Assembly: GCA_947459875.1 (NCBI GenBank)
Contig: CANHFG010000003.1
Coordinates: 162-64,161, forward strand
Length of the DNA: 64,000 nucleotides
Reading direction: 5' to 3'
From: Ignavibacteria bacterium
GTDB taxonomy: Bacteria > Bacteroidota > Ignavibacteria > Kapaibacteriales > Kapaibacteriaceae
In this document: positions 1-64,000 of the stretch, one piece after another
How the letters are laid out: the number at the start of each line of letters is the position of its first letter
How positions within the stretch are numbered: the stretch's first letter is position 1
Translations under genes and position numbers: made by a program
Notes under the pieces: generated by a model
The model's input: only the letters and a program-made list of their open reading frames with translations
Told to the model about the DNA's origin: nothing
The model's database searches: none

Positions 1-2082
1 GTTGAACGTGCCGCCAGTTGCTCCGATCGTCGTCGTACCCGTGCCGACCGTGCTGATGTCCACGTTTCCGTTGTTGCTCAACACCAGCTGCGTGGCGCTA
101 CCCGTGTTGAACGTCAGCGTGCCACCTGCACCCGTGCGCACGAAGCGCGACGAGGTGATGGCGTTAGCACCGTCCGACGAGGCACCGAGACGGTACTGAC
201 CCGAGGCATACTGTACGCCTTCGTTGGCTGTGCCCGTGAGCGTCGTGACGCGAACCTGGTTGCTGCCGTTAAGAGTCAGCATTCTGGTTGGTCCGGCGTC
301 GGTAGCCACACCACCCATGATGATGTTTCCGGTTGTTCCCGCATTAAGTGTGACAGATGTTGCACCGGCTGCCGTATTACCGATCGTCGTGTTCTTCGTT
401 CCAGTAGTGTTGATAGCCGTCGTACCCCGAACCGTCATACCAGCGGCACCATCTGCAACAATTGTCAGATCGCCATCGGTGAGGTCAAAACGTGCTTCAT
501 TTGTGCCATTACTAGCAGTGATAACGATTCCGCTGACGTCGAATCCCATCGTACGCTCAATCGATGAACCCTGGTTCCAGGCAAAAGCTGCCGATGTCGG
601 ATCCATCGTTACCGATGTCTTTGTGACACCACCAGTGGTTTCAAGGAGAATGTTCGCACCCTTCACTTCTGTGACACCGTTTACGGTGAACTTGCGTCCG
701 GTGCCTGGAGCCAAAGACACATTGCCATTCGACTGGAGGACGTTGCCAGCAAACGTCGAAGTAGTTCCGGTAATGCCGAGTACTGTTCCTCCGACTGGCG
801 TGATAAACTTCAGGAACTTGCCGCGGCTATCAATCCCTTCGGGATCCATGGAAATGAACGACAGGTCCGACGTAGCAAAGTCATTTGTTTCTAGAAGGAT
901 CTCGTTGCTTCCAGCATCGATCGAGATTGTCTGCTCGGCGTTGTTTGGCTGGATCGAGAACGCGTTCTGATTCATCGTCAGCTCCATAGGCCCAGTAGAA
1001 GGCCCGGCACTGACGGTAAAGATGTTCGCTGCTGCAGTGATGTTGCCGTTTTCAGTACCAATCGTTGTGTTGGCACTACCCGTCGTGTTGATGCGGGTAG
1101 GACCCGTAACCGTCACGAACCCTGGACTTGCCGAATTGAGATTAACTCCAAATCCAGCTCCTGCAGTGCCCCCTTCGAAGTAGGCAATCGTTGATGCGCC
1201 ACCATTGGTGGTGTAGATCAGGTCATTGCCATTGAGGTTGATATAGCGATCGCTCAGCAGTGGATTGGCTGTCGTCGTCGTCGATCCTAGCCGCATCCGT
1301 CCATTCGACGCCTCGTTATAGGTGATGCCTGCCTCTGCTCCGAGCAGATCCGCTAGGGAACGACGCTTAACGACATTCGACGGAGAGGGGGCGATCAGCA
1401 CTACATCATCGGTAAATGTTCCATTTGAGTTCAGACCCGCGATCGTCACTGACTGACCGGTAGCGTCGATGTTCAATGCACCGTTAACATTGATCACATC
1501 TGTGGCTGAAGCGTTGCCAAGGTTTGTGTTGCCTTGGACGGTAAGGTTGCCGGTGGTAACAAAGTTGCCAGAACCATCAAGCGTTGCACCAGAGGATGCA
1601 ACCCACTGACTCGTGGCATTATTGTACCGAAGGATGGCATCCGAGGAGCCTGTTGGGAGGTTGAAGCGTAGCTCCCCACCAGCATTGGTGATCACGATGC
1701 CACCAAGCCCCGTTGGGGTCAGCTGCTCGTATGATCCGCCCGTAGTCCCAAGTACCAACTTCCCGACGTTCATGTTGAGCGTCTCAACAAGTCCGTTGGA
1801 ATTGGACACAAGGATCCGATTCGGTTCGAGCGTGGCGTTCGGCGATACAAGCAGGTAGCCACTCGCATCGGGCAGAGCGTACGTCCGCGCGCCCGTCAGC
1901 ACAGGAACTTGCAATGTGCCTGTGAACGCCGCGTTGATATTCGCTCCCCGTAGGATCAGGTTGCGGGTACCCACATCCTGACCGAACGATGTCGCCACCG
2001 AGAGTGCTGTAGCAGCAATCGCCAGTGAAAGGAAGATTCGCTTCATAGTCATTTGACCTTGTGTAATCAATTTCTTCTTCAT
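1..2082 (-). CDS. Large repetitive surface fibre/adhesin-like protein, N-terminal ~690 aa only (gene continues beyond the left edge); paralog of the adjacent 4127-aa gene
   Basis: My own minus-strand translation gives an uninterrupted frame from nt 1 to ATG 2082 (in-frame alternatives at 2052 and 2046). The N-terminus MKKKLITQGQMTMKRIFLSLAIAATALSVATSFGQ looks like a signal peptide. It contains ITYNEASNGRMRLGSTTTTANPLLSDRYINLNGNDLIYTTNGG and GVQYASGQYRLGASSDGANAITSSRFV modules like the giant ORF. It is missing from the ORF track because no stop lies in the window. Confidence 0.75.
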   Translation of the reverse strand, partial: MKKKLITQGQMTMKRIFLSLAIAATALSVATSFGQDVGTRNLILRGANINAAFTGTLQVPVLTGARTYALPDASGYLLVSPNATLEPNRILVSNSNGLVETLNMNVGKLVLGTTGGSYEQLTPTGLGGIVITNAGGELRFNLPTGSSDAILRYNNATSQWVASSGATLDGSGNFVTTGNLTVQGNTNLGNASATDVINVNGALNIDATGQSVTIAGLNSNGTFTDDVVLIAPSPSNVVKRRSLADLLGAEAGITYNEASNGRMRLGSTTTTANPLLSDRYINLNGNDLIYTTNGGASTIAYFEGGTAGAGFGVNLNSASPGFVTVTGPTRINTTGSANTTIGTENGNITAAANIFTVSAGPSTGPMELTMNQNAFSIQPNNAEQTISIDAGSNEILLETNDFATSDLSFISMDPEGIDSRGKFLKFITPVGGTVLGITGTTSTFAGNVLQSNGNVSLAPGTGRKFTVNGVTEVKGANILLETTGGVTKTSVTMDPTSAAFAWNQGSSIERTMGFDVSGIVITASNGTNEARFDLTDGDLTIVADGAAGMTVRGTTAINTTGTKNTTIGNTAAGATSVTLNAGTTGNIIMGGVATDAGPTRMLTLNGSNQVRVTTLTGTANEGVQYASGQYRLGASSDGANAITSSRFVRTGAGGTLTFNTGSATQLVLSNNGNVDISTVGTGTTTIGATGGTFN

Positions 2083-2111
2083 TGCAGTGTCCCCCCGGTT
2101 TCCCAACACGA

Positions 2112-5100
2112 TCACTGGTTAACGACCATGACATTCACGACAACCGTCTCACCACCAAGAAGTGGCTGTGAGAAGTAAACGTCGATAGTGCCAGGGACAA
2201 TATTGCCGCCGCCATCCTTCGGTCGCTTGATCTGATGCGATAGGATGCCAGGGCCGGTATAGTCTTCGACCGTGATGATCACGACCGAGTTAGCATTGAA
2301 TTGACTGTTCGTAATCGAGTACTTGAAGTTGCCATCGCCATTGATACGAACACGCTCTGCGTACTTGTTCGAGGCTGCCGCGCTGTTCAGCCGTTCAACG
2401 CCAGCACCACGAACCTGTCCAGTCACAGTCAGGTTGTTGTCAATTGTCGTTGCGCCCGAAACAGTGAGCAGATCATCTACGAAGACCGCTCCACCATTGT
2501 CAGTGCCAGCATCTGTGATCGTGCCGGCCGTTGAAATGTTCAAGTTCGACGAGGCCAGTGAGAAGTTACCGGTTGTGTTGATCGCGATTGCATCGGCATC
2601 GCCATTTCCGATGTTTGCCGCACCATTGAGGTTCGTCGTTCCGGTAACGGCCGCGTTTTGCGACACCGACAGGCTACCGTTGGTTGTGACCGTATTACCG
2701 GCACCAGGGTTGATCGCAACATCGCCGCTGCGCGTCAGGCCCGTCTCGGCAACTGTCAGATCGGCTGCTGCACCCGTGTTCACCGTCACGACATCACCAT
2801 CACCGTTGCCGATGTTGGTGTTGCCGTTGAGATTCGATGTGCCGGCAACTGTTGCATTCTGCGACACCGATAGGCTGCCGTTGGTCGTAACCGTATTGCC
2901 TGCACCAGGGTTGATCGCAACATCGCCGCTGCGCGTCAGGCCCGTCTCGGCAACTGTCAGATCGGCTGCTGCACCCGTGTTCACCGTCACGACATCACCA
3001 TCACCGTTACCGATGTTGGTATTGCCGTTCAGATTGGCCGTCGCATTGACTGACAGCGTCGAACCCGTCATGTTGACGATCGTTCCCGATGTTGTCGTGA
3101 AGTTCAGATTCCGGTTGTCGATGTTCACAAAGCGGTCCGACGTGAATGGGACCTCTGTGCTCGTTGCACCACCAAGCTTGTACTTGCCAGCGTCATAGAT
3201 AACGCCCTGTTCGGCTGTGCTGCTCAGTGTTGTCTTACGAACCGAACCACCTGCGTTCAAGGTCAACATCTGTGTTGGTGTGGCATCCGTATCAATGTTT
3301 TGCAGAACAAGATCACCACCTGGATTGAGCGTGATGTTGTTCACGCCGCTTGATGCTACCGAAACGGCACCGCCATTGGTGGAGTTACCGACAGTTGTCG
3401 ACCCAACGCCAGTTGCGTTAATCGTGGTAGCACCCTGGATGTCTGTGACACCCTTGATCGTGACTTGGTCGGCTGTCGTGCTGTTACCAAGTGTGGAGTT
3501 GCCGTTAACGGTGAGATTGTTGTTGATCAGCGTGTTGCCTGTCACATTGACGGCACCGTCCGTAAGCTCAATCTCCGATGTGCCGACTCCCGAAGTGCTT
3601 GCCGTGATGATCAGGCCACCGTTGTCTGCGCCGATTGAACGCTCTGACGTGGCACCCTGATTCCAGGCCAGTGCCATTGCACTGTTACTCATCGTGAGCG
3701 ATGTTTTCGTACCGGCACCGGTCGTCTCGAGGAGGATATTCGCTCCCTTGACCGTTGTCTCACCGGTGATAGTTGTCTTACCGGTGATATCGATGAGGTC
3801 AGTTGATGCATTACCGAGGATCGTGTTACCCTTGACTTGCAGGTCTCCCTCTGTAATGATGTTGCCCGCAGATGCATTCATCGTGATGTTCGAAGCGCCC
3901 GCAGCTCCGATTCTTACATCACCGTTGAAGCCAGCAGCACCGCTCACAAGGAGTGCATCATCAACAAACACTGCACCGCCATTGTCGGCACTTACATCTG
4001 TTATCGTTCCCGCCGTTGAGATGTTCAAGCCAGATGAAGCAAGTGAGAAGTTTCCTGACGTATTGATCGAAATCGCATCCGCATCACCGTTCCCGATGTT
4101 TGCAGCACCGTTGAGGTTCGTTGTGCCAGTGACGGTGAGATTATTCGCAGCAGAGATGTTGCCGCTGACGTTGACCGCTGAGCCACGCAGTGTCAGCACC
4201 TTTGCGGTGTTGCCAATAGTCGTGCTTCCAGAGACCGTGTTGTCTGAATTGATCAGAACATCAGTCGTTGCATCAATGGTAATGGTGCCTGGGTCGACCA
4301 AAATGTCGCCACTTTCTGCGCCACTGATTGCTGTGGCTTGGATTCCTCCAGTGGCGTTGTTAACGTAAAACGCTGTGTTGCCACCATTAGCGGTAACCGT
4401 AAAGGTATTCGTGCCTACGTTCGAGGTAACCGCGCCGCCTGAATGATTGACCGCTCCATTTACATTTATGGTCGATCCGTTCAGGTTGAGGATGTTGCTG
4501 AGGTTACCCACGCCAGTCGCCCCAGCACCTGCTGTGGTGTTGATATTAGTCGTTCCACGAACCGTTGTTACCCCATTGATAGCAATGTTCCCTTCATCAA
4601 GAGACAACATTGAAAGAGGAGCAGCTACGCCGTCTGTGTACGTAAAATTCAGTGCGAAGTTTCGCTGATTAATGAACCTGTCACTCTGGAAGAGTTGCTT
4701 GTTGTTCGCATTAGCACCTAGTCGCAACTTTCCGTCGGTATTCGTCTCATTGTAGGAGAGGCCCTGTTCGGCACCAATAACGTCAGCAAATGAACGCCGG
4801 CGAACAACATTCGTCGTTGTCGTGATCAGCATGACGTCGTCCGGTGTAGCTCCCGTGACAGAGCCTGCAGGCAGGCCGCCGACTGTGAGGCTATTGCCCG
4901 CACCGCTGACATCAAGAAGAACAGCCCCATTCGACTGAGATAGTGACCCACTCATCGTTGTCGCACCGATGACATCTAGCCCGGAATTCGCATCAACGTT
5001 ACCGTTGAACGTTACCTGGCCGGCTGACTGTGTCAACGAGCCGGTTAGTGTTGTTGCGCCGTTTACACCAATTGCGGATCCCGTAAGGGTCAATGCACCT

Positions 5101-8100
5101 GTGGCATTGCCGATGCTGGTGGCGCTGGTCGTTGTTGTGTTAACGTTTGTCGTTCCACGGACTGTCAAAGCTCCGTCGAGATCAACCACACCATTCTTAA
5201 GAGCCAGCATCGTAGACGTAGTCGCACCATTCAACCAGGTAAACTCAATGCCGTTACCGCCTTGATTAATGAAGCGATCACCGCCCAGAACTGAGTTAGC
5301 TGCAGCCGACCCCTTGGTTGACGAACCGAGGCGCATACGACCGTTCGATGCCTCATTGTACGTGATACCCCATTCACCGCCAATTAGATCTGCAAGTGAG
5401 CGACGACGTACGACATCACTGCCGTTGATCAGAAGGACATCATCTGCGAAAGTACCTGTTGCGCTGAGGCCACGAATCGTCATGCTGCCGTTTGTAGGCG
5501 TACCGCGAAGATCAATCGTCATGTTATCGCCAACACGTCCTGTGTTTTGACGACCGATAAACGAACTTCCATCCAGACGCATACCAGCAGGAGCAATTTC
5601 AAGTTCAACCGAAGGGGCTACCCTATCGTTCGCAGTGATGATCGTAGCATACGACGATGGGTCGATGGCCAGCGTAGCTTCACCAGAGGCACCATCATCA
5701 TACGTCAGCTGCGTACCAATAGCCGTCATGTTGAAGGTCATCTTCTGGGCTGTACCGACATTGAATTCGATGCTTTCCGAGTTGCCGGCTGTCACCGTGG
5801 TGTTTCCTGTGACGTCCAGTCCATTCTTCGCATCAACATTTCCGTTGAGAGTCACCTGGTTAACAGCTCCCGTCTGTGTCATAGCACCATTAATGGTCGT
5901 AGCACCAGTTATCGACGTCGCACCGGTGATCGACGTCACTGCCGTAATGTTCACGTTGTCAAGCGTGGCATTGTTTCCGAGGGTTGTGTTGCCCTGAACG
6001 CTGACGTTGTTTGGCATGGTGACCGTCGTACCGTTCAGGTTGATCAATGTTCCGCCGTTGGTCGTAAAGCTCAGATTCTTGTCACTGACGTTTACGAAAC
6101 GATCTGACGTCAGCGGAACTTGTGTCGCATTCGTGCCACCGAGCATGTACTTGCCGTTTGCGAACATCACTCCTTGTTCCGCAGTACCAGACATGTCCGT
6201 GCGGCGCACTTGACCGGTACCGGTCAGGGTCAGCATCTGCGTTGGAACTGCGTCAGCGTCAATACCCTGGAGAACGAGGTCACCGCCAGCTTCGATCGTG
6301 ATGTTGTTCGCACCCGCAGAGGCGATCGAGACCGATCCTCCGGTTGCGGTGCTTCCGATGGATGTCGACCCGGCACCTGTCGTGTTGATCGTGGTAGCAC
6401 CGGTGATCGATGTTGCACCGGTGACCGTTAGATCGTCGGCGATCTCGACAGGACCAACGTTGTCGGCGATCACACCTGTGTTGGATATCGTCAGGTTTGA
6501 CGATGCCAGCGAGAACGATCCGGTGGTGTTGATAGCAATGGCGTCGGCATCACCGTTGCCGATGTTCACAGCACCATTCAGGTTCGATGTGCCGTTGAGG
6601 GTTGTTACTCCAGCAACCGTCGTGTTGCCCGTCACTGTCGTATTTCCTGCAACAGTGAGATTGCCATCCGTAGCGACGTTGTTACCTACTCCAGGATTGA
6701 TGGCAATCGAACCAGAGCGGGTCAGCCCCGTCTCAGAAATGATCAGGTTGGCAGCAACTCCGGTATTGACCGTGATGACGTCACCATCACCATTGCCAAG
6801 ATTCGTAGCTCCATTGAGGTTCGACACGCCGTTGAGCGTAGTGGTTCCGGTTACCGTAAGGTTGTTGTTAGCTGTGACATTACCGGTGACGTCAACTGCC
6901 GAGCCAACGAGAGTCAGCAACGCAGATGTGTTGCCGATGGAGGTGGCTGAAGTATTAGATGTGTTGATCGTCGTTGTTCCACGCACGTCAACGGTAGAAC
7001 CACTCATCGAAAGTGGGTTTGAGGTGTTCCCTATCGTCGTTACGCCTGAACCGGCCGACGAGTTGATGTTCGTTGTGCCAGCGATTTGCACAGTTCCCGA
7101 ACCGCCGGAAGCACGGAGATTGACGCCACTGTTTGCGCCACCAACCACCTGAAGAGGTGTTTGTGTGCCCGCGTTGGCCGTAATGGAGAGGTTGTTGTTG
7201 TCAACATTGACGAAACGATTCGTCAAGAACGGGACGTCTGTAGCGGTTTCAGCACCGAGACGGTACTGGCCGCTTGCAAAGCTGACACCCTGACGAGCCG
7301 TGCCAGGAAGAGACGTGCGGCGAACCTGATTGGATCCGTTGATCGTAAGCACTTCCGTTGGGACAGCATCAGTAGCCAGCCCGTTCATGACAATGTTGCC
7401 GCTCGCAGAGCCAGCGCTGATCGTCACCGTCGATGCATTTGCACCGTTGTTACCGATGGTCGTACTTCCCGATCCAGTTGCATTGATTGAGGCGGTTGAT
7501 CCTGTCAGTGAAACAGTGCTGGATCCATTACCGATGGATGTAGCAGGCTGCCCGGCAGATGTGTTGATCGACGTCGCACCAATGATTCGCGTCGTCCCGG
7601 TGATCGTCGTCGTGCCGGTTGATTGAATATCGATGTCGCCATCAAGCTGCGTCTCTACCGTGGCAGATGTCCCACCCGGCAGGTCGAAAGAATAGAGTGT
7701 CGCTTCTGTTGGCGTTAGAGACAGGCCATTTTCCTGGTTAAGAGCAGCCCCCTTCGAGAAGAGACTAGTCACACCTGAAGCTGAGTTCATTGAGAAAGCC
7801 ATGCCGCTAGCCACGGCACCATCAGTTGTGACGTTGAAGTCACGACCAGGACCTGGTGTGAATGTCACATCGCCACCCGTCTGAGAAAATCGACCCGTTA
7901 CATTAACGGAAGATCCACGAAGATTCAGCACGCCCGTAGTGTTACCGATGGAGGTTGCTGCAGTACCGGCGACGTTGATGTTTGTTCCACCGTTGATCGT
8001 GATTAGTCCCGTTCCTGCGGCGTTGATCGTTGCGCCGTATCCACCGGCACCTCCGTCAAGCGTCAGAACATTTGCTGCACCGCTGGTAAAGTTCAGATCG

Positions 8101-11100
8101 AAGTTTCCGAGACTGACAAACCGGTTGCTCGTCAGGGGGCTCACGCCGTTCGTAACAGAACCGAGGCGCATTTTGCCCGAACCACCCTCGTCATACGTGA
8201 TGCCTTCGTCTGCACCAAGGATGCTTGCAAGTGGCGTACGCGAAACGACGTTTGTTCCATTGATCATGAGCAGATCAGCGCCTGGTGTTGTGCCCAGACC
8301 GATCATGCGGAGGGTGCTGCCAGTGACATTTGCCGTGACGGCATCGCCACCGATACCATCACCAAGGTTTACGGCGCCGTTGGCATTGAGCGTTCCGCGA
8401 ACGGATGTATTACCCGTGGCGGCGTTGACCGTGAAACGATCTGCGAACACTGCGAAGTTGCCCACCACATCCAGCTTCCGTGCCATTTCCACGTCGCCGG
8501 AGAACTGCACGAGGTCAGGTGTTGCCTGATAAAGCGTGCCCGAGAACTCAAGTCCTGAACCAGTGACGCGAAGCTCGCCTGACGAACCACCCGCAATATC
8601 TTCAGCAATGATCACAACATTCGTCGAGCTCGGATCGAGAACGACACCCATTTCCTGGGCCGCGTCCACGTACTTGAATGCACTAACCGAGGATGGTGCC
8701 AGGCTCAGGTATGAACCTGCGGTGACATCACCGACTCCATTGACGGCACCCGACTTCAGATCAATCTTGCCCGTGCCTTTTGAGCGAGCAGTGATGCCGT
8801 AGTTAGCTGTGCCCCCTGAGAGGGTCAACATGTCGTCGGCTGTATTTCCATTATTCGTGGTGAAGGTCAGTCGACCAGTCGTCCCAATGTCTACAAAGCG
8901 GTTGCCAGTGACGGGGTTCGTTCCGCGCGTCGCTGAACCAAGACGAATACGAGCGGCACCGCCTTCGTTGTACGAGACACCCTGATCTGCATCGATCAGA
9001 GACGTGATCGGTGTGCGCGACACAACATTGGTACCGTTGAGCATCATCACGTCGGTTCCTACAGCCGTGTTGATACCGGTCATCGTCATTTGGCTACCAG
9101 AGACGTTCACGGCAACTGCATCACCACCGTTACCGATGTTGACAGCGCCATTCATGTTCGCCGTACCGGTCAGAGTCGATGCGCCACCAACACTGAGGTT
9201 GCCATTCGTCGAGACGGTGAACGCCGCACCTGGATTGATCGCGATGTTACCAGTGCGTGTGAGGTTGCCCGCGCCGTCATCAGAGAGACTAGCATCAAGG
9301 ATGCCCGTTCCATTCGCGTCCCAACGGGTGAGACGGTTTGGCGTACCCGTACCAGTTACAATGTTGTTGATCTCACGCACCTGGAGTGCGCCGCCGGCTC
9401 CACGCATGATAAAGTTGTTGACCGTCGTTGTTGTCGGCAGGTTCGCCATCGTCACCGTTGCGGCATTCACCGTGAGGTTGTCTGCGGCAGCATCACCGAT
9501 CGTCGTGTTGCCATTAACGGCAAGAGACGACTGAAGTGTCGTAGCGCCAGTGACGTTGAGAGAATTATTGATGGTTGTTCCACCATTGATCGTGGTCGTT
9601 CCTCCGATCGTTACCGTTCCAGACTGCTGCGTAAGGTTACCGGTCAGTGTCGATGGACCGGCCACCGTCAATGCACCCGTTACATCCACGCCGCTGTTGG
9701 CGTCCACGTTGCCACTGAACGACACCTGACCGCCACCATTCTGCGTAACAGTTCCGGCGATCGTAGTGTTACCGGTGATCGTTGTGACACCGGTAACATT
9801 TGTCGGTCCGTTGAGCGCGATCGCACCTGTGCCACCTGCATTGATGGTAGCACCGTAGTTAACAGCTCCACCGTCCAGGACGACAATGTTGTTCGCTCCA
9901 CCACTCGTTGTAAATCGCAGATCGAAGTTGCCGAGATTGATATTTCGGTCAACTTGAAGCGTGTTGGCACCTGCACCATTGGTGACCGTTGAACCGAGTC
10001 GCACACGACCCGTTCCGTCGTCATTATATGTCAAACCCTGATCGGCATCGATCAGATTGGCAAAAGCCGAACGCGAAACAACGTTCGCGGCATTGATCAT
10101 CAGGATCTCGTTTCCGGGGACGGCTGGGAGGCCATTAATCCGGAGTGTACCTGCACCACCCGCAACGTCGATTACGACATTGTCACTCGTTCCGTCACCC
10201 ATGTTGACGTTGCCGTTCAGTGTCGCAGCACCGTTAACCGTCAGAGTACCGTTCACCGACGTATTGCCCGTAGCAGGTACTACCGAGAAGTTAGCGCCTC
10301 CAACCGTGAGGTTCTGACCAGTGACGTCGAGGCCATTAGTGACATCTACGTTACCATTAAAGGTGACCTGATTCGCCGCGCCTGTCTGAGCAATCGTCCC
10401 GGCGAATGTGCTCGCACCAGTGACATCGATACCGGAGTTAGCGTCGACATTCCCGTTCAGAGTAACCTGATTCGTAACACCGGTCTGTGTGAATGAGCTA
10501 TTGACTGTTGTTGGTCCATTTAGGCTAACGTTACCGCCCGTCTGAGTGAGCGATCCGTTCATCGTAGTCGCGCCCGTCACATCGACACCGCTGTTAGCGT
10601 CAACGTTACCATTGAATGTTACCTGACCGCCACTCTGCGTGTACGTTCCCGACTGCGTAGTGGCACCGGTTATGGACGTTGCTCCTGCAATGTTGGTCGT
10701 GCCGTTGATGGCCACAGAACCCGTACCAGCGGCGTTCATCGTGATACCGTAGTTGGCAACACCACCATCAAGGACCATGAGGTTCGCATTACCTCCATTG
10801 GTCGTGAAGGTCAGATCGTTTGCCGCCAAATTCACGAAACGATTTACGACAAGAGGCGAACCAAGTGTTGTGGTTGCACCAAGACGAACCGATCCCGTTC
10901 CACCTTCGTTGTATGTGATACCCTGATCTGCATTGATGAGTGCGGCGATCGGAGCGCGCGTGATAACGTTCGCTCCGTTGGCCATGAGAACGTCCGTACC
11001 TGCGACGTTCGGCAATCCGATCATCGTCATGACACCGCCACCGGCAGTATTGATGGTGACGTTATCGCCGGTGCCATCGCCAGCGACAACGTTGCCGCTG

Positions 11101-14100
11101 AGGGTTGACGAACCGGCAACATTCAATGTACTGTTGAATGTCGCTGCTCCATTAGCAGTGATCGAACCAGTCATCGATGTGTTGCCTGTCGCAGGGCTGA
11201 CGGTGAAGTTCGATCCACCGACCGTGAAGTTTGCGCCGGACACATCGAGACCATTGTTCGCATCAACATTCCCGCCGATGGTCACCTGGCCGCTTGCCTG
11301 AGTGAACGAACCAGTGACATTTGTAGCACCGGTCAGGGCAATGCTTCCCGTACCCGCAGCATTGATGGCGGCACCAAAGTTCGTGGCGTCGCCATCGAGC
11401 AAGAGAACCGTTGAATTGCCAGCGTTTGTCGTAAAGCGAAGATCGTTGTTGCCCATATTGACAAAACGATTGCCGGTCATCGTGGACGCCGTGTTGTTTA
11501 CCGCACCGAGGCGGACCTTTGCACTACCAGCCTCGTTATATGTCAGACCTTCATCGGCACCAACAAGCCCCGTGATCGGGAAGCGCGAAACTGCGTTCGT
11601 TGCACCGATCATGAGTACGTCTGCACCGGCCACGTTTGGTAGTCCATTCATGCTCAGTGCACCGCCACCTGCCGTGTTGATCGATACGTTGTCGCCATTA
11701 CCATCACCGGCAACGACATTGCCGCTCAGTGTTGCGCTTCCGACAACGGCCAGAGTGCTGTTGAGTGTGGCTGCTCCATTGGCTGTGAGCGTACCTGCCA
11801 TGGACGTGTTGCCATTGGCGGGATTGACAGTGAAGTTTGTTCCACCGACCGTGAGGTTGGCACCCGTGACATCAAGTCCGTTGTTCGCATCGACGTTTCC
11901 GCCGAAAGTTACCTGACCACCCGATTGCGTTACGGAATTTGTGATCGTTGTTGCGCCACCGATTGAAACCGTACCACCAGCCTGCGTGAGGTTGCCCGTC
12001 AGCGTCGTCAGACCGACGACGTCGACTCCTCCGTTAGCATCGACGTTTCCACCGAACGTCACCTGACCACCATTCTGCGTCAGCGTGCTGCTGAGCGTCG
12101 TGGCTCCCGTCACTCCAAGCGTACCGCCTACTGTAGCCGCACCACCGACGCTCAACCCAGTGCCAACCGTAGCGTTGTTCGTTGTGGTTACCGTGTTGAA
12201 CGTCACATTGCTCGTCGTGGCAATGTCCTGCGGCGTGCTGAGCGTGATGCTGCCTGCGCCGTTCGTTACCGCGATCTGGTTGGCTGTTCCCGTGATCGTT
12301 GCAATCTGAGGTGCAGCGCCAGTCGAGCCGATGAGGAGTTGGCCGTTTGTGAGAGTAACCGACTCGAGCTGGCCCGTTGCGTTCGTACGAACGGCCGCGT
12401 TAGCACCAAGTGGTGCCGCCGATGTTGAATAGATGGCCGTCGAAATCTCGAGGTTGCCCGTACCCGCATTACGAACAAGCACACCGCTTGACGATGTAGT
12501 GTTTCCAACGTTCGGGATCGCTACCGTGGCGGCGTTGATCCGCACCTGGTCGGCTGCTGCATCACCAAGTGTTGCATTTCCATTGACCGTGAGGTTACCG
12601 CCTGCTGACGAGAGAATGTTACTTGTTGGAACCCAAGCATTTGCTGCGGCATCCCAGCGAAGCGTCTGGTCCGACGTCGTTCCCGGCTGCGTCGTCGATG
12701 CGATGATGATATTTGGAGACGAGTACGTTACCGTCATCCCCGTACCGGCGACGATGTTGCCGACAGCCGGAGCCGTCGTAGCGCCCGTGCCAATGAGGAG
12801 CTGTCCGGCACCCTGCTGCGCACCTTCAACAATGCGGCCACCGCTGGATACCATTACACGGTTGTTGTTCAGAGCGGTCGATGAATTCGTACCGCCAAAC
12901 TGGATCGGAAGAACCCCTGACGAAATGCTCGATGCGTTCAGGTTTGTGATGAGCGATCCGTTCGCTGCAGGAAACTGCCCAAGGCTATTGAGCATGACGA
13001 TGTTGTTCGCTGTGTTAACGTTTACATCGCCCGCAATGAAGTTGTTGCGAAGAGCAGTGACCATGCGTGAACCCGCACCAGCTGCCGTAGAGAGCGTTGG
13101 TGATGGGTATGAGCCTGCCAGGTCGCCCGTTGCCGGACCTGACGGAGGAAGCGTCGTTGGGATAGTTCCCGGCGCAAGATCAATGACTGTCAGCGAGCCG
13201 TCGCCAACCTGCTCGGAACGCACAGCTCCGATGGCAATCTTCGGATTCGTTACTGCGAGATCGGCGATCTTAGGCGTCGTCACATTCAAGTCGAGGATCT
13301 TCGACGTTGTAACGGCGTTTGTCCGGATCAGAGGGTCCGGATAGGTTCCCGTGAGGTCGCCCCCTGCAGGAACGATGAATGGGAAGTTTGTAAGGGGCTG
13401 AACCGAGATCAAGGTAACACGACCTTTATCGTCAACCGTGATCCTTGGAACATTCAGGTTATCACCGTAGGTGCCGGCTGCGACACCTGTCGTGGAGAGC
13501 TTTGGAGTCGTCACGGCACCGTCGACGATCTTCGTCGTGGTGACAGCGTTATCGGTGATCTTCGTCGTCGTCACGGCACCATCAACAATCTTCGGAGTGG
13601 TGATCGCACCATCGGCGATCTTCGGTCCTGTAACAGCTCCAATGGCGATCGTTGGATTCGGATACGTACCCGTGAGGTCACCACCCGCTGGACCACGAGG
13701 CGGCAGCGATGTCGGAATAACACCAGGTGCGATCTTCGATGCCGTCACTGCCCCATCAACGATCTTGATCGTCGTGATGACACTGTCAACAAGTTTAGCT
13801 GTTGTAATCGTGCTATCGGCGATCTTGATCGCTGTTACAGCACCATCACGAATGTCGATCGTTGTGTTCGGGCCACTAGGGTTACCAATATCGATGGTCG
13901 ATTGAGGGCTTGCAAGGTTCTGAATCCCAACCAGCGTAATCGTCGACTCGATGTTGATCGTATCACCGGTGCGCGTTACAGCAACACCGTTTCGTCCAGC
14001 AATGACAAGGTTGCCCTCTGCCTGGTTCAACGAACGCACAAATCCGCGGGCGGATACGTTTACGCTATCGGCAATACCGGCACGTTCTGCGCGAACAGCG

Positions 14101-14471
14101 TAAGGAACAACCGCCAGTCGCGTGCGCGGGAATGGCGGCTGCCCTGCAAGGGCTGTCTCGAGGTAGGCCTGCGTGTTGAAGAAATCAACATTGGCCAGTG
14201 GCACCACGGCACCGAGATAGACGTTGAACAGTCCCTTCGTCAGGACGGTCTGCTGCGTCTCTTCCCAGAGAAGATTGCCCCCTACCGGCGCATCGTACAA
14301 GCGCATGACGAGATCATACTGGCCATCGTCGAGAGGCAAGCCATTAGGCAGCGTCAGCAAGCCTTGATAGCTTATCTGACGTTGGATCTGCGCATAGGTT
14401 GCCGTAACGGCTGTAGCCATTACGCCCACAACAAACAGCAGGGCGAGGCAAGGGCGAAGAAAACGGTTCAT
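2112..14471 (-). CDS. Giant (~4120 aa) repetitive, secreted fibre/adhesin-like protein with phage-tail-fibre-like modules
   Basis: 4127-aa ORF in the track. The likely start is ATG 14471 ([28 protein letters not shown], signal-like). The protein is rich in T/G/N/A/V, and I saw no Cys beyond the signal peptide. The N-terminus has a [21 protein letters not shown] domain, [10 protein letters not shown] motifs and 11-aa xAVTTxKIxDG repeats. There are 10 copies of a ..YNE..G..RLG....NRFVN...L.FTTNGG module. No PNPF-type T9SS CTD is visible at the C-terminus. Confidence 0.9.
   Translation of the reverse strand: [4119 protein letters not shown]
2634..3035 (-). repeat. Tandem 2 x 201-nt (67-aa) duplication inside the giant gene, with a 107-nt perfectly identical core
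   Basis: The unit [62 protein letters not shown].GT. occurs twice. Nt 2701-2807 equals 2902-3008 base for base, while the flanks differ at scattered positions. Confidence 0.9.
13176..13847 (-). repeat. Blocks of 33-nt (11-aa) periodic repeats xAVTTxKIxDG in the N-terminal part of the giant protein
   Basis: Examples are [87 protein letters not shown] and [33 protein letters not shown]. Coordinates come from my residue counting (aa ~217-440). Confidence 0.7.
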
Positions 14472-14494
14472 GGTTCTGACCATTAATGTGTTCA

Positions 14495-15058
14495 TTAGCG
14501 AATGATGGTAAGGGTCTGAGACTTGCGGAATGGTACGCCGGAGACTGTAGTCCCCTCGACCTCGTACACGTATGTTCCCGCCGGCAACGGAACCCCATAA
14601 TCGTCAACAGCTTGCAGCATTACGTCTTGCGAACCGGCCATAGAAACTTCGGCGGTGACGGTTCGCACGAGTGCGCCCAGCAAATTGTAGACTCGGATCT
14701 TTAGCCCCCCTTCAACAGGGGTGGCGAATCGAATTGTCGTATGCGTAGTAAAAGGATTCGGGAAGTTCCCGAACTCAGCAATTGACTGCTCTTCACGGTC
14801 GTTAACTCCGACCGTGCCATAGATATAAGGAACCCAGAACCCCTGGTAGAGGGCTGTGCTGTCTGAGCGCACCTGCGCCGAGATCACGGCCTGGCCGATC
14901 GTGCTCGAAATAGCCGAGCCGTTCGGGGAAGCCGATAGAAGTGACGCTCCGGATCCAATCACGGAGGATGTCAGTCTCGGTTGTGAGGTCGCTGAATGAG
15001 CTACCAAAATGAGCCCTCCCAGCAACAGCGTACAAAAACGACGCATTTGTTGCTCCAT
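14495..15058 (-). CDS. Small secreted protein made of a ..STIGQAVIS..YQGFW segment plus a T9SS-type C-terminal sorting domain
   Basis: This is track ORF 14495..15127, with likely start MEQQMRRFCTLLLGGLILVAHSATSQ (ATG 15058, or 15046). The C-terminus NFPNPFTTHTTIRF...KIRVYNLLGALV...LPAGTYVYEVEG...KSQTLTIIR fits the T9SS type-A CTD pattern. It lies immediately upstream of the giant gene. Confidence 0.7.
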   Translation of the reverse strand: MEQQMRRFCTLLLGGLILVAHSATSQPRLTSSVIGSGASLLSASPNGSAISSTIGQAVISAQVRSDSTALYQGFWVPYIYGTVGVNDREEQSIAEFGNFPNPFTTHTTIRFATPVEGGLKIRVYNLLGALVRTVTAEVSMAGSQDVMLQAVDDYGVPLPAGTYVYEVEGTTVSGVPFRKSQTLTIIR

Positions 15059-15400
15059 TACCTTTCGAATCACGTACAATCTATGACAAGCGGCTCCATT
15101 CTCCAAACCTTCCCCGGTATTTGTCACAAGAAGATGTGAATTTATTTATGGAGGATTGTGGATAACTTACCCCGTCTGCCCCATGTTGTACGGGCGACAA
15201 TGTGAGTAATAATACGCTACTCTGCAAGAGCTTCTCAGCTACGTACGCTTGGCTTATCTGCCATGAGGCGTTCATTGCGAGTGGTAACCTTGTAAATGAC
15301 AACGGCCCGTCCCCCAGAAAGCCCCCTCGCCTCTTTATGGCGGTTGCACTTCCCGTTGGACGGGCCGAAATTGAGAGCTACATGGTCGAAGAAGCCTTGT

Positions 15401-16753
15401 TTAGGTCTTCGCCTGCTCGTACCCTAAGAATATGAAAGCATTAAGGTTAACGCTTAACTGGCGGTTGTTGACAGGGATCATTGGAGTCCAGTCGTTGACA
15501 ACAACCTCATGCATACGGTCTCCCTCAAAGCCGATAGATATGCCTGTTTGGGCGGACTCGATGGCACCGACGGTCGGACCCGGGACGGTTGTGATCTCGT
15601 CAAAGCTGGCTGGGGGGCCCGCATCGTCGGGTTCGACACCATAATTGAGGGCATGCGTGTGTCCGGGGTCGAACACGTCATGCGTGTGTGCTCCACCGGG
15701 TGAGGAGTAACCGAAGAGTGGTGAAAGGTTCTCCTGCTGAATGGTGTAGTCATTGGAACCGGATAACGAGCCAACCTCCTCCGGCCCATGACCGCCAATG
15801 CCAAGTTCGTCACGATGCTTAATAACACGGTCTCGTGTATCGGGCAACGACCCCAGGAAGCCAAGGATCGCTGCATTTGCCTGTGCCACCGCTGGCAGCG
15901 TAGTAGTATTCTGACCATTTAGTCGATACCATCCATTATGATTACTTGTTGCGTAGGAATACTCAACGTCTCCGATGTTCGCCACAAGTGCAGCCGGCAG
16001 ACGACCGGCCGCATCAAGGACGACCACATTGCCTGCAGTGTTAATGTCGGGATTCATCGCCTGGGCGGCTGTCCGGTTAGCTGTAACGACCCTGGCGCCA
16101 GCAGCGGCCGAGGTTGACAGTAAAGGGTTGGGATATGTGCCGGCAAGGTCGCCCCCTGCCGGCACGATATACGGGAAATCGCCAACCGGACGGTTCGAGA
16201 TCAACAGCACACGACCTCTATCGTCAACCGTGATCTGAGGGATATTCAGTTCATTGCCATACGTGCCGGCACCCTCACCGGTCGGCAAACCAGCTCCCGC
16301 TTCGTCAAACGCATTGATCAGAACGTCGGTATGCTCAGTACCACTTGCCACAACTCGGATCAAGCGAACACATTCACCCGCGAGATTGAATAGCTGCACT
16401 TCAACCTCACCAGTAAATCTCTCAGGGATCCGGATCGTTGTCCTGACGGAAAACGGATTGGGATAAACCTCGAGTCGATCGTACACCTCTTCATTGATCT
16501 CGAGAGCCGTCAACTCAAATCTCCAGGGGACCTAGAAGCCCTCAAAGAGACTCGATGCAGCTGTGAGTGCGGGCGTAGAGATGATCGTCTGTCCAAGAGT
16601 CGACGACAGAAACACGGAATCCGAGGTCGCCGCTACGTTGACGGCTCCTCCCGAGGCGATGACGCGCGAACTAAGAACCGGCTGGGCGCAAAGCGGGATG
16701 GCTGTTGCTATTGCCCCGATTACATAGAGCGCGATTACATGATGTGTTGCCAT
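15401..16753 (-). pseudogene. Interrupted or chimeric gene: signal peptide + ..STLGQTIIS..FEGF[TAG] + T9SS-CTD-like segment + tail-fibre module + phage tail-collar-like domain
   Basis: Track ORFs 16532..16783 and 15401..16513 are in the same frame and separated only by TAG 16532-16534. FEGF*VPWRFE aligns with YQGFWVPYIYG of the neighbouring gene. The downstream part carries VYPNPFSVRTTIRI..VQLFNLAGECV (CTD-like), then [33 protein letters not shown] (also in the giant gene), then NGWYRLNGQ...LPDTRDRV...GGAHTHDVFDPGHTH. Confidence 0.55.
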
Positions 16754-16893
16754 GATGCATCCTTTCGATGATGAACATGGCAAGTCTATCAGCGCGATCT
16801 TTCTGAAGCGCTACGATGAAACACTATGTCGCAGTGATTACGAAGTAAGGACGCGGTAACGTCGTACTTCCAGACGAATATGCACGCGATACT

Positions 16894-17583
16894 CTACGCT
16901 TGCAGGTATGGAATCGGGTCGCGCATGCCGGCCTCTTCGAATCCGCGAAGTCGCAAGGCGCATGAATCGCACTCCCCACAGGCCACGTCCTGACGGGCGT
17001 AGCAGGACCATGACAATTCCAATGGCGCTTTCAGCTTGGTGCCAAGCGTAACGATCTCGCTTTTACGAAGCGAGATCAGGGGGGTTGCAATGCGAATATC
17101 CGTTCCGGGCTTTGTACCAGTATTTATAACTTGCTCGAATGCACGAAAGAACACGTCTCGACAGTCCGGGTAACCACTCGAATCCTCCTCAACGGCACCG
17201 ATGAAGAGTGCTGATGCACCCACAACCTCGGCCCAGCTTGTTGCAATGGCAAGGATGTTTGCATTTCGGAATGGCACATAGCTTGTTGGGACGTCTTTGG
17301 TCTCTAGACCGGGTCCGCCAGAGGAAAGTGGCGAATGCGTTATCTCAATGTTCGTATCAGTGAGGCTACTCCCACCAATTGCAGCAAGGTGAGAGATATC
17401 AACAACAAGTCTTTTTGTAACTGCGTAATGATCGCAGATGTCGTTGAAGGACCGAAGCTCCCGGTCCTGTGTGCGCTGGCCGTAGTTGACGTGAAGTGCG
17501 TGCACATCATACCCTTCGCTGATGGCACATGCCACCGCAACGCAGCTGTCCATCCCTCCAGAGAGTAGTACGATCGCTTTCAC
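16894..17583 (-). CDS. queC: 7-cyano-7-deazaguanine synthase
   Basis: (GTG)KAIVLLSGGMDSCVAVA... is the PP-loop SGGxDS motif. The C-terminal Cys cluster CYARQDVACGECDSCALR is typical of QueC. Confidence 0.85.
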   Translation of the reverse strand: MKAIVLLSGGMDSCVAVACAISEGYDVHALHVNYGQRTQDRELRSFNDICDHYAVTKRLVVDISHLAAIGGSSLTDTNIEITHSPLSSGGPGLETKDVPTSYVPFRNANILAIATSWAEVVGASALFIGAVEEDSSGYPDCRDVFFRAFEQVINTGTKPGTDIRIATPLISLRKSEIVTLGTKLKAPLELSWSCYARQDVACGECDSCALRLRGFEEAGMRDPIPYLQA

Positions 17584-17596
17584 GCAGGGGGCGACG

Positions 17597-18157
17597 TCAT
17601 TCTTCCATGACTTCGACTTCTTTCACAGAGAGGATCTTATCGATCTCGGCAACGTACTTATCGGTGGCCTTCTGCACCTCGTCTTCGCCGCGCTTGCGAT
17701 CGTCTTCGCTGTAGTGCTCTTTCTTCTCCGCCACCTTCAGTTCTTCGTTGGCATCACGTCGGACGTTACGCACGGCAAGCTTGCCTTCTTCAGCGATTTT
17801 CTTGCACTGCTTGACGATGTCTTTACGGCGTTCTTCGGTAAGGGGCGGAACGGATATGCGAATCACCTGACCGTCATTCTGCGGCGTGATACCGAGGTTG
17901 GCTGCAAGAATAGCCTTTTCAATTCCGGACAAGACCGTTCGGTCCCACGGCTGAATCACGATGGATCGTGCGTCAGGCACGGAAAGACTGCCAACCTGAC
18001 CGATCGGCGTTGGCTCACCGTAGTACTCCACGCGCACGCCGTCGAGCATTGAAGCCGAGGCACGGCCCGTGCGAACTTTTGAGAGCTGCTGCTGAACATG
18101 ATCAACGGCCTTTGCCATGTGATCGCGGGCGTTGTCAACAATGTCTTTTACCGGCAT
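17597..18157 (-). CDS. frr: Ribosome recycling factor
   Basis: 186 aa. The sequence ...LSKVRTGRASASMLDGVRVEYYG..TPIGQVGSLSVPDARSIVIQPWD... is the classic RRF pattern. Confidence 0.9.
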   Translation of the reverse strand: MPVKDIVDNARDHMAKAVDHVQQQLSKVRTGRASASMLDGVRVEYYGEPTPIGQVGSLSVPDARSIVIQPWDRTVLSGIEKAILAANLGITPQNDGQVIRISVPPLTEERRKDIVKQCKKIAEEGKLAVRNVRRDANEELKVAEKKEHYSEDDRKRGEDEVQKATDKYVAEIDKILSVKEVEVMEE

Positions 18158-18161
18158 GGCG

Positions 18162-18875
18162 TTAATCCTTTACGACGGTGGCAACGGGCTCGCCGAGAAG
18201 AACACGACGCAGGTTGCCACGTTGATTCATGTTAAAGACAAGAATGGGCTTGCTGTTCTCGCTCGCCATGGTGATGGCCGTCATGTCCATCACACGAAGG
18301 TTTCTGTCGAGCGTTTCCTTGTAGGTGATCGAGTCGAATCTCCGGGCATCAGAGTGCTTCTCTGGGTCTTTGTCATACACGCCATCGACGCGAGTGCCCT
18401 TGATCACTACGTCTGCTTCGATCTCCACGGCGCGCAAAACCGCCGCGGTGTCGGTCGTGAAATACGGATTGCCCGTACCGGCACCAAACACCACAACGCG
18501 ACCTTTTTCAAGATGACGCATTGCACGACGGCGGATGAAGCCCTCGGCGATCTGCTCCATATGTATGGCTGTCTGAAGGCGCGTAGGAACACCGAGTAGC
18601 TCGAGTGCATTCTGAAACGCGATGCAGTTGATCACCGTGGCAAGCATGCCCATGTGATCCCCTGAGACCTTGTCGATGCCCATTTGCTCGGCCTGCATTC
18701 CGCGGTAAATGTTCCCGCCGCCAAACACAATGCCGATCTGAACACCTAGATCGTGCGCCTCCTTCACATCCTCGGCGAATGAACGCAACGCTACGGCATC
18801 GATACCGTAATGCTGCTCTCCCATCAACGATTCTCCGCTGAGTTTGAGCAGGATGCGCTTATAGAGAACGGACAT
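18162..18875 (-). CDS. pyrH: UMP kinase
   Basis: From ATG 18875 the protein reads [26 protein letters not shown]...GGGNIYRG, as expected for UMP kinase. The longer track ORF start (18980) looks like a spurious extension. Confidence 0.9.
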
Positions 18876-18897
18876 TGACGCCCCCTGAGTGCTGATT

Positions 18898-19752
18898 TTA
18901 GATCTTATCGCCCAGATTGTAGCGGAGGAAAGATACGACCTTGACATCAGAGCCGGCAACCTTCGAGATTTCGGCAACAACGTCGGAGACCTTTTTTCCG
19001 GAATCCTTCACGAAGACCTGCTCAAGCAGTACGTTTTCTTCGTAGAACTTTCCAAGCCGACCCTGAGCGATACGCTCGGCGATGTCTTCTTTCTTTCCTT
19101 CCTGGATGGCCTGCTGCTTGTAGATCTCGATCTCCTTCTCGAGCATCGACGTATCGACCTGCGAACGCTCCACCACAAGCGGCTGCATAGCTGCGATCTG
19201 CATGGCAACATCGCGCATGTGCGGCTTGAGATCATCCGAACCGTTCGTTCCGGAGAATTGGATCAGCACGCCAAGGCGAGAGCCAGCGTGATTATAGTCG
19301 GTGATGTATCCGTCTGCAGCCACGCGGGCATAGCGACGTAGCCCAATCTTTTCGCTGAACTTAGCGAGGATCTCATCACGAAGGTTAGCAAGTGTCTTGC
19401 CGTCGTGCGAGGCGTTCCACAGCTCATCTTCACTGGCATACGGCGTTGCAAGAACAGCGTCGCAGATCGCGTTGGCAAACGCAACGAATTCCTCGTTACG
19501 ACCAACAAAGTCTGTTTCGCAGTTGACTTCGACGATGGCACCGACCTTGCCGTCAGCTGACGTCTTAGCAATGACAATGCCTTCGTTGGCATCACGGTCA
19601 GCACGCTTGGCCACCGATGCAGCTCCGCGCTTGCGGAGCCATTCGATCGCCGCCTGCATGTCTCCACCAGCTTCTTCGAGAGCCTTCTTACAATCGGCCA
19701 TTCCCGCGCCGGTCTTCTCGCGGAGTTCCTTGACGGTTTGTGCGGTAATCAT
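18898..19752 (-). CDS. tsf: Translation elongation factor Ts
   Basis: [43 protein letters not shown] is the canonical EF-Ts UBA-like N-terminus. Confidence 0.92.
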
Positions 19753-19802
19753 GAGGTACGTCCCTTTGATTTCGATGTTGAGATGATTGTTTTTGAGGGG
19801 GC

Positions 19803-20612
19803 TTACTCGGTGCCGTCGGCCTTGCCACCCTTGCGCGTGCGGAGCTGACGACGAACCTTCGACTCGTCTCCGTCCATTTCCTTGACCGCAGCTTCACCGG
19901 CCGCAGCCAGATCTGCCGTCTTGGCACGGGCAACTTCGCGTCCGTCCACAACTGCATCGGCAAGAACCTTGAGAATCAGCTCTACAGCCTTGATGGAGTC
20001 ATCGTTAGCAGGGATCGGGTAATCAACCTGCGTCGGATCTGAGTTTGTATCGACGATTCCGATGACCGGAATGCCAAGCGTCTTGGCTTCCTTGATCGCC
20101 AGGTGCTCCTTCTTGATGTCGACCACCACCAGCATACCCGGAATGCGCGTCATGTCCTCGATGCCACCGAACACCTTGCGCAGACGGTCACGTTCGCGGC
20201 TCAGCATGAGGCGCTCCTTCTTCGTGATCTTCTCGAAGGTTCCGTCGGTTTCCATCTTATCGATGGTGGAAAGGCGCTTGATGGACTTACGAATGGTCGT
20301 GAAGTTCGTCAGCATGCCACCGAGCCAACGCTCTGACACATAGTTGGAGATTCCGCGCTTTGCTTCCTGCTCCACAGCGCCCTTGGCCTGGTTCTTGGTT
20401 CCGACAAACAGCACTCCGCGTCCCTGAGATGCGATCTCCTGGGCGGCGTCACGTGCAATGTCGATAAGGAGCTGCGTCTTGCGCAGGTCAATGATGTGGA
20501 TCCCGTTGCGCTCCATGAAGATGAAGTTGCGCATCGCCGGGTTCCAGCGGCGTGTAAGGTGTCCGAAATGCGCCCCGGACTCGAGCAGTGCTTCAATGCT
20601 AACTGCTGGCAT
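19803..20612 (-). CDS. rpsB: 30S ribosomal protein S2
   Basis: LLESGAHFGHLTRRWNPAMRNFIFMERNGIHIIDLRKT is the S2 signature. The protein has a charged C-terminal tail. Confidence 0.92.
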   Translation of the reverse strand: MPAVSIEALLESGAHFGHLTRRWNPAMRNFIFMERNGIHIIDLRKTQLLIDIARDAAQEIASQGRGVLFVGTKNQAKGAVEQEAKRGISNYVSERWLGGMLTNFTTIRKSIKRLSTIDKMETDGTFEKITKKERLMLSRERDRLRKVFGGIEDMTRIPGMLVVVDIKKEHLAIKEAKTLGIPVIGIVDTNSDPTQVDYPIPANDDSIKAVELILKVLADAVVDGREVARAKTADLAAAGEAAVKEMDGDESKVRRQLRTRKGGKADGTE

Positions 20613-20760
20613 GATCGACCTCTTCGATTGTTGTGGATGAATCCTCTGCGTAGTTCGAACCGACGGACCCAGGAATAGTTACTTCCATGGGCTCCACCGC
20701 CGGAATTCCCACACATGTGTGTTGATTGCGTTGTTAGTGCCCGGCATGCCGGACGGAAGC

Positions 20761-21147
20761 TTATCGCTTGGAGAACTGGAAGCGCTTGCGGGCCTTCTTC
20801 TGGCCATACTTCTTGCGCTCAACCATGCGTGGGTCGCGCGTAAGAACACCTGCCGGGCGAAGCGCTGCACGGAGTTCCTCGTTGTATTCAACGAGAGCAC
20901 GGGCAACACCAAGGCGCACAGCACCGGCCTGACCGCTCTTGCCACCACCGCGTACGTTGACAAACACGTCGAACTGCGCATTTGTCTTCGTCAGCTCCAG
21001 CGGTAACGTGGCGTCACGACGGTAGTTTTCGACCGTGAAGTACTCCTCGATCGGCAGACGGTTGACCAACACGTGGCCTGTTCCGCTGGTGAGGCGAACC
21101 TGTGCGACCGATGTCTTGCGACGACCTGTTCCTAAATACGTCTTCAT
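20761..21147 (-). CDS. rpsI: 30S ribosomal protein S9
   Basis: 128 aa. [14 protein letters not shown] near the start and ...[25 protein letters not shown] at the end are typical of S9. Confidence 0.92.
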
Positions 21148-21161
21148 TCTTTACTCCGATT

Positions 21162-21629
21162 TCACTTCGTTCCGAGGTGGAGATATGGCAGCTGATATGC
21201 CTTGGGCTGCTGTGCAGCATGTGGGTGCTCGCTACCGCTATACACCTTCAGCTTCTTGACGATCGACCGTCCGAGAGAATTCTTTGGAAGCATGCCCTTG
21301 ACGGCAAGTTCAACGATCTCCTCTGGCTTGCTTTGCATGATGTTCGTGAAGGAACGCATGCGCCCACCACCTGGATAACCGGTGTTGTGGAAGTATTCCT
21401 TCTGCTCTGCCCGCTTGCCTTCCAGAACCACCTTGTCGGCATTGATAACGATGACGAAGTCACCGCAGTCTACGTGAGGTGTGAACAATGCCTTGTGCTT
21501 TCCACGAAGCAGAGTTGCAATCTGTGTCGCCAGACGGCCAACCGTGCAGTCGGTGGCGTCCACAACAAGCCAGTCGCGCTGAACATCTTCGGCGCGCGCT
21601 GAACGGGTAATGTTACCGTGCTGATTCAT
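21162..21629 (-). CDS. rplM: 50S ribosomal protein L13
   Basis: RDWLVVDATDCTVGRLATQIATLLRGKHK..FTPHVDCGDFVIVINA is the L13 pattern. I prefer the start at ATG 21629 (MNQHGN..) over the track start at 21650. Confidence 0.9.
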   Translation of the reverse strand: MNQHGNITRSARAEDVQRDWLVVDATDCTVGRLATQIATLLRGKHKALFTPHVDCGDFVIVINADKVVLEGKRAEQKEYFHNTGYPGGGRMRSFTNIMQSKPEEIVELAVKGMLPKNSLGRSIVKKLKVYSGSEHPHAAQQPKAYQLPYLHLGTK

Positions 21630-21707
21630 AACTTTTCTTCCTACCCGCAAGGGGCTTCATTGACGTGTTGGATTTGTCAGAGCTTGCAAACATACGGGAG
21701 TGGATTG

Positions 21708-22877
21708 TCATTGCCAAACAATCGATGCGAATGTCACAGCACTTTCTGTCTCCGCATCATCCCATACGTCGTACTGAAGCAGGAGCCCCCTGCCCGGCTT
21801 GCTGCAGCTGAGCGCCAGTACCGTGGGAGCATGGCCGCAAATGCGGTAGGTGTTATCGAGCGCATGAATTTCCTGATGGTACCGCTCCACGTCGGCCTGG
21901 ATGAGTGCGCTGATCAGACGCTCATCGGCGTTGCGTACTTCGGGCAGGAGCTCACCGGCGTTGAGGGCGTCTCCAAACTTTGGTCCAATATGGGCTAAAT
22001 CCCCAGAAATCAACCAGATAGCTTCTCTGCCGGACGCCTCCACGGCAGAACGAATCCGGCTGGACCACGTCTCGAGAGCCCCCTGCTCAAAGATCGCCGA
22101 GGTAACCAGAACGGGCAGGATTGCAAGATCGCGGTCGGGCCACAGATACCTCAGTGCCACGGCATGCAACTCCAGCGAATGCTCGGGCTTATGGGCGATA
22201 TCTGCCTCGGGCATTCCGAGGGCGTGATCGATAACGGGCAGCGGCCCGAGAGGGGTATCGAAGGGGCGATGGGCAACAACGACTGGATGGTCGGACCAGT
22301 AATGCGAAGTTCCGACCATCACGACAAGGCTGGCAGGGCTGGAAGCGATCGCATTGAACGCTTCGCCATACACCTTTGGTGCCACGCGAAAGTCGATGTG
22401 CGGGATAAGCGCAACGGCCGGCGGACGTGTACCATCGTCGCTCCATGAGGGGGCTGGCCCCTTCTGCTGCAGGATACCGAGCTGATCGCGGCAGAACCGG
22501 GCAAATTCCTCAGGATCCGACGGATAGGTGGCATCGGCACACGCCATGGGCCTTGTCGGAAGGCTGAGCCATGCTTGTTCTACCTGCCGACGCCGCTGAT
22601 CGGCGTCGGCACCTTCAAGGTAGCCGAGTTGCTGGATCTGACGCAGGAACAGTTCGACACGACGGATCTCGGGACCTTGCGAGTCGACGCCGGCGGCAAT
22701 GGCAAGATCTGCCAGAGTGGTCTGCCCATCACACGCCGCAAGCACCTCGAACATGTCCGCATGCAGCATGATCGGACCATCGGCTATCCCGAATGGATCG
22801 TGAAGGACGAGATACTGCTCTTCACCCTCTGCATGCGCAGACAGCTGAACGTCGTCACGCAATCGCGGCAGGATCAC
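21708..22877 (-). CDS. MEMO1/AmmeMemoRadiSam-system-protein-B family protein with an N-terminal extension
   Basis: PAVALIPHIDFRVAPKVYGEAFNAI..VVMVGTSHYW..ISGDLAHIGPKFGD matches Memo-family motifs. My proposed start is GTG 22877, which overlaps the upstream stop as GTGA. The first ~120 aa of the track ORF overlap the upstream genes and are rejected. Confidence 0.7.
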   Translation of the reverse strand: MILPRLRDDVQLSAHAEGEEQYLVLHDPFGIADGPIMLHADMFEVLAACDGQTTLADLAIAAGVDSQGPEIRRVELFLRQIQQLGYLEGADADQRRRQVEQAWLSLPTRPMACADATYPSDPEEFARFCRDQLGILQQKGPAPSWSDDGTRPPAVALIPHIDFRVAPKVYGEAFNAIASSPASLVVMVGTSHYWSDHPVVVAHRPFDTPLGPLPVIDHALGMPEADIAHKPEHSLELHAVALRYLWPDRDLAILPVLVTSAIFEQGALETWSSRIRSAVEASGREAIWLISGDLAHIGPKFGDALNAGELLPEVRNADERLISALIQADVERYHQEIHALDNTYRICGHAPTVLALSCSKPGRGLLLQYDVWDDAETESAVTFASIVWQ

Positions 22878-23071
22878 GCACCACCGATGGTTCGTTGAAG
22901 TCGACGCACCACCCACACTCCAGCCCCACCACTGATGGCAAACAGGACAGTAGCCAAAAGGAACAGCATCTCGCCGGTGATAAAGGCGGCAAGAGCTGTC
23001 AGCACAACGCAGACGGCGGTGCTGATAAGTATGATGGTGAGGGCTGATGAGAGCGAGTTCGATCGTTTCAT
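22874..23071 (-). CDS. 65-aa two-helix membrane micro-protein
   Basis: MKRSNSLSSALTIILISTAVCVVLTALAAFITGEMLFLLATVLFAISGGAGVWVVRRL contains two hydrophobic spans. Its ATG overlaps the upstream stop (ATGA at 23068-23071) and its stop overlaps the downstream GTG (GTGA at 22874-22877). Confidence 0.5.
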   Translation of the reverse strand: MKRSNSLSSALTIILISTAVCVVLTALAAFITGEMLFLLATVLFAISGGAGVWVVRRLQRTIGGA

Positions 23072-23598
23072 CGGTGTGTCCTGACGTTCGTGTTCGATCT
23101 GTAGGAGGAAACGTAATCAATGTAGTTCTGTGCGCTCTGCTCAAGCTTGGCACATTCGTCGTCACTGAGTTGGCGAACAATCTTGGCAGGAACGCCTGCA
23201 ACGAGCGTGCGCGGCGGGACAACGAATCCCTCTCGCACGACGGCACCTGCGGCTACCATCGAGTGGTGACCAATCACGGCTCCGTCGAGGACCGTAGCGT
23301 TCATGCCGATAAGCGCAAAATCTTCCACCGTGCAGCCATGAAGCATTACGCAGTGTCCGATCGTAACACCGTTACCAATGAACAACGGATGTTTGTTATA
23401 CGTCACGTGCAGCATTGACAGGTCCTGCACGTTCGTGCGCTCTCCTATGCGGATCTGGTGTACGTCACCGCGGATAACGACGTTAAACCAGACAGACGAA
23501 TCCTTGCCGATATGCACATCGCCAAGAATCACCGCTCCATCGGCGATGAAGACAGACTCGTCGATCACAGGAACGATATCAGCGTAGGGTTTGATCAT
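23068..23598 (-). CDS. Gamma-carbonic-anhydrase-like / hexapeptide-repeat (LbH) protein
   Basis: From ATG 23598 the protein reads MIKPYADIVPVIDESVFIADGAVILGDVHIGKDSSVWFNVVIRGDV..IRIGERTNVQD..LH, the typical YrdA/PaaY/CaiE-type pattern. Confidence 0.85.
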   Translation of the reverse strand: MIKPYADIVPVIDESVFIADGAVILGDVHIGKDSSVWFNVVIRGDVHQIRIGERTNVQDLSMLHVTYNKHPLFIGNGVTIGHCVMLHGCTVEDFALIGMNATVLDGAVIGHHSMVAAGAVVREGFVVPPRTLVAGVPAKIVRQLSDDECAKLEQSAQNYIDYVSSYRSNTNVRTHR

Positions 23599-23614
23599 AC
23601 AGCCTCCACATGAC

Positions 23615-25060
23615 TCACAACGAGCCCCTTCGTGCAAAATGTGCCGTCCGTCCCTCGAGCTTCCATTTGTCAAGATTCAGCAGCATATAATCACGCGCTG
23701 CATCCTCCTCATTGGGGATGATGCCGTCGAGGATCGCCTCTTCGATCATCCACTTGATGTAGCCTACCTCGCGTGATGGCCCGAGACCGGTCACGGCCAT
23801 GATCTCTTCGCCGCGCACCGGACTTTGGAATGAGCGCAGACGATCACGCTCCAGCACATCAACGAGCTTCTGCTCAACGATGTCGTAATTCTTGAGATAC
23901 TTCTGCGCCCGGGAAGGATTGCGCGTAGTAATGTCAGCGCGGCAGAGCTTGAATAGATCAGCAATGCCATCGCCCGCCTGAACGGCCAGGCGCCGTATCG
24001 CCGAATCGGTCACCCCCTCATCCACCAGCTTCATGGGGCGCTGATGCAACCGCACGAGCGACTCGACATAGTCGAGGTGCTGCATCGGCAACTTCATGCG
24101 TCGAAAGATTTTCTGCTGCCAGCGCGCTCCGATCTCTTCATGCCCGTGAAAGGTCCACCCTGTGCCTTCGATAAACTTCTTGGTACGGGGCTTGGCGATA
24201 TCATGCATGAGCGTGGCAAATCGCAGCCACAGGTTTGGCGACATCTGCGCAACATTATCGACCACTTGCAGCGTATGCAGGAACACGTCTTTATGTCCGT
24301 ACTCTCTCGAACCGGCAACCACGAGCTCTGTCCCGGCCAGGTTCGCCACCTCCTGGAAAATGTGCTTCATCAGTCCGGTGTACTGCAGGATCTTCAAACC
24401 CACACTTGGACGGGGCGCAGCAAGGATTTTCATGAACTCATCGGTGATGCGTTCCTGCGAAATGATCGTGATCCTGTCTGCCATTGAGGTGATCGCCGAG
24501 ACGAGTGCAGCATCGAGATCAAACTCCAGCTGTGCAGCAAAACGAGCCGCACGCATCATGCGGAGCGGATCATCGCTCATCGTCACAATCGGGTCGAGCG
24601 GCGTACGAAGTAGCCTGCGCTCGATGTCTTCAGCCCCCTGAAAAAGGTCGACCACTGCGCCGAGACGTTCCGGGTGAAGGTCTGCAGCCAACGCATTGAC
24701 GGTGAAGTCCCGGCGTCGTAGATCATCCTCAAATGTCCCCTCGACAACGATGGGCTTTCTTGAATCTGAACGGTACTCCTCGCGCCGTGTACCCACGAAC
24801 TCAAGATGATGATCGCCCACGGGAACAAGTGCCGTACGGAATCGCTCATACTCTACGGTCTTTGAGCGAAACAGATCGGCAACAGCCCGAGCAAAGGCAA
24901 GGGCGTCGCCTTCAACGCAGATATCGATGTCCGTGCGTGTCCGCCCCATGACCGCGTCGCGCACGTAGCCACCCACAACATAGGCACGTACGTTACGTTC
25001 GTGCGCGAGCAGGGCGATGCGCAACAGCACGGGATCCGTGATGTCGATCGTCGGGGTCAT
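23615..25060 (-). CDS. tRNA nucleotidyltransferase (CCA-adding)/poly(A) polymerase family protein with HD domain
   Basis: From ATG 25060 the protein reads MTPTIDITDP..AYVVGGYVRDAVMGR.RTDIDI (GGxVRD motif), then RDFTVNALA, then HDIAKP in the HD domain. The track N-terminal extension overlaps the transketolase gene and is rejected. Confidence 0.85.
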   Translation of the reverse strand: MTPTIDITDPVLLRIALLAHERNVRAYVVGGYVRDAVMGRTRTDIDICVEGDALAFARAVADLFRSKTVEYERFRTALVPVGDHHLEFVGTRREEYRSDSRKPIVVEGTFEDDLRRRDFTVNALAADLHPERLGAVVDLFQGAEDIERRLLRTPLDPIVTMSDDPLRMMRAARFAAQLEFDLDAALVSAITSMADRITIISQERITDEFMKILAAPRPSVGLKILQYTGLMKHIFQEVANLAGTELVVAGSREYGHKDVFLHTLQVVDNVAQMSPNLWLRFATLMHDIAKPRTKKFIEGTGWTFHGHEEIGARWQQKIFRRMKLPMQHLDYVESLVRLHQRPMKLVDEGVTDSAIRRLAVQAGDGIADLFKLCRADITTRNPSRAQKYLKNYDIVEQKLVDVLERDRLRSFQSPVRGEEIMAVTGLGPSREVGYIKWMIEEAILDGIIPNEEDAARDYMLLNLDKWKLEGRTAHFARRGSL

Positions 25061-25104
25061 GATCTGATTACTTGATGCAGGACCAAACAGTGGCAGGGGC
25101 CACC

Positions 25105-26103
25105 TCAGTCCTGGTATGTGGCAACGTCGCGAATAGCGCGCACACCGGAGCTCCCCTTGTCGCGACGTTCCATCGCCACAAGAGCAGAAGCATAGATCTC
25201 GCGCCAGGTGAGACCGAACTTCACCATCAGCTCTTCCGGATCGCCGGAGCCACCGAAGGAGTCCTTGACACCGACAAACTCGATCGGCACCGGAGCATTC
25301 TTTGCTGTGCATTCCGCAACTGCCCCGCCAAGTCCGGCGTGAACCTGGTGCTCTTCAGCCGTTACGATACAGCCGCATTCACGAGCGGCCTGCGTGACCG
25401 TGGCGAAGTCGAACGGCTTGACTGTGTGCACGTTAACGACGCGGGCAGATATGCCCTTCTTGGCAAGCTCCTTGGCGGCAAGAATGCTCTCCCACACCAG
25501 CGCGCCGTTGGCGATGAGCGCAACATCGGTACCATCCATGAGAACATTGGCCTTGCCAAGCTCGAACGGCGACTCCTCTGTCGTAAACATTGGTACCGGT
25601 GAACGACCGAAACGGATGTAGGCCGGTCCAATCATTTCGCCCATGGCAACGGTGGCCTTGCGAGCTTCGTAGTAATCGGCAGGGACGATCATCGTCATGT
25701 GCGGAAGCGTACGCAGAAACGCGACTTCTTCCAGCACCTGGTGCGTTGCACCATCCGGCCCAACACTGATACCGGCGTGTCCTCCGCCGATCTTGACATT
25801 TGCTTCGTTGTATGCCACCGAAATACGCAGCTGATCGGCGTTGCGCAAAGCACAGAACGCACCATACGAAGCAAAGAATGGGATCTTGCCACTGAGTGCG
25901 AGACCTGCCGCGATCGTTGTTGCGTTCTGTTCGGCGATACCAATTGAGAAGAACCGATCCGGGAACTTCTCTTTGAACAGCGAGGTCATCACCGATCCGG
26001 TGATATCCCCACCAAGTACAACAATATTGCTGTGGCGCTCGCCAAGATCAACGAGTCCGTCACCAAAGCCAAATCGCGTGGGTTTTGATCCGAGAAGGTC
26101 CAT
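25105..26103 (-). CDS. Transketolase, C-terminal (pyrimidine-binding) subunit
   Basis: 332 aa. ...RFFSIGIAEQNATTIAAGLALSGKIPFFASYGAF... is typical of split transketolase subunit B. Confidence 0.9.
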   Translation of the reverse strand: MDLLGSKPTRFGFGDGLVDLGERHSNIVVLGGDITGSVMTSLFKEKFPDRFFSIGIAEQNATTIAAGLALSGKIPFFASYGAFCALRNADQLRISVAYNEANVKIGGGHAGISVGPDGATHQVLEEVAFLRTLPHMTMIVPADYYEARKATVAMGEMIGPAYIRFGRSPVPMFTTEESPFELGKANVLMDGTDVALIANGALVWESILAAKELAKKGISARVVNVHTVKPFDFATVTQAARECGCIVTAEEHQVHAGLGGAVAECTAKNAPVPIEFVGVKDSFGGSGDPEELMVKFGLTWREIYASALVAMERRDKGSSGVRAIRDVATYQD

Positions 26104-26223
26104 CAGGTTTCAGGTTTCAGGTTTGAGGTTTGAGGTGTGGGGTGTGAGGTCACTCGTCACTCTGTCACTACGTAATTCCGTAACTCCGTAATTCCGTAAT
26201 TCCGTAATTCCGTAATTCTCTTC
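26104..26223. repeat. 120-nt mosaic of short tandem repeats that fills the whole spacer between the two transketolase half-genes
   Basis: The plus strand reads (CAGGTTT)x3, GAGGTTT, GAGGTGT, GGGGTGT, GAGGTCACTCGTCACTCTGTCACTA, then (CGTAATTC)x6 with one CGTAACTC. No non-repeat base lies between ATG 26103 and TAA 26224-26226 apart from tcttc. Confidence 0.95.
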
Positions 26224-27123
26224 TTACGGCATCGTCGACATTTCTTCCAGGGCGGCTATCGCTTGGTCTTTGGAAGGGGGCTTACCGTGCCATTCAAACT
26301 TGTCATTCATGAACGAAACGCCGTGGCCCATATAGGTTCGCGCAATGATCGCTGTCGGCTTACCGGTCTTATTGCGCTGGTTCTCAAGGAACCGGTCGAA
26401 TCCGCGCATGAGGTCGGCGTAGTCGTGACCGTCAACGACAATGGTGTCGAAGCCAAAGGATTCGCACTTGGCATCGATCGGATACACGTTCATCACATCA
26501 GGCACGCGGCCGTCAATCTGACAATCGTTATTGTCGATCAGCCAGCAGAAGTTATCCAGCCCGAAATGCGAAGCCGCCATTGCTGCTTCCCAGACCGAAC
26601 CTTCTTGGAGCTCTCCGTCACCGGTGAGCGAGAACACGCGGCGGTCGTTTCTGTCGACCAGCTTGTCACTCATAGCCATGCCGACGGCGATGGAGATGCC
26701 CTGACCAAGTGAACCGGACGATGTTTCTACGCCGGGAAGGTGCATGTCGCGTCCCGGATGGCCCTGCAGACGCGTGTTGTACTTACGCAACGTCTCCTGT
26801 TCTTGCTTAGGGTAGCATCCGGCGTTTGCCAGCGCGGCATACATGACCGGCGCCATGTGTCCAGCCGACAGAACGAATCGGTCGTGCGTTGTATCATCCA
26901 TCCGGGCTGGATCGTACCGCATGTACCCACCAAAGTAGAGAACGGCGAAAATATCGGCCGATCCGAGGGGGCCGCCGCTATGACCGGAGCCGGCGCGCAC
27001 GAGCATTCGCACGATATCGCGGCGGATCTCATTAGCGATCGGTGCAAAATCCTCCGCAGACCGACGTTCATTAGTGAACGTGGTGGTGTTGAAGTCCAGC
27101 GAGGCCTTGGTTTCCTGTGTCAT
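26224..27123 (-). CDS. Transketolase, N-terminal (TPP-binding) subunit
   Basis: 299 aa. It contains ..SGHSGGPLGSADIFAVLYF.. and ..SLTGDGELQEGSVWEAAM.. (GDG-x-QEG TPP motif). Confidence 0.9.
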   Translation of the reverse strand: MTQETKASLDFNTTTFTNERRSAEDFAPIANEIRRDIVRMLVRAGSGHSGGPLGSADIFAVLYFGGYMRYDPARMDDTTHDRFVLSAGHMAPVMYAALANAGCYPKQEQETLRKYNTRLQGHPGRDMHLPGVETSSGSLGQGISIAVGMAMSDKLVDRNDRRVFSLTGDGELQEGSVWEAAMAASHFGLDNFCWLIDNNDCQIDGRVPDVMNVYPIDAKCESFGFDTIVVDGHDYADLMRGFDRFLENQRNKTGKPTAIIARTYMGHGVSFMNDKFEWHGKPPSKDQAIAALEEMSTMP

Positions 27124-27269
27124 GGAAATGAAGGGGTTGGGGGTTCAGAAAAATGCCATCGAAAGTACGGAAACTATGGCATGTAGTTTGCAAACGGAAC
27201 GGCATACACTCGATCTTTGGGCGATAGAAAACGTCACTGCATTGCAATCACGTTCTAAAGGAGCCGATC

Positions 27270-29393
27270 ATGAACCGCTATACTTCTCTGGCGGCTGTCG
27301 CGCTGATAATCATTGCGACCTACCATTTCCCTGCTCATGCCCAGAAGCACGCGGAGATAGTCCAGGCAGATGCAGCGGGAACGGAATTCTGGATCGCTAT
27401 TCCACCGAACGAGATCAATCCGTTTCCGGTCGAGGGACTCGAGATCTACGTTTCCTCCGCATTCAATGCGAGTGTGGAGTTGTTTGATTTCTCCAGCGAC
27501 AGATCTACACGTTTCAATCTCAAGCCGTATGAAGTAAAGACACTGAGCGACCGTAAGGAACTCAACTGGGCAATGGAGATCCGAGATGCGGAGCTCCCCG
27601 TGCGAAAGGCGCTACGACTGACATCCGACAGGCCAATCAGTGTAAATGTCCTGAATTCAAAGGTGACGACCTCCGATGGCTTTCTAGCCATACCGACGCG
27701 CCGCTGGGGCACTGAGTACATCGCCGCCAGCTACTGGGACTTTCGCGAATTCAAACCCTGGCCAGGGGGCTTTATCATCATCGCTAAGCAACCAACGAAC
27801 GTGGACATTCTCCTGCGCGGTGCGGGACGGGATAGTGGGCGCACGACTACCGGACGAAAGATCGGCGAACAGTTCTCGGTGTTCCTCGATGAGGGTGAGG
27901 TGTACATGGTACACGGCGATGGACAGACCCGTGGTGTGTTCGACCTGACCGGCTCATTGATCACCTCTGACCAACCGATCGGCGTGATCGGCTTTCATAT
28001 GCGCACAACGATGCCGAACCTCCTGATGAACGGCAATGGTCGTAATCACCTTTGTGAGATGCTACCACCGACCAATCGCTGGGGCCGCCGATACTCTACG
28101 CTGGAGTTGAATCGAACTCGCAGAAGTGCAGGTCGTGGCGACGTTTTCCGCGTGATCGCAAAAGACGCTAACACACGCTGGAGCTGCAAGTTCTACGACA
28201 AGATCACCGGGAAGCTACTCGGTCAGCGCGGAGGCCTGATCAGCACCGCCGGCGGTTTTGCCGACGAGCAACAGGCATCAGAGCCGACGGCGATCGTCGA
28301 AGGGTTTTCCGTTTGGGAAGCCGACAAACCCTTTCTGCTCATGCAGTACTCGTGCTCGTCGTCGTGGGATGGCGACCAGTTTCTCGATCCGTTCATGATC
28401 TGCGTAACACCGCGCGAAAACTATATCTGGGAGACCACCTTTCAGACACCTACGATGGCCCAGTTCACGGTTCACAACCTGAATCTTATCGTTAATGTCG
28501 ACACCACCGACCCAACCTCGATCGTGGATAATCTCAAGTCGCTTGAGATCGATGGCGTGCCCGTCTGGAACCATCCAGAGGCGGTCAAGCCCCTTCTTCT
28601 GCAGTCGAAGATGCCAAATGGGGAGTACCATGCGGTGATAAAATTCGGTGCGGAAGCGCGTTCACACACTATCTCAAGCAACGGTCTGGTGCGTTTCGGC
28701 GGCTATCTGTATGGGTTCGGTGCGGTCGATGCCTACGGCTGGCCCGTCTCGTCGGCACTGCGAACCAACAGTCCTCGAGACACCAACCGCCCCGTCATCA
28801 GCGGCACCTCCGACAACGGCGATTACATCCTCGAGGCGACGGAACTGCGCAACAGCCCCGATCCGCCGCGGAAAGTGCCGGCGGACGCAGATCAGGTGGA
28901 AAAGGGCATTTTCCGGATCGACTCCGTGCGCGGCAAGGGCAACTTCAACTATCGTCTGGTGTCGCGCGGCGGCCCGTCCTTTCCCGAAGATCTCGCTCTT
29001 AGAAGGCATGCGTACCGCTGGGAAGTGATCGACAAGTCCAAGGATGCTCGGATGGTCTACTACGTTGTTGATCATGCCGGCAACATGACGCTCGACACCT
29101 GCACGTACGTGGCCGTGCCTGTTTCTGTTCAGGGGGCGAACCAGGAACCTAACCCCTGTGATGACAACAGGTTGCTCGTCAATGGCCGGCAGGTCCTGTT
29201 CAATGCAAGCCGATCCCCGATCGGCGGACAACTGATCATCTACGACCTGCGGGGTCAGGTCACGGCCACGGCCGACCTTGCTCGCACCGCATCTACCCCC
29301 ATCTCCGTCGGCCCGCTTGCTCCAGGCATCTATATCGCCTGCTACGATGCCGGGACTAGCAGGTGCAGCACCCGCTTTGTCATAGCCCCCTGA
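27270..29393 (+). CDS. Secreted T9SS cargo protein with an IgGFc-binding-like N-terminal domain (GTEFWIAIPPNE)
   Basis: An AGGAG Shine-Dalgarno precedes ATG 27270, and MNRYTSLAAVALIIIATYHFPAHAQ looks like a signal peptide. The C-terminus is CTD-like (QLIIYDLRGQV...LAPGIYIACYD...TRFVIAP). The first ~600 aa are roughly 70% identical by eye to the next gene. Confidence 0.8.
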   Translation: MNRYTSLAAVALIIIATYHFPAHAQKHAEIVQADAAGTEFWIAIPPNEINPFPVEGLEIYVSSAFNASVELFDFSSDRSTRFNLKPYEVKTLSDRKELNWAMEIRDAELPVRKALRLTSDRPISVNVLNSKVTTSDGFLAIPTRRWGTEYIAASYWDFREFKPWPGGFIIIAKQPTNVDILLRGAGRDSGRTTTGRKIGEQFSVFLDEGEVYMVHGDGQTRGVFDLTGSLITSDQPIGVIGFHMRTTMPNLLMNGNGRNHLCEMLPPTNRWGRRYSTLELNRTRRSAGRGDVFRVIAKDANTRWSCKFYDKITGKLLGQRGGLISTAGGFADEQQASEPTAIVEGFSVWEADKPFLLMQYSCSSSWDGDQFLDPFMICVTPRENYIWETTFQTPTMAQFTVHNLNLIVNVDTTDPTSIVDNLKSLEIDGVPVWNHPEAVKPLLLQSKMPNGEYHAVIKFGAEARSHTISSNGLVRFGGYLYGFGAVDAYGWPVSSALRTNSPRDTNRPVISGTSDNGDYILEATELRNSPDPPRKVPADADQVEKGIFRIDSVRGKGNFNYRLVSRGGPSFPEDLALRRHAYRWEVIDKSKDARMVYYVVDHAGNMTLDTCTYVAVPVSVQGANQEPNPCDDNRLLVNGRQVLFNASRSPIGGQLIIYDLRGQVTATADLARTASTPISVGPLAPGIYIACYDAGTSRCSTRFVIAP

Positions 29394-29394
29394 C

Positions 29395-29463
29395 GCAAAG
29401 TTGGCAAGGGGCAGATTTCGGGGAAAATCTGAGACCATTTTCGGAACCCGAGAGCCAACTTTT
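29395..29463 (+). terminator. Nested hairpin plus T-run between the two paralogous cargo genes (possible terminator or attenuator)
   Basis: The outer arms CAAAGTTGGC (29395-29404) and GCCAACTTT (29453-29461) are complementary and are followed by TTTTTG. The inner hairpin is CAGATTT-cgggga-AAATCTG (29411-29430). Confidence 0.35.
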
Positions 29464-29598
29464 TGTTTATTATGGTGAATGTCGAGGAAAGTGTGTTTTA
29501 ATCCGGCCGAAAAGCGCTATGTGAACAAGCGCATTGCGGCTCGGGGAAACGTCGCTACCTCGGCACCAACGTGGACATTTTTTCCGTTTGGAGGCTTC

Positions 29599-32500
29599 AT
29601 GTTCAAGCGCTTCACCATGCGTTCCGTGTTCGTTTTGTTTGTCTTACTGGGTTCGACGCTGCACCTGGCAGCTCAGCGCAAAGCTCCCACTGTCGACAAG
29701 CTGCTAAGTAGTGGCGGCCAAGGCACGGAGTTCTGGGTTGCCATCCCGCCGAATGAGATCCTGCCGTTCCCTGTTGAGGGACTTGAGATCTATGTGGCCT
29801 CAGCGTTCGACGCGAACGTCGAGCTCTTCGACTTCGCAGGCGACCGCTCAACCCGCTTCAAGCTCAAGCCTTACGAGGTGAAGACGCTGAGTGACCGCAA
29901 GGAGCTCAACTGGTCGATGGAGATCCGCGATGCCGAAATGCCTGTGCGGAAGGCTCTGCGGCTGACATCTGACAAGCCCATCTCGGTCTATGTCATTAAT
30001 TCCAAGGTAACGACCACTGACGGCTACATGGCGATCCCCACCAATGGCTGGGGACAGGACTACATCTCCGTCAGCTACTGGGACTTCCGTGAAGTCAAGC
30101 CATGGCCAGGGGGCTTTATGATCATCGCGAAGGAGCCCACAACAGTGGATATTCTCCTTCGTGGGCAGGGCAAGAATGATGCAACCACCTCGAACGGACG
30201 TCGGATCGGCGAGCGCATCTCGGTGTTCCTGGATGAGGGCGAAGTCTACATGGTTCATGGTGATGGCCAGACACGCGCTGCATTTGACCTTACCGGTTCG
30301 CTGATTCGCGCCGACAAACCTGTAGGCTTCATCAGCTTTCACATGCGCACGACCATGCCCAACCTGCTCATTAACGGCAACGGGCGAAACCACCTTTGTG
30401 AGATGCTACCCCCCATTACGGCATGGGGTAAGCGATATTCAACGGTCGAACTAAAGCGTGCGCGGCGTCTTGAAGGTCGCGGCGACGTCTTCAAGGTCGT
30501 TGCCAAGGATGATCAAACGCGCTGGACAATGAAGTACTATGACAAGACCAACGGCAAACTCCTCGGACAGAATGGCGGCCTGCTTGCAAAGGCCGGCGAT
30601 TTCGCCGACATCACGCAGGCTACTCAGCCCACGGCGATCACGGAGGGTTTCTCTGTGTGGGAAGCCAACAAGCCGATCTTCCTGATGCAGTACTCATGTT
30701 CATCAAGCTGGGATGGTGACCAGATCCTTGACCCGTTCATGTTCAACGTGACGCCGGAAGAGCAGTTCATTACGAGCACGATCTTCCAGTCGCCTACGAT
30801 GGCGCAGTTCACAAAGCACTATCTGAATCTGATCGTCAAGACAGACACATCGAACAAGAAAAAAATGGAGGAAAATCTCAAGTCACTCGAGATCGATGGC
30901 ATCCCCGTGTGGAGCGATCCGCGTGCTGAGAAGCCTTCGCTGCTCTTTACCCGCATGCCCAATGGGCTCTTCTGGGCCTCGATCGAGTTCGGCACTGACG
31001 CACGAGCCCACCGTATTTCCGGCAATGGCCTGGTAAGCTTCGGAGGGTACATCTATGGCTTCGGAGCTGTGGATGCGTACGGATGGCCTGCTGCCGCCGG
31101 CTTCCGCCCAACAACGTCCGTGGACACGCTTGCTCCGGTCATTAAGGGCGACTCCCTCTGTGGCGACTACAAGTTTGAGGCCACTGAGCTTCGTAACATA
31201 CCGGACCCGCCTCGTGAAGTTCCTATTGATACCGATCAGGTCGAGACGGGCATCGCCCTGATCGATACCGTTCCTGGGCAGAACAGCTACAACTATCGTC
31301 TGGAGTTGATCACCGATCAAATTTTCCCGCAGGCCCCTTCCTTCAAGCGGTTCAAGTATGAATGGCAGGTCATCGACAAGAGCAAGGATGCCCGGGCGAT
31401 CTATTATGTGCGTGATTTCGCTGATAACGTCACCCTTGACACGTGCTACTACTTTGCTGACAGACTTGTCTTCACACCAGACCCGCTGTTGTTCGGCAAG
31501 ATTCGACTTGGTAGCAAGAAGACACTGCCACTTACCATAAGGAACAACTCCGATGTCGAGGTGACGCTGACGGCGTCGAAAATGCTCGCCGGCACCTACT
31601 TCAAAATGGTTTCGGGTCAGATCCCTGATGGCAAGGAAGTAAAGATCCCTGCTCGCGGAAGCTATACCATCGATATCGAGTATTCCGGCACCCGTGAGAC
31701 GTCGGACGTCACCAAGGACTGGGATAAGGACACCATCCAGATCAATACCAGCTGCGGTCTGTTCAAGCATGGTATGACCGGCGTAGCCGCCATCCCGCGC
31801 ATTAAGGTCCGCGACTTTGACGCGGGCACACGCGGCCTGAATGAGAAGTTCTGCGGTCCGCTGCTGATCGAGAATCCTGGTTCCGACACACTGGTCATTA
31901 CGGCGATCACTGGTTACGACAACTCGGCATTCTCTCTTTCTGCCGGATACACTCCTGCTCTGCCGATCTCGATCCCACCAAGGGGTCGTGTTGAGCTGAA
32001 GGATGTCTGTTTTGTCAGCGATAAGATCATCGACGAGACCAAGGACGTCACCTTTGCCAACAACGGAGACGGTCCCGATTCGGTATCGAAGTGGACCGGC
32101 AACACGCAGACCCCAGGCCCTGGCATCACAGGTTATGACTGGCTGCTTCGCCGCGTGGGTACGCGTCATCCGTGGACGGTTAAGGTCTACAACACAGGCA
32201 ATCAGGAGATCATCCTGAACGACGTCAACTTCTCAACAGGCGGGAAGTACTTCCCTGCCGGGTCGGACGAGAGCAACTTCGTGTTCAAGATCGGCAACCT
32301 CATCAAGGGTGGATCGCCGGTGACCACAGCTACACTGAAGGGCGACTCGGTTGACGTTGAGGTATTCTTCCGTCCGGGCGGCGAGCAGGCCTACACCGTT
32401 GACATCACACCCGTGTGGGCTACATCACAGGATCCACGTTCTGCACGTCTCGCCGGCGAAGGCATCATTCCAAAGATCAATTCGCAGCCTATCTCACTTA

Positions 32501-33951
32501 CGTGCGCCGAAACGCCAGAGGGCGATGAGGTGCGCCGTGACGTTGTCCTGACAAACGGAGGTACCATGCCTCTGACGGTAACGGACATTCGTCTCGCGGC
32601 GGGCGCTCCTGCAGGCTACGCCCTTATCACGACGCCGACCTTCCCAGTAACGGTTGCTGCCAACGGCGGGGTTTATCCTGTAACGATTGCCTACACACGT
32701 CCGTTCGGCTTTGGCAATGCCACTTCTGTCGACCTGGAAGTTGCTCATGATGCAACGCCTGGAACGGGTGTCGATGCGACAACGCTCGTCTCGGTCGGAC
32801 CTCACACACAACGGATGTCGGTTGCCTCGTGCTCGTCACCGGACATTGCTACGATCGATCTCGATTTTGGTCGTAACCGCGCCAACTGCGACGATCCAAC
32901 GCGTGAGTTTACGATCAGCAATCCAAGCGGTTCACTCAAGCCCCTTGAGATCAAGGAGATTCGTGCCGCCGGACCGGATGCAGCCGCATTCACGATCACA
33001 CAGATTCGTGATGGCGCGGGCACTGTCATCTCTCTGCCGATCATTCTGACGGCCGGTCAGACGGCAACCGTCAGCGTCAAGTTCACGCCAACAGAACCAA
33101 ACGCCGCGCCATGGCAGAACCGCGTGTATTCGGCCCAGTATGAGATCGATGGATATGCACAAGGCGAAACCAAGCCATTCAAGTCGGTGACTTCCAAGCT
33201 CACAGGCGTTGGCTTTGTCACCCCGGTATCGATGGCTCTCGGCAACGATCTCGGTCCGACAGAAACGAAGAACCCCGGCAATGCAGTAGCATTCCGTGTT
33301 GCGGCAAATTCGGCCGACTGGAATTCTGCCGACCTTCGTTCGTTCACAGCTGATGTGATCTATGACCCCGCCACAATTTCGTTCACTGCGGGCTCGCTTC
33401 GTGCCGAAGCATCAGCCCCGGGCTGGACGATCGCCGGACCGACGATCACGACGATCTCTGCCGACCAGGCACGCATGACGTTCACCGCATCAGGTCCAGC
33501 GGCCATCCGTGCCAATGGTGATGTGTTCTCGTTCAGCGCTACCCTGCTGCTGTCAGATAAGGTCAAGGCCCTGCAGAACCTTGAGATCAACCTCGGTCGT
33601 CCGTGCTTGATCCCGTCGACGACCGGCGACTCCACGGGAATCTTCAACTGCGCTCTGACTCGCCGGGTCATCAATGTCTCGGGAGCACGCACGAAGATGG
33701 CTCCTGTTTCTCCGAACCCAGTTCGATCTGGCACTGCCACCGTCGAGTTCGGCGTCGGTATCTCAGCGCCGGTCACGATCCAGGTGATCAACGCCCAGGG
33801 TCAGGTTGTCCGCACACTGGTGAACGGTCAACTGCAATGGGGCGAGTACGACATGAGCTTCGATACGCAGGGTCTCTCGGCCGGTGCGTACTTCATCAGA
33901 ATGCAGACCGTCGAATTTGATCGCACGCAGCCGCTGATGATCCAGGACTAA
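29599..33951 (+). CDS. Large (~1450 aa) T9SS cargo protein: IgGFc-binding-like N-terminal region, multiple Ig/PapD-like (ASPM-SPD2-Hydin-type) beta-sandwich repeats, then a CTD
   Basis: A GGAGG Shine-Dalgarno precedes ATG 29599, and MFKRFTMRSVFVLFVLLGSTLHLAAQ looks like a signal peptide. It is paralogous to 27270..29393 up to ~aa 600. It then carries repeats such as LLFGKIRLGSKKTLPLTIRNNSDVEVTL. The C-terminus PNPVRSGTATVEF...IQVINAQGQVV...LSAGAYFIRMQ is a type-A CTD. Confidence 0.85.
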   Translation: MFKRFTMRSVFVLFVLLGSTLHLAAQRKAPTVDKLLSSGGQGTEFWVAIPPNEILPFPVEGLEIYVASAFDANVELFDFAGDRSTRFKLKPYEVKTLSDRKELNWSMEIRDAEMPVRKALRLTSDKPISVYVINSKVTTTDGYMAIPTNGWGQDYISVSYWDFREVKPWPGGFMIIAKEPTTVDILLRGQGKNDATTSNGRRIGERISVFLDEGEVYMVHGDGQTRAAFDLTGSLIRADKPVGFISFHMRTTMPNLLINGNGRNHLCEMLPPITAWGKRYSTVELKRARRLEGRGDVFKVVAKDDQTRWTMKYYDKTNGKLLGQNGGLLAKAGDFADITQATQPTAITEGFSVWEANKPIFLMQYSCSSSWDGDQILDPFMFNVTPEEQFITSTIFQSPTMAQFTKHYLNLIVKTDTSNKKKMEENLKSLEIDGIPVWSDPRAEKPSLLFTRMPNGLFWASIEFGTDARAHRISGNGLVSFGGYIYGFGAVDAYGWPAAAGFRPTTSVDTLAPVIKGDSLCGDYKFEATELRNIPDPPREVPIDTDQVETGIALIDTVPGQNSYNYRLELITDQIFPQAPSFKRFKYEWQVIDKSKDARAIYYVRDFADNVTLDTCYYFADRLVFTPDPLLFGKIRLGSKKTLPLTIRNNSDVEVTLTASKMLAGTYFKMVSGQIPDGKEVKIPARGSYTIDIEYSGTRETSDVTKDWDKDTIQINTSCGLFKHGMTGVAAIPRIKVRDFDAGTRGLNEKFCGPLLIENPGSDTLVITAITGYDNSAFSLSAGYTPALPISIPPRGRVELKDVCFVSDKIIDETKDVTFANNGDGPDSVSKWTGNTQTPGPGITGYDWLLRRVGTRHPWTVKVYNTGNQEIILNDVNFSTGGKYFPAGSDESNFVFKIGNLIKGGSPVTTATLKGDSVDVEVFFRPGGEQAYTVDITPVWATSQDPRSARLAGEGIIPKINSQPISLTCAETPEGDEVRRDVVLTNGGTMPLTVTDIRLAAGAPAGYALITTPTFPVTVAANGGVYPVTIAYTRPFGFGNATSVDLEVAHDATPGTGVDATTLVSVGPHTQRMSVASCSSPDIATIDLDFGRNRANCDDPTREFTISNPSGSLKPLEIKEIRAAGPDAAAFTITQIRDGAGTVISLPIILTAGQTATVSVKFTPTEPNAAPWQNRVYSAQYEIDGYAQGETKPFKSVTSKLTGVGFVTPVSMALGNDLGPTETKNPGNAVAFRVAANSADWNSADLRSFTADVIYDPATISFTAGSLRAEASAPGWTIAGPTITTISADQARMTFTASGPAAIRANGDVFSFSATLLLSDKVKALQNLEINLGRPCLIPSTTGDSTGIFNCALTRRVINVSGARTKMAPVSPNPVRSGTATVEFGVGISAPVTIQVINAQGQVVRTLVNGQLQWGEYDMSFDTQGLSAGAYFIRMQTVEFDRTQPLMIQD

Positions 33952-33980
33952 ACGGCAGATCCGACATACCATGTCCCAAA

Positions 33981-34007
33981 GGGCGGCCCATCCGGGTCGC
34001 CCTTTTT
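33981..34007 (+). terminator. Rho-independent terminator after the 1450-aa gene
   Basis: GGGCGGCCC-atcc-GGGTCGCCC forms a 9-bp stem with one G-T pair and is followed by TTTTT. Confidence 0.6.
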
Positions 34008-34083
34008 CGTTCCGCCCCCTCCCAAGTGCATACATGGCACGGTAATTGGTTGTTTCCCCGCAGACCACTATCTTGCAACGTTC

Positions 34084-34605
34084 ATGCAAAGTCCATCTCC
34101 ACATATCTCCCTGCGCAACCTCGCCCTCATGCTCGCACTTGTCGTGCTGGTGGCGATCGTGCCTGCTTTCGCCGAGAATGCCAGGAGCACCAGTAGTGCA
34201 AAGAATGCGACAAAGCAGACGGCCAGTTCGTTTTCCCCGGTCACACGCGCTGTGGCAAGCGGTGTTAAGGCTCTGACTGTTCGGAAGCTTACGACCGATG
34301 AGCGCGCACAGGTCAAGTCCAACACTGGCCGCGACTCGGCCGTCGCTCCGCCACGCATCGTCTCTACACGCGTCAGTTCCGAAGTGTTCACAACACGGGT
34401 TGAATTGGCAGGTGACGAGTCCCTCGTTGAGATCTCAATCTTTAACATGCTTGGCAAGCGTGTAATGGAAGTCTACAAAGGGGCTTCATCACGCGGCGTG
34501 CATGAACACACGCAGTCGATCTCGGAACTTCCAGACGGCGTCTACATGTGCGTCATGCAGGGGGCCAACTTCCGGAAGGCTGAGAAGTTCTTCTTTAACC
34601 GCTGA
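34084..34605 (+). CDS. Small CTD-only protein: signal/anchor, low-complexity linker, T9SS-CTD-like tail
   Basis: The N-terminal hydrophobic segment is LALMLALVVLVAIVPAFAENA, followed by a Ser/Thr/Ala-rich linker. The tail reads EISIFNMLGKRVMEVYKG...ELPDGVYMCVMQGANFRKAEKFFFNR. Confidence 0.6.
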   Translation: MQSPSPHISLRNLALMLALVVLVAIVPAFAENARSTSSAKNATKQTASSFSPVTRAVASGVKALTVRKLTTDERAQVKSNTGRDSAVAPPRIVSTRVSSEVFTTRVELAGDESLVEISIFNMLGKRVMEVYKGASSRGVHEHTQSISELPDGVYMCVMQGANFRKAEKFFFNR

Positions 34606-34629
34606 CATTGCACCATCAGAAAATCATAC

Positions 34630-34658
34630 GAGCCGCCTTTGGTGGCTCGTTTCGTTTT
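34630..34658 (+). terminator. Rho-independent terminator
   Basis: GAGCCGCC-ttt-GGTGGCTC is followed by GTTTCGTTTT. The Shine-Dalgarno GAGGAG and ATG 34670 come directly after it. Confidence 0.55.
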
Positions 34659-34669
34659 GAGGAGACCCC

Positions 34670-35800
34670 ATGAAGTTCGCAACCAAGGCCATTCATATTG
34701 GTCAAGAACCTGAGCGCCTTACCGGCGCTGTGACCGTGCCGCTTTTTCAGACATCGACCTACGCACAGCATGAGATCGGTCACCATACCGGATTCGAATA
34801 CGCCCGGACGCAAAACCCGACTCGCTTTGCATGGGAGGACAACCTGGCGGCTATGGAAGGTGGCGTCGATGCATTCGCCTTTGGAAGCGGTCTGGCAGCC
34901 ATCGACGCGGTCATGCGTCTGCTTTCCTCCGGCGACCATGTGATCATGGCAGAGGACATGTATGGAGGCACGTTCCGCCTGGCAGAACGCATCCTGCGCC
35001 GCTTCGGCCTGGACTTCTCGTACGTTGACATGCGCGATCCGGCGAATGTTGCGAATGCCATTCGCCCGAGCACCAAAATGATCTACACAGAGACGCCGAC
35101 CAATCCGATGATGACCATCACGGACATCGCGGCGATCTCCGCCATCGCCAGCCAGGGCGGCTGCCACATGGTGGTCGACAACACCTTTGCCACCCCTTAC
35201 GCCCAGCGTCCGCTGGAGATGGGGGCTTCGATCGTGGTTCACTCTGCAACCAAGTACCTGGGAGGACATAGCGATCTCGTTAGCGGCATCGTTACGACCA
35301 ACAGTGAGTCTATCGCCGAGCAGCTCGGTTTCATCCAGAATGCCGCCGGCGCTGTCCCCGGCCCCTTTGATTGCTGGCTGCTGCTGCGCTCATCCAAGAC
35401 TCTTTCCGTGCGAATGGATCGTCACAGTTCAAATGCTCAGACCATCGCCGAGTTCTGTGCATCTCACCCAGCGATCCTCGCGACACATTACCCCGGACTG
35501 AAGAGTCATCCCCAGCACGAACTCGCCAAGCGCCAGATGTCTGTCTTTGGTGGCATGATCTCGATCGAACTCGGCTCGCGTGAACGCGCCGTCGCGGTCA
35601 CGAACAAGCTCAAACTCTTCACGCTTGCCGAATCACTCGGTGGCGTCGAATCCCTCGTATGCCACCCTGTGAGCATGACGCACGGATCGATCCCAAAAGA
35701 ACAACGCGAGCGACTCGGCGTCACCGAGGGCCTGATTCGCCTTTCCTGCGGTATCGAAGATGTCGAGGACCTCATGGCGGATATTGAGGCTGCGCTTTAG
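34670..35800 (+). CDS. Cys/Met-metabolism PLP-dependent enzyme (cystathionine gamma-synthase/gamma-lyase/beta-lyase family)
   Basis: MKFATKAIHIGQEP....PLFQTSTY at the start and SATKYLGGHSDL (PLP-lysine motif) fit the family. Substrate specificity cannot be decided from the sequence alone. Confidence 0.85.
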   Translation: MKFATKAIHIGQEPERLTGAVTVPLFQTSTYAQHEIGHHTGFEYARTQNPTRFAWEDNLAAMEGGVDAFAFGSGLAAIDAVMRLLSSGDHVIMAEDMYGGTFRLAERILRRFGLDFSYVDMRDPANVANAIRPSTKMIYTETPTNPMMTITDIAAISAIASQGGCHMVVDNTFATPYAQRPLEMGASIVVHSATKYLGGHSDLVSGIVTTNSESIAEQLGFIQNAAGAVPGPFDCWLLLRSSKTLSVRMDRHSSNAQTIAEFCASHPAILATHYPGLKSHPQHELAKRQMSVFGGMISIELGSRERAVAVTNKLKLFTLAESLGGVESLVCHPVSMTHGSIPKEQRERLGVTEGLIRLSCGIEDVEDLMADIEAAL

Positions 35801-35817
35801 GACATCTGCGCCGCGTA

Positions 35818-35887
35818 GGGTGCCTTCGGCACGAGGAGGAACCTCAAACCTCACACCCCACACCCCACACCTCAAACCTCACACCCG
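35818..35887 (+). repeat. Head sequence GGGTGCCTTCGGCACGAG followed by seven heptamers (GAACCTC AAACCTC ACACCCC ACACCCC ACACCTC AAACCTC ACACCCG)
   Basis: Read directly from the sequence. The heptamers span 35839-35887. They are the reverse-complement families of those at 26125-26152. Confidence 0.9.
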
Positions 35888-35941
35888 CTCGAAGCGCCGA
35901 GCGTCGTAGTTTTGTGGCCCACGAACTTCGGAGTCCCGTCG

Positions 35942-37612
35942 ATGAATCTCGCTGATATTCGCGCTGCCCATCAAGCTACTCTCGATGCTGCCATCAAGGC
36001 CAATGCCGAGCGGACGTTTCATGCCCATTGGCCGGAAGCCCCAAGTGGGAAGATCTACGGCGAGACAGCAAACGACGAAGCGTTAGCACGTTTTCAGTCT
36101 CAGCTGAACAACCGTTTCGAACGCCTTGGTGATTCCGAAACATGGATGGGCGAGGAGATCTCTCCATACGGTTTCTCGCTTGGCATTACATATCCTGCCC
36201 TTGATGTCGAGACGCTCGTCTCGCGAGCCAGTGCAGCGCAGACGGCGTGGCAGTCCCTTACTCCGTTGGATAGGGCTGCGATCCTTGTCGAGGCTCTTGA
36301 ACGTGGAGCAAAGTCATTCTTCGAGATCGGCTATGCAACGCAGCACACCACCGGACAGGGATTCGTGATGGCCTTTCAGGCCTCGGGTCCGCATGCGTTC
36401 GATCGTGCGCTCGAAGCCACAGCGCTTGGCCTTGCTGCTCAATCCTCGTTTACTCCGGGGGTGACGTGGACAAAGCCGATGGGTAAGATCAGCGTCAGCA
36501 TCGAAAAGTCTTATCGCATCGTGCCGCGCGGCATCAATCTTGTTATCGGCTGTTCGACGTTTCCGGTGTGGAACACTGTTCCCGGGATGTTTGCCGGACT
36601 TGTCACGGGCAACAGTGTTATCGTGAAGCCCCATTCCGGTGCCGTCTATCCGATCGCGATCGTCATCGCGGCACTGCGCGATGTTCTTATTGGGCTTGGG
36701 ATGGACCCCGGCATTATCCAGATGGCTGTTGATACAGCTGCTGAGCCCCTTACACTTGACCTCGTCAAGCATCCATCGGTCGGCATCATCGATTACACCG
36801 GCGGCCCGACCTTTGGCGCCGTCGTCGAGAAGGTAGCTGCCGAGCATCGCAAGGTGGTCTTCACAGAAAAGGCGGGCGTCAACTGCGTCATCCTCGACTC
36901 GACGGATGACCTTGACAAGGCCATGGACAATCTTGCCTTCTCGCTGACGCTGTACTCGGGTCAGATGTGCACAGCCCCGCAGAACGTCTTTATATCCAAG
37001 GATGGCATGCAGGTAGGGGGCGAGCACGTTTCCGTAGATGCCGTTGCTGCAAAGCTCCGCGAAAAGATCGATGCACTGGTCTTCAATGAGAAGGCCGGTC
37101 CGGGCACGCTCGGTGCCGTGCAGAATCCTATCACCGCAGCCCGCGTTGCCGAAGCTACCGCGCTCGGCCTTGAGGTTGTTCGCAGCAGTGAAGCCATCGC
37201 GCAACCCGGCTTTGACGGTTCACGTTCGATGTCGCCCCTTGTGTTGAAGACAGACACCAAGCATGCCGACATTTATACAAAGGAGTGGTTCGGGCCGATC
37301 TCCTTCATCGTCGTGACTGACTCTTTCGAGGACTCTCTTAACGAGGTCGTCAGCAGCATTCATGAGCACGGCGCACTGAGCAGCCTTGTCTACACCACGA
37401 ATGCCCACCGTATGCAGATCGCCGAAGATGCAATTGTCGCGGTCGGCGCACCGGTGGCCTTCAACTTCAACAGCTTTGTCTGGGTAAACCAGTCGGCCGC
37501 TTTCAGCGACTTCCACGGCACAGGCTGCAACCCCGCCGGTAACGCCACTTTCGCCGACTGGCAGTTTGTTACGAACCGGTACAATGTGGTGGGCGTGCGC
37601 AAGCAGGCGTAA
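35942..37612 (+). CDS. Aldehyde dehydrogenase family protein, PaaN-like (ring-opening aldehyde dehydrogenase of phenylacetate catabolism)
   Basis: ~556 aa from ATG 35942. The N-terminus ..ERTFHAHWPEAPSGKIYGE.. and the overall length recall PaaN, and YSGQMCTAPQNVF contains the catalytic-Cys region. The family-level call is solid; the PaaN assignment is tentative. Confidence 0.65.
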   Translation: MNLADIRAAHQATLDAAIKANAERTFHAHWPEAPSGKIYGETANDEALARFQSQLNNRFERLGDSETWMGEEISPYGFSLGITYPALDVETLVSRASAAQTAWQSLTPLDRAAILVEALERGAKSFFEIGYATQHTTGQGFVMAFQASGPHAFDRALEATALGLAAQSSFTPGVTWTKPMGKISVSIEKSYRIVPRGINLVIGCSTFPVWNTVPGMFAGLVTGNSVIVKPHSGAVYPIAIVIAALRDVLIGLGMDPGIIQMAVDTAAEPLTLDLVKHPSVGIIDYTGGPTFGAVVEKVAAEHRKVVFTEKAGVNCVILDSTDDLDKAMDNLAFSLTLYSGQMCTAPQNVFISKDGMQVGGEHVSVDAVAAKLREKIDALVFNEKAGPGTLGAVQNPITAARVAEATALGLEVVRSSEAIAQPGFDGSRSMSPLVLKTDTKHADIYTKEWFGPISFIVVTDSFEDSLNEVVSSIHEHGALSSLVYTTNAHRMQIAEDAIVAVGAPVAFNFNSFVWVNQSAAFSDFHGTGCNPAGNATFADWQFVTNRYNVVGVRKQA

Positions 37613-37618
37613 GGAAGA

Positions 37619-37670
37619 GAATTACGGAATTACGGAATTACGGAAGTACGGAATTACGGAATTACGGAAC
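37619..37670 (+). repeat. (GAATTACG)x6.5 octamer array, with one GAAGTACG variant
   Basis: Read directly from the sequence. It starts 6 nt after the TAA at 37610-37612. It is the same unit, in the same sense orientation, as the array at 26171-26218. Confidence 0.95.
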
Positions 37671-37690
37671 GACCGAGTCACTTGTCGTGG

Positions 37691-37710
37691 GGTCGCAGCA
37701 TGCTGCGACC
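37691..37710. terminator. Perfect 20-nt palindrome GGTCGCAGCATGCTGCGACC between convergent genes (candidate bidirectional terminator stem)
   Basis: The sequence is perfectly self-complementary. It lies between a + gene ending at 37612 and a - gene ending at 37725. There is no clean U-run, so the terminator role is uncertain. Confidence 0.35.
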
Positions 37711-37724
37711 TTACCGGTCACTCG

Positions 37725-38879
37725 TCATTCCGTCATGCTGTGATTGCCACCGAATCGGTAGCTAACACTGAGATTGAATAAGATGTCAGCGAAAGCGGCA
37801 TCACCGATCACCTCGACACCTCGGATTTGAGTACGGAGCTTGTCAATGTGGCTCTGCGTGCGATTACGGTAGGCGGCGATCGGCGTGCTGAGGAAAACGG
37901 AAAGTGCAGCCGTGGAGTAACCGATACCAGGTTCAACGCTTACAGCATAGCCGGGTCGGCGGAATCCGTCACTACCGCCGATCAGGTCGGAGGAAGGCAC
38001 ACCCTCAGCGCGAGCGCCAATGTATGCTGTCCATCCGTTGAACATTCCGTACATCACTCCCAGACGTACACCGAACTGATCGGCACTCGAGTACTCCGAG
38101 CTGTCAGCAGTGCCTGCCGGATTGGCAGTGCGCAGTCGAACACCATTCGTGTTGGTTAGATTCGACATGTAGAAGACGTTACTCATAAGAACAAAGTCGG
38201 TTGCCAGCGTATGAATGCCCTGAGCATCGAGGGTGAGTCCAAAGCCACCGTCGCCGAGCTGGATCGATTGATCAACGAAACCCGCCACAGTCTGATCTCT
38301 CTGCGGTCCCTGATTGAAGAAATCATCCACAACGTCATACTTGCCCGTGGGAAGCTTCACACCAAGGGCTACCGAGTAATTGGACTCCGAGGTTGATGGA
38401 TCAAAGAGCCAGTAGCCAACAGAGAGCCGCACGTCACCCAGACCTGCCGACGAGGTCATTCGCCTGTCGCCAGTCCATGTGCCGATAAGAGCTCCCGTGC
38501 TGTCGAACCGCGGGTTTCCCCCATGCTCATAGAGCGATGTGCGGTCGTTGTAGTTGAGTGGCACCACCGCATTGACGAAGATCCTGTCCGTCAATCCATA
38601 ACTCAATGCCAGATCGATCGAACCGGCGTTGTTGATGACCTCCGTCCCCTGCTCGACGCGGAACGATTCTTCATGATCACCGCGGAAGTGGCGGAAAGAG
38701 CGGAAAAACCGCGCACCCGTTACGACGTTGAACTCACCCTCTCTGAGATTGAAGGTGTTGCCCGTATTCGTTCCGCACATGGTGCCGCCACGTACAGCCA
38801 CGCAGCCCTGAGACCGCAGCTCTGCCGAAGCAAGGGCCAGAATTGAGACAATGCAGATGAAGACGTAGCGAGTTGCCAT
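37725..38879 (-). CDS. Outer-membrane beta-barrel protein (transporter/MetA-phenol-pathway-like family, tentative)
   Basis: ATG 38879 gives MATRYVFICIVSILALASAELRSQ (signal peptide). The sequence shows an alternating Gly/aromatic beta-strand pattern and ends ...LFNLSVSYRF GGNHSMTE. The last codons and the stop lie in GTCA-type repeat units. Confidence 0.6.
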   Translation of the reverse strand: MATRYVFICIVSILALASAELRSQGCVAVRGGTMCGTNTGNTFNLREGEFNVVTGARFFRSFRHFRGDHEESFRVEQGTEVINNAGSIDLALSYGLTDRIFVNAVVPLNYNDRTSLYEHGGNPRFDSTGALIGTWTGDRRMTSSAGLGDVRLSVGYWLFDPSTSESNYSVALGVKLPTGKYDVVDDFFNQGPQRDQTVAGFVDQSIQLGDGGFGLTLDAQGIHTLATDFVLMSNVFYMSNLTNTNGVRLRTANPAGTADSSEYSSADQFGVRLGVMYGMFNGWTAYIGARAEGVPSSDLIGGSDGFRRPGYAVSVEPGIGYSTAALSVFLSTPIAAYRNRTQSHIDKLRTQIRGVEVIGDAAFADILFNLSVSYRFGGNHSMTE

Positions 38880-38989
38880 GCAAGTACCCCGTCGAAACAG
38901 TAGTGATTGACGGGGCGCAACATAGAGGCATGCAGTGCCAGCCTGCAAGAGCAAGAAACCTATGTTGCTTAATTTTCGACGCGCAAATT

Positions 38990-39052
38990 CAGGTTTCAGG
39001 TTTCAGGTTTCAGGTTTCAGGTTTCAGGTTTCTACTCGTGCCGAAGCCGCCC
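38990..39052 (-). repeat. (AAACCTG)x6 heptamer array (sense = minus strand) preceded by the head GGGCGGCTTCGGCACGAGTAG
   Basis: The plus strand reads (CAGGTTT)x6 at 38990-39031, then CTACTCGTGCCGAAGCCGCCC up to the stop codon at 39053-39055. Confidence 0.95.
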
Positions 39053-40078
39053 TCAAAGCCCGATCACCCACTGAACAACGGGGATCGGAAGGGGCGACCA
39101 ATCAGAGTTGTTCTCAAGATTGAGAAGGTTCCCCTTGTAGCCAGCAAAGCCAAACTGCCAGTAGGAGCCAGAACCGTACTCCCAGCGAATGGCAGGGATG
39201 ATGAAGATGTTGGAGTAGGTCGTGTACGTGCGCGAGAAACTCTGAGATGGATTGTAGTAGTCGTAATAGTCCGCTCGCCTCCAGCGTCCATCTGGGAGTA
39301 TAACTGAGCCAGAGGATGAGATCATAAACGCGTCAAGGATCAGGCGAATGTTGCGGGCGAGCTTCATAGAAACTCCCAGAGCCAGATAAGCGCGGGGCGA
39401 GGTCACTTGGCTGGTTTCGGGACGCTCAGACATATCCGGTCTTGAATACGTCTCCACCGCTAGGGTGGTTATCCCAAAGCCACCCGTGAGGGAGAAGCTC
39501 GTCGATCCCGTCATCATCGACAGCGTCAGCGTCGGCGCTGCCAGGAAGTTTCGGTCTGCAAGGCTTCCGCCCCATCCCACAATGCCCCCTGCACCGAGCC
39601 AGAGATTTTCGCCGAGTGGCATGCGGTACATTGCCGTGGCAACAATGGGTGCGCTGAACCATGAGGCAAGCAGTCCAACACTGAATCGCTCGGTCGGAAA
39701 CGCCTCCAGTGCCATACCAGCAAGATTGAACTGCAACGTCGATGTTCCCTTTGGCATCGGCAGAGCGCTTGACGTGAGCACGTAGGTGGCCGTCTGCACT
39801 GCGCCGTCCGCACTTTGATCCGACGTTGGTTGGTCAGCGATGGTGGAGATCGTTCGGACGAGATGCTTTGGCAACACCAGACGAGTCTGATCCGTGAGTA
39901 CAACAGTCAGCTCACGGGCATTCATGCTGATGATGCGACCGCTAATGATCGAACCGTCATGACGCTCAACATCAAAAATCCTGACGGTGTCCGTCCACTC
40001 AATCTGCTGGGCGATGCTCGGCATGAACGCGCCCATGAGGAAGATCACAATAAGGAGTCCGGTACGCATGCTGGTCAC
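39053..40078 (-). CDS. Hypothetical secreted/outer-membrane protein, paralog of 40075..40974
   Basis: GTG 40078 overlaps the upstream stop as GTGA; the alternative start ATG 40069 gives MRTGLLIVIFLMGAFMPSIAQQ (signal peptide). The N-terminal ~60-aa module ends in ..VLPKHLVRTIS. The rest is rich in Gly and aromatics and looks barrel-like. Confidence 0.65.
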   Translation of the reverse strand: MTSMRTGLLIVIFLMGAFMPSIAQQIEWTDTVRIFDVERHDGSIISGRIISMNARELTVVLTDQTRLVLPKHLVRTISTIADQPTSDQSADGAVQTATYVLTSSALPMPKGTSTLQFNLAGMALEAFPTERFSVGLLASWFSAPIVATAMYRMPLGENLWLGAGGIVGWGGSLADRNFLAAPTLTLSMMTGSTSFSLTGGFGITTLAVETYSRPDMSERPETSQVTSPRAYLALGVSMKLARNIRLILDAFMISSSGSVILPDGRWRRADYYDYYNPSQSFSRTYTTYSNIFIIPAIRWEYGSGSYWQFGFAGYKGNLLNLENNSDWSPLPIPVVQWVIGL

Positions 40079-40974
40079 ATTCTCACAAAGTAGCCGACGG
40101 TTGGAATGGGCACCATCATGATCTCCCCGTCAGCATAGGCAAAAGGGAATGCCACCTGAAAGGCCGAATTCGCGCCGGTTGCAACACGCAACCCCGGCAT
40201 TCCAAAGACCAGCATGCTGGTGGTAGATCCGGCCGACAGAATGATCGAATCGAACATCAATGAGACCTTCGACCATGCATGGGTCTGCCCCGCAACGGAG
40301 AACAGTGCCCGTCCGCCATCATCCCCGTCATAGGCAACGTACCCATAGCCAGTCGAAACAGTGATATTGGAAGCACGACTGCCGTAGGTAAGAGAGCCAT
40401 ATGGGAGGGCGAAGAAGATCGTCTCCGGAATCCAGCCACTCCAACCGATAAGCGCACCGGCTGCTGCATTCACCCGATCTGCAATGCGCGCTGTGGCCTT
40501 GATGGACCCGAGGATCGGTGAACCAATGTAGGTCGTAAGGATACCAACCGAAAGGTTCTCGGCTGGCGCAAACTGAAAGTCGGGACCAAAGGTCGTGAAG
40601 AGGATGTATGCCCCATCATCCCCGATCGGGAAGCCATTAGTCGTGATGAAGTAGCGCGACGAAAAGGGCAACGCGCCGGTTGACAACTCTCGCTGTGCAG
40701 CCCGTCCGATTCCTGCACGCGTAATCGACCGCACGAGTCCACGAGGGACAATAACCGAGCCAACAGAGGTTGAATCGAGAAGCACTTCTCGTTCATCGGA
40801 CGACAGCAGCACCCCCACATACTGTCCCCCGTCGACCTTCTCAACCGTCACCCACGAACCCGGTCGCAGTGACTCCTGCGCCGATGCGCTCTGTATGAGC
40901 ATCGAGACGGCGAGACACAGCATCAGGATAGTCCCGATGGATGTCCGGCATAACGGTGATGGTGCAGACTTCAT
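40075..40974 (-). CDS. Hypothetical secreted/outer-membrane protein, paralog of 39053..40078
   Basis: The signal-like segment is ..IGTILMLCLAVSMLIQSASAQ. The N-terminal module WVTVEKVDGGQYVGVLLSSDEREVLLDS..VIVPRGLVRSIT parallels the neighbouring gene. Confidence 0.65.
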   Translation of the reverse strand: MKSAPSPLCRTSIGTILMLCLAVSMLIQSASAQESLRPGSWVTVEKVDGGQYVGVLLSSDEREVLLDSTSVGSVIVPRGLVRSITRAGIGRAAQRELSTGALPFSSRYFITTNGFPIGDDGAYILFTTFGPDFQFAPAENLSVGILTTYIGSPILGSIKATARIADRVNAAAGALIGWSGWIPETIFFALPYGSLTYGSRASNITVSTGYGYVAYDGDDGGRALFSVAGQTHAWSKVSLMFDSIILSAGSTTSMLVFGMPGLRVATGANSAFQVAFPFAYADGEIMMVPIPTVGYFVRM

Positions 40975-40994
40975 CGTATCACAAACTAACGAAA

Positions 40995-41015
40995 ATGGCT
41001 CCCTGTGGGAGCCAT
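40995..41015 (-). terminator. Hairpin downstream of ald (ATGGCTCCC-tgt-GGGAGCCAT)
   Basis: The stem is 9 bp and perfect. On the minus strand it is followed by TTTCGTTAGTTTG. Confidence 0.5.
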
Positions 41016-41046
41016 CATCGTAGTTTCTTCGTAGTGAACAGGGGGC

Positions 41047-42159
41047 TTACCAGCACTGATCCATTGGCGTGTATTCCATGCCAAATGCTTCGGCGACGGC
41101 TTCGTAGACGATCTTTCCGTCCACGACATTGATACCGAGTTCAAGTTCCTTGCTGGCCTTGCAGGCATCCTTCCAGCCGTGATTGGCAAGCTGGATGGCG
41201 TATGGAAGTGTAGCGTTGGTAAGGGCGATGGTTGAGGTATATGGCACGGCGCCAGGCATGTTTGCCACGCCGTAGTGCACAACGCCGTCGACCACATACG
41301 TTGGGTTTTCGTGTGTCGTTGGCTTGCAGGTTTCCACGCAGCCGCCTTGATCGACCGATACGTCAACGATCACCGAACCTGGCTTCATGGTCGAAAGCAT
41401 GTCGCGTGTGATCAGATGCGGAGCCTTTGCACCAACGATCAGCACACCACCGACGACGAGGTCTGCCGTCTTGACCGCTTCGCGGATGTTGGCGTTGGTA
41501 GACATTTGGGTGACGACATTGGCCGGCATCACGTCGTTGAGATAGCGCAGACGATAGAGGTTGTTGTCGAACAGCGTGACGCTGGCACCCAGACCGGCAG
41601 CCATCTTCGCCGCGTTCGTACCGACGACGCCACCACCGAGCACGACGACTTCTGCTGGACGTGTACCCGGGACGCCACCGAGCAGAATACCGCGACCGCC
41701 CATCGGATGTTCAAGGTACTTGGCACCTTCCTGCGTGGCCATGCGACCGGCAACTTCAGACATTGGGATCAGCAGTGGTAGCGATCCATCGGCCTTTTGC
41801 ACGGTCTCGTAGGCGATACACGTCGCACCGGCATTGACCATTGCCTCGGTGAGCTCACGTGAAGCGGCAAAGTGGAAATACGTGAAGAGCGTTTGACCCT
41901 TGCGGATAAGGCTGTACTCGGGAGCGATCGGCTCCTTGACCTTCATGATCATGTCGGCCTTGGCGTACACCTCGGCAGCCGTGTCGATGATCGTTGCTCC
42001 TGCAGCGATGTAGGCATCGTTGGAGAAACCGCTGCCGACGCCGGCGTTGGTTTCAACGATGACCTGATGACCATTCGCACGCAGTGCATCAACACCGCCC
42101 GGTGTTAACGCCACGCGCTTTTCGTTTGTCTTGATCTCCTTTGGTACGCCGATCAGCAT
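41047..42159 (-). CDS. ald: Alanine dehydrogenase
   Basis: MLIGVPKEIKTNEKRVALTPGGV... at the start and VVVLGGGVVGTNAAKMA (Rossmann fold) fit alanine dehydrogenase. The length of 370 aa is typical. Confidence 0.9.
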   Translation of the reverse strand: MLIGVPKEIKTNEKRVALTPGGVDALRANGHQVIVETNAGVGSGFSNDAYIAAGATIIDTAAEVYAKADMIMKVKEPIAPEYSLIRKGQTLFTYFHFAASRELTEAMVNAGATCIAYETVQKADGSLPLLIPMSEVAGRMATQEGAKYLEHPMGGRGILLGGVPGTRPAEVVVLGGGVVGTNAAKMAAGLGASVTLFDNNLYRLRYLNDVMPANVVTQMSTNANIREAVKTADLVVGGVLIVGAKAPHLITRDMLSTMKPGSVIVDVSVDQGGCVETCKPTTHENPTYVVDGVVHYGVANMPGAVPYTSTIALTNATLPYAIQLANHGWKDACKASKELELGINVVDGKIVYEAVAEAFGMEYTPMDQCW

Positions 42160-42231
42160 AACCGTCCTCGCTTATGGGTTGTTTGGGGGAAGAATTCGCA
42201 ATTCAGGACTGCAAAACTGCGAAATCGGCGC

Positions 42232-43251
42232 TCAATTGCCGAACAAAAGCCCCGCAAGAACCATCACGAGCAGAAGCGTCAGAAACAGCGATACACTTCG
42301 TCGGGGCATCTTCCGGTGCCAGAACGGCAGCGTTACCAGCAGCCCGCCGAGTAGACCAGCAACGTATCCCGCCAGCTCGCTACCGAGCCATAGTGACCAG
42401 GAGCGGAAGGGGGCGATCCCCCACCATGGTGTGACGTGTTCCCAGCCGGCAAGCCCCCTGACGGCATCGCGAAGCCCCCAGTCACGGACAGAGACAAAGG
42501 AAACACCCAATGCGATGAGAAGGCCCATGGAGAGCAATGGCGGACGGGAAGCCTCACGGAGGATCTGACGAACGTCCGGCGTGATCATCAGCAGGCCAAG
42601 CACGCCGAGTAGAAAGCCATGCACGGAGTAGGTGCGCGCCAGAAGGAGTGCGCCGGGCTCTATGCCGAGCACGGATGTGATGATGCCCCCAAGTGGCGCA
42701 TTGCTGAGTTCATGTCCCATCACGCGACGGGATATCTCCGCGTACACGTCATCGACAAGGATGCGGCCGCTCCAGCCCCCAGCCACGGCCAGCAGCGTCA
42801 GCGACAGAAATCGCAGCCACGAACGACGGTCTGTCTCGAACGTGCGAAGCGCACCCAGCACCAAAAGCAGCACGGCCAATAATCCGAGCAGAAGGTCTGA
42901 CATCCAGTAGTGAATACGTCGGACGGTGGTCCCGTGCGGGGCGTTGTGGATCGACACACGGATCGAACTCTGAGCGGCACTCAGTACCGGCTCGCCCCCT
43001 AATGCCGGGGCCAGCTGTGGACTTTCCTTAGATGCAAAGACGGTGTCGGTGTATGGCCCACTGCGCAGCAGGCGCGTTGATGTTACGAGGGTCTGCAGCG
43101 TTCCGTCGGAGGAACGAACTGGTTCGGAGGACGGGACGTACCACATCGAAAGGAGCATGCCGGTAAGCACGACAATGGCGAGCACGACGGCGCTGAGTCC
43201 GATCAGGGCCGGACGAGCCTTCTCCATCGATGATCGCATTACGTCCGTCAT
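42232..43251 (-). CDS. Cytochrome-b-like polytopic membrane protein (divergent; incomplete heme-ligand histidine set)
   Basis: LTGMLLSMWYVPS and VRRIHYWMSDLLLGLL resemble cytochrome b helices A and B. The gene is coupled to the upstream Rieske gene by an ATGA overlap (43248-43251). Confidence 0.55.
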   Translation of the reverse strand: MTDVMRSSMEKARPALIGLSAVVLAIVVLTGMLLSMWYVPSSEPVRSSDGTLQTLVTSTRLLRSGPYTDTVFASKESPQLAPALGGEPVLSAAQSSIRVSIHNAPHGTTVRRIHYWMSDLLLGLLAVLLLVLGALRTFETDRRSWLRFLSLTLLAVAGGWSGRILVDDVYAEISRRVMGHELSNAPLGGIITSVLGIEPGALLLARTYSVHGFLLGVLGLLMITPDVRQILREASRPPLLSMGLLIALGVSFVSVRDWGLRDAVRGLAGWEHVTPWWGIAPFRSWSLWLGSELAGYVAGLLGGLLVTLPFWHRKMPRRSVSLFLTLLLVMVLAGLLFGN

Positions 43252-43694
43252 ACTTCGGTACTTCTGGTTGTGCGGATGTATAGCCGACCTCTATCTGTGC
43301 GGCATTCCAGCGTTGCAAGGGGCGTGCGGGGCGGTCCGGCAACGGGCTCCCCGGTGATGGCGAACGCCCCGCCATGACACGCACATCGTATGCGCTGCGC
43401 TTTGGCATCGAAGGCCAGCGGGCAGCCTGCGTGCGTGCACGTAAGGTCCAGAGCTGTCACCACATCCGCACTGCGGCTCAGCAGCACCATCTGTCCGCCG
43501 ACGTTCACGACGCGCCGAGCGCCATCGGAGATCACCTCATCCACGGGCCCCAGATCCACCGTTCGGATGTCCTGGGCATGCTGCGGCTGCAAATACTCCG
43601 ACGTGGCCAGAGTAAGCGATGTCAGGCCCGCAGCAGCAGCAATTGCCCGAAGCCATGACCGTCGGTCCATTCTGGCTAATTTTGTGCTTTCCAT
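43248..43694 (-). CDS. Rieske [2Fe-2S] protein with a Tat-type signal
   Basis: MESTKLARMDRRSWLRAIAAAAGL carries a twin-arginine motif. CTHAGCP...CACHGG are Rieske boxes I and II. The start is ATG 43694 (or 43670); the track extension overlaps the divergent DegT gene. Confidence 0.8.
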   Translation of the reverse strand: MESTKLARMDRRSWLRAIAAAAGLTSLTLATSEYLQPQHAQDIRTVDLGPVDEVISDGARRVVNVGGQMVLLSRSADVVTALDLTCTHAGCPLAFDAKAQRIRCACHGGAFAITGEPVAGPPRTPLATLECRTDRGRLYIRTTRSTEV

Positions 43695-43716
43695 TTCCGA
43701 CGCGAAAGTGAACTGA

Positions 43717-44934
43717 ATGCCCGTACCACTGCTGGACCTCAAAATACAGTACCGCGCGCTCAAGCCCGAGATCGACGCTGCGCTTATCCGCGTTGCCGAG
43801 TCACAGGCCTGCATTCTTGGTCCGGAGGTCGACGCTCTCGAACGTGAGCTCGAAGCCTACCTCGGCGTGAAACATGCCATCGGCGTCTCCAGCGGCACGG
43901 ATGCGCTGCTCATGGCCCTGATGGCCCTGGGAGTGGGACCCGGCGACGAGGTCATCGTGCCGACGTTCTCCTTCTTCGCTACTGCGGGTTGCGTGTCTCG
44001 TCTGAACGCCACACCCGTCTTTGTCGATGTTGACAATGTCACGTTCAACCTCGATCCCGAATTGACGCGTAAGGCCATTACCAGCCGCACAAAGGCCATC
44101 ATCCCCGTGCACCTGTTCGGTCAGGCAGCTGACATGGATGCCTTCATGGCCATCAGCCGTGAATTCAACATCCCGATCATCGAAGACGCCGCGCAGGCTA
44201 TCGGCACGCAGACGTCTGATGGACGCCGCGTTGGCAGCATCGGCCATATCGGGTGCTTTTCATTTTACCCAACGAAAAACCTCGGCGCCTTTGGTGACGG
44301 TGGACTGGTGACGACGAATGACGAAGAGATGGCCGTACGCCTGAAGCAGATCCGCAATCATGGCATGGAGCCCCGTTACTACCATAAGATCATGGGCGGG
44401 AACTTCCGTCTTGATGCAATGCAGGGGGCTGTCCTGCGCGTCAAGCTGCCACACCTTCCCTCGTGGCATGCCGGACGTCGTCGTAACGCCGAGCTCTACA
44501 CGCGGCTGTTCATGGAGGCCGGTCTAAGCTCTGCTCCGGGCATGACATCATTTGGACCGAATGATGCCATCCTTCTGCCCAAGGCCATCAGTGAAGGGTC
44601 GGCACCGGACCATCACATCTTCAATCAGTTTACGATCCGCTCTTCGCATCGCAACGCCCTTCGTTCGTTCCTTGCTGAGCGTGGCATCGGCAGTGAGATC
44701 TACTATCCGGTACCATTCCATCGTCAGGAGTGCTTTGCCGGGTTGAACTGTGATGACAATGCTTTCCCGATCTCGAACTGTCTGGCGGCGACGGTTCTAT
44801 CGCTTCCGATCTATCCTGAACTCGAAGAGCACCATATCCAAGAGGTCGTTGCGGCGATTGCCGAATTCGAGCGATCACATCTCGAGAGCACGTCGGAGTG
44901 CCCCGACTGTGCAGAATGCGGAACCCACGTCTAA
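43717..44934 (+). CDS. DegT/DnrJ/EryC1/StrS family sugar aminotransferase
   Basis: MPVPLLDLKIQYRALKPEID...GVSSGTDALLMAL..GDEVIVPTFSFFATAG...FSFYPTKNLGAFGDGG is the classic family pattern. Confidence 0.88.
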   Translation: MPVPLLDLKIQYRALKPEIDAALIRVAESQACILGPEVDALERELEAYLGVKHAIGVSSGTDALLMALMALGVGPGDEVIVPTFSFFATAGCVSRLNATPVFVDVDNVTFNLDPELTRKAITSRTKAIIPVHLFGQAADMDAFMAISREFNIPIIEDAAQAIGTQTSDGRRVGSIGHIGCFSFYPTKNLGAFGDGGLVTTNDEEMAVRLKQIRNHGMEPRYYHKIMGGNFRLDAMQGAVLRVKLPHLPSWHAGRRRNAELYTRLFMEAGLSSAPGMTSFGPNDAILLPKAISEGSAPDHHIFNQFTIRSSHRNALRSFLAERGIGSEIYYPVPFHRQECFAGLNCDDNAFPISNCLAATVLSLPIYPELEEHHIQEVVAAIAEFERSHLESTSECPDCAECGTHV

Positions 44935-44955
44935 CGACCACATCGGAGGCAGACA

Positions 44956-45399
44956 ATGAATCAGCAGCAGTTTCAGCAGGGATTCCGTGTACAGTTCGGA
45001 CGCACAAAGGACAGCATCGTTGCACAGGTAGTGCTTGGTCTGGCCGTTGCACTGTTTGGCATTGCCATGCTGCTGGACCGCTTGGGCATGCCCGAGATGT
45101 ATAGCATTGTCCAGATGTGGTGGCCAACGGGCGTGATCGTCTACTCTTCAGTGCGCCTGTTGACGGGTGCGGGCTCGATGTTCTGGTCAGGACTCATGAT
45201 CATCATCATGACGGTGATACAGCTCAAAAAGCTCGGTGTGGTGGATCAGTTCTGGGGTGTCTTCTGGCCTCTTATCCTCATCATCATCGGCATCTGGATC
45301 ATGATCTCCCGGCTGCGCTCGCGGCAGCAAGGTCAGCCCCCTTCCGACATTCCCGGCGCGAGTTATCGCGTTGAGGACGAATCCTCATCGCAGCGCTGA
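44956..45399 (+). CDS. Hypothetical 4-TM membrane protein (LiaF-TM/DUF5668-like)
   Basis: There are four hydrophobic segments, for example VVLGLAVALFGIAMLL and FWPLILIIIGIWIMI. I recognised no catalytic motif. Confidence 0.55.
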   Translation: MNQQQFQQGFRVQFGRTKDSIVAQVVLGLAVALFGIAMLLDRLGMPEMYSIVQMWWPTGVIVYSSVRLLTGAGSMFWSGLMIIIMTVIQLKKLGVVDQFWGVFWPLILIIIGIWIMISRLRSRQQGQPPSDIPGASYRVEDESSSQR

Positions 45400-46751
45400 T
45401 GACCGTACGCCCGGACCGCATCCGTGTTCTGACTCCTACACGTCCCGAGCCCGTGGGTTCCGGGCCAGTGGTGTACTGGATCAATCGTGACCGACGTCGC
45501 GACGACAACTGGGCACTGCTGTATGCGCAGCAGGTTGCTCTTGAACGTAAGGTTCCGCTCATCGCCGTTTTCTGTCTGGTTCCAACCTTCCTGGATGCCA
45601 CGCTCCGTCAATACGACTTCATGATCAAGGGGCTCGAAGAACTCCAGCGCGATCTGTCAGAAGTGAACATCGGTTTCCGTGTTCTGCTTGGCAGTCCGAA
45701 GGATGCCTTGCTTGCCTTTCTCGATTCGACGTCACCGTCATTGCTTGTGACGGACTTCGAGCCGCTGCGAATCAAGAAGCAATGGATCGACGAGGTCATC
45801 GCCGGCTCCAGCGTGCCCTTTCATCAGGTCGATGCCCACAACATCGTTCCCTGCTGGGTGGCCTCTCCAAAGCTCGAGTTCGCCGCCTATACCATCCGGC
45901 CGAAGATCACCAAGCTCCTGCCAACATATCTCGAAGAGTTTCCTTCGGTGGAGCGCCATCCGTTTGACGGACCACAAAGCCCCCTGACAGACTGGTCTGC
46001 CGTGCGTGCTTCACTGCGCGTCGACACGTCCGTTGGCCCGGTCTCGTGGCTTACTCCAGGAGCTGCCGCCGGGCGTGCCCGTCTCGATGCGTTTGTTGCC
46101 AAGATCGAACAGTACGCTGATCGAAATGACCCAACCAAACCCGGACAGAGCGGTCTGTCGCCGTACTTCCACTTCGGCCAGATTGCTCCGCAGCGTGCCG
46201 CCCTTGCTACGCCGCAAGCAGGCGAACACTCCGAAAGCTTCCTCGAAGAGCTCATCATTCGTCGGGAGCTGAGTGACAACTTCACACACTATAACGATCG
46301 GTATGATTCGTTCGATGGCTATGCCGCCTGGGCACAGCAGACCCTGAATGATCACCGCAATGATCCTCGCGACTACTTGTATACCGCTGAACAATGGGAA
46401 GGGGCTCGCACTCACGATGAGCTCTGGAATGCCGCCCAGCGTGAGCTCGTCACAACCGGCAAGCTCCACGGATTTATGCGGATGTACTGGGCAAAGAAGA
46501 TCCTGGAGTGGAGTTCATCGCCCGATGAATCGCTGGCGATCGGCATCTATCTCAACGACAAGTATGCACTCGATGGACGCGATCCGAATGGGTATGTGGG
46601 AGTGGCCTGGAGCGTAGGGGGCGTGCACGACCGTGCCTGGTTTGAACGACCCGTCTATGGCAAGATCCGCTACATGAATGCCAACGGGTGTGCCCGGAAG
46701 TTTGACGTGAAATCCTACATTCGACGCTATGCGCAAAACACGCTTTTATAA
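45399..46751 (+). CDS. phr: Deoxyribodipyrimidine photolyase, class II type
   Basis: VVYWINRDRRRDDNWALLYAQ resembles the class II N-terminal motif. The C-terminal region ..GKLHGFMRMYWAKKILEW.. is FAD-binding-like. The ATG overlaps the preceding TGA by 1 nt. Confidence 0.8.
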   Translation: MTVRPDRIRVLTPTRPEPVGSGPVVYWINRDRRRDDNWALLYAQQVALERKVPLIAVFCLVPTFLDATLRQYDFMIKGLEELQRDLSEVNIGFRVLLGSPKDALLAFLDSTSPSLLVTDFEPLRIKKQWIDEVIAGSSVPFHQVDAHNIVPCWVASPKLEFAAYTIRPKITKLLPTYLEEFPSVERHPFDGPQSPLTDWSAVRASLRVDTSVGPVSWLTPGAAAGRARLDAFVAKIEQYADRNDPTKPGQSGLSPYFHFGQIAPQRAALATPQAGEHSESFLEELIIRRELSDNFTHYNDRYDSFDGYAAWAQQTLNDHRNDPRDYLYTAEQWEGARTHDELWNAAQRELVTTGKLHGFMRMYWAKKILEWSSSPDESLAIGIYLNDKYALDGRDPNGYVGVAWSVGGVHDRAWFERPVYGKIRYMNANGCARKFDVKSYIRRYAQNTLL

Positions 46752-47592
46752 CGTCATCCTTCTTGGTCTTGCCGCCATTGCCACCATGGTGGGGCAGACC
46801 CCAACGACCCACACGCTCAAGCTTGGCAGGGGGCTCAAGGAGTTCGATGAGTACCTGCTGAAGTCCACCTACGAGCAACGCTCCGTCACGAAGATCTTCG
46901 ACAACGATCAGCTGCTTGGCGATACCACCGACATCGTGCGTGTTGTCATCGCAGCGCGCTGCTCGGTGGCGCGCGTTACCGTTGATGGACAGGAAAAGGA
47001 GAAGTTTCTCACGATCCGTCTTTTCCAGCTGCAGACGAGCTCGGACACCTTCGACGTGATGGCGGCCGGCACCAAGGTGCGCTGCTGGTTCTCCGACTCA
47101 GGAAGTGTCTTCACGGTTGATGATGTCCCGACGGCCGACACGATAACGGCGCTACTAAGCAACGTCGTCCTGGGTGAAGGGGGCGCAAAGACCGGCAACG
47201 TCCTCGATGCCAGGAAGCCAGTATCCGTGGGGTCGACATGGAAAATGAACATTGCTGCGCTCAAGCGCATTCTTGGACGTGAACAGGTTCGGCTGATGAA
47301 GAAGCTCGATGGCACCGTCAGCTTTTCCTCGATCGACAGTACAGGTCCGATGCCGACGGCGATCGTGACAGCCAGGGCCGAAGCCCCAAAGTTCAGCATG
47401 CGGATTGACGGCGCCCCTTACCCGCTTGTCGGATCACTGGTGGCCGAGTTCCGCTACGTTGTTCCTCTCGACACGAGATTTCCGCCTGTGGCGCTCACAA
47501 CATCGACCACGCAGACCTATACCGCACGGCAGGGTTCACAGCGCGCTGAGTCGTTTGTGACCACCAGCCGACAGTCCGAATTCATCCGGTGA
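46729..47592 (+). CDS. Hypothetical secreted protein
   Basis: MRKTRFYNVILLGLAAIATMVGQ looks like a signal peptide. I recognised no other motif. The gene overlaps the photolyase 3' end by 23 nt. Confidence 0.5.
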   Translation: MRKTRFYNVILLGLAAIATMVGQTPTTHTLKLGRGLKEFDEYLLKSTYEQRSVTKIFDNDQLLGDTTDIVRVVIAARCSVARVTVDGQEKEKFLTIRLFQLQTSSDTFDVMAAGTKVRCWFSDSGSVFTVDDVPTADTITALLSNVVLGEGGAKTGNVLDARKPVSVGSTWKMNIAALKRILGREQVRLMKKLDGTVSFSSIDSTGPMPTAIVTARAEAPKFSMRIDGAPYPLVGSLVAEFRYVVPLDTRFPPVALTTSTTQTYTARQGSQRAESFVTTSRQSEFIR

Positions 47593-48446
47593 GCCATAGC
47601 CGACATGCTGCTGCCGTAGCAGCTCTCGGTGTATGCGCGCTCCTGTGGAGCAGCGGCGGCCTGCTGATCAAACTGCTGCCGCTCTCGCCCCTTGCCATAG
47701 CGGGAATGCGGAGTGCTATCGCTGCCTGCGTGATGTATCTCTGGGTCCGCCGAAAGGGGCCGATGAATCCCGTCTGGACACCCGCACAGTTCGGGAGCAT
47801 CATCAGCTACATGTTTACCGTGGTGCTGTTTGTGTGGGCCACCAAGCAGACCACAGCGGCCAATGCGATCCTCCTTCAGTACACCGCACCGGTGTGGGTA
47901 GCCCTCTTCAGCGCGGCCATCACAAAGGAGCGGCTGAAGAAACTTGATGTGATCGTTGTGCTCTGCGTCATGCTCGGCATGATCGTGTTCTTCCTCGACG
48001 CCCTTACGCCGGGCGCGGTGTTCGGGAATGTTCTGGCGGTGGCCAGCGGCATTGCTTTTGCCGGAGTGGCGCTGTTTATGAGAGCCCAGAAAGGCACGTC
48101 CACAACAGAGAGCATCATTCTGGGTAATGTCCTCACCGCTGTGGTTTGCATTCCCTTTGCAGGGGGCCTTCCGGATGCATCCATGGATTGGATCGCACCA
48201 CTGCTTGTCCTCGGCATCCTGCAGCTTGGTGCGTCATACCTCCTCTACTCATGGGCACTTGCCCACGTTACGGCTCTTGAGGCCGTGTTGATTACTGTGC
48301 TCGAGCCCCTTCTCAACCCCGTCTGGGTTGGACTGGCTCTGGGTGAAATGCCATCTACAACGGCACTCATCGGAGGCTGCCTGGTGGTTGCCGCCGTTGT
48401 TGTCCGCGGATTGGTAGGATCCCGGCCCGGAACATCTCGTAGGTAA
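47589..48446 (+). CDS. EamA/DMT-family transporter
   Basis: It has ~10 hydrophobic helices and ..LLWSSGGLLIKLL.. (an EamA-like repeat). The GTG start overlaps the upstream stop as GTGA. Confidence 0.75.
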   Translation: MSHSRHAAAVAALGVCALLWSSGGLLIKLLPLSPLAIAGMRSAIAACVMYLWVRRKGPMNPVWTPAQFGSIISYMFTVVLFVWATKQTTAANAILLQYTAPVWVALFSAAITKERLKKLDVIVVLCVMLGMIVFFLDALTPGAVFGNVLAVASGIAFAGVALFMRAQKGTSTTESIILGNVLTAVVCIPFAGGLPDASMDWIAPLLVLGILQLGASYLLYSWALAHVTALEAVLITVLEPLLNPVWVGLALGEMPSTTALIGGCLVVAAVVVRGLVGSRPGTSRR

Positions 48447-48477
48447 ATGTGACTTTTGTATCTTTGCGCCCTGTTAG

Positions 48478-48550
48478 GCCAACTTAGCTCAGCTGGTAGA
48501 GCAGCTGATTTGTAATCAGCAGGTCGCCGGTTCAAGTCCGGCAGTTGGCT
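48478..48550 (+). tRNA. tRNA-Thr (anticodon TGT)
   Basis: Folded by hand into a full cloverleaf: acceptor GCCAACT/AGTTGGC, D arm GCTC-agctggta-GAGC, anticodon arm GCTGA-ttTGTaa-TCAGC, variable loop AGGTC, T arm GCCGG-ttcaagt-CCGGC, discriminator T. CCA is not encoded. Confidence 0.95.
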
Positions 48551-48560
48551 CTTCAAGACG

Positions 48561-48600
48561 GCGGATGTTATCACACGATGACATCCGCTTCCTCGTTTTA
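48561..48600 (+). terminator. Hairpin plus T-rich tail downstream of tRNA-Thr
   Basis: GCGGATGTTAT-cacacg-ATGACATCCGC forms an 11-bp stem with one mismatch and is followed by TTCCTCGTTTTA. Confidence 0.5.
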
Positions 48601-48634
48601 GGGGGCGAAGCTTTGCACCATTAGTTTTGAAGGT

Positions 48635-49486
48635 ATGGAACAGATCCTCAACTACTACGCTGCCCAGATCTCCTACCTCTGGTCAACGGTAAGTCAGCCA
48701 ACGTGGCATAGCTTCTTCTGGTGGCTGGTTGCGCTTTCGGTTGCGGTCTGGAGTCTGGAGATCATCATTCCCTGGCGCCGTAATCAGCCGGTGATACGAA
48801 AGGACTTCTGGCTCGATACGTGGTACATGTTCTTCAACATGTTCGTCTTCGGAGCTATCGGATACTCCGGGATCAGCATGGTGGTGCGCTCCGCCGTGTC
48901 CGATGCATTCCCGTTTCTTGACGGACTTCATGGGGTTATGGCGGACCTGCCCAAGTGGGCACTGCTGCTGATCATCTTCGTTGCACGCGACTTCATTCAG
49001 TGGAACGTGCATCGGCTGCTGCACGCCTCATCTACCCTTTGGGAGTTTCACAAGGTCCACCACAGCGTCCAACAGATGGGCTTCGCTGCCCACCTGCGAT
49101 TTCACTTTACCGAGAACATCGTCTATGGTGTGCTGGAGTACATTCCACTCATGCTGCTCGGTATCGATCTCGTCGACTTCTTCGCCGTGGGCGTCTTTGC
49201 CACGGCGGTTGGACATCTCAACCACGCGAACATCGTGCTCCCTGTGGGCCCCCTGAAGTACATCTTCAACACCCCGCAGATGCATATCTGGCACCACGCA
49301 AAGCATCTGCCTGAAGGCGTCAAAAGTGTTAACTATGGCCTGACACTGAGTATCTGGGACTGGCTGTTCGGCACTGCGTACATGCCCGCCTCCGGACGCG
49401 ACATTCCTCTTGGATTTGATGACGTGGAGCACTATCCCCACGGCTTCCTTCGGCAACTGATTGCCCCGTTTCGACGAGTTAAGTAG
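48635..49486 (+). CDS. Fatty-acid hydroxylase/sterol desaturase superfamily membrane protein
   Basis: The histidine boxes HRLLH, HKVHH and WHHAKH are present. The N-terminus is hydrophobic. Confidence 0.8.
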   Translation: MEQILNYYAAQISYLWSTVSQPTWHSFFWWLVALSVAVWSLEIIIPWRRNQPVIRKDFWLDTWYMFFNMFVFGAIGYSGISMVVRSAVSDAFPFLDGLHGVMADLPKWALLLIIFVARDFIQWNVHRLLHASSTLWEFHKVHHSVQQMGFAAHLRFHFTENIVYGVLEYIPLMLLGIDLVDFFAVGVFATAVGHLNHANIVLPVGPLKYIFNTPQMHIWHHAKHLPEGVKSVNYGLTLSIWDWLFGTAYMPASGRDIPLGFDDVEHYPHGFLRQLIAPFRRVK

Positions 49487-49534
49487 ATCGCATCGCTACC
49501 GCAGCAATTTTTCAATTCTTCTCAAAGGTCATCC

Positions 49535-50275
49535 ATGTCAGTAGTCATCGTTACCGGAGCTGCCTCAGGCATTGGCGCAGCCATAGCTCGCCGATTTGTT
49601 CAGCAGGGTGCATCCGTTGTGCTCGCAGACATTCAAGACGGTCCCGGCCAGCAGCTGGCCGATGAGCTTTGCCACAGTGGCGGAAAGGCCATCTACGTTC
49701 ACTGCAACGTAGCGGACCCGGAGCATCACACGGCATGTGTTGAGGCGGCGATGCGGGAGTACGGACGTCTCGATATTGCCGTAAACAACGCCGGAATTGC
49801 CGGCCAGGGGGCTCCCACGGCAGAATTCCCGATCGACGAGTGGAGACGCGTTGTCGACGTTAATCTCTCCGGCGTGTTCTATGGCATGCGCGCTCAGCTG
49901 CCTGTTATGCTTAAACAGGGCAAGGGATCGATCATCGTTGTCTCATCCATTCTTGGCACTGTTGGCTTTGCCGGAGCGCCCGCCTATACCGCATCGAAGC
50001 ATGGCCTGCTCGGCCTGGTGCGAGCTGCCGCCCTGGATCACTCCTCTCAGGGGGTACGGGTTAATGCCGTGGGGCCGGCATTCATCGACACTCCAATGAT
50101 CTCCGGCGTCATGCAAATGCCCGAAATCGCCGGCTCGGTGGTGGCAAGGCACCCGATTGGCCGCATCGGCACCCCTGAAGAAGTGGCGGCCGTGGTGGCA
50201 TTTCTTGGCTCGGACGATGCATCATTTGTAACCGGAAGTTACATCCCCGTCGACGGCGGGTACCTTGCCCAGTGA
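49535..50275 (+). CDS. Short-chain dehydrogenase/reductase (SDR)
   Basis: VTGAASGIGAAIA (TGxxxGIG), NNAG and YTASKHG (YxxxK) are present. The protein is 246 aa. Confidence 0.88.
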   Translation: MSVVIVTGAASGIGAAIARRFVQQGASVVLADIQDGPGQQLADELCHSGGKAIYVHCNVADPEHHTACVEAAMREYGRLDIAVNNAGIAGQGAPTAEFPIDEWRRVVDVNLSGVFYGMRAQLPVMLKQGKGSIIVVSSILGTVGFAGAPAYTASKHGLLGLVRAAALDHSSQGVRVNAVGPAFIDTPMISGVMQMPEIAGSVVARHPIGRIGTPEEVAAVVAFLGSDDASFVTGSYIPVDGGYLAQ

Positions 50276-50373
50276 TCGACCATAACTTTTTTTTTGAAGC
50301 CATGTAACCAAAGAGCTCGTTTCCTGACATAGGGGTGACGAAATCCGTTCACTCTCCCACGTAAGGATGACGT

Positions 50374-52818
50374 ATGACCAAATCTTTCCTATGTATCTGC
50401 GCTCTGCTTGCAACCGCAACAACAGCTTTGTTTGCCCAAGGTGGCTTTGAGGGGATCGTCTCTGACGCAAAAAGCACCGCCGTGATGAAGAACGGCAACG
50501 TCATCTCCGTCGGTTACAGTGTCCCCCAGCCGCTCTTTAGTGACGGTGTGATCGTAATCTACTCGCCCGACCTCCAGACCGTCGTTGCCTCGAGGAAGTT
50601 CGGTGGAAAGGATGAAGATGTCATCACCGGCGTCGCCGTTGCCGCCGACGGCTCGATCTGGATCTGCGGGTACACCTTGTCAAATGACCTCCCAATCCCC
50701 GCTTCACCAATCACTGGCTCGTTCAAGGGGTCGATGGATGGCTTTGTGGCTAAGCTCTCCCCAGACCTCAAGACGGTTCTGGGTGGAATGTATATCGGCG
50801 GAAGCGGTCCCGACCTTGCTAACGCCATTGCCATCGGTGCAACTGGTGATGTAGTGGTTGTAGGAGAGATCAGCTCCTCCAAGGCACTGCCCACCATCAA
50901 TAGCTTTGATGAATCACACAATGGCAAGAAAGACGGCTTCTTCATTTGCCTCGACGCTACGGCCAAGATCGTCAATGCCGCAAGCTACCTCGGAGGCCTG
51001 CTGGACGATGTGATGACCTCGGTCACCATCGACTCCAAGAACAACGCTGTCATCGGTGGCTACACGTCCTCGGATGACTTCCCGACGTACCCTGTTAAAA
51101 CACGTGTATGGGTGGAGGACGGCGGCTGCCCTTATTACGGATGCACGACCGGTCACTGGGAAGAATCCGGTGAATCTCCCTTCGACAACACGTTCGGCGG
51201 GTTCACGGATGCCGTCGTCCTGAAGTTCCAACTGTCGGGGTCACCAGTGTTCTCGGCGTTCTTTGGAGGCGAAAAAGATGAGTATGGAACGGCTGTGGCC
51301 ACAGGTCCAGACGATATCGTGTATTTACTCGGTGAGACGAGGTCGAATGACCTTCCGATTCCTGCCGAAGTTGAGTCGAAGTTCGGTGGGGTGCGCGACG
51401 GCTTCTATGCGGCGATTTCCGCAAACGGCCTGAAGCTTGCGTCGGCGCAGTACATCGGCGGTCCCGGCGACGAAAGGATTTGGGGTGCGGTGGCCTCCGG
51501 AAACATCGTTACAGCCGTTGGTACCACTACGGGTCCGATTACGGAGACAGGCCTTGGTGCAAGCTCCGAACTTCGAGGCGACCTTGATGGATTGCTTGTC
51601 CGCCTTTCGACCTTCGAGACCACCTTTACCACTGTGTTCGGCACCAGCGGCAAAGATCAACCGCTGTCACTGACATTGGATTCCTATGGAGACGTCTACC
51701 ATTGTGGCTACCGCACAGTGCCCGGCAGTTCTTCGCCGCAGGCTTACACCGACAAGTTTGCCTTTGGTGTGGTAACATGGAGGGGGCCAACCACGACATC
51801 TTCCCTTTGCGAGGGAACGCCGGTGACCATCAGCTGGAGTGCTGACGGGATGCTGGCTTCAGACACCTATTCGATCCAGCGCTCGGGCGATGGGAATGCG
51901 TGGACGTCGGTGGTCAGCGGACTGAAAACAAGGTCGTATCAGTGGACTCCGAAATCAGACGACGTGGCCGGTGGCTCGTTACAGCTTCGGGTCCTGTCAG
52001 GCCGCGGCAACGTTGGACTTAGTCCGCTGACATACGCCACAGGAGCTCTACCTGCGATCACAGCGCAGCCGCAGGGTGCTACAACGTGTTCCGGACGCCC
52101 CCTCACATTATCGGTTGCCTCATCCACCGCCAATGCCGCATTCCAATGGCGCAAGGACGGGGTGAACATAGCAGGCGCTACATCGGCAACGTACAGCATT
52201 GCCAATCCCACCATGAGTGCCACTGGATCATATGATGTGGTGCTCACCTCTTCGTGTGGGTCAAAGACCAGCGATGCTGCAACAGTCCTGATCGCCGACA
52301 ATCCAGTGATCACGCAGCAGCCAGCAGCAGCTTCCGTCAATGCCGGAGCTGTGCTGGAGCTGACGATCAAAGCTGAGGGGCCTGGTCTGAGCTATCAATG
52401 GTCACATAACGGATCGCCGATCCCTGCTCCCGAGGGAACGGCTGCGACCCTGAAGATCGCTGCAGTCTCCATCGACCGCCAGGGCACGTATCAGTGTACG
52501 GTAACATCAGAGTGCGGACGCACGACGAAGAGCAACGAGGTCAGCGTCGTTGTCACCGGTATCGACGAAGAGGTTCAGAGAGGCTTTGCAGTATGGCCGG
52601 TTCCGGCAACAGATGCCGTTCAGCTGCACTGGGAGGGTCAGGATGTTCGCACGATCGTCGTCATCGACAACACGGGCAGTGAAGTTCGGCGCGCCGATGT
52701 GACAGCCGGAACAACAGATGCCAAGGTTATCGTGAGCGACCTGGCCTCCGGGTCCTACACGATCGTTCTTGAATCACCTGCCGGACGTCTCTCCCGTCGG
52801 TTCTCCGTTCTGCGATGA
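50374..52818 (+). CDS. Secreted T9SS cargo protein: beta-propeller (SBBP-like) repeats, Ig-like domains, then a CTD
   Basis: MTKSFLCICALLATATTALFAQ looks like a signal peptide. Repeated ..GY..S.D.P.. and DGF(V/Y/F) motifs fit propeller blades. Two Ig-like repeats follow (..ATSATYSIANPTMSATGSYDVVLTSSCG.. and ..ATLKIAAVSIDRQGTYQCTVTSECG..). The tail is VWPVPATDAVQLH..VVIDNTGSEV...LASGSYTIVLES. Confidence 0.8.
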   Translation: MTKSFLCICALLATATTALFAQGGFEGIVSDAKSTAVMKNGNVISVGYSVPQPLFSDGVIVIYSPDLQTVVASRKFGGKDEDVITGVAVAADGSIWICGYTLSNDLPIPASPITGSFKGSMDGFVAKLSPDLKTVLGGMYIGGSGPDLANAIAIGATGDVVVVGEISSSKALPTINSFDESHNGKKDGFFICLDATAKIVNAASYLGGLLDDVMTSVTIDSKNNAVIGGYTSSDDFPTYPVKTRVWVEDGGCPYYGCTTGHWEESGESPFDNTFGGFTDAVVLKFQLSGSPVFSAFFGGEKDEYGTAVATGPDDIVYLLGETRSNDLPIPAEVESKFGGVRDGFYAAISANGLKLASAQYIGGPGDERIWGAVASGNIVTAVGTTTGPITETGLGASSELRGDLDGLLVRLSTFETTFTTVFGTSGKDQPLSLTLDSYGDVYHCGYRTVPGSSSPQAYTDKFAFGVVTWRGPTTTSSLCEGTPVTISWSADGMLASDTYSIQRSGDGNAWTSVVSGLKTRSYQWTPKSDDVAGGSLQLRVLSGRGNVGLSPLTYATGALPAITAQPQGATTCSGRPLTLSVASSTANAAFQWRKDGVNIAGATSATYSIANPTMSATGSYDVVLTSSCGSKTSDAATVLIADNPVITQQPAAASVNAGAVLELTIKAEGPGLSYQWSHNGSPIPAPEGTAATLKIAAVSIDRQGTYQCTVTSECGRTTKSNEVSVVVTGIDEEVQRGFAVWPVPATDAVQLHWEGQDVRTIVVIDNTGSEVRRADVTAGTTDAKVIVSDLASGSYTIVLESPAGRLSRRFSVLR

Positions 52819-54435
52819 GCTTATGAGAGCATAGCCGACGACGGCCACAGCGCCTACGACGTTCAGCCAGAGAAAGCTGACAACATCAAAGGCCCAGAAG
52901 GAAACAACAATCGCTTCAGCAGCAATGGCACCACGGAATACGTCGGTGCCATTTGCTTTTTTGACAAAGAACGCCACCAGAAAGATCCCGAGGATGGGTC
53001 CGTAGAACAGACTTCCGAGAACGTTCACTGCTTCGATCAGAGATCCCATCTGCGTTGCCAGCATGCTCATGGCGATGCCGAAGACGGCCCACATAAGGGT
53101 ATGCCACCGGGCAGCTGTAACGTCCGCTACGGTGTTGGTGATCCCGCGCAGATCTACCACGCTGGCCGTTGCTAGCGAGTGAAACCCTGCCGAGATGCTG
53201 CCCCAGGAGGCCATGATAACGACGGCGAAGATCAGGCCGACGAGACCGGCCGGCAGCATGGTCCGAACGTAATACAGAAAGATGTAGTTGGTGTCGTTGG
53301 ACTCAAGGATCCCGGTCGAGCGCACAAAAGCTCGATACTCCGAGCGTAACCGTGTCGTGCTGTCGTAGGCGCGGCGGTATGCATTTTCGGCGCCCGGACG
53401 TTTGGCAATCACCAGATCTGCACTACGCTCAAGCTCGGCATTGGCTGATCCCCACTTCTGAAGCAGCGAAGCTGCCCTTGCAGTGTCGGCAAGAGCGGCC
53501 CTCTGTGCAACAGCTTCATTGAAAAAGATGGGGCTGGGCACAACGCTGTAGAGCGCTACCAGCAGCGCTCCAATGAGCAGGATACCGAACTGCATCGGGA
53601 TCTTCACGACACCGTTGACAAGCAGTCCGATTCGGCTTTCACGAATATTCTTTCCGGTGATGAAGCGGCCAACCTGACTCTGATCCGTGCCAAAGTAAGA
53701 GAGCGCCAGAAAGAAGCCCCCTACAATTCCACTCCAGAGGTTGTACTTGTCATGAAGGTCGAACTGCGTTGTGATGATGTTCAGCTTGCCGGCGATCTCG
53801 GACAGGCGCAAGGCATCGGCCATCGACATGTCATTCGGAAAGCCGTTGGCAAGGAAGACGCCTGCCGCAGCCATGGATGTGAGAATGATCCCAAACATTA
53901 ACGTCTGCGTGTGCGCCACCGAACGCGCACCTCCCGAGAGAGTGTACAGCAGCAGAAGTCCACCCACGACAATGTTTGTCGCGTAGATATTCCAGTCGAG
54001 CAACGTCGCCACGATAATGCTTGGCGCGTAGATACTGATCCCGGTACTGAGTCCACGAGACAGCAGAAACAGTGCACTTGTGGTGATCCTCGTTCGACGG
54101 TCAAATCGCTGCTCAAGAAACTCGTATGCCGTATAGGCGTTCACCTTCCGAAACATCGGGATGAATACCACACTGATAACGACCATCGCCAGCGGCAGGC
54201 CGAAGTAATACTGTACGAAGCGCATCCCATCAGTAAAGGCCTGACCCGGTGCGGAGAGGAAGGTGATGGCACTGGCCTGCGTGGCCATCACGCCAAGAAG
54301 CACCGAGTACCACGGCATGGACTGCCCAGCACGCAGGTAATCATCGGCCGTTGTGTTGCCCTTGCCGCGCCAAAGACCATACAGAATGATTCCGACGAGC
54401 GTCGAGAGAAAGACACCCCAGTCGAGAACGCTCAT
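52774..54435 (-). CDS. Sodium:solute symporter (SSS) family transporter
   Basis: 553 aa with ~13 hydrophobic helices. The N-terminus ..LYGLWRGKGNTTADDYLRAGQSMPWY.. is typical of the SSS family. Confidence 0.8.
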   Translation of the reverse strand: MSVLDWGVFLSTLVGIILYGLWRGKGNTTADDYLRAGQSMPWYSVLLGVMATQASAITFLSAPGQAFTDGMRFVQYYFGLPLAMVVISVVFIPMFRKVNAYTAYEFLEQRFDRRTRITTSALFLLSRGLSTGISIYAPSIIVATLLDWNIYATNIVVGGLLLLYTLSGGARSVAHTQTLMFGIILTSMAAAGVFLANGFPNDMSMADALRLSEIAGKLNIITTQFDLHDKYNLWSGIVGGFFLALSYFGTDQSQVGRFITGKNIRESRIGLLVNGVVKIPMQFGILLIGALLVALYSVVPSPIFFNEAVAQRAALADTARAASLLQKWGSANAELERSADLVIAKRPGAENAYRRAYDSTTRLRSEYRAFVRSTGILESNDTNYIFLYYVRTMLPAGLVGLIFAVVIMASWGSISAGFHSLATASVVDLRGITNTVADVTAARWHTLMWAVFGIAMSMLATQMGSLIEAVNVLGSLFYGPILGIFLVAFFVKKANGTDVFRGAIAAEAIVVSFWAFDVVSFLWLNVVGAVAVVGYALISSSQNGEPTGETSGR

Positions 54436-56843
54436 TTTCCAAGGCTCAGCATATTAGCCAGCAGGCGCATTCCGCCGGGCACACCGGCCGGTAGCTGGCG
54501 GAAGAGAGACAATGCGCAGTAGACATAGTGACCCTTGCCGTGCCGCGCATAGACAAGCGCACCACTGTTGGGTACTTCATTCGTGTCATGCATGGAAAGG
54601 GGCGTCTCATACCGCGGATCAATACTCTCAGCAAAGTACAAGCCCCGTTCCTGCACCCATCCGTCAAAGTCCATAGCGTCAATACGATTGGGGCGCGTCA
54701 GCAGCGGATGATCAGACAGCTGAATCTTCACATTTGCGTCTTCCTCGGTCACCCGGGAACGGCCTACAGAAAATGGGAAGGGGCCAATGGACTTAATAGC
54801 CATATCCTGTGTGGTCATGTAACTCATCACCAGCGTGCCGCCTTTTTCAACGTAACTCATCAGTGCCGGCATAAGGAACTGCATGCTCTTGCGCGTGTTG
54901 ACGGCACGAATTCCAACAAGCACGGCATCGTACTTCAGAAGCTCATCGGTTTTGAGGATCGTCTCATCATCGATCTCATCAACCGTCACACCGATGCTGC
55001 GCAGGAAATCTGGTGTGAACTCGCCGGCGCCGGCCACATAGGCGATCCGCTTTGCGCGAATCTCGATCGGGGCAACCACAACGCGCACGGTAGCCGGTTC
55101 GGTGTACTGTAGTGTTGGAAGATGATCATACGTGATGGTGCGAACGCTCGAAGAGTAGTCCCTTCCGTCAACCCGCAGCACGAAGGTGACCGTCGCGGTC
55201 TGACGTACTGTCGGCTCCACCGTGATCAGGGTATCGGTCTTTGCACGCACAGCAATGTTGCTTATGCGAGCGACCACAGACGTACCATCCATGCAGAGCA
55301 GCTCAGCATTGTTGATCGCCGTGTATGCTCGCACGCGGATAGGAATGCGCAGCGGTGCCCCGGCCTGACGAACAACGACCCTGGACATCGGCTCGATGCT
55401 TGCAACTGGCACGACACGCAACTGCTCGATCACATCGCCCTTGAGAGGGTCGAGCTTCTTGTAGCTCAGCGGCAGCGAGGTCGTGATCGTATCAGGACCG
55501 AAAGCAAAACGCAGTCGGACGTTGAGATCGGATGGTGTTACGGACTGACCCAGCAGCGCTTCGTCAGTCAGTTCAAAAAGAGCCCCGTTTGGTGAACGGG
55601 TCAGCCAGTACGGCTGCGTGACCGAACCCATGCAGGCAGCCTTCGCCCCCTCGACAGTTCGCAGCGAGTCGTGCGGACACACGATATCACGTCGCACTGC
55701 ACCCCAAGGGAAGGCAACTTCTGCGCAGGTGATGCTCCGCCCGGCCCTCGTCGTGATACGAACCTGTGCAGTGACCGAATCACCTGAAACGATCGTTGGC
55801 ACGGCAACAGATGCATCAGCCGTCAGACCTGCACAGGACAGGATGACCTCGTCTAACTCCTCAAGCTTGCGCTTGCGCCAGAACTCATCGGCAACAGCGC
55901 TGATCCTGCTGCGCAGGGACAACAAAGCGTCAAGTGACCGCTCGGGATACAGCATCGAGAAACCATCGATGATGCGATCGATCTCGACACCGATCTCGGG
56001 GTGCCCTACTCTGCCCCAGGTAGTATCGATGCCATCAAAGAGACTCTTGGAGGGGGCTTCCCCTGCAAGTGTCGCAAAGAATTCCGGTTGCACTCCCGGC
56101 GTCTGAGGCGTGCCCGCCCCCTGACTCTTGTGCAGGCTACGGCTGATACCGGCAAGCTCGCCATAGCCCATGCCAAGAAGCGGATCGTAGTGTCCGACCT
56201 CTATGCGAAACATCCCGTCTGATACGGTGCTGCGATTACCAAAACGGAATGCATTGAACAGCAGACGCTTCGGCTTCCACGCCTTTGAATCGGCCATGCA
56301 GGCGGCATATGCGCGTTCGGCCAAGATTGCCGAGGCCGAGTGCTGGCCGTGGCCGGCCATTGAGTCCTTCGGGAATCGGCAGATCACCACGTCCGGACGG
56401 AACGACTGGTAGATCCGCACGACGTCGTTGGTGAGTACATCAATATCCCATTGCCGGAAGGTCTCTTCCGGATTCTTCGAATACCCGAAATCGATCGCAC
56501 GGGCGAAGTACTGCTCAGCGCCATCCATGCGACGGGCCGCAAGCAATTCGTGGGTACGGATCAGGCCAAGGGGCGCCCCCTGCTCACTGCCAATGATGTT
56601 CTGACCGCCATCGCCACGGGTGATGGACAGATATCCGGTGCGGATATGACGTCCGGTGGCAAGCCACGAAAGCAGACGCGTATTCTCGTCATCCGGATGC
56701 GCCGCAACGTACAGAACAGAGGTCAGCCTCTTGAGTTGCTGCAGCTTGCCATGGATACGAAACGATGGTGAAGGCACACGTTGCTGTGCCAGACTGACCA
56801 CTACGGCAATGGCAAGCAGACCTGCAAGTCGCACAGACCTCAC
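54432..56843 (-). CDS. PIG-L/LmbE-family deacetylase, long (803 aa) Bacteroidetes-type form
   Basis: VLYVAAHPDDENTRLLSWL...SITRGDGGQN is the PIG-L signature. The N-terminus is signal-like. The stop overlaps the downstream ATG as ATGA. Confidence 0.8.
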   Translation of the reverse strand: MRSVRLAGLLAIAVVVSLAQQRVPSPSFRIHGKLQQLKRLTSVLYVAAHPDDENTRLLSWLATGRHIRTGYLSITRGDGGQNIIGSEQGAPLGLIRTHELLAARRMDGAEQYFARAIDFGYSKNPEETFRQWDIDVLTNDVVRIYQSFRPDVVICRFPKDSMAGHGQHSASAILAERAYAACMADSKAWKPKRLLFNAFRFGNRSTVSDGMFRIEVGHYDPLLGMGYGELAGISRSLHKSQGAGTPQTPGVQPEFFATLAGEAPSKSLFDGIDTTWGRVGHPEIGVEIDRIIDGFSMLYPERSLDALLSLRSRISAVADEFWRKRKLEELDEVILSCAGLTADASVAVPTIVSGDSVTAQVRITTRAGRSITCAEVAFPWGAVRRDIVCPHDSLRTVEGAKAACMGSVTQPYWLTRSPNGALFELTDEALLGQSVTPSDLNVRLRFAFGPDTITTSLPLSYKKLDPLKGDVIEQLRVVPVASIEPMSRVVVRQAGAPLRIPIRVRAYTAINNAELLCMDGTSVVARISNIAVRAKTDTLITVEPTVRQTATVTFVLRVDGRDYSSSVRTITYDHLPTLQYTEPATVRVVVAPIEIRAKRIAYVAGAGEFTPDFLRSIGVTVDEIDDETILKTDELLKYDAVLVGIRAVNTRKSMQFLMPALMSYVEKGGTLVMSYMTTQDMAIKSIGPFPFSVGRSRVTEEDANVKIQLSDHPLLTRPNRIDAMDFDGWVQERGLYFAESIDPRYETPLSMHDTNEVPNSGALVYARHGKGHYVYCALSLFRQLPAGVPGGMRLLANMLSLGK

Positions 56844-56849
56844 GATCGG

Positions 56850-57686
56850 TTACTTCAGCGACTTGATGATATCCTGTGCCGCGTTCTCGTAATCGGAATC
56901 ACCACCAGCGGCCTTTGCGATCTCGATCGTCTGATTGGCGGCTTCACGGGCAACGTCCTTCCGACCGAGCTTTGCTGCAATGCGGGCCTTCATGAGTGCG
57001 GTCCAGTATGCCTTTGGATTCCGCTCCAGAGCCTTGCCGGCGTACTCAAGTGCCTTATCGAGATTCTGTCCCGTCTCAAACAGATACGTCGCTGCCTGCT
57101 GGTACGGGATGCTTGGATTGCTGATCGCCTTTTCGATCGAGCTCAGCAGGCGGGCCTGGTTATCAGCCTTGACCGGGATGGATATCTGTGTGTTCTCCCA
57201 CATGATGTCGATGGAACATGTCGAAAACGTGATGTTCCCGATATCGATGGAGAATGTCTCAACGGTGCCCGATGTCTTCGATGCCGGCACGCTGAAACGC
57301 ACGATATCATCGACCTTGGGAAACTCCTCACCTGGCCAGCTTCCGGTGTTCTTGTTGATCACAACAACGAATTCCTTTTCGCCAGGGATCGTATAGAGCG
57401 AGTACGAGCCGGGCTTGACGGTGGCTCCGCCGATCTGTACTTCCTCACCGAAGGTGACCTTTGTGGCGGCGTTGGCACCGGTGCGCCATACTTGGCCATA
57501 CGGGACAAGGTCGCCAAAGACCTTCCGGCCGCGCATCGACGGACGGCTGTAGGCGATCTCGATCTTTGTGGTTGAGAAGTCTTGCGCCACCGTTGAAAGG
57601 GGGCTCAGCGAAGGAAGCTTAAGCTCCTGAGCAAATGCAGATGTGCAAAGCACAAGAACGCTGAGCAGCTGGATGAAAATTTTCAT
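56850..57686 (-). CDS. DUF2911-like secreted protein with a TPR-like C-terminus
   Basis: MKIFIQLLSVLVLCTSAFAQ looks like a signal peptide. ..YSRPSMRGRKVFGDLVPYGQVWRTGANAATKVTF... is the typical DUF2911 core. Confidence 0.7.
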   Translation of the reverse strand: MKIFIQLLSVLVLCTSAFAQELKLPSLSPLSTVAQDFSTTKIEIAYSRPSMRGRKVFGDLVPYGQVWRTGANAATKVTFGEEVQIGGATVKPGSYSLYTIPGEKEFVVVINKNTGSWPGEEFPKVDDIVRFSVPASKTSGTVETFSIDIGNITFSTCSIDIMWENTQISIPVKADNQARLLSSIEKAISNPSIPYQQAATYLFETGQNLDKALEYAGKALERNPKAYWTALMKARIAAKLGRKDVAREAANQTIEIAKAAGGDSDYENAAQDIIKSLK

Positions 57687-57741
57687 GATGAGTTCCTGAA
57701 TGAAGTTGTTCCAGAAAAATTCCGTTTCGTATCAATCTCTC

Positions 57742-57846
57742 GTACCCAGTACCCAGTACCCAGTACCCAGTACCTAGTACCCAGTACCCAGTACCCAGTA
57801 CCCAGTACCCAGTACCCAGTACCTAGTACCCAGTACCCAGTACTCT
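57742..57846. repeat. ~14.5 tandem heptamers GTACCCA (sense strand TGGGTAC), with two GTACCTA variants
   Basis: I counted unit by unit. Units 5 (57770-57776) and 12 (57819-57825) carry the C-to-T variant. The array overlaps the 3' end of the gmhA-like ORF. Confidence 0.95.
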
Positions 57847-58419
57847 GGCCTCGATCATCTCACACCACACATGTCCGATCAGAATATGGCACTCCTGAAT
57901 GCGGGCCGTGACAGCAGACGGGACGATTACTGAGTGATTGCAGAGCTTTGCCAAAACGCCGCCGGTTCCCCCGAGCAGGCCGATGGTGCGAACACCTCGT
58001 TGGCGGGCTTCTTCCACAGCCATGACAACATTCCGGGAGGTACCGCTCGTGGAGATTGCAATCAGTACGTCACCCGATGTGCCAAAAGCTTCTACCTGAC
58101 GGCTGAAGACCCGGTCGAACCCGTAGTCATTGCCGCCTGCCGTGAGTATGCTGCTGTCGGTTGAAAGGGCAAGCGCTTTGATAGCACGGCGATTGACATC
58201 GCTCTTGAGCCGGACCACCAGCTCAGCAGCGATATGCTGACTATCGGCCGCACTGCCGCCGTTACCGCAGAGCATGATCAGGCCGTTGCTCATAGCGCAG
58301 TCGGCCAAAAGCTGACCGCACGTATGGATTGCATCCAAGTGCTGCTCCAACAAGCGCGTCTTGGTATCGATGGACTCGCGTAGAATGCCCTCGATCATGT
58401 CGTTAGTCATTGCTGCCAT
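57823..58419 (-). CDS. gmhA: SIS-domain phosphoheptose isomerase
   Basis: ...LIMLCGNGGSAADSQHIAAELV... and ..DVLIAISTSGTSRNV.. are GmhA/DiaA-type motifs. The last 6 codons (VLGTGY) and the TAG stop are encoded by the heptamer array. Confidence 0.75.
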   Translation of the reverse strand: MAAMTNDMIEGILRESIDTKTRLLEQHLDAIHTCGQLLADCAMSNGLIMLCGNGGSAADSQHIAAELVVRLKSDVNRRAIKALALSTDSSILTAGGNDYGFDRVFSRQVEAFGTSGDVLIAISTSGTSRNVVMAVEEARQRGVRTIGLLGGTGGVLAKLCNHSVIVPSAVTARIQECHILIGHVWCEMIEARVLGTGY

Positions 58420-58491
58420 TCAACGAAATTACGCCCCTTTTGCCAATCGCTAAGACGATGATCGACGATGATATCACCCTCCGGATGCATG

Positions 58492-59460
58492 CTACGGTAG
58501 CTTCAGTGTGCTGAGTGCTGCCCGAAAACGTGGTCTGTAGATCAACCATTCCGGCGAACCGCATTCGAGCGTCAGAACGAGCAACTCATCCTGCTTAGCA
58601 AGGAAGCACTGAATGGCCGTACGGGGCTTGGGATCGGACTTCAGCTGGAGCTCCACGGTTCGTGTATACCCCGACCATGCACCGATCTTCATGGATGTAC
58701 TATCCGTTACATTCCACATCGCAAGGGGCAATTGCGCGGTCTGCTTGGCATCGATCTCGGTCCAGAACTTGACAATCGACTCGGCATTGTTCTCTTTGAA
58801 GTCCAAGCGGAATGTCTCGCCGATCTGTCGCATCCAGCTAAACACAGCACCTGCCGAGAAGGCATCGGTGCCGCCGGTAAGATCTTCCAGGGTGACGAAC
58901 GCACTTACGTTGCCTGTCGAGTCGTTGATACTCACATCACGGTGCCATGATTTCGGCAGCGTGATACTCATACCGTCAACGATCAGAAACGTGCTGTCAC
59001 GCAACCCCATCGCATCCTGCGAAAAGCTGGCGAGTATCCCGTTCAACCCCGACGAAGCACATGTTGCCGGTTCCATTCGGCACAGCTCCTTCATCGGCTC
59101 GATAGACTCCAGATACTGCCCCTTACGGTAATTGCCAATCGCCGATAGGTACCATCCATGTCTTTCCGTCGGTACGATCTTGATCAGTCGAGCGCCGGCA
59201 CGGACCATGAGATCGTAATCGCTCACCTCACGGGCCGAATACCCCACGACGCGCCATACATCACGGCTTGCATCGTTGATCTCCAGGGCCTTGAGGCCCC
59301 ACTCGATGGCGCGTTTAAAGTCCTTTGCGTTGTATGCTCGTACCGCGGAGTCTGCCTCAAGGAAACTTCCGCCCTGCGCGGATGCAGCTGACGAAGGCAT
59401 GGTCAGGACGATGAGAGCATGACAGATCAAGGAGCATAATGCTGCGCTGAGGAGATACAT
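58492..59460 (-). CDS. Hypothetical secreted protein, paralog of 59605..60555
   Basis: ATG 59460 gives MYLLSAALCSLICHALIVLTMPSSAASAQ. Shared motifs with the paralog are AYNAKDF, ER.GWYL, PATCASS and LPKSWH. Confidence 0.6.
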   Translation of the reverse strand: MYLLSAALCSLICHALIVLTMPSSAASAQGGSFLEADSAVRAYNAKDFKRAIEWGLKALEINDASRDVWRVVGYSAREVSDYDLMVRAGARLIKIVPTERHGWYLSAIGNYRKGQYLESIEPMKELCRMEPATCASSGLNGILASFSQDAMGLRDSTFLIVDGMSITLPKSWHRDVSINDSTGNVSAFVTLEDLTGGTDAFSAGAVFSWMRQIGETFRLDFKENNAESIVKFWTEIDAKQTAQLPLAMWNVTDSTSMKIGAWSGYTRTVELQLKSDPKPRTAIQCFLAKQDELLVLTLECGSPEWLIYRPRFRAALSTLKLP

Positions 59461-59604
59461 CGGTAGCTCGGCAATGGTGCGTGGGTGCGGTTTCGACAAT
59501 GACCGGAGCTCCGCGGCAGGATTACGAAAAATTACCCCATATCCAGTCGTCACGAATATCGCTCTAAACAGGCACGAAATCTTGGCTATAAGTGAGATCC
59601 CGCG

Positions 59605-60555
59605 CTACTTCGGCAGGATCATCGATGCGATCGCCTTTCGGAACCGCGGTTCATAGACGCTCCAGCGCGGGAAATCGCACTCAAACGTGTACGTGAACAC
59701 TTCGTCCTTTCGCGCCAGGATGGCCTCGATGCGGCGCTGCACGGGATACTCGGGCTTAAACTGAAAATCGAGCGTTCGGACAAAGCCCGCCCACGCACCG
59801 CTGCTGACGGGCAGACTGTCTACCAATACGCGGCGGTGCGGTGTGAATCCCTTCATCTGGGCTGCGATGAATTGATCCCAGAAGTCAACAAGGAAGGGGG
59901 CGTTGTTGTTCTTTTCCTCGATCACAAACGAACCCGTCATTGCACGCACCCAGCGAAGTGTGGTGCCAACGGAAAACGCATCCGAGTCGCTCTTAACCGG
60001 TTCGAGTGTCACAAACCAATTCATCGTCCTGCCATCATCGCGCACCGTGCTGTGCCAGGATTTGGGCAGCGTCAACTTCACAGACCCATCGGGTGTCTTG
60101 AATGTGCTATCCAGAGCACCCAGCGAATCCTGAGAGATCTGCTTGAGGATGAGTCCGATGTTCGACGAAGCACACGTTGCCGGATCGATCTTGCACAGCT
60201 CCCGCATGGGCGGCAGCGCAAGGTCGAGTTGCTCCTGACGATAGTAGCCGATGAACTGCAGATACCAGCCAGTACGCTCATTGGGAACGATCTGCGAAAG
60301 CCTGCTGCCGGCTAACACCACCGTAGGAAAATCATTGAGTGACTGTGCCGAAAAGCCCAGGACTTCCCATGCTTCTCGGAGGTTACCGTTGATCTGTGTG
60401 GCTTTCAGGGCCCACTGCTTTGCCGTTGAGAAGTCTTTGGCATTGTAGGCAACGATCGCCGAATCAATCTCCGACGGACGAATGGGAGTCGTCTGCTGGG
60501 CCAATGCAGTTGCGCTGGCGAGCATCAACACAAGAAGAAACAGGGGGCTTTTCAT
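59605..60555 (-). CDS. Hypothetical secreted protein, paralog of 58492..59460
   Basis: ATG 60555 gives MKSPLFLLVLMLASATALAQQ. It carries the same motif series as the neighbouring gene. Confidence 0.6.
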   Translation of the reverse strand: MKSPLFLLVLMLASATALAQQTTPIRPSEIDSAIVAYNAKDFSTAKQWALKATQINGNLREAWEVLGFSAQSLNDFPTVVLAGSRLSQIVPNERTGWYLQFIGYYRQEQLDLALPPMRELCKIDPATCASSNIGLILKQISQDSLGALDSTFKTPDGSVKLTLPKSWHSTVRDDGRTMNWFVTLEPVKSDSDAFSVGTTLRWVRAMTGSFVIEEKNNNAPFLVDFWDQFIAAQMKGFTPHRRVLVDSLPVSSGAWAGFVRTLDFQFKPEYPVQRRIEAILARKDEVFTYTFECDFPRWSVYEPRFRKAIASMILPK

Positions 60556-60718
60556 GACCGCGTCAGCATTGATTTGGTTGCGTAGATAGGATGAATGGTG
60601 CAAAATAGTAAGCCCCCTGCGGTGATTCAGACATCGCGCACTGATGAAAAGTTGCTATTCTTGGGCCAGCGTATGAATCTGCATACGTGATTTTGTAACT
60701 GTTTTACGGAGAGGAAGA

Positions 60719-60892
60719 ATGTCCAAGCAAGAACTCTATGATGAAATGGTGCGTCTTTGGGGCGAGTTCAGCACCGCGCATAACTCGAAGTTCAAGAAAG
60801 ATGCTGCGGCCGCCCGCAAGGCTGCCAGCGCCCTGAAGAAACTCGTGACGCCTTACAACCAGGCTTCTATTGCCGAAGGCAAGGCCAAGTAA
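60719..60892 (+). CDS. 57-aa histone-H1-like/Hc1-like basic nucleoid protein
   Basis: My own translation is MSKQELYDEMVRLWGEFSTAHNSKFKKDAAAARKAASALKKLVTPYNQASIAEGKAK. A GGAGAGGA Shine-Dalgarno lies upstream. It is below the track length cutoff. It resembles the small Lys/Ala-rich histone-H1-like proteins annotated in Bacteroidetes. Confidence 0.6.
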   Translation: MSKQELYDEMVRLWGEFSTAHNSKFKKDAAAARKAASALKKLVTPYNQASIAEGKAK

Positions 60893-60952
60893 GAGGAAGT
60901 ATCTGACTTTCCCGCCGTCGAGTTCTTCGTCGGTTCCGATATGACTATACAA

Positions 60953-60995
60953 ACGGCGACGTTGGGCCTTTGCCCGACGTCGCCGTACTTCTTTC
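60953..60995. terminator. Strong hairpin between convergent genes (bidirectional terminator candidate)
   Basis: ACGGCGACGTTGGGC-cttt-GCCCGACGTCGCCGT forms a 15-bp stem with one G-T pair and is followed by ACTTCTTTCTG. Confidence 0.6.
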
Positions 60996-61033
60996 TGAGG
61001 GTTTGTCTGATCTGTTGTGTTGGCTTCAGCCAC

Positions 61034-62836
61034 CTAGCGGCAAAACTGCTCAACGGATTGCCGGGCCCGGGCATCTCCCATTGAAGCGGCGCGCTGCCAG
61101 TCTGAGCAGGCCGCGTTCATCTGCCCAGTTTCCTTATGGGCCAAACCTCGATAATAGAATGCCTGGGAGCTCCCGGGGTCGATCTCAATGGCACGGGTAA
61201 ATGACGTGACGGCAGCTGGCCACTGACCTATTCGAGCCTGCGCGACACCGAGATTGATCGTCGCATCGAAGTTGTCGGGGAATCGGCTGACCTCTCGCGC
61301 ATACCAGCTTGCCGCGCTATCGTATCTATCCATGCCGGCATAAATGTTACCGATCAGGAGAGCGCTCATCGGTATCGAGGGGTCAATGTCCTGCCCCCTG
61401 CGCAGTAGGGCCAGCGCCGAGTCCACCTGACCAAGGTCGATGAGCGTCTTGCCGTAAATGATGTAGGGGGCAACGAATTCAGGATGTCGAGTGATGGCTT
61501 CCTTGTAGTCGGCCACAGCACCATCAACGTCGTTTCCGGCCTGTTTGGTCTGTCCACGATTGAACCAGGCCATACTTGAATGCGGGTTCGCGGCCACAGC
61601 CTCATCATAGAAACTCATGGCATCGCGGTACGCCCCTGCATGCATGTAGGCAAGCACGGCGTAGGCTGACACTACTGCGGTTGCTACCGGCACGCGGACG
61701 CGCGAAGGAAGGTACTGACGAATGACGCCGAGCCCACCCGCGATCAGGACGAACAGTCCAACAGACGACGCGTAGCCACGATGCTCGAGGTAGTCATAGG
61801 CGGCGGAACCGAAACGGTGCGTGTACATGGCGCCGGGCAGCATGAAGAGAACATACCAGGCCAGACCGACCAGGGCCATGATACCGGGTCGCTCGGTGTT
61901 CGACCGAAGGTGAGCAGCAACAAGCACGACAAGCAGCACGAGACCGAGAACAGTTGCCAGAATTGTGTACCCCGCAAGCGGCTGCAGAAGCGTCGGCACA
62001 AACAGCTTGGCGACGATCTCAGGGAAAACCGGGAGATTTCCGAAGAGGTTCAGGACGTTGAAACTATTCCACTCCGGTGGGTTGGTCAGCACCATGCGCA
62101 TCAGCACAATGAGTAACCCCGCGGCCACGGCGGTGATCGCTGCAACGATGCCAATGCGCTTGATCACGTCTCGACCGCGCCCCTGCGTAAGTAGCAGCAA
62201 GCCCGGCAATACAGCAACCAGAATTGCGCCGGCTTCTTTCGAGAAGACGGCAAGGAAGACCGAGGCGGACATTCCGGCCAGCGCCGCCATCGTTCCGGTC
62301 TGCACAAATCGACGTGCCGTCAGCACGGCAAGAAGTGTGAACACGGCAAGCAGCAGGTCGCCCCTTCCCGGAACCCAGCAGATAGCATGCACAAACAGCG
62401 GATTGACCGCAAAGAATGCTGCGGCAGAAAAGCTCACCCCATCACGTGCGGTCATCTCCGAGAGCAGCCGGAACATCAGACACGAGGCAAGGGCGTGCAG
62501 AAGAATGTTCGTGATGAAGAAGACAGGGGGCTTACCACGCCCGATCCGTGCGTCGATGTAATAGGAGAGATTCTGCACGGGCCGGTAAAAGTTCTGTCCC
62601 GGCTTGCGGAAAAATGCGTCGCGCTGCATAACGTCAGCAACGGTCGCCGTTGTTGTCAGATACGCAAGGTTCGGGCCTAGGATCGACTCCTCGTCGAACT
62701 TGTCAATGGTAAATCCTGTCGAGCGCCCGAAGATCAGCGCCGAGGCCAGAATGAGAATGACATATGCCAGCGGGCCGGAGTAGAGTCCGACCACACCCGC
62801 ACTCTGCTTCGTGCGATCACGTGCTGTTTTCCCCAT
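61034..62836 (-). CDS. TMTC-like membrane glycosyltransferase (GT39/PMT-like, DUF1736-type N-terminus) fused to C-terminal TPR repeats
   Basis: 600 aa. The N-terminal ~400 aa are polytopic (..FYRPVQNLSYYID..NILLHALASCLMF..). The C-terminus carries TPR repeats (AWFNRGQ.., AQARIGQWPAAVTSFTRAIEIDP.., FYYRGLAH..). Confidence 0.7.
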   Translation of the reverse strand: MGKTARDRTKQSAGVVGLYSGPLAYVILILASALIFGRSTGFTIDKFDEESILGPNLAYLTTTATVADVMQRDAFFRKPGQNFYRPVQNLSYYIDARIGRGKPPVFFITNILLHALASCLMFRLLSEMTARDGVSFSAAAFFAVNPLFVHAICWVPGRGDLLLAVFTLLAVLTARRFVQTGTMAALAGMSASVFLAVFSKEAGAILVAVLPGLLLLTQGRGRDVIKRIGIVAAITAVAAGLLIVLMRMVLTNPPEWNSFNVLNLFGNLPVFPEIVAKLFVPTLLQPLAGYTILATVLGLVLLVVLVAAHLRSNTERPGIMALVGLAWYVLFMLPGAMYTHRFGSAAYDYLEHRGYASSVGLFVLIAGGLGVIRQYLPSRVRVPVATAVVSAYAVLAYMHAGAYRDAMSFYDEAVAANPHSSMAWFNRGQTKQAGNDVDGAVADYKEAITRHPEFVAPYIIYGKTLIDLGQVDSALALLRRGQDIDPSIPMSALLIGNIYAGMDRYDSAASWYAREVSRFPDNFDATINLGVAQARIGQWPAAVTSFTRAIEIDPGSSQAFYYRGLAHKETGQMNAACSDWQRAASMGDARARQSVEQFCR

Positions 62837-63030
62837 GTGGCAAAGTTCGCAAAGATTGGGGTGCGTTATTGAATCAACCTTGACCGCGCTGTGAACGTAT
62901 CTTCAGAGATCGAACGATCCCTGTGGCACCTGACCAACCATTGTTCATTTTCGCGCACGCCGGCAAGCATTGGCGCTTCTGGACTTCATCGAGTTCCGCC
63001 GCAGAACACTCTCACATCCACCCATCCGAA

Positions 63031-64000
63031 ATGATCAATTCGCTTTCACTGACGTTCCTACTGGCTCTGCAGATTTCCGCATCTCTCGCCAGTCAATCGC
63101 CTGATCTCGACGGGGCTCGGATCGGGAATCATTCCGATACCACAAGAACGTTGGTTCTGCCCCCTGTCATGGTAACCGCAGGCCTTACACAATTGAAACC
63201 AGCCCTGGCCCCCTTCAGCATTGCGGTTATCGAAGCATCGGACATCAAACAACTGCCGATACGCGCTGTCAGCGATGCACTGGCGTACGTGCAAGGCGTG
63301 GATCTTCGGCGCAGGGGTCCGCTGGGAGTCCAGTCGGACGTGACAATTCGTGGAGGCACCTTTGAACAGACGGCGATCATGATCGAGGGGATGCGGCTCA
63401 ATGATGTTCAGACAGGACACAATACATTTAGTGTTCCGCTTCTGCCGTCAGACATAGAGCGCATCGAGGTGGTGAAAGGCGGCGCGGCGCGGGCACTCGG
63501 CGCGGGTGCCATGGACGGGGCCGTGAATATCATTCTGCGACAACCAGGTTCCGATCCAACGATCAGTCTGGGACTGATGGGCGGAGATGCTACCTATCAG
63601 GAAGGACGGCTCAGTGCGTCGGCAGCAACCGGCAACATTGTTCATCGCCTAAGTGCCCAGGCATTGCGCCACAGCGGGTGGATACCGTCATCGGATGTAG
63701 AGCTTCAATCCATTCTTTACACCGCGTCAACACAGCTCGATGATGGCAAGGCACAGGTTCTGGTTGGTGCCACCAACAAAGCGTTCGGTGCCAACGGATT
63801 TTATTCTCCGCGCTTTCCCGAGCAATGGGAGCACATTACGACGATCATCGCCGGTGGTGCGTTAGAGAAGACCGTGGCCGCTGATGTTGACTTTAAACTT
63901 CGTGGTCTGGCTCGTATGAACGACGATGAGTTTCGTCTTAAGCGCAACGACCCCGCATTCTATACCAACAGGCATCGTACAGAACAGTATCTGTTGCAGG
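63031..64000 (+). CDS. TonB-dependent receptor, N-terminal part (plug domain); continues beyond the right edge
   Basis: My own translation starts MINSLSLTFLLALQISASLASQ (signal peptide). It continues ..VMVTA..IEASDIKQLPIRAVSDALAYVQGVDLRRRG...VTIRGGTFEQTAIMIEGMRLND...IERIEVVKGGAARALGAGAMDGAVNII, which is the plug pattern. It is missing from the track because no stop lies in the window. Confidence 0.85.
   Translation, partial: MINSLSLTFLLALQISASLASQSPDLDGARIGNHSDTTRTLVLPPVMVTAGLTQLKPALAPFSIAVIEASDIKQLPIRAVSDALAYVQGVDLRRRGPLGVQSDVTIRGGTFEQTAIMIEGMRLNDVQTGHNTFSVPLLPSDIERIEVVKGGAARALGAGAMDGAVNIILRQPGSDPTISLGLMGGDATYQEGRLSASAATGNIVHRLSAQALRHSGWIPSSDVELQSILYTASTQLDDGKAQVLVGATNKAFGANGFYSPRFPEQWEHITTIIAGGALEKTVAADVDFKLRGLARMNDDEFRLKRNDPAFYTNRHRTEQYLLQ

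Follow-up and report, generated by a model that had tools for sequence, protein, structure and literature searches.

A giant, probably MAT-like fibre gene of Kapabacteria and its small neighbour with a T9SS type-A CTD

The fibre genes and their surroundings

The window, i.e. the whole 64,000-nucleotide stretch of Kapabacteria DNA that was analysed, carries at its left end a series of reverse-strand genes for fibre-like proteins (Table 1). The largest of these had been put at about 4120 amino acids by a first-pass annotation, and the gene is real: it encodes 4127 amino acids from the first ATG, or 4119 if translation begins at the ATG at 14471. The protein is rich in a few residues, as annotated (T 15.0, G 14.4, A 10.7, N 10.6 and V 9.0%), and a composition count places cysteine and histidine near zero. 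The N-terminal leader, MNRFLRPCLALLFVVGVMATAVTATYAQ, has a layout that is repeated in the orthologues of the giant, which are found in Kapabacteria MAGs and have lengths of 4680, 4711 and 4872 amino acids.

Table 1. Fibre-related features in the window, in order of position
Feature	Position	Strand	Description
Second fibre gene, 5′ part	1..2082	-	Different N-terminus, 2 module copies; runs off the window
Giant fibre gene	2112..14495	-	Open reading frame and translation; 4127 aa from first ATG
Tip domain of giant	2115..2420	-	Residues 4026-4127, ~100 aa, ..NKYAERVRINGDG..VVVNVMVVNQ
Stalk of giant	3057..11657	-	Residues 947-3813; 10 copies of a ~90-aa module (regex and HMM mapping)
DUF5907-type region of giant	12936..14000	-	Residues 166-520
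Conserved beta-rich N-terminal domain of giant	14001..14387	-	Residues 37-165, with ISYQGLL..
Sec-type signal peptide of giant	14388..14495	-	Residues 1-36, cleavage expected after ..TYAQ; read from sequence
Small partner protein, 183 aa	14495..15058	-	Signal peptide, ~55-aa N-domain, T9SS type-A CTD
Probable 5′ end of operon transcript	15060..15113	-	RNA contigs of ~12.1 kb end at 15060, 15087 and 15113
Broken first cassette	15401..16810	-	Small CTD gene with in-frame stop, joined by a deletion to the mid-part of a fibre of the 682-aa type

Motifs of the tail-fibre type that the annotation had reported lie in the DUF5907-type region. GDLTGTYP lies at residues 272 and 379, GDLAGSYP at 457, and GTYGDNLNVP..ITVDDKGRV at 341; the region contains three motifs of the form GDL(T/A)G(T/S)YP(N/D/S)P together with 11-residue DGAVTxxKIxD repeats. 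These short repeats match the orf16 chain of a capsid model of the Legionella phage LME-1 (PDB 9eg4). The stalk module follows the pattern ..DVLMI..N.V.R....L..A..G.TYNE..G..RLG...NRFVN...L.FT.., and the spacers between copies are T/G/N-rich beta-strand repeats. In relatives, copies of the module increase with fibre length, from one to three at ~1280-2190 amino acids to 11 at 4680. The module itself matches nothing in Pfam or the PDB, and scans of both whole fibre proteins against Pfam, NCBIfam and PHROG also gave no match.

The second fibre gene starts where it had been placed, with an ATG at 2082 about 30 nucleotides past the TGA of the giant. Its leader, MKRIFLSLAIAATALSVATSFGQ, is Sec-like when judged by eye, as is that of the giant, so that the signal-peptide-like starts described earlier are borne out. 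The proposal of two tandem giants of one family holds in part. Both proteins carry the repeat module, and the second is 24-29% identical to the stalk of the giant; its N-terminus, however, is of another type and lacks the ISYQG/DUF5907 part. The second gene is also probably not a giant, because its orthologues in relatives are 840-966 amino acids long, which suggests a protein of about 900.

Upstream of the giant is the small gene, which starts at an ATG at 15058 or 15046 and whose TAA stop codon overlaps the ATG of the giant in the sequence TAATG. Its product was correctly recognized as a CTD protein. It scores 29.7 bits against TIGR04183, where the cut-off is 23, and is matched by PF13860/PF18962 as well. 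The N-domain shows the pattern ..IGSGASLLS..STIGQAVIS..LYQGFWVPY. Three further proteins in the window had been assigned a CTD; those encoded at 29479-33951 and 50374-52818 pass TIGR04183, whereas that at 27270-29393, with 19.6 bits, narrowly misses the cut-off of 23.

The small gene and the giant are both covered by one freshwater metatranscriptome contig of ~12.1 kb, whose end lies a short way upstream of the former. The contig that ends at 15060 runs on into Illumina adapter, and RNA cover is almost nil at 15172-16500. Another RNA contig, 208-2694, spans the junction between the giant and the second fibre gene. RNA coverage of all three genes in freshwater metatranscriptomes is a new result; in an abundant lake bacterium, the giant belongs to the genes with good coverage. 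The depth of the fibre contigs is about that of the rpsB-tsf-frr-queC contig, although contig depth reflects expression poorly and DNA carry-over in the RNA libraries is possible. On the chromosome, the fibre genes are situated between queC/frr/tsf/rpsB and other fibre genes, and they occupy the same place in several MAGs.

The N-terminal domain and the exchangeable tips

Mosaic adhesive trimer (MAT) fibres were characterized only recently, in the predatory bacterium Bdellovibrio bacteriovorus (Caulton et al., 2024, Nat Microbiol; PMC10769870). They have a signal peptide, a conserved cell-proximal beta-rich N-domain of ~130 amino acids, a trimeric fibre and swappable tips of S74 and non-S74 types; which element of the surface the N-domain binds to was left open by the authors (PMC10769870). 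The supplements to that paper contain nothing on homologues in FCB bacteria.

In a profile search, the N-domain of the giant is matched by the NCBIfam model NF053851 (Bdello_MAT_N) with an E-value of 1.3e-5, and the same model matches all 16 of 16 relatives, at best with 3.7e-10. The match to the giant covers profile positions 15-76 only and reaches 25 bits. As the curated cut-off is 60 bits, the giant is a relative of the Bdellovibrio MAT subfamily and not a member of it. The domain is common to the giant and to a 682-aa sister fibre, and more than 4093 homologues from FCB phyla share the N-terminal part of the giant. The family is not uncharted, since its N-domain ties it to fibres characterized in Bdellovibrio; in part, by way of this domain, it corresponds to an adhesin class that is already known.

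Most of these homologues carry PF19264 (DUF5907), which is also precomputed on the 682-aa sister fibre. Bacteroidota proteins annotated as DUF5907 or "tail fiber domain-containing" share with the giant the N-domain, the GDLxGxYPxP motifs and the 11-residue repeats. The giant itself matches PF19264 weakly (E 1.1e-3), with 19.6 bits where 27 are required. DUF5907 is a family without a described function; a literature search gave nothing specific, and no paper using the name was found.

Structure modelling, which the annotation had recommended, was informative at the two ends of the protein. Residues 37-131 are modelled by AlphaFold as a beta-sandwich with a pLDDT of about 90, and the C-terminal domain as a six-stranded beta-sandwich with similar pLDDT (about 90). 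For the DUF5907 region, on the other hand, the model of the monomer has low confidence (pTM 0.26). Foldseek comparison of the N-terminal model with the PDB gave nothing at E ≤ 1e-3, and the matches obtained are generic Ig-like folds.

The C-terminal domain had been described as distinct, and this domain, the last ~100 residues of the protein, is indeed both conserved and rare. Of 1.84 billion representative clusters, about 10 carry it, and in every case it closes a fibre at the very C-terminus. Foldseek gave nothing for it in the PDB or BFVD at E ≤ 1e-3, and the best fold matches, which are weak, are to the C-terminal domains of phage tailspikes and to lectins. PDB sequence searches with the tip, a module pair and a tip profile yielded nothing meaningful.

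The giant has no detectable T9SS sorting domain, in agreement with the annotation. Neither type A nor type B was detected by Pfam and NCBIfam in the whole protein or in its C-terminal piece, which speaks against its being a type-A cargo (TIGR04183/PF18962). Twelve C-terminal domains of this kind were compared with the type-A and type-B models, and none matched at E ≤ 10, in a search whose sensitivity is limited by the HMMER filters; a type-B cargo (TIGR04131) is likewise not indicated by profile. hhalign gives a probability of 0.2% between the tip and the T9SS CTDs of the window. A trimeric autotransporter (T5SS) was also considered and rejected: Pfam finds no YadA-type anchor, and the protein closes in a beta-sandwich of soluble type whose ..MVVNQ end has no terminal aromatic residue.

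Relatives with the same N-domain end differently. Peptidase_S74 tips are found in L033, L040 and L042 (E 1e-16 to 4e-18), C1q (PF00386) on some family members, and collar-like and further endings on others, although the Pfam Collar domain was not found at E ≤ 0.01 at the C-terminus of the 682-aa sister fibre. At least five tip types thus occur on one shared N-domain. Conversely, in L129 a fibre whose N-terminus differs bears the tip of the giant type, and the adjoining long fibre has another tip. Since the place of the domain is taken in relatives by Peptidase_S74, C1q or others, the C-terminus is a swappable tip, and the domain is better read as a distal tip, one of many that are interchangeable, than as the site of a sorting or anchoring signal. 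Residues 37-165 are proposed as the attachment domain proximal to the cell.

From its sequence, the giant is best read as a hypertrophied FCB-phylum member of a phage-derived, MAT-like kind of surface fibre. It shares with the MATs a leader followed by an N-domain of ~130 residues, beta-rich in both, with a significant sequence match; a long phage-like fibre with exchangeable S74 and non-S74 tips; several paralogues per genome, often in tandem; and an N-end proposed to be cell-proximal. It differs in length (4127-4872 amino acids for the giant type vs about 600-1100 for MATs), in a stalk with DUF5907 repeats and ten copies of a module that has not been described for MATs, and in a tip fold that has no counterpart among the top 50 PDB hits. 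The hosts are Kapabacteria and Bacteroidota, whose lifestyle is other than that of Bdellovibrio. Judged by sequence, fibres of this MAT-like kind are common across Bacteroidota, Kapabacteria and related phyla, and they can exceed 4000 residues.

A conserved small partner gene

A search for the fibre and small CTD gene in related genomes, as the annotation had advised, shows that the two are conserved neighbours. The scan for loci used a narrower N-domain alignment, since a broad one of 16 sequences is too diverse. Full-length homologues of the small protein are encoded beside the fibre in 34 of 46 loci of the Kapabacteria/Ignavibacteria type, immediately upstream in 28 and immediately downstream in six; the remaining 12, e.g. 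L018, have no detectable adjacent partner. In Chitinophagaceae the partner is upstream in 76 of 78 loci, and the other two end without upstream DNA, so that the count is 76 of 76 where such DNA exists. At orthologous loci the pair is present twice in tandem. Pairing holds at a fibre N-domain identity of only 35-40% and also with the gene order reversed. The small proteins of the Kapabacteria type and of Chitinophagaceae are collinear homologues (hhalign 96%), while their N-parts alone give 9%.

The small CTD gene is thus a conserved partner of the fibre, and this pairing is new. A functional tie between the two, which had been offered as speculation, is now strongly backed by conserved gene order and by metatranscriptome contigs in common. 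No such dedicated gene for a T9SS mini-protein has been described for Bdellovibrio.

Proposed display of the fibre at the cell surface

The reading preferred here, to which a probability of about 0.6 is given, is that the giant is a trimeric MAT-like adhesin whose N-domain is held by the T9SS-delivered product of the co-transcribed small gene. The fibre would be exported by Sec, and its beta-rich N-domain of ~130 residues would remain beside the cell. The stalk would follow, first with DUF5907-type repeats and then with ten ~90-aa modules and their beta-rich spacers, and would keep the interchangeable beta-sandwich tip distant from the cell, where it may bind a target in adhesion or recognition. 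The mini-protein would leave by the T9SS, become fixed at the surface after removal of its CTD, and form the surface element that grips the N-domain of the fibre. A hint of a trimer comes indirectly from relatives, which bear either the trimer-specific S74 chaperone or C1q heads. The mini-cargo gene is a specific candidate for the anchor left open for MATs.

The mini-protein may also ferry the fibre, which has no CTD, through the translocon of the T9SS. It is tentatively suggested that it is the adaptor of a new T9SS mode, which would recognize the N-domain of a folded trimeric fibre of up to ~4900 residues per chain, carry it through SprA by means of the type-A CTD, and stay as the anchor, an FCB counterpart of the MAT surface element. 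This provides a testable hypothesis of how T9SS organisms display proteins that have no CTD. The same cassette is present in cultured Chitinophagaceae (Terrimonas pollutisoli H1YJ31, Terrimonas sp. R1 and Flavisolibacter longurius BT320), which makes a test feasible.

A parallel in T9SS organisms is SprB of Flavobacterium johnsoniae and giant adhesins of its type. These too are giant repetitive proteins of the FCB surface, a location that is predicted in the present case, and in both a neighbouring gene is thought to supply carriage and anchorage (PMC10994853). SprB has its own type-B CTD and an outer-membrane partner similar to PorP/SprF; the fibre described here, in contrast, has no CTD, its partner is a small soluble cargo with a type-A CTD, and attachment is proposed to be N-terminal.

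It is possible, although we consider it unlikely, that the mini-protein is only the receptor of the N-domain and that the fibre crosses the outer membrane by other means than the T9SS, e.g. in vesicles or by a system similar to the T2SS. The literature offered no precedent for piggybacking on the T9SS: searches gave no report of a CTD-less protein carried through the T9SS by a partner, and nothing specific for T9SS with tail fibres or the secretome, or for Kapabacteria with T9SS. Bdellovibrio is not known to use a T9SS. The MAT fibres of that organism are surface-exposed (PMC10769870), and a route that depends on the N-domain and not on a CTD may therefore exist. The cassette, however, is conserved without other secretion genes, and the tight pairing with start/stop overlap would suit an early 1:1 complex. 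In addition, the fibre of one relative, L031, itself ends in a CTD-like domain (TIGR04183, 21.7 bits, just below the cut-off), which points to the T9SS as the route of the family in FCB bacteria.

The two genes might also be neighbours with no bearing on function, the small CTD protein being an independent secreted protein, or the small protein might be a periplasmic folding helper or an immunity-like factor and not an anchor or carrier. If the partner is irrelevant, what would remain is a large, ordinary, uncharacterized adhesin with a new tip domain. Such a view is consistent with the 12 loci without a detectable neighbour, with the poor alignability of the two groups of N-parts when taken alone, and with an uninformative mirror-tree comparison, in which distances between fibre N-domains correlate equally with the N-part of the partner (0.83) and with its CTD (0.82) and show no extra co-variation beyond the CTD. 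It is rendered improbable by the unbroken pairing in Chitinophagaceae, by the persistence of the pair through sequence divergence and reversal of gene order, by duplication of the small gene along with the fibre and by the RNA contigs that the two share.

The C-terminal domain might instead be a new sorting or anchoring signal, of a third T9SS CTD class or of another system, so that the protein would be anchored C-terminally, with its N-end distal. The domain is at the exact C-terminus of every carrier and is a beta-sandwich of about 90 amino acids, as are T9SS CTDs. The negative hhalign and profile comparisons with type-A and type-B CTDs nevertheless argue against this, and T9SS CTD structures are absent from the top 50 fold matches. 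A sorting signal should also mark many cargo proteins, whereas this domain is very rare, and in sister fibres that share the N-terminus its place is taken by S74, C1q-type or other tips. The idea thus appears very doubtful.

That these are genes of a prophage, a tailocin or another phage-derived particle can practically be dismissed: S74 domains in relatives, the likeness of the 11-residue repeats to a chain associated with a phage capsid and the weak fold matches of the tip to tailspikes are suggestive of such an origin, but every fibre and every partner has a Sec signal peptide, the site is a chromosomal housekeeping one in several MAGs, and no phage genes were found near the fibres and no matches in the PHROG scan. 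A virion tail fibre was rejected on the same grounds. The likeness to phage tail fibres and tailspikes is in design, with S74 ends on relatives of the same N-terminus and a conserved N-end opposite a variable receptor-binding C-end; the proteins described here differ in being Sec-exported chromosomal proteins of the cell, and the giant itself has no S74 domain. The secreted, phage-tail-fibre-like nature that had been assigned to them is supported.

Upstream of the region covered by RNA, the window also contains the remains of another pair, the broken cassette. The HMM of the small protein matches with its positions 5-71 in the open reading frame 16535-16810 and with positions 73-159 in 15404-16531. 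RNA cover of this cassette is near zero, and an intact version of the pair is present in relatives.

Layout of the fibre genes

Three consecutive minus-strand genes occupy positions 1–15127 of the window: a small gene encoding a T9SS C-terminal sorting domain (CTD), the giant fibre gene and a further fibre gene, gene 2 (Table). The small protein scores 29.7 bits against TIGR04183 (cut-off 23), and the TAA of its gene overlaps the first ATG of the giant gene (TAATG). The giant protein starts with a Sec-type leader; T, G, A, N and V make up 60% of its residues, and Cys and His are essentially absent. The tandem fibre genes of the first-pass annotation are borne out, and all motifs quoted there are found in the giant. 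Gene 2 had been taken for a second giant of the same family; the stalk module is indeed common to both, but the N-terminus differs and gene 2 orthologues are only 840–966 aa long.

Table. Features of the fibre locus (window positions) and of the giant protein (residues)
Feature	Position	Strand	Remarks
Small CTD gene	ORF 14495–15127; probable start 15058 or 15046	-	~183–187 aa; signal peptide, short N-domain, T9SS type-A C-terminal domain
Giant	ORF 2112–14495	-	4127 aa
Gene 2	start 2082, ~30 nt past giant's TGA; leaves window	-	fibre gene
First small-CTD + fibre cassette, pseudogene	15401–16810	-	intact in relatives
Leader	giant residues 1–36		
Beta-rich domain	giant residues 37–165		ISYQGLL...
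Repeat region	giant residues 166–520		11-residue DGAVTxxKIxD repeats, three GDLxGxYPxP motifs, GTYG..ITVDDKGRV
Stalk	giant residues ~640–4020		
Conserved terminal domain	giant residues 4026–4127		

Residues 37–131 are modelled with a pLDDT of ~90 (AlphaFold, 43-sequence alignment). The repeat region has a weak PF19264/DUF5907 match (E 1e-3), and its 11-residue repeats match the orf16 chain of a Legionella phage LME-1 capsid model (PDB 9eg4). In the stalk, a ~90-aa module recurs ten times from residue 947 to 3813, with T/G/N-rich spacers in between. No relative of this module was found in Pfam or PDB; among related fibres, the longer ones have more copies. Near the C-terminus (window about 2630–3040) are two consecutive, near-identical ~67-aa units (NLNGNTNIGNGDGDVVTVNTGAAADLTVAETGLTRSGDVAINPGAGNTVTTNGSLSVSQNA). 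RNA assemblies fragment into short contigs exactly at these units (2665–2895), as expected of a recent duplication.

N-domain, tips and relationship to Bdellovibrio fibres

A search with the sister fibre, which is 682 aa long in relatives, yields >4093 homologues in Kapabacteria, Ignavibacteria, Chlorobi-like and Bacteroidota genomes; almost all have a precomputed PF19264 assignment. These proteins resemble one another at the N-terminus and differ at the C-terminus. Some end in C1q (PF00386). Fibres of three related loci (L033, L040, L042) carry the Peptidase_S74 intramolecular chaperone (E 1e-16 to 4e-18), which is matched weakly in a fourth (L031); other C-termini are collar-like (..FIFLGY), ..GKINVLVSIK or of the ..KLTRVN type, and there are more besides.

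The N-domain of the giant is matched by the NCBIfam model NF053851 ('Bdello_MAT_N, mosaic adhesive trimer family chimeric fiber protein') with E 1.3e-5; the score of 25 bits falls short of the subfamily cut-off (60 bits). A set of 16 diverse N-domains was matched throughout, the best at 3.7e-10. This match is the decisive link between the giant's family and the mosaic adhesive trimers (MATs). Bdellovibrio MATs are trimeric fibres exposed on the surface; they have a signal peptide and a beta-rich N-domain of ~130 aa that does not vary, and their adhesive tips, which may or may not include S74, can be swapped (Caulton et al.; PMC10769870). Like them, the giant's family combines a conserved N-domain with swappable tips, but the giant differs in its far greater length and in its N-domain score below the subfamily cut-off; it appears to fit the MAT kind as a distant relative of much increased size. 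The view of the giant as an orphan was rejected, given the NF053851 match and the sister-fibre homologues. That the family might be an already characterised adhesin class, which the first-pass annotation had named as grounds for refutation, holds in part: the N-domain links it to the MATs, and the giant is a new, extreme variant of this recently recognised kind of surface fibre. Its rare tip domain, tenfold module expansion and dedicated T9SS mini-cargo partner appear to be new.

Among 1.84 billion representative proteins, a full HMMER search recovered ~10 true clusters with the C-terminal domain, which in every one is the extreme C-terminus of a fibre-like protein. AlphaFold (12-sequence alignment) confidently predicts a six-strand beta-sandwich. 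NCBIfam T9SS type-A and type-B models match 0 of 12 members; hhalign shows no resemblance between its profile and the CTDs of the window itself (0.2%), no sequence relative was found in PDB, and Foldseek against PDB and BFVD returned nothing at E <= 1e-3. These results uphold the earlier statement that no T9SS sorting domain can be recognised in the giant, also with respect to a known type-B CTD. The best weak Foldseek matches are phage tailspike C-terminal domains (phi297 gp61, LKA1 gp49, Pam1), followed by a snail lectin, CBM3 and uncharacterised Caudovirales proteins. At one related locus (L129), a giant-type tip is found on a 1905-aa fibre with a gene-2-type N-terminus, and the long fibre upstream has a different tip (..KLTRVGP); tip swapping is directly visible in these sequences. 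Such swapping speaks for the C-terminal domain of the giant being an exchangeable tip at the distal end, and against a role in sorting or anchoring. Its interpretation as a new secretion signal was rejected.

The second N-terminus type (..L.LRG......G.LQVP.LT..RTY.LPD.SG..) is seen at L129, at L001 (24040–31282) and at window 1–2082. It marks fibres that come after a long fibre within the operon, are without their own small CTD gene and carry another common tip type (..GGWRVLSVN, ..FVYSGGAWH). Such fibres might attach to the first fibre instead of the cell.

The small CTD gene as fibre partner

Orthologous Kapabacteria loci have the order queC, small CTD gene, 682-aa fibre, small CTD gene, giant, 840–966-aa fibre and further fibres; the pairing is therefore present twice in tandem. 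The first cassette is broken in the window: an in-frame stop interrupts the small gene at HMM position 72, and through a deletion its CTD (up to HMM position ~159) is fused to the central part of a 682-aa-type fibre (GTYGNELNIPQITVDDRGRV..).

The synteny search suggested earlier was carried out on two sets of loci. In 28 of the 46 loci from genomes with the N-domain pattern [RK]xI[ST]YQGLLT, a small-protein HMM identifies a full-length homologue immediately upstream in the same orientation, and in 6 others immediately downstream; the pairing persists for fibres only 35–40% identical (L041, L047, L050). A second scan, with a Bacteroidota INYQG-type N-domain, gave 78 Chitinophagaceae loci, 76 of which have a ~180-aa gene of the same architecture directly upstream, the other two being records without upstream DNA. 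Over their whole length the small proteins of the two groups can be aligned by hhalign (96%; 95.9% for the CTD part); the N-part by itself reaches only 9%, with the landmarks GG..xG(Q/E)..(Q/N)G(F/L)xxP common to both. In a mirror-tree test, distances among fibre N-domains track those of the partner's N-part (0.83) and of its CTD (0.82) equally well, so that no co-variation specific to the N-part stands out. The small CTD gene is thus a conserved partner of the fibre gene. Larger proteins of 290–560 aa, with the same short N-motif and CTD plus an extra middle domain, come after and not before some fibres (L034, L040, L048, L049; L002 3548–4423); the partner family therefore has expanded variants. 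Several MAG records (L005, L011, L013, L015, L101, L115) have organism labels implausible for FCB-type genes, namely Chitinophaga pinensis (on the record that matches the window at 100%), Patescibacteria, Hyphomicrobiales and Citrobacter freundii, and are probably mis-binned or mislabelled.

Proposed export and transcription

The fibre would trimerise, as MATs do and as the S74 or C1q domains of its relatives suggest. Its N-domain would be proximal and its tip distal. The mini-protein would be exported by the T9SS, lose its CTD and become fixed to the surface, a fate possible for type-A cargo (PMC10994853). It would bind the fibre's N-domain, and either carry the fibre through the translocon (piggyback), for which no precedent was found in the T9SS literature, or only receive it outside. 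The CTD is absent from the giant and present in its partner; the partner is a candidate anchor for MAT-type fibres. A Kapabacteria fibre with the same N-domain (L031, 283–2742) has Peptidase_S74, then a coiled coil, then a CTD-like end of its own (TIGR04183 21.7 vs 23 bits); here fibre and sorting signal may have been fused, and this end hints that the T9SS is the route for fibres in this lineage.

Freshwater metatranscriptome assemblies contain a strain ~98.5% identical to the window. A single ~12.1-kb contig covers 2970 to 15060–15113, i.e. the small gene and most of the giant, and stops shortly before the start codon of the small gene, with adapter sequence next in one run; another (208–2694) bridges the stop codon of the giant and the beginning of gene 2. 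Their depths are 126/79/57 and 135/64, vs 148/125/97 for the adjacent rpsB-tsf-frr-queC contig, a crude expression measure to which DNA carry-over may contribute. These data support a well-expressed operon with its start at about 15060–15113. RNA cover of the broken cassette (15172–16500) is almost nil. In the same strain, the giant gene has unlike sequence of exactly equal length (280 and 205 nt) in place of blocks 4259–4540 and 6197–6403, a pattern suggestive of mosaic exchange among repeat units or alleles.

Follow-up and report, generated by a model that had tools for sequence, protein, structure and literature searches.

A split transketolase with a repeat-filled spacer

The stretch of DNA analyzed here, referred to as the window, comprises 64,000 nt and carries on its minus strand a transketolase divided into two genes (Table 1). 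The upstream gene, tktN, was assigned to Pfam Transketolase_N / DXP_synthase_N on the basis of the identical gene in locus L200, and the downstream gene, tktC, contains Transket_pyr and Transketolase_C domains. The two are separated on the minus strand by 120 nt (26104–26223) that consist wholly of 7- and 8-nt tandem repeats, and a preliminary description of the spacer in these terms agrees, as written, with both the sequence and TRF over the entire interval. In the direction of transcription, a short lead-in next to the tktN stop codon is followed by an octamer array, three TGAC-type units and a C/A-rich series of heptamers (26104–26147), which forms the leader of tktC and is without a Shine–Dalgarno site. 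In an alternative register, this last part can be written as ACACCYC, AAACCTC and (AAACCTG)x3. The RNA forms of the units are (AAACCUG)n and (GAAUUACG)n.

TRF resolved the spacer into four overlapping arrays (periods 7, 7, 7 and 8), in line with the four repeat families proposed earlier, but the units really form two mutational series in which neighbors are one change apart. The first runs from GAATTACG through GAGTTACG to GAGTGAC, the second from ACACCCC through ACACCTC and AAACCTC to AAACCTG. In the window as a whole, seven TRF rows of period 7–8 with at least three copies were obtained (357 nt in total), whereas 30 dinucleotide-preserving shuffles of the same DNA averaged 0.1 such rows and never gave more than one. 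The window arrays have periods of 7 and 8, 3–15 copies and 86–100% matches.

Table 1 Genes and repeat features of the window.
Feature	Position	Strand	Description
tktC	25105–26103	-	332 aa; transketolase C-terminal half; ATG at 26101–26103; ORF call
C/A-rich heptamers	26104–26147	-	TCACACC CCACACC TCAAACC TCAAACC TGAAACC TGAAACC, then TG, then ATG
Three TGAC-type units	26148–26170	-	TAGTGACA GAGTGAC GAGTGACC
Octamer array	26171–26218	-	GAATTACG x4, GAGTTACG, GAATTACG (six units); TRF period 8, 6.0 copies, 95% matches
Lead-in GAAGA	26219–26223	-	Purine-rich; immediately 3′ of the tktN stop codon
tktN	26224–27123	-	299 aa; transketolase N-terminal (thiamine-diphosphate-binding) half; TAA stop at 26224–26226; ORF call
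ACACCYC/AAACCTC array	35841–35885	+	6.4 copies; sense; preceded by GAGGAGGA; TRF
(GAATTACG) array	37619–37669	+	6.4 copies; starts 6 nt past the stop of the aldehyde dehydrogenase gene; convergent spacer; TRF
(AAACCTG) array	38988–39032	-	6.4 copies; sense strand; 20 nt past the stop of gene 39053–40078; TRF
(TGGGTAC) array	57742–57843	-	14.6 copies; sense strand; TRF

Altogether, the 64 kb contain five repeat tracts, all of them located in spacers or touching just the last codons of a gene. Recurrence of the unit families at 35.8, 37.6 and 39.0 kb had already been noted; TRF confirmed these arrays and also found the one at 57742–57843. The 35.8-kb array lies between co-directional Cys_Met_Meta_PP and aldehyde dehydrogenase genes. 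The octamer array at 37.6 kb, of which L270 holds an ortholog, is preceded by the lead-in TAAGGAAGA (37610–37618), matching the GAAGA lead-in of the tkt spacer; TAAG(G)AAGA is common to both GAATTACG arrays of the window. A palindrome, GGTCGCAGCATGCTGCGACC, is positioned 3′ of the 37.6-kb array at 37691–37710, and a window search for the REP-like hairpin TCCCGCGAAAGCGGGA, which adjoins arrays in relatives, found none. The array at 39.0 kb stands ~109 nt before the start codon of the following gene, probably the ATG at 38879. The array at 57.7 kb covers the last 21 nt of a SIS-domain gene (57823–58419), whose stop codon it provides, and terminates 55 nt short of the ATG of a DUF2911 gene. At least one gene here takes its stop codon and its C-terminal residues from an array, and annotators should expect ORF artefacts made by arrays. 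With G-quadruplex potential taken as at least four G3+ tracts separated by short loops, the 120-nt tkt spacer lacks it because it has a single C4 tract only; such potential was found solely in the 57.7-kb (TGGGTAC)14 array and in the longer tkt allele B described below, with its five consecutive ACACCCC units.

The tktN–tktC junction in relatives

Related loci were collected by a TktC protein search, which gave 80 loci. The best matches, at 99% and 96–97% amino acid identity, belong to metagenome-assembled genomes. Many are labeled Candidatus Kapaibacterium or Ignavibacteria, the remainder carrying generic or apparently mis-assigned names; the genus Kapaibacterium is placed in Bacteroidota, within the FCB group, in the NCBI taxonomy. 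Comparing the junction across these loci returned different arrays in sister species and short, nonrepetitive spacers further out.

In the sister species (L002–L009; TktC 96–97% identical, 82–91% at the nucleotide level), the spacer is different in every one. Its contents include 2–8 copies of AAACCTG/AAACCCG (AAACCYG) or an AAGTACG/AATGACG array. L007 carries the GAATTACG module together with its lead-in in inverted orientation at the tkt junction. In L009, the position of the TGAC-type units is occupied by GAGTGAC x30 (~30 copies), and a gene other than tktN precedes the array, the gene pair being interrupted there; the ORF heuristic called a 181-aa ORF over this same GAGTGAC array. The order of units is kept at the junction, from purine-rich units to ACACCYC, AAACCYC, AAACCTG and the ATG. 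AACCTG abuts the tktC ATG in eight of nine sister-species loci, with the rest of the spacer turning over.

Relatives with 86–93% TktC identity have spacers that are mostly 13–63 nt long and nonrepetitive. Those of L010–L024 measure 18–63 nt (mostly 18–44) and are exemplified by ...AAAACCTGACAC...CTGAACCTCA-ATG; in L044, the two tkt halves overlap. These lengths bear out the earlier view of the spacer as added or expanded material. Some of the repeat-free spacers hold single unit copies, as in L012 (...CCAAAACCTGACAC...CTGAACCTCA-ATG). Because such single-copy C/A units are located near the ATG in repeat-free relatives, the sequences suggest that the C/A-rich half grew in situ from an ancestral leader. 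Other families were expanded in L025, L026, L029 and L034 (TTACTAG, TAACTCG, AGTAGCG and ACGGACG), with TTACTAG/TAACTCG in the first three. In a deep Kapaibacteria clade, a 212-aa ORF with no Pfam match lies between the tkt halves; tight adjacency is therefore no rule in the family, and the preliminary description's premise of normally adjacent split tkt genes fails here.

Strain alleles and assembly reliability

Alleles of the tract were sought by retrieving contigs whose TktC protein is identical to that of the window and by a metagenome scan. Allele A (120 nt) is shared by the window, L200/L218 (ERZ27263785) and L203/L220 (ERZ28613002), which represent different samples and independent assemblies. 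Allele B (195 nt) was found in four assemblies (L201/L219, L202/L222, L204/L221 and L327); its sources are JGI 3300061645, GCA_046306255.1, GCA_046306075.1 and, as the fourth, Ga0209990 from the metagenome scan, which yielded this one further contig only. Relative to allele A, allele B is longer by 40 nt (five octamers) and 35 nt (five heptamers): its octamers number 11 and mix GAAGTACG with GAATTACG, the three TGAC units are unchanged and the C/A heptamers also number 11. Equality of octamer and C/A heptamer counts within an allele (6/6; 11/11) was considered as a rule and discarded as coincidence, since other species differ.

The tktC genes of the two strains differ at 6–7 of 999 nt (0.7%). 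Across ~19 kb of synteny between them, the +40/+35 nt at tkt and a 7-nt difference at 35.8 kb, where the sister strain has one ACACCCC unit fewer, were the sole non-codon indels longer than 1 nt. Copy number shifts between these close strains by whole units (+5 octamers, +5 heptamers and −1 heptamer), and the suspected length variation between strains is real, at 120 versus 195 nt. For the arrays at 37.6, 39.0 and 57.7 kb, exact-protein look-ups aimed at strain-B versions gave strain-A contigs only. Two tkt alleles were found in all within the species, each identical over 3–4 independent samples and tied to its own tktC SNPs (0 versus 6–7 of 999 nt). On account of this uniformity and linkage, the tkt tract appears to change at the timescale of lineages, not of populations, and the alleles compared at the level of assembled contigs gave no sign of fast phase variation.

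Short-read assemblies break at the repeats, as would be expected if the tract were a collapsed or chimeric assembly artefact. Logan contigs, which are built from short reads, indeed break inside the arrays; they nonetheless recover the proximal 14–44 nt of the tract, and their end units agree with those of the respective allele. Moreover, identical full-length tracts of both alleles come from independent samples and assemblers. Since independent assemblies reproduce the tract, it is not an artefact, and we give that reading practically no credence.

Arrays across Kapaibacteria

For a census, TRF was run on 1.31 Mb of Kapaibacteria DNA that had been picked by tktC, irrespective of repeat content. 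Repeats of period 7 far outnumber every other class in this sample. Arrays of period 7–8 occur at 8.7 per 100 kb in the near clade, 6.6 in the middle clade and 0.4 in the deep clade, so their proliferation is lineage-specific, and the sampled density implies a few hundred arrays per genome. Intergenic arrays with an assignable spacer type (n = 31) fall into 27 in co-directional, four in convergent and none in divergent spacers, compared to ~7 expected in divergent spacers from spacer length; these and all other gene-context counts given here are indicative only, as gene contexts came from a crude start-trimming ORF heuristic and many loci are orthologous, which overstates independence. Many arrays start on or a few nt from a stop codon or end at an ATG, and some fill a spacer from stop codon to start codon. 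In co-directional spacers, the C/A family is in sense orientation 9:0, corresponding to ~6 independent loci. The order of octamers followed by ACACCYC was also encountered in a convergent spacer (L226, L257 and L273), where the C/A array therefore cannot be a 5′ leader.

Beyond this clade, (AAACCTG)3 is present in many phyla, including Flavobacterium, Pyrinomonadaceae, Desulfobacterales, Planctomycetes, Verrucomicrobia and Leptolyngbya, and (AAACCTG)n in co-directional spacers across phyla has a weak sense bias of 35:21. An apparent excess of (AAACCTG)n antisense within coding regions was rejected as an artefact, the sense strand having TGA in all three frames. A general rule of G-rich arrays after stops and C-rich arrays before starts was likewise dropped; judged by eye from the census list, it is a trend only.

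A scan of the collection for (GAATTACG)3 gave 97 loci. Among the loci listed, GAATTACG arrays occupy up to 11 sampled loci in single Kapaibacterium genomes, and several such genomes were found. Of the 31 arrays with an upstream gene on their own strand, 19 have their 5′ end −18 to +8 nt from its stop codon; in several other arrays, this end is 2–14 nt from an opposite-strand ATG. Purines make up 71% of the 8 nt preceding 44 GAATTACG arrays of Kapaibacterium genomes, where GAAGA and GGAGGA recur, and the 3′ side is taken by other arrays (ACACCYC, GTCTCTC, CAGTCAT and GAGTTACT) or by REP-like hairpins. The layout of these mosaics is polar, leading from a gene boundary through a purine-rich lead-in and the octamer array to further arrays or REP-like hairpins. 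Taken together, the shuffles of the window, the 1.31-Mb census and the collection scan place the units far above chance frequency and at gene boundaries, in support of the preliminary description.

Expression signals in the spacer

Scans of the tkt spacer for a sigma-70-type promoter and for an intrinsic terminator detected neither, and tktN and tktC are, judging by the sequence, likely co-transcribed. The RNA fold of the spacer was no better than that of shuffles (z = +0.57), a value that ruled out a hairpin like that of the hmw leader discussed below, and an Rfam search of 20–60 kb returned a tRNA only and nothing in the spacer. For the protein-binding array that had been put forward as one possible role, no evidence was found.

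A 4-nt Shine–Dalgarno-like motif is present in 51 of 160 upstream regions of the clade (68% are without one), compared to 12% of control windows, and clade leaders are generally C/A-rich and G-poor. A leader without a Shine–Dalgarno site is therefore the norm here and not an anomaly: the earlier observation that the array forms such a leader for tktC stands, but the feature is ordinary.

Origin and possible roles of the tract

We propose, with a probability of roughly 0.6, that the tktN–tktC spacer is a co-transcribed, untranslated linker in which simple sequence repeats of 7 and 8 nt underwent runaway expansion until they filled it, and which is tolerated as a mutational by-product. Replication slippage or unequal exchange would lengthen and shorten the arrays, with point mutations creating unit variants that are then amplified. 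Arrays would persist where they do little harm, namely within operons and past stop codons, and only rarely between divergent genes. Selection may filter orientation and composition, such that the part serving as the tktC leader would stay C/A-rich, G-poor and unstructured, and tktC would be translated by independent initiation without a Shine–Dalgarno site, like most genes of the clade. No dedicated function is inferred for the array itself. Changes by whole units, units related by single steps, turnover at a fixed junction and the seeds in repeat-free relatives all support slippage. Its weak point is that it leaves the reach of the octamer to many loci unexplained. Since single genomes carry the octamer at as many as 11 sampled loci behind similar lead-ins, a dispersal step beyond in-situ slippage is needed; our guess is that units may have spread by ectopic recombination or gene conversion between arrays.

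Two observations run against slippage and would also fit a translational role, namely the 9:0 sense bias of the C/A family in co-directional spacers and the retention of AACCTG next to the ATG in eight of nine sister-species loci. On such a reading, the arrays are functional translation leaders, in which the C/A heptamers by the ATG are selected sites for the ribosome (for example, a ribosomal protein S1 standby) or for a post-transcriptional regulator, and would replace the Shine–Dalgarno site and set TktC output relative to TktN. The unstructured tkt spacer is in agreement with it, as is precedent in Beggiatoaceae and Flexibacter, along with a preprint hint for Nostoc recF and recO. We nevertheless regard it as unlikely. 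C/A arrays follow octamers in the same order between convergent genes that offer no start codon (L226, L257 and L273), the AAACCTG array at 39.0 kb is ~109 nt off its start codon, and across phyla the bias of (AAACCTG)n is only 35 sense to 21 antisense. In addition, copy number differs about twofold between strains for what is an essential enzyme, and relatives function with nonrepetitive leaders of 13–63 nt. Another reading, a hypervariable contingency locus, had been raised in the preliminary description; here, units would be gained and lost rapidly and reversibly within a population, making the tract a phase-variable switch or rheostat of tktC expression. Whole-unit length differences between strains are what it predicts, and the (ATCTTTC)n array in the 5′ UTR of Haemophilus influenzae hmw provides a precedent (PMC12721329); contig breaks within arrays would fit as well but are expected at any repeat. 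The finding of just two alleles, each stable across 3–4 samples or assemblies and linked to tktC SNPs, speaks against this idea, as do the central-metabolism function of the gene, which is neither a surface nor a restriction function, and the lack of a hairpin partner as in hmw. We consider it highly improbable.

The distribution of the octamer bears on a further alternative, a mobile or templated insertion, in which the octamer module and its purine-rich lead-in form a discrete element that some enzymatic process, or one coupled to repair, would have placed at gene boundaries facing either way, much like the intergenic mosaic elements of Neisseria or small dispersed repeats, and in which the tkt spacer is one such site. 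The multiple GAATTACG loci in several Kapaibacterium genomes argue for this, together with 5′ ends anchored at stop codons or opposite-strand ATGs, the recurrent GAAGA and GGAGGA lead-ins, the TAAG(G)AAGA-GAATTACG sequence shared by the two copies of the window, the inversion of module and lead-in at the same junction in L007 and the frequent adjacency of REP-like hairpins. Weighing against it, no target-site duplications, terminal inverted repeats or associated gene were seen, and the lead-in may be an edge unit that has decayed. For the C/A half, repeat-free relatives offer plausible single-copy seeds, and arrays recombining ectopically would produce the same pattern with no need of mobile machinery. 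We judge the insertion scenario quite unlikely. The broader notion that spacers are colonized by ordered polar mosaics, with units copied between loci by a templated mechanism and their sense-strand composition used as modular leaders and trailers, appears similarly doubtful to us; if true, the arrays would amount to a satellite-DNA system of bacteria that evolves in concert and acts post-transcriptionally, as opposed to passive slippage debris.

Comparison with known repeat systems

For the function and spread of bacterial 5–11-nt intergenic repeats, such as STRR and TAACTGA-type repeats, this clade constitutes a dense natural data set. Its assets are arrays expanded ~20-fold over deeper relatives, ordered mosaics at gene ends and natural alleles of 120 and 195 nt in an essential two-gene operon. 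Short-read assemblies of these bacteria, which are widespread in freshwater and wastewater, break at the arrays. The tract has the defining features of the 5–11-nt intergenic simple sequence repeat class, that is, head-to-tail units of 5–11 nt above chance level, dispersed noncoding loci with few unit families and whole-unit change between strains.

The STRR heptamers of heterocystous cyanobacteria were reportedly described by Mazel and colleagues in 1990. STRR form dispersed intergenic heptamer arrays, with few unit families at many loci and copy numbers that vary between strains. The Kapaibacterium arrays are likewise dispersed, intergenic, limited to few families and strain-variable; the analogy drawn to STRR in the preliminary description is apt in that both are heptamer arrays of dispersed families with whole-unit variation. 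In the strict sense, which is tied to cyanobacterial hosts and the STRR1–3 unit sequences, the tract is not an STRR, the host being Kapaibacterium (Bacteroidota) and the units GAATTACG, AGTGACN, ACACCYC, AAACCTG and TGGGTAC. A further difference is the prominence of an octamer family in Kapaibacterium.

A wider class, LSSR5-11, comprises units of 5–11 nt with heptamers the commonest and has been explained by slippage (Mrazek, Guo and Shah 2007, as presented in PMC4679880). As far as that account goes, it resembles the present arrays in its tandem 7–8-nt units, the large number of intergenic arrays, the free-living nonpathogenic host and the attribution to slippage. Kapaibacteriaceae lay, on the same account, outside that survey, and the arrays here differ in forming ordered multi-family mosaics that fill spacers from stop to start.

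A close parallel exists in the TAACTGA-type direct repeats, heptamers known from Beggiatoaceae, cyanobacteria and five Bacteroidetes, for which a translational role was proposed (MacGregor 2015, PMC4679880). Forward arrays of this type abut start codons without a Shine–Dalgarno site, and 7-nt indels separate close Cyanothece strains; Gramella, Aequorivita and Elizabethkingia have intergenic multi-heptamer mosaics that are missing in close relatives, with contigs ending in the repeats (PMC4679880). These five Bacteroidetes, start-abutting mosaics included, overturn the supposition that such arrays had not been described in an FCB-type genome. The tkt array is similar in being forward, abutting the ATG, lacking a Shine–Dalgarno site, changing in steps of whole units and ending contigs. 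Differences are that TAACTGA is absent from the Kapaibacterium arrays, whose unit sequences differ, and that many arrays of the clade are located at stop codons or in convergent spacers, which means that a role at start codons is not general. The forward, start-proximal orientation holds for the tkt spacer and the co-directional C/A family (9:0) but not for copies in convergent spacers or for octamers, which are positioned at stop codons or antisense upstream of starts.

Quadruplex-forming heptamers (GGGNATC / GGGGAYT) of Xanthomonas and Nostoc lie between aligned ORFs and rarely between divergent ones, with the G-rich strand in sense orientation after stops and antisense before starts (Rehm et al. 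2015, PMC4692102). These positional rules apply here as a trend, and (TGGGTAC)14 at 57.7 kb and (ACACCCC)n before tktC fit them. In contrast, most units in the present arrays (GAATTACG, AAACCTG and AGTGACG) cannot form quadruplexes, and there is no preference for four units. The (ATCTTTC)n array of H. influenzae hmw is a single-locus phase-variation device that acts through a long hairpin and RNase III (PMC12721329). The tkt tract shares with it a length-variable heptamer array in a 5′ leader and differs in having no hairpin, a housekeeping gene downstream, stable alleles and hundreds of implied loci. Set against these systems, the tkt tract is a strain-variable short-tandem-repeat mosaic of an already known type, present at high density in another lineage, and reveals no new type of mechanism.

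The transketolase junction in relatives

In a deep Kapaibacteria clade (L038-L080), the genes for the N- and C-terminal transketolase halves, tktN and tktC, are separated by a gap of ~620-730 nt that contains a 212-aa ORF with a hydrophobic, lipoprotein-like N-terminus and no Pfam match. Tight coupling of the two halves is thus lacking in this family. In L009, a sister-species locus, 30 GAGTGAC units plus C/A heptamers lie upstream of tktC, while the gene upstream of this array is an unrelated, divergent ORF, and tktN was not found within 10 kb upstream of tktC. The pair appears to be broken at the array. The array was in addition spanned by a spurious 181-aa ORF that came from the ORF heuristic.

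Between strains of the window species, octamers and C/A heptamers are equally numerous in both spacer alleles, with six of each in the 120-nt allele of the window and 11 of each in the 195-nt allele of contig L201. Because other species do not share this equality, it is probably a coincidence. The highest SNP density between the two strains, with a maximum of 175 SNPs in a kb bin, occurs in the genes for two large surface proteins with IgGFc_binding and Por_Secre_tail (type IX secretion) domains. Elsewhere in the window, a 4,127-aa ORF carries internal periodic repeats of 201, 60, 30 and 18 nt.

Arrays at gene ends and contig ends

At the 3′ end of the SIS-domain gene, TGGGTAC units (57823-57843) encode the last six residues of the protein (VLGTGY) and its TAG stop, the latter supplied by the variant unit TAGGTAC. 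The original 3′ end of the gene was therefore overrun or replaced by the array. Around the 35.8 and 37.6 kb arrays, two further features were noted. A small TTCG stem-loop before the former is followed by GAGGAGGA, a Shine-Dalgarno-like stretch of purines of the type that forms the lead-ins to octamer arrays. Just after the GAATTACG octamer array at 37.6 kb lies a perfect palindrome, GGTCGCAGCATGCTGCGACC, which is kept in the related loci L270 and L272 and may act as a bidirectional terminator without a T-run.

At all array loci checked, Logan short-read contigs of the window species stop within the 7-8-mer arrays, exemplified by 1.3-kb contigs comprising one gene with arrays on its flanks. 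The arrays thus contribute heavily to assembly fragmentation in this lineage.

Positions and loci of arrays, associated elements and neighboring genes.
Feature	Location	Remarks
ORF of 4,127 aa	window 2112-14495	
Surface protein genes	window 27270-33951	
tkt spacer, short allele	window 26104-26223	
tkt spacer, long allele	L201:5806-6000	
GAGTGAC array with C/A heptamers	L009:9733-10000	
ORF of 212 aa (example)	L039:9341-9979	
SIS-domain gene	window 57823-58419	minus strand
Stem-loop (GTGCC-TTCG-GCAC) and purine run	window 35815-35840	between Cys_Met_Meta_PP gene stop and 35.8 kb array
Palindrome, 20 nt	window 37691-37710	convergent spacer
Logan contigs ending in arrays	L205-L209, L211-L213, L215-L217, L322-L326	
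REP-like hairpins beside arrays	L240, L258, L275, L285, L287, L315; L227, L244, L276, L283, L290, L294; L003, L004, L006	last three in tkt spacers
GAATTACG runs in another element	L236, L239, L243, L247, L248, L256, L261, L263, L268, L269, L277, L279, L280, L292, L296, L299, L316	Sphingomonadales, Hyphomicrobiales, Methylocystis, Nitrosomonas, Thiohalocapsa, other Proteobacteria

Array units and other repeated elements

In the proteobacterial loci listed above, short GAATTACG runs belong to a distinct repeated element, GGAATTACGGTGACAGTGCAYT or ...GTGACAGTTTACTAAA. The tkt spacer of the window likewise has GAATTACG beside GTGACAG (GGAATTACGTAGTGACAG); this adjacency could reflect either coincidence or a shared origin. 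In related genomes, two REP-like hairpin elements, GTAGGGGCGAGCCTAYGTGCTCGCCC and GTCATTCCCGCGAAAGCGGGAATCC, repeatedly adjoin arrays, and reversed GTCATTCCCGCGAAAGCGGGAATCC occupies the tkt spacer of the sister-species loci L003, L004 and L006. A search of the window found neither hairpin. Together, arrays and REP-like hairpins give the spacers the appearance of mosaic intergenic elements.

Follow-up and report, generated by a model that had tools for sequence, protein, structure and literature searches.

Intergenic heptamer arrays are a known kind of bacterial repeat. Catalogs of them from Cyanobacteria, Beggiatoaceae and some Bacteroidetes go back years, but there is no consensus on their origin or role; the STRR heptamers of cyanobacteria constitute a related class. 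Heptanucleotide long simple sequence repeats were described from bacterial intergenic regions (Mrazek et al. 2007, as cited in PMC4679880), and TAACTGA heptamer arrays from Beggiatoaceae, Cyanobacteria and Bacteroidetes (MacGregor 2015, PMC4679880). The locus considered here shares with the repeats of the latter study the 7-nt tandem units, the mixing of heptamers within one spacer, 7-nt indels between strains, arrays located just before start codons, contigs that break off within an array and a suspected link to local gene rearrangements. It differs from them in the units themselves (AAACCTS/ACACCYC, xxTKAC and AATTACGG), in the coupling of arrays to a 5′ hairpin repeat and in their anchoring at the upstream stop codon; Kapabacteria are not covered in PMC4679880. 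In the window, i.e., the whole 64-kb stretch of DNA analyzed, the heptamer arrays behave as heptanucleotide long simple sequence repeats (period-7 tandem arrays of above-chance length, intergenic location, and unit-wise differences in copy number among close strains), but the head preceding two of them does not, its unit being a hairpin repeat of 16–18 nt.

Short extragenic palindromes offer a second comparison. In E. coli, REP/BIME elements stabilize the upstream mRNA and can affect translation termination when located within ~15 nt of the stop codon, and the REPINs of Enterobacteria and Pseudomonas are moved by RAYT transposases. The units of the present locus resemble REP/BIME as short GC-rich extragenic palindromes situated just past stop codons, often several in a row, and capable of forming hairpins in ssDNA or RNA (5-bp stems, 94% of stem cells paired, compensatory changes, ΔG of −7.2 kcal/mol for head 1; see below). 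Unlike REP/BIME, they are half as large, each 16–18-nt unit holding a 13-nt hairpin, are arranged directly head to tail instead of alternating in orientation, and are local rather than dispersed in hundreds of copies, as judged from scans with patterns of the type-B head; in addition, the block is joined to a heptamer tail, and no RAYT gene was found among the window ORFs or in the neighboring loci.

Intergenic VNTR minisatellites (MLVA loci, MIRUs) have units of the same 10–100-nt class and a strain-variable copy number; mycobacterial MIRUs also show polarity relative to their operon, and they overlap start as well as stop codons. Unlike these, each unit described here is a self-complementary hairpin with covarying stems, and the small ORFs of the MIRU type are lacking. 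Copies are local, and no terminal repeats or target-site duplications characteristic of MITEs and transposons were found; nor do gene order and array layout correspond to integron cassettes, since the genes between the arrays are mixed in orientation and the direct repeats lack the attC architecture. A structural parallel is the d(GCGNAGC) mini-hairpin (PMC13037366, PMC3201870): the complement of the unit reads C-G-N-A-G, with all four bases at N as expected. Still, d(GCGNAGC) is a structural motif and not a genetic element, and its counterpart here is a putative one.

The names of near-identical proteins place the window in Candidatus Kapabacteria/Kapaibacterium, phylum Bacteroidota. It represents core chromosome (ribosomal proteins S2 and S9, EF-Ts, RRF, QueC and the split transketolase genes). 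Copy 1 of the head-plus-array begins at 35818–35852 (+), GGGTGCCTTCGGCACGAGGAGGAACCTCAAACCTC, and copy 2 is the reverse complement of 39052–39018, GGGCGGCTTCGGCACGAGTAGAAACCTGAAACCTG. As reported in the preliminary description, which regarded them as instances of a defined element, the two are identical at 29 of 35 positions (18 of 21 in the head alone) and share an exact 12-nt core, CTTCGGCACGAG, whose sole exact sites in the window are 35824–35835 (+) and 39035–39046 (−). The setting was also described correctly: 17 nt separate head 1 from the TAG (35798–35800) of the gene of a PLP enzyme of Cys/Met metabolism (34670–35800, +), head 2 directly adjoins the TGA (39055–39053) of a gene encoding a 338-aa hypothetical protein (hyp; 39053–40069, −), and both heads read in the sense of the upstream gene, the loci being on opposite strands. 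With 1–2 mismatches, the core has seven further matches in the window, all in coding sequence; the total of nine vs. 8.3 expected is the chance level. At the same time, an exact 12-nt match at an equal offset from two arrays (~4^−12 per offset) is far beyond chance. Thus, the idea that two unrelated flanks resemble each other by accident, which can draw on nothing beyond the small sample of two copies, has practically no probability left: it is refuted by the core at the same offset, the identity of 18 of 21 head positions and the membership of both copies in a unit family present in the loci L027, L018 and L038 of related genomes.

These orthologous loci, designated by L numbers throughout, were obtained through homologs of the PLP enzyme. 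The most informative of them, L027 (GCA_046092945.1; PLP enzyme 94% identical), has an inverted gene order and an extra PF05635 gene, and carries tandem units of 16–18 nt at all four junctions around the aldehyde dehydrogenase (ALDH) gene, the PF05635 gene and the outer-membrane-protein (OMP) gene. The units read in the sense of the upstream gene, number 3–7 per junction and start 0–5 nt past the stop codon at four of four junctions; the first unit is always of the GCAGC/GCTGC type, and at three of the four junctions the units are followed by A/C-rich AACCYS/ACACCYS heptamers. After the PLP stop, the sequence reads TAA, GGCAGCTTCGCTGCGAT, GGGCAGCTCCGCTGCGAG, GGGTGCCTCCGGCACGAG, and then GTGGAATCCC AAACCTC ACACCTC and further heptamers. 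The ALDH stop is followed by seven units and AACCCC ACACCCG AAACCTG ACACCCG AAACCTG, the hyp stop by five units and AACCTG AAACCTG AAACCCG AAAACTG, and the OMP stop by seven units without heptamers.

The units are arranged strictly head to tail and follow one plan: GGG, a 4–5-bp stem, a T-N-C loop, the complementary stem and GA(K). At least six stem types covary, and those observed include GCAGC/GCTGC, GTGCC/GGCAC, GTGC/GCAC, GCGAC/GTCGC, GCGGC/GCCGC, ACGGC/GCCGT, ACAGC/GCTGT and ACGC/GCGT. When 20 distinct units were aligned without gaps, 94% of the stem cells were found to be paired (11–55% in slid controls), and four of the five stem pairs show both-sided changes with 22 compensatory cells, a result reached by none of 500 shuffles; the aligned units are paralogs, hence these counts indicate several distinct, perfectly complementary stem types and not the number of independent events. 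The unit center C-T-N-C-G is invariant, with all four bases occurring at N; on the complementary strand it reads C-G-N-A-G, and type-A units contain GCGAAGC exactly there. GNA triloops closed by C-G are known to form exceptionally stable DNA mini-hairpins (PMC13037366, PMC3201870), so the invariant center hints at a structure formed at the DNA level. Taken together, the covarying stems and the invariant C-TNC-G center suggest that something maintains the hairpin. RNA folding of whole arrays is uninformative, as these GC-rich repeats fold no better than their own shuffles (z −1.0 and +0.1).

The heads of the window are units of this repeat; hence the shared 12-mer is the loop, the right arm and the GAG of one unit type. 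Head 1 contains an intact type-B unit at 35818–35835 (+), GGG-GTGCC-TTC-GGCAC-GAG, with a perfect 5-bp stem and a TTC loop (RNA ΔG −7.2 kcal/mol, z −2.15 vs. shuffles); its ortholog in L027 is the unit closest to the heptamers, GGGTGCCTCCGGCACGAG. A decayed hairpin unit of the GCAGC type, GACATCTGCGCCGCGTA (35801–35817, +), occupies the 17-nt gap that separates head 1 from the PLP-enzyme stop and in a by-eye comparison matches the type-A units GGCAGCTGCGCTGCGAT at 12 of 17 positions; type-A units hold the same post-stop site in L027 and L040. Downstream of head 1, a GAGG linker leads into the A/C-rich heptamer array (35836–35886, +; AACCTC AAACCTC ACACCCC ACACCCC ACACCTC AAACCTC ACACCC). Head 2 (39035–39052, −) is a hybrid, GGG-GCGGC-TTC-GGCAC-GAG, which combines the left arm of a GCGGC/GCCGC unit with the right arm of a GTGCC/GGCAC unit; its folding does not surpass that of shuffles (ΔG −2.9, z −0.14), and in L009 it carries two substitutions. 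An intact GCGGC-TTC-GCCGC unit is retained immediately upstream of head 2 in L018. In the window, head 2 is followed by a TAG linker and the array (AAACCTG)x6 (38988–39034, −; 100% matches and 6.4 copies according to TRF). Accordingly, the view of the head as a non-repetitive recognition site is not supported: the head belongs, as one 16–18-nt unit, to a hairpin minisatellite that is itself subject to expansion and contraction.

The number of units is 1–2 in the window lineage, 3–7 in L027 and at least six in L038, where units of GGGGGACGCTTCGCGTA occupy the hyp→OMP junction up to the contig end; in L040, hairpin units past the PLP stop likewise run into a contig end. L027, L038 and L040 are short-read assemblies, so their within-array copy numbers may be wrong. 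The heptamer part varies as well. Copy 2 has six heptamers in the window, four in L014, eight in L018 and about four in L009, and copy 1 differs in unit number and unit sequence in every relative examined, all this between genomes 89–99% identical.

These observations are best accommodated, at a probability of roughly 0.6, by a local, polar and slippage-prone composite satellite that belongs to a single sub-clade of Candidatus Kapabacteria and in which a relic hairpin unit and A/C-rich heptamers are located directly downstream of stop codons. The composite is polar, lies against stop codons and changes by whole units, and in the available sequences it is confined to one neighborhood. The two window copies are alike because both descend from one hairpin-unit family. 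Inside a region of about 5 kb, whole arrays would have been copied from one gene junction to its neighbors, with ectopic recombination or template switching as the probable mechanism. The hairpin and the heptamer parts then both evolve through replication slippage and unit–unit deletion, as is evident from the differing copy numbers of near-identical strains and from the hybrid unit of head 2. In the window lineage, the arrays seem to have shrunk to one intact and one decayed unit in copy 1 and to a single hybrid in copy 2, and the heads are probably decaying remnants. The original argument that slippage alone is insufficient is partly right: the copies are related by descent, and the head plus tail is a recurring polar composite, found at three stop codons in L027, yet the head is not the non-repetitive sequence on which the argument was built. 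Neutral slippage does not explain the stop-codon anchoring and the consistent sense polarity.

Whether the block is local or dispersed was assessed with two scans, one of a single genome per GTDB species with the pattern CTTCGGCACGAGNAGRAACCT and the other of JGI metagenomes with the pattern TTCGGCACGAGNNNNAACCTNAMACC. The GTDB scan gave 13 matches: three at the orthologous loci of L014 (two matches; 91% identity to the window) and L009 (one match; 89%), four isolated ones in coding sequence (about two expected by chance) and six in an unrelated palindromic element of Latescibacterota and Gemmatimonadota MAGs. Both matches of the JGI scan lie on one 213-kb contig and represent the same two orthologous loci (L017, 99%; L018, 95%). 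When the 64-kb window was searched for hairpin units under relaxed criteria, 38 were obtained vs. 32 expected, i.e., no excess, and head 1 was the only intergenic match possessing the GG...GA flanks of the unit. Within the limits of the patterns used, the element is thus not dispersed; the genome-wide absence refers to type-B head patterns in one representative MAG and the JGI data, and other types of the hairpin unit could be dispersed. The preliminary description had proposed a search of the full genome and related MAGs as a check; in the present scans, the combination of head and array is limited to the two loci and their orthologs in close relatives, and the expectation that a defined element should recur is largely disappointed, no copy having been found elsewhere in the 64-kb window, the representative MAG, the 213-kb contig or the rest of either collection.

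The same data bear on the suggestion, also made originally, of a mobile or templated element. In its most explicit form, this would be a non-autonomous element (hairpin head plus repeat tail) inserted, always with the same orientation, at stop codons or adjoining them, and moved in trans either by an HUH/RAYT-like enzyme recognizing single-stranded hairpins or by a templated-addition enzyme. The four arrays of L027 would fit such a scenario, having the same unit order (A first, with A-C-B recurring) no more than 5 nt from unrelated stops; so would the hairpin center C-TNC-G, which corresponds to the very stable ssDNA mini-hairpin C-GNA-G when read on the complementary strand (PMC13037366, PMC3201870), and the flanking of the inserted PF05635 gene by arrays in two lineages. 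We nevertheless consider this scenario improbable. The copies lie within ~5 kb only, with the type-B head absent from the rest of the window, the 213-kb contig and the representative MAG; neither terminal inverted repeats nor target-site duplications are evident by eye at the block boundaries, and no genes for transposase, RAYT, integrase or reverse transcriptase were detected with Pfam in the window ORFs or the neighboring loci examined. A two-unit hairpin pattern gave seven matches in viral contigs, all attributable to chance in GC-rich coding sequence, and BLAST with the L027 hairpin array gave no match in plasmids. The claim of mobility is accordingly not upheld, as the sequences scanned gave no further copies outside the two orthologous loci and no transposase, RAYT or integrase gene nearby.

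Covariance models of Rfam 15 gave no relevant match at E ≤ 1 on eight related loci (including L009 and L014, which carry the same heads as the window) or on L027, the only match being a chance one to a snoRNA model inside a gene. The palindromic element of Latescibacterota and Gemmatimonadota, ~130 nt long and sharing TGCCTTCGGCACGAGRAGRAACCTCA with head 1, was also considered as a homolog, and the resemblance is probably coincidental: its nhmmer profile matches the window only over the 27 nt preselected by the search pattern (E 0.002), and three extra upstream matches arise because both sequences are TTC-loop hairpins.

Comparison of the gene order reveals an inversion at this locus. The ancestral order PLP(+) ALDH(−) OMP(−) hyp(−) is retained in L019–L022, L028 and L038/39 (PLP enzyme 90–92% identical), and the minus strand likewise encodes ALDH in the outgroup L025/26 (80%). 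The window, L014, L009, L017/18 and L027 carry the gene on the plus strand. Hence, the ALDH gene (35942–37612, +) was inverted in the window lineage relative to the sister species, as evident from the gene tables. The 45-nt ALDH leader moved together with the gene: the sequence CGTCGTAGTTTTGTG...ATG is conserved in all relatives regardless of gene orientation, and it includes TAGTTTTG (35907–35914, +), which matches TAnnTTTG, the −7 promoter consensus of Bacteroidota. Both breakpoints of the inversion are at stop codons. The right one is the OMP stop, where the ancestral ...CACAGCATG-TAA is replaced in the window by ...CACAGCATG-ACGGAATGA, and two GWRTGAC units (CGGAATGACGAGTGACCG; 37715–37732, −) span the new stop codon of the OMP gene. 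The 11-mer TGACGAGTGAC lies past the PLP stop (+) in L021 and past the OMP stop (−) in the window, a placement to be expected if it had been carried along by the inversion.

The block sits at the junctions of a rearrangement hot spot. Neither hairpin units nor heptamers were found at the PLP/ALDH, OMP/ALDH and hyp/OMP junctions of L019–L022 and L028. L038 possesses the units and the ancestral gene order, so the hairpin repeat exists without the ALDH inversion. Inverted post-stop arrays at the PLP and OMP stops, such as are still present in L027, would make a plausible substrate for the inversion of ALDH. It has also been considered that the two heads, which enclose two genes as mutually facing inverted repeats with 29 of 35 positions in common, are invertase sites flipping the 3.2-kb segment with ALDH and OMP as a regulated switch. 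An inversion did happen in the neighborhood, but it involved ALDH alone and not the inter-head segment, all five genomes with both heads are collinear, and no recombinase gene occurs nearby; such a switch is very improbable, and the two heads as ends of an invertible or mobile 3.2-kb segment were rejected on the first two grounds.

The heptamers themselves extend beyond the two copies. TRF was used to locate tandem arrays, and five intergenic array loci were found in the window, all between ORFs; the period-7 arrays are at 26103–26150, 35841–35885 (copy 1, 6.4 copies), 38988–39032 (copy 2) and 57742–57843. The first belongs to a mosaic of heptamers, GTGAC units and AATTACGG octamers (26104–26223, −; 26103–26218 according to TRF) that occupies the entire spacer separating the genes of the two transketolase subunits: TAA-GAAGAG-(AATTACGG)6-(AGTGACNN)3-ACACCYC x2-AAACCTC x2-AAACCTG x3-ATG. 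Its heptamers belong to the same family as those of copies 1 and 2, but without a hairpin head; this is the one AAACCTS array of the window (26104–26152) lacking the shared head. Its sense orientation (− strand) had been recognized previously, and the ATG of the second transketolase gene follows it without a gap. In L019 and L021, the spacer has (AAACCTG)n against the ATG, preceded by a hairpin ATTCCCGC-TTTC-GCGGGAAT. The octamer arrays have a head of their own, TAA-G(G)AAGAG-AATTACGG, which follows both the stop of the N-terminal transketolase gene (26226–26171, −) and that of ALDH, where G-GAAGAG and (AATTACGG)x6 lie directly past the TAA (37613–37669, array 37619–37669, +). Finally, (TGGGTAC)x14.6 (57742–57843, −) begins within the last codons of a SIS-domain gene and precedes a DUF2911 gene; the orthologous spacer contains (TGATTAC/TGATGAC)x17 in L029 and (TGACCGA)x3.7 in L030. 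Thus, arrays are kept at orthologous spacers while their unit sequences drift. In L025/26, (AAGAGGCG)35 begins inside the PLP stop codon and an inverse array lies past the ALDH stop, the two together flanking two inserted genes.

All arrays of a given unit family share one orientation with respect to the upstream gene next to them. Polarity is consistent at ~9 of 9 array loci from four unit families, which by our own count leaves ~6 free comparisons and roughly p = 0.02, no lower because only agreement within families counts. The possibility of the heptamer carrying a stop triplet, and so blocking translation in every frame, was also considered: AAACCTG, TGATTAC and TGACCGA fit it, and AAACCTC, ACACCCC, TGGGTAC and AATTACGG do not, so there is no such general rule.

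The function of the block, if there is one, points to the transcript, since the arrays are of sense polarity and anchored at stop codons; the transcript would carry small 3′ stem-loops followed by an unstructured A/C-rich tract. This may be developed into a functional RNA module of the 3′-UTR or intercistronic region. Its post-stop hairpin(s) could block exonucleases, terminate transcription weakly or bind a protein, and the unstructured, C-rich and G-poor tract could load Rho in the manner of a rut site or, ahead of the next promoter or start codon, provide an insulating spacer or leader. Although it is the strongest rival of the composite-satellite reading, we regard a module of this kind as doubtful. 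It would account for the sense polarity and the stop-codon proximity at all composite loci, for the covarying stems and the stable hairpin of head 1 (ΔG −7.2), and for the persistence of heptamer arrays at orthologous spacers despite unit drift. The tracts have C in large excess over G (27:3 and 21:4) and are less structured than shuffles, and the arrays end just before the conserved promoter box or adjoin the second transketolase ATG, an arrangement conserved across species. In copy 1, there are 27 C vs. 3 G in 50 nt, and the array ends just upstream of TAGTTTTG; the copy 2 tract (12 C and 7 G in 45 nt) is unstructured, with z +2.28 and less structure than 199 of 200 shuffles. On the other hand, head 2 is a non-folding hybrid with more substitutions in L009, the heads are not conserved beyond the adjacent non-coding flanks, and most sister species examined (L019–L022, L028) lack the block at the same junctions. 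The arrays of AATTACGG, TGGGTAC and AAGAGGCG are not C-rich, the C-rich tracts are shorter than typical rut-like sites of roughly 60–80 nt or more, and a terminator within the split-transketolase operon would be counter-productive. Moreover, the TNC loop corresponds to a stable GNA DNA mini-hairpin on the other strand and to no known stable RNA loop.

As intrinsic terminators the heads lack the U-tract: the GC-rich hairpins are followed by GAGGAGGAACC or GAGTAGAAACC, with no T-runs. A terminator scan found a canonical terminator at 34628–34650 and none at the heads, and scanning for sigma-70 promoters and terminators revealed no enrichment. The TAnnTTTG box is depleted overall, and 3–4 of its six occurrences are just upstream of start codons. 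A terminator-like match of the scan, the small hairpin CGCTCG-AAGCGC-CGAGCG (35886–35903, +), directly follows the copy 1 array, and L027 has at this position an inverted unit, GTGC-GAA-GCAC; any role of this hairpin would be conjectural. To our knowledge, the host phylum largely does without Shine–Dalgarno and Hfq-type regulation.

A bolder interpretation treats the block as a genuine copy-competent module of Kapabacteria, polar and stop-anchored, which either acts in the transcript as a new 3′-end or insulator element or serves as a recombination substrate for single-gene inversion and for insertion of small cassettes, such as the PF05635 gene, between stops, the window heads being its decaying footprints; we find it rather unlikely. 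Under the composite-satellite reading, preferred here, the locus still provides an unusually clear comparative series of sister genomes, some lacking the block, some carrying expanded hairpin arrays and some decayed ones; in this series, the arrays are polar to transcription, lie against stop codons and coincide with a gene inversion having its breakpoints at stops. If the polarity reflected a function at the RNA level, the block would be a new type of 3′-end element in Bacteroidota-related bacteria; if it reflected hairpin instability at the DNA level, it would be a natural case of small palindromic satellites driving local genome rearrangement. In a limited literature search, the combination of heptamer arrays coupled to a minisatellite of covarying hairpins, strict sense polarity, stop anchoring and coincidence with a stop-to-stop gene inversion was not found described.

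A practical observation concerns genome assembly: hairpin/heptamer blocks break short-read assemblies, which fail at the gene ends carrying them.

The aldehyde dehydrogenase (ALDH) gene of the window (35942-37612) is inverted relative to the sister species, as revealed by comparison with the related Kapabacteria loci L019-L022, L028, and L038. The breakpoints of the inversion coincide with the stop codons of two genes, one encoding a Cys/Met PLP enzyme and the other an outer-membrane protein, and the inverted spacer gave the outer-membrane-protein gene two extra codons and a new TGA stop.

The ALDH neighbourhood also harbors, in two lineages and at different junctions, an inserted small gene of PF05635, the 23S rRNA intervening-sequence protein/four-helix-bundle family (L027, 9119-9544; L025, 12310-12732; L026, 12212-12634). 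Each time, this gene is situated between oppositely oriented tandem arrays, composed of hairpin units in L027 and of (AAGAGGCG)n, up to 35 copies, in L025 and L026.

The octamer arrays, (AATTACGG)n, possess a common conserved head as well, TAA-G(G)AAGAG, located directly 3' of two unrelated stop codons (head and array at window 26224-26226/26171-26223 on the minus strand and at 37610-37669 on the plus strand). In the orthologues the head is kept and the array unit altered, to AAGTACGG/AAGTACTG in L009 and to AGTTACGG/AGTTACAG in L014. In the transketolase spacer of the sister species, a perfect hairpin, ATTCCCGC-TTTC-GCGGGAAT (L019, 1103-1130, and L021, ~1108-1135, minus strand), is followed by an AAACCTG array; the window has octamers at the place of the hairpin. 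The hairpin fits the ATTCCC-N8-GGGAAT form of the Neisseria dRS3 repeats.

Approximately six codons of the SIS-domain ORF (window 57823-58419, minus strand) lie inside a (TGGGTAC)n array (57742-57843), a variant unit, TAGGTAC, providing the stop. The orthologous ORF of L030, a related locus, likewise ends within its array, (TGACCGA)n; therefore, a change in array length could alter the C-terminus of the SIS-domain protein.

A conserved palindromic element of ~130 nt was observed in MAGs of Latescibacterota and Gemmatimonadota (L005 1150-1273; L006 1792-1931 and 6804-6920; L010 2079-2212; L011 142-278; L015 5803-5944; L016 4704-4844, 3672-3804, and 2359-2467), with three clear and possibly four copies inside 8 kb of L016. 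It folds into a long imperfect hairpin whose arms, GGTAGAC/GGGAGAG-like (5') and CTCTCCC/GTCTCCC (3'), have a 7-nt periodicity and whose tip reads CTTCT-TGCC-TTC-GGCA-CG-AGAAG; some copies end in a T-run. Rfam returned no match for this element. Head 1 of the window (the hairpin unit preceding a heptamer array) has 24/26 nt in common with it, a likeness that is probably coincidental.

Contigs of several public short-read assemblies end inside or at the edge of arrays (L002, L003, L004, L029, L038, and L040); hence, the assemblies of this lineage are systematically broken at gene 3' ends. The GTDB representative carrying a head/array locus, L014, was deposited as 'MAG: Chitinophaga pinensis', a name that looks wrong, since its proteins match those of Kapabacteria/Kapaibacterium MAGs and its GC content is ~56%.

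The window also contains a giant ORF of ~4127 aa (2112-14495, minus strand), probably encoding a repetitive surface protein, with internal tandem periodicities of 18, 30/60, and 201 nt detected by TRF (2659-3035 and 13507-13624, among others).

Follow-up and report, generated by a model that had tools for sequence, protein, structure and literature searches.

An octamer array at gene ends of a freshwater Kapaibacteria-lineage bacterium is a known sort of bacterial repeat in a new lineage

Two unrelated genes of a freshwater Kapaibacteria-lineage bacterium are followed, a few nucleotides past their stop codons, by the same tandem octamer, which raises the question of what this tract is and why the two junctions are nearly identical. 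Both genes lie in the window, the whole 64,000-nt stretch of DNA that was analysed. The first encodes a PaaN-like aldehyde dehydrogenase (paaN; Aldedh/LuxC by Pfam; 35942..37612, + strand, the start at 35942 following public assemblies). At its stop codon, the TAA at 37610-37612, the sequence reads GCG TAA GGAAGA GAATTACG; the purine junction GGAAGA (37613..37618, + strand) is conserved in the window and in L262, L098 and L048, and leads into an octamer array identified by repeat analysis as (GAATTACG)x6.4 (37619..37669, + strand), with one variant unit, GAAGTACG. The second gene, the Transketolase_N gene tktN (Pfam; 26224..27123, - strand, stop at 26224-26226), ends CCG TAA GAAGA GAATTACG in the - sense. 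Directly past this stop lies a tract (26171..26223, - strand) in which GAAGA precedes (GAATTACG)x6.0 (26171-26218), with the variant GAGTTACG. As the original prediction had it, both arrays therefore have about six units with a single variant each, start 5-6 nt past the stop and share GAAGA; each is 95% matched. The GAATTACG dimer was observed 10 times, compared with none in 100 dinucleotide shuffles, and a literature search on the dimer found no paper.

The shared string had been taken to include the stop codon, with the suggestion that the element might supply the stop itself. Alignment of about 30 orthologues of each protein contradicts this. PaaN-like proteins end ...NRYNVVGVRKQA*, mostly with unrelated sequence downstream, and TktN proteins end AALEE(M/L)xxMP* with or without an array. 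Since both proteins end at the same residue in either case, the arrays neither truncate nor extend paaN and tktN, nor do they supply their stops. The stop itself drifts between TAA, TAG and TGA even among array-bearing strains, so the shared CGTAAG is a stop following two conserved final codons and falls outside the element. As far as these alignments reach, the paaN and tktN stops are shown to be ancestral. The same comparison had a different outcome for the convergent outer-membrane (OM) barrel ORF (37725..38954, - strand; a weak Phenol_MetA_deg match in Pfam, 384 aa in public assemblies). Relatives end ...HSM-TAA, whereas the present lineage ends ...HSM-TE-TGA, having gained Thr-Glu and a new stop within a repeat-like unit. 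The predicted ending ...ATG ACG GAA TGA inside GTCAC-type units was recovered, with the stop at 37725-37727 and both extra codons lying in those units. Among the flanking genes, the OM-barrel ORF alone has thus evidently acquired its end, two codons plus a new stop, out of repeat-like sequence.

The 112-nt spacer between paaN and the OM-barrel ORF is a mosaic. Beyond the octamer array, degenerate units GAACGACC GAGTCAC TTGTCGTG (37670..37690, + strand) form the left arm of an extended inverted repeat, followed by a perfect 20-nt palindrome, GGTCGCAGCATGCTGCGACC (37691..37710, no strand assigned), and by a right arm of GTCAC-type units in the opposite orientation (GACGGAAT GACGAGTGACC on the - strand; 37711..37745). 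The palindrome is present exactly as first reported and occurs once in the window, and the GAGTCAC/GTCACTC units were likewise found at 37678-37737 and at 26149-26169. In the RNA fold the left arm pairs with 37711-37737 (inverted-repeat pairs I4, I11 and I15), with the palindrome at the core of the hairpin (z = -2.8 and -3.1). According to the fold, this long hairpin (37664-37737) is a probable cap for the 3' ends of the two convergent transcripts; the RNA-level data are metatranscriptome contigs that possibly contain DNA. A Rho-independent terminator was rejected, as no T-run follows the hairpin on either strand and a consensus scan gave no match in the spacer. Rfam gave no match at E<=1 across 25900-39300. 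The palindrome is a REP-like dispersed element: exact copies of GGTCGCAGCATGCTGCGACC lie past other genes in L050 and L072, it is duplicated in strain L262, its word depth in lake metagenomes is about 25x that of its flanks, and REP-like palindromes are abundant in relatives. The palindrome and array recur together as a module past an unrelated gene in L050.

In the present lineage a single-gene inversion has turned paaN around with respect to the adjacent genes, and arrays stand at both breakpoints. The spacer at the other breakpoint carries a heptamer array, (AACCTCA/CACACCC)x6.4 (35840..35885, + strand; repeat analysis), which is shorter by a single unit in a related strain, where a 7-nt indel was seen. 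Read from this gene order, the 112-nt convergent spacer is evidently young and is itself one breakpoint of the inversion; it is now filled by a BIME-like mosaic in which the octamer array is combined with the REP-like palindrome and the inverted degenerate units. A flip by way of an inverted repeat common to both breakpoints was rejected, since comparison of 35801-35941 with 37613-37724 gave no convincing pair. The occurrence of arrays and palindromes at inversion breakpoints suggests a link between such repeats and local rearrangement.

The arrays were found to be a lineage-wide population. Five spacers of the window carry them. The remainder of the tktN-tktC spacer (26103..26170, - strand) consists of GAGTGAC, CTCACAC/CTCAAAC and CTGAAAC heptamer arrays, the final unit of which overlaps the tktC ATG (26101-26103). 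The gap between g39053 and the OM-barrel ORF holds (AACCTGA)x6.4 (38988..39032, - strand), preceded by a CTTCGGCACGAG module as is the array at 35840, and (TGGGTAC)x14.6 lies at 57742..57847 (- strand), where the upstream ORF reads into the array (repeat analysis throughout). Across 1.97 Mb of unbiased related loci, 31 arrays had period 7 and 8 had period 8, with periods 6, 9 and 12 almost absent. Array copy numbers range from 3 to 36. The triplet (GAATTACG)3, present at two loci in the window, occurs in dozens of contigs of about 10 related MAGs, and in each lake metagenome the octamer array matches more than 100 contigs. They are situated between ORFs, by gene calls made with a longest-ORF heuristic, some 'coding' calls being ORFs that run a few codons into an array.

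These arrays change rapidly in place. The paaN/OM-barrel spacer, which has the same architecture in 4 independent assemblies and is not an assembly artefact, is hypervariable across strains: it carries 4, 5, 6 or 8 units, with unit variants homogenised. In L262 there are 4 octamers, in L098 GAGTTACR units and in L048 GAAGTACK alternating with GAATTACG. The tkt spacer was recovered in at least 8 assemblies, and strains with 100% identical TktN have 6 or 11 octamers in a spacer of 120 or 195 nt. Across lineages, a single orthologous site bears arrays as different as TAGTTAC, a 13-mer, GAATTGC, CCAAGTG and AAGGGYGA. Within arrays the interior is homogeneous and the edge units are equally degenerate (0.79 mismatches in the first, 0.82 in the last), the pattern that slippage with unequal exchange typically leaves; these values do not support directional growth, in which one edge would be older. 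Unit positions G1, A2, A6 and C7 are near-invariant while 3, 4, 5 and 8 vary. Such conservation is not expected under purely neutral drift and hints at protein recognition or a mutational hotspot.

In unit size, copy number and identity, dispersal, non-coding location with a period not divisible by three, and variation between strains, the arrays match intergenic long simple sequence repeats (SSRs) of the STRR-like type, and the octamer tract is thus a known sort of bacterial repeat in a new lineage. With a probability of roughly two in three, the tract downstream of paaN is one copy of a lineage-wide set of hypermutable 7- and 8-nt intergenic arrays, and the 112-nt spacer is one breakpoint of the paaN inversion, now a BIME-like mosaic hairpin. 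Units of the GARKKAC(N) family would gain copies, lose them and become uniform through slipped-strand mispairing and unequal exchange, and would spread from spacer to spacer by ectopic recombination or template switching. They would persist only between genes, where a repeat period not divisible by three does no damage, and selection at coding boundaries would hold the array edge flush to a stop or to an opposite-strand start. Such pinning of the edge to the coding end would produce near-identical junctions at two unrelated genes. We infer that replication slippage and ectopic recombination, bounded by coding-end selection, are the most likely cause. Phase-variation (contingency) SSRs do not describe the tract, as the octamer arrays lie past ancestral stops and the flanking genes belong to core metabolism.

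Several known systems resemble these arrays. Heterocystous cyanobacteria reportedly carry short tandemly repeated repetitive (STRR) heptamers, and long SSRs built of 5-11-nt units are said to occur in prokaryotes. The STRR family is non-coding, tandem and hypervariable, and has been used for strain fingerprinting. Like it, the present arrays are genome-wide non-coding tandem heptamers; they differ in lineage, in units and in forming mosaics with REP-like palindromes. REP and BIME elements of enterobacteria are dispersed imperfect palindromes at gene 3' ends and in convergent spacers, occur in mosaics and may stabilise mRNA 3' ends. The palindrome at 37691-37710 is similarly dispersed, at gene 3' ends and in a mosaic, but its partners are tandem 7- and 8-mers rather than alternating REP orientations.

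The closest comparison for polarity is with the intergenic heptamer SSRs GGGAATC and GGGGA(C/T)T of Xanthomonas and Nostoc, which adjoin the 5'-neighbouring ORF regardless of its orientation, some overlapping the stop (Rehm et al. 2015, PMC4692102). Both sets belong to the 7-nt class, are genome-wide with a non-coding excess, and vary widely in length and sequence among close relatives at one intergenic site. The polarity is also shared: the 5' end of the G-rich strand adjoins a gene in 21 of 32 arrays here and the 3' end in 5 of 32 (p=9e-5; another count gave 20/33 against 4/32), and for other units the 5' end is anchored in 9/28 and the 3' end in 1/28. Unlike the Xanthomonas and Nostoc repeats, the present arrays show a prominent 8-nt period and no four-unit preference, and come from another phylum (Kapaibacteria, FCB group). 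Their units (GAATTACG, GAGTGAC, AACCTGA, CCTCACA, TGGGTAC) also differ in being without G-tracts, the GG of GAATTACG being only junctional, so that G-quadruplex formation cannot be the rationale. The 5'-end polarity rule extends to non-G4 octamers and heptamers of an uncultured FCB-group lineage, which argues against a G-quadruplex basis and in favour of a general mechanism.

Arrays are anchored at stops or at starts of opposite-strand genes. At no fewer than 5 independent long ORFs, GAAGA plus array directly meets or overlaps the stop, and it also adjoins one tRNA end, so the shared junction noticed at paaN and tktN is not a one-off. Targeting of stop-codon contexts, as had been proposed, is not the best reading of it, because the same array end equally adjoins opposite-strand starts (9 of the 21 anchored cases). 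The tail-to-tail tracts seen in the paaN spacer fit the general rule that arrays point away from the adjoining gene. Purines account for 74% of the 12 nt preceding 41 arrays, and GGGA, GGAGGAC and GAC also occur as left junctions. Two features count against the main reading: the 5' anchoring, since selection acting on gene boundaries would not by itself pin just one end of an array, and the recurrent GAAGA edge, for which there is likewise no accepted mechanism.

It is conceivable, though improbable, that an active polar process generates or recognises repeats from coding boundaries, for example through a unit-binding protein that seeds or protects arrays at gene ends, or a template switch at transcription-replication encounters. 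Arrays lying tail to tail in a spacer would in that case also feed local inversions, of which the paaN flip would be an instance. Gene-end anchoring of the G-rich strand across three unrelated phyla with unrelated units, the GA...AC conservation within units and the GAAGA edge could reflect such a process rather than passive slippage.

It is likewise unlikely that the arrays are functional cis-elements. On that view they would offer multivalent binding sites to a protein that recognises a specific DNA or RNA sequence, and would thereby control termination, re-initiation or translation of the flanking genes. A precedent has been argued for TAACTGA direct repeats of Beggiatoaceae, Cyanobacteria and some Bacteroidetes, which are intergenic, often lie just upstream of starts without a Shine-Dalgarno sequence, and are proposed to bind S1-, Csp- or CsrA-like proteins (MacGregor 2015, PMC4679880). 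As in that system, several heptamer arrays may share one spacer, syntenic relatives have short repeat-free spacers, and the AACCTGA/TAACCTG arrays at the tktC ATG resemble the TAACTGA repeats. In at least 6 related genomes the AACCTGA array extends into the tktC ATG, and it is kept across several species, which could mean a function there; anchoring to gene boundaries and the position-specific GA...AC conservation would suit the cis-element reading. The GAATTACG arrays differ from the TAACTGA system in their units, in lying mostly at stops or opposite-strand starts and in having no fixed orientation. In co-directional spacers GAATTACG was sense in 6 cases and antisense in 8, so that a role at the RNA level would differ from site to site, and a fixed sense signal was rejected on these counts. 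Co-directional array spacers are as structured as shuffles (z = 0 to 0.5), which speaks against both a structured RNA and an unusually unstructured linker. Copy number differs about 2-fold between strains with identical flanking proteins, and orthologous spacers of close relatives lack arrays or carry unrelated units.

Also unlikely is a small non-autonomous mobile element, GAAGA-(GAATTACG)n with or without the palindrome module, inserted site-specifically at stops by, for example, a RAYT- or IS200/IS605-like ssDNA transposase. The stop-GAAGA-array junctions at independent ORFs, the module in L050 and the abundance of REP-like palindromes would suit it, as would the octamer block of the window's tkt spacer, which is missing in L181, the closest other species. 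Of MITE-type ends, the left edge GAAGA recurs, whereas the aligned strains showed neither a fixed right edge nor a duplication; a defined 3' boundary, a target-site duplication and terminal inverted repeats appear to be missing. The same end also adjoins opposite-strand starts and a tRNA end, many other left junctions exist, and arrays differ in situ from strain to strain in the number and sequence of their units. No transposase gene lies close to any copy examined, and no RAYT (Y1 transposase) was found among the window ORFs examined, the material being genome fragments.

An assembly artefact or chance likeness of the two junctions has a negligible probability: short-read assemblers do break at arrays and the public contig L266/L270 looks chimeric at one, but reads are long enough to span arrays of about 50 nt, the junctions recur in independent assemblies from several studies, and no shuffle yields the repeat. 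The arrays nevertheless affect sequence data, in that they break short-read assemblies, yield chimeric contigs and can move called gene ends by a few codons. Logan contigs of lake metagenomes end inside them. The arrays are also very fast strain markers for lake Kapaibacteria.

The octamer GAATTACG forms two arrays in the window, each just after the stop codon of a gene. The first follows the Aldedh/LuxC (PaaN-like) dehydrogenase gene paaN (35942..37612, plus strand) and reads, from 37607 on the plus strand, GCG TAA GGAAGA (GAATTACG)3 GAAGTACG (GAATTACG)2 GAA...; the second follows tktN (26224..27123, minus strand), encoding the transketolase N-terminal subunit, and reads, from 26229 on the minus strand, CCG TAA GAAGA (GAATTACG)4 GAGTTACG GAATTACG. 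Tandem Repeats Finder (TRF) gave 6.4 and 6.0 copies, respectively, each at 95% identity, and the GAATTACG dimer had 10 overlapping matches in the window and none in any dinucleotide shuffle of it. The spacer after paaN holds a perfect palindrome, GGTCGCAGCATGCTGCGACC (37691-37710), and is closed by a convergent ORF for a weak Phenol_MetA_deg-type outer-membrane barrel (OMB, 37725..38954, minus strand). The anatomy described in the original prediction was fully borne out. Between ORFs of the window lie further 7-nt arrays, at 26103-26170, 35840-35885, 38988-39032 and 57742-57847. Such arrays characterise the lineage as a whole: two protein queries, unbiased as to repeats, yielded 1.97 Mb of related loci, in which the arrays with 3.5 copies or more had a period of 7 (n = 31) or 8 (n = 8), with periods 6, 9 and 12 nearly absent. 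Among 375 units, G1, A2, A6 and C7 were near-invariant and positions 3, 4, 5 and 8 varied; arrays with an interior variant at positions 1 to 8 numbered 2, 3, 16, 6, 7, 3, 0 and 14. The units fall in the family GARKKAC(N), of which the heptamer GAGTGAC is the version that lacks the eighth base.

The near-identical junctions had been taken to suggest an element that targets stop codons or supplies the stop itself. Stop-plus-array junctions do occur beyond the two named genes: GAAGA followed by an array was found at the stops of five or more independent ORFs, each 300-600 codons long (paaN, tktN and genes ending ...SMGY*, ...VMME* and ...RIGY*), with a gap of 0-1 nt or a 2-base overlap, and also adjoining one tRNA end. 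Purine content in the 12-nt flanks of 41 non-redundant GAATTACG arrays was 74% on the 5' side versus 56% on the 3' side. Some 30 orthologues, spanning 99% to approximately 64% identity, keep the PaaN-like C-terminus ...NRYNVVGVRKQA*, most of them with unrelated downstream sequence, and the TktN C-terminus AALEE(M/L)xxMP* was found both with spacers of 0-45 nt free of repeats and with more than 100 nt of arrays. The stop codon drifts between TAA, TAG and TGA, even between strains with the same array. The arrays therefore neither supply nor move the stops of paaN and tktN, and because the C-termini are conserved and the identity of the stop drifts, the shared CGTAAG is two conserved last codons, the stop and one base rather than part of an element. 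In other lineages the orthologous paaN end is followed by different arrays (TAGTTAC, GTGACCTATWCAG, GAATTGC, CCAAGTG and AAGGGYGA, the last with the stop in register with the unit). Supply of a stop by repeat-like sequence does hold for the OMB ORF, which ends ...GGxHSM-TAA in 11 relatives and ...HSM-ACG-GAA-TGA in the window and two relative loci, L098 and L048, a gain of two codons that puts the new stop within a unit of GACGGAAT/GACGAGTGAC type. A stop-targeting mobile element, to which the recurrent junctions would point, is unlikely.

Arrays were next to genes in a polar manner. With each array read as GAATTACG and an end counted as anchored when a gene lay within 12 nt, the 5' end was anchored in 20/33 cases (median gap 7 nt) and the 3' end in 4/32 (median 115 nt); on a second count the figures were 21/32 versus 5/32 (Fisher p = 9e-5). 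The boundary at anchored 5' ends was a same-strand stop (n = 12) or an opposite-strand start (n = 9). The arrays accordingly point outward from whichever gene they touch, a rule into which the tail-to-tail arrangement proposed for the two-array spacer fits. Other units, oriented by G>C, showed the same tendency (9/28 versus 1/28, p = 0.012). The same rule has been reported for the GGGAATC/GGGGAYT heptamers of Xanthomonas and Nostoc (PMC4692102); the present arrays lack the G-quadruplex character of that class (Rehm) but obey its polarity rule. In co-directional spacers the octamer was sense to transcription in 6 cases and antisense in 8, which argues against a single RNA-level role.

The arrays are hypervariable. 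Public contigs whose TktN is 100% identical to that of the window carry one of two spacers, the 120-nt form of the window with 6 octamers, or a 195-nt form in which the octamers, most of them GAAGTACG, number 11 and CCCACAC has five additional units; both forms share the same TAA-GAAGA and CTG-ATG edges. In L181, from the closest other species (TktN 95% identity), the octamer block is absent and the GAGTGAC, CTCACAC and CTGAAAC arrays are kept. Among strains and close species the paaN spacer holds 6 units in the window, 4 with a duplicated palindrome in L262, 5 GAGTTACR units in L098, and, in L048, 8 units that alternate between GAAGTACK and GAATTACG. A related-strain metatranscriptome contig has one heptamer fewer at 35848 and TAG at 37612. 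Two contigs with identical tktN continue into unrelated genes after the arrays, and were probably joined chimerically within the repeats during assembly. At its other end the tkt spacer array (AACCTGA)n runs into the ATG (26101-26103) of tktC, the transketolase C-subunit gene (...AACCTGATGG, 26101-26136), with no Shine-Dalgarno sequence visible before that ATG, an arrangement kept across several species that resembles the TAACTGA-before-start layout of MacGregor 2015. A protein-binding regulatory role has been proposed for TAACTGA repeats (PMC4679880); such a role is improbable for the present arrays.

Unit mismatches were 0.79 in the first unit and 0.82 in the last, and interior units were cleaner, which is the signature of slippage and unequal exchange rather than of growth from one array end. 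Polarity, hypervariability, the ancestral stops, the inversion and the anatomy are demonstrated; we infer the molecular mechanism, and any function, as follows. The 7/8-nt arrays are most likely hypermutable simple-sequence repeats that would be generated and turned over by slipped-strand mispairing and by recombination, unequal or ectopic; they would be tolerated only between genes, and selection would keep their edges flush with coding boundaries. STRR heptamers and long SSRs are known bacterial repeats of the same kind. The arrays belong to a known kind, together with the Xanthomonas/Nostoc heptamers (PMC4692102) and TAACTGA repeats (PMC4679880), and it is the lineage, the units and the 8-nt period that are new; no paper matching the octamer dimer was found in the literature searched.

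The convergent spacer is young and composite. Comparison of 35801-37724 with twelve relative loci gave the order g39053(+) OMB(+) paaN(+) CGL(-) g34084(-) in at least 10 relatives; in the window, L098, L099, L048 and L262, paaN alone has been flipped between OMB and CGL, taking its conserved leader along. The breakpoints are exactly the array-bearing spacers 35801-35941 and 37613-37724, between which no convincing common inverted repeat was found; repeats may have triggered the inversion or settled afterwards in its scars. The leader, CGTAGTTTTGTGGCCCACGAAC(TACGG) at 35903-35930, is kept in all relatives to approximately 63% protein identity and harbours CGTAGTT/GAACTACG as an inverted repeat; no Rfam family matched it, and it may act as a cis-regulatory hairpin or operator. 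Within the leader falls a TTG 'start' at 35912; public assemblies call ATG 35942. The 112-nt spacer is predicted to fold as one long imperfect hairpin around the palindrome (z = -2.8 on one strand, -3.1 on the other), pairing the last octamers and degenerate units with GTCAC-type units, the second arm taking in the OMB stop. Array-filled co-directional spacers were neither more nor less structured than shuffles. Neither a U-tract terminator nor an Rfam match was found for the spacer, in which arrays and REP-like palindrome form a BIME-like mosaic at the inversion breakpoint; the modelled hairpin could plausibly cap both convergent transcripts. The module AGTGACCGGTARGGTCGCAGCATGCTGCGACCCCACGAC plus (CGTAATTC)n also lies 3' of an unrelated gene in another relative, supplying its last codons and stop, and the palindrome word reached approximately 25 times the depth of its flanks in lake metagenomes.

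A database scan for (GAATTACG)3 returned 97 loci, about half in some ten Kapaibacteria-type MAGs, where the octamer has other heptamer arrays and REP-like hairpins as neighbours. The remaining loci mostly belong to a different alphaproteobacterial element, GAATTACGGTGACAG.... In many Alphaproteobacteria and some Gammaproteobacteria (22 loci), GTGACAG(T)(G/T)CAC/TTTACT... follows 2-4 GAATTACG units, a distinct dispersed element that shares the octamer and a GTGAC motif by chance. By its flanking proteins the window belongs to the Kapaibacteria lineage (FCB group). Its nearest matches on public record are MAGs filed as Candidatus Kapaibacterium or Ignavibacteria, and metagenomes from freshwater and lakes contain near-identical sequence. 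Several of the nearest records bear other names: syntenic Kapaibacteria-type genes, at 65-99% identity, are found in public MAGs named 'Chitinophaga pinensis', 'Patescibacteria group' and 'uncultured Hyphomicrobiales' (four loci in CALRYC01, two each in JBILLF01 and JBIICY01, and four others), and judging from these genes the names look wrong.

Two more dispersed hairpin families adjoin arrays in related genomes, GTAGGGGCGAGCCTACGTGCTCGCCC and GTCATTCCCGCGAAAGCGGGAATC (arms ATTCCCGC/GCGGGAAT), with seven and six loci listed. One small module, (G)CTTCGGCACGAG-(G/T)AG, at 35818-35839 and 39033-39052, lies 5' of both an AACCTCA and an AACCTGA array, one copy containing a GTGCC-TTCG-GCAC tetraloop-type hairpin. 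A 198-aa ORF (57823..58419, minus strand) runs about 20 nt into the (TGGGTAC)14.6 array at 57742-57847 and stops at the variant unit TAGGTAC. The giant 4127-aa ORF at 2112-14495 (minus strand), presumably a repetitive surface protein, has repeats within it at periods of 201 nt and 18 nt (TRF).
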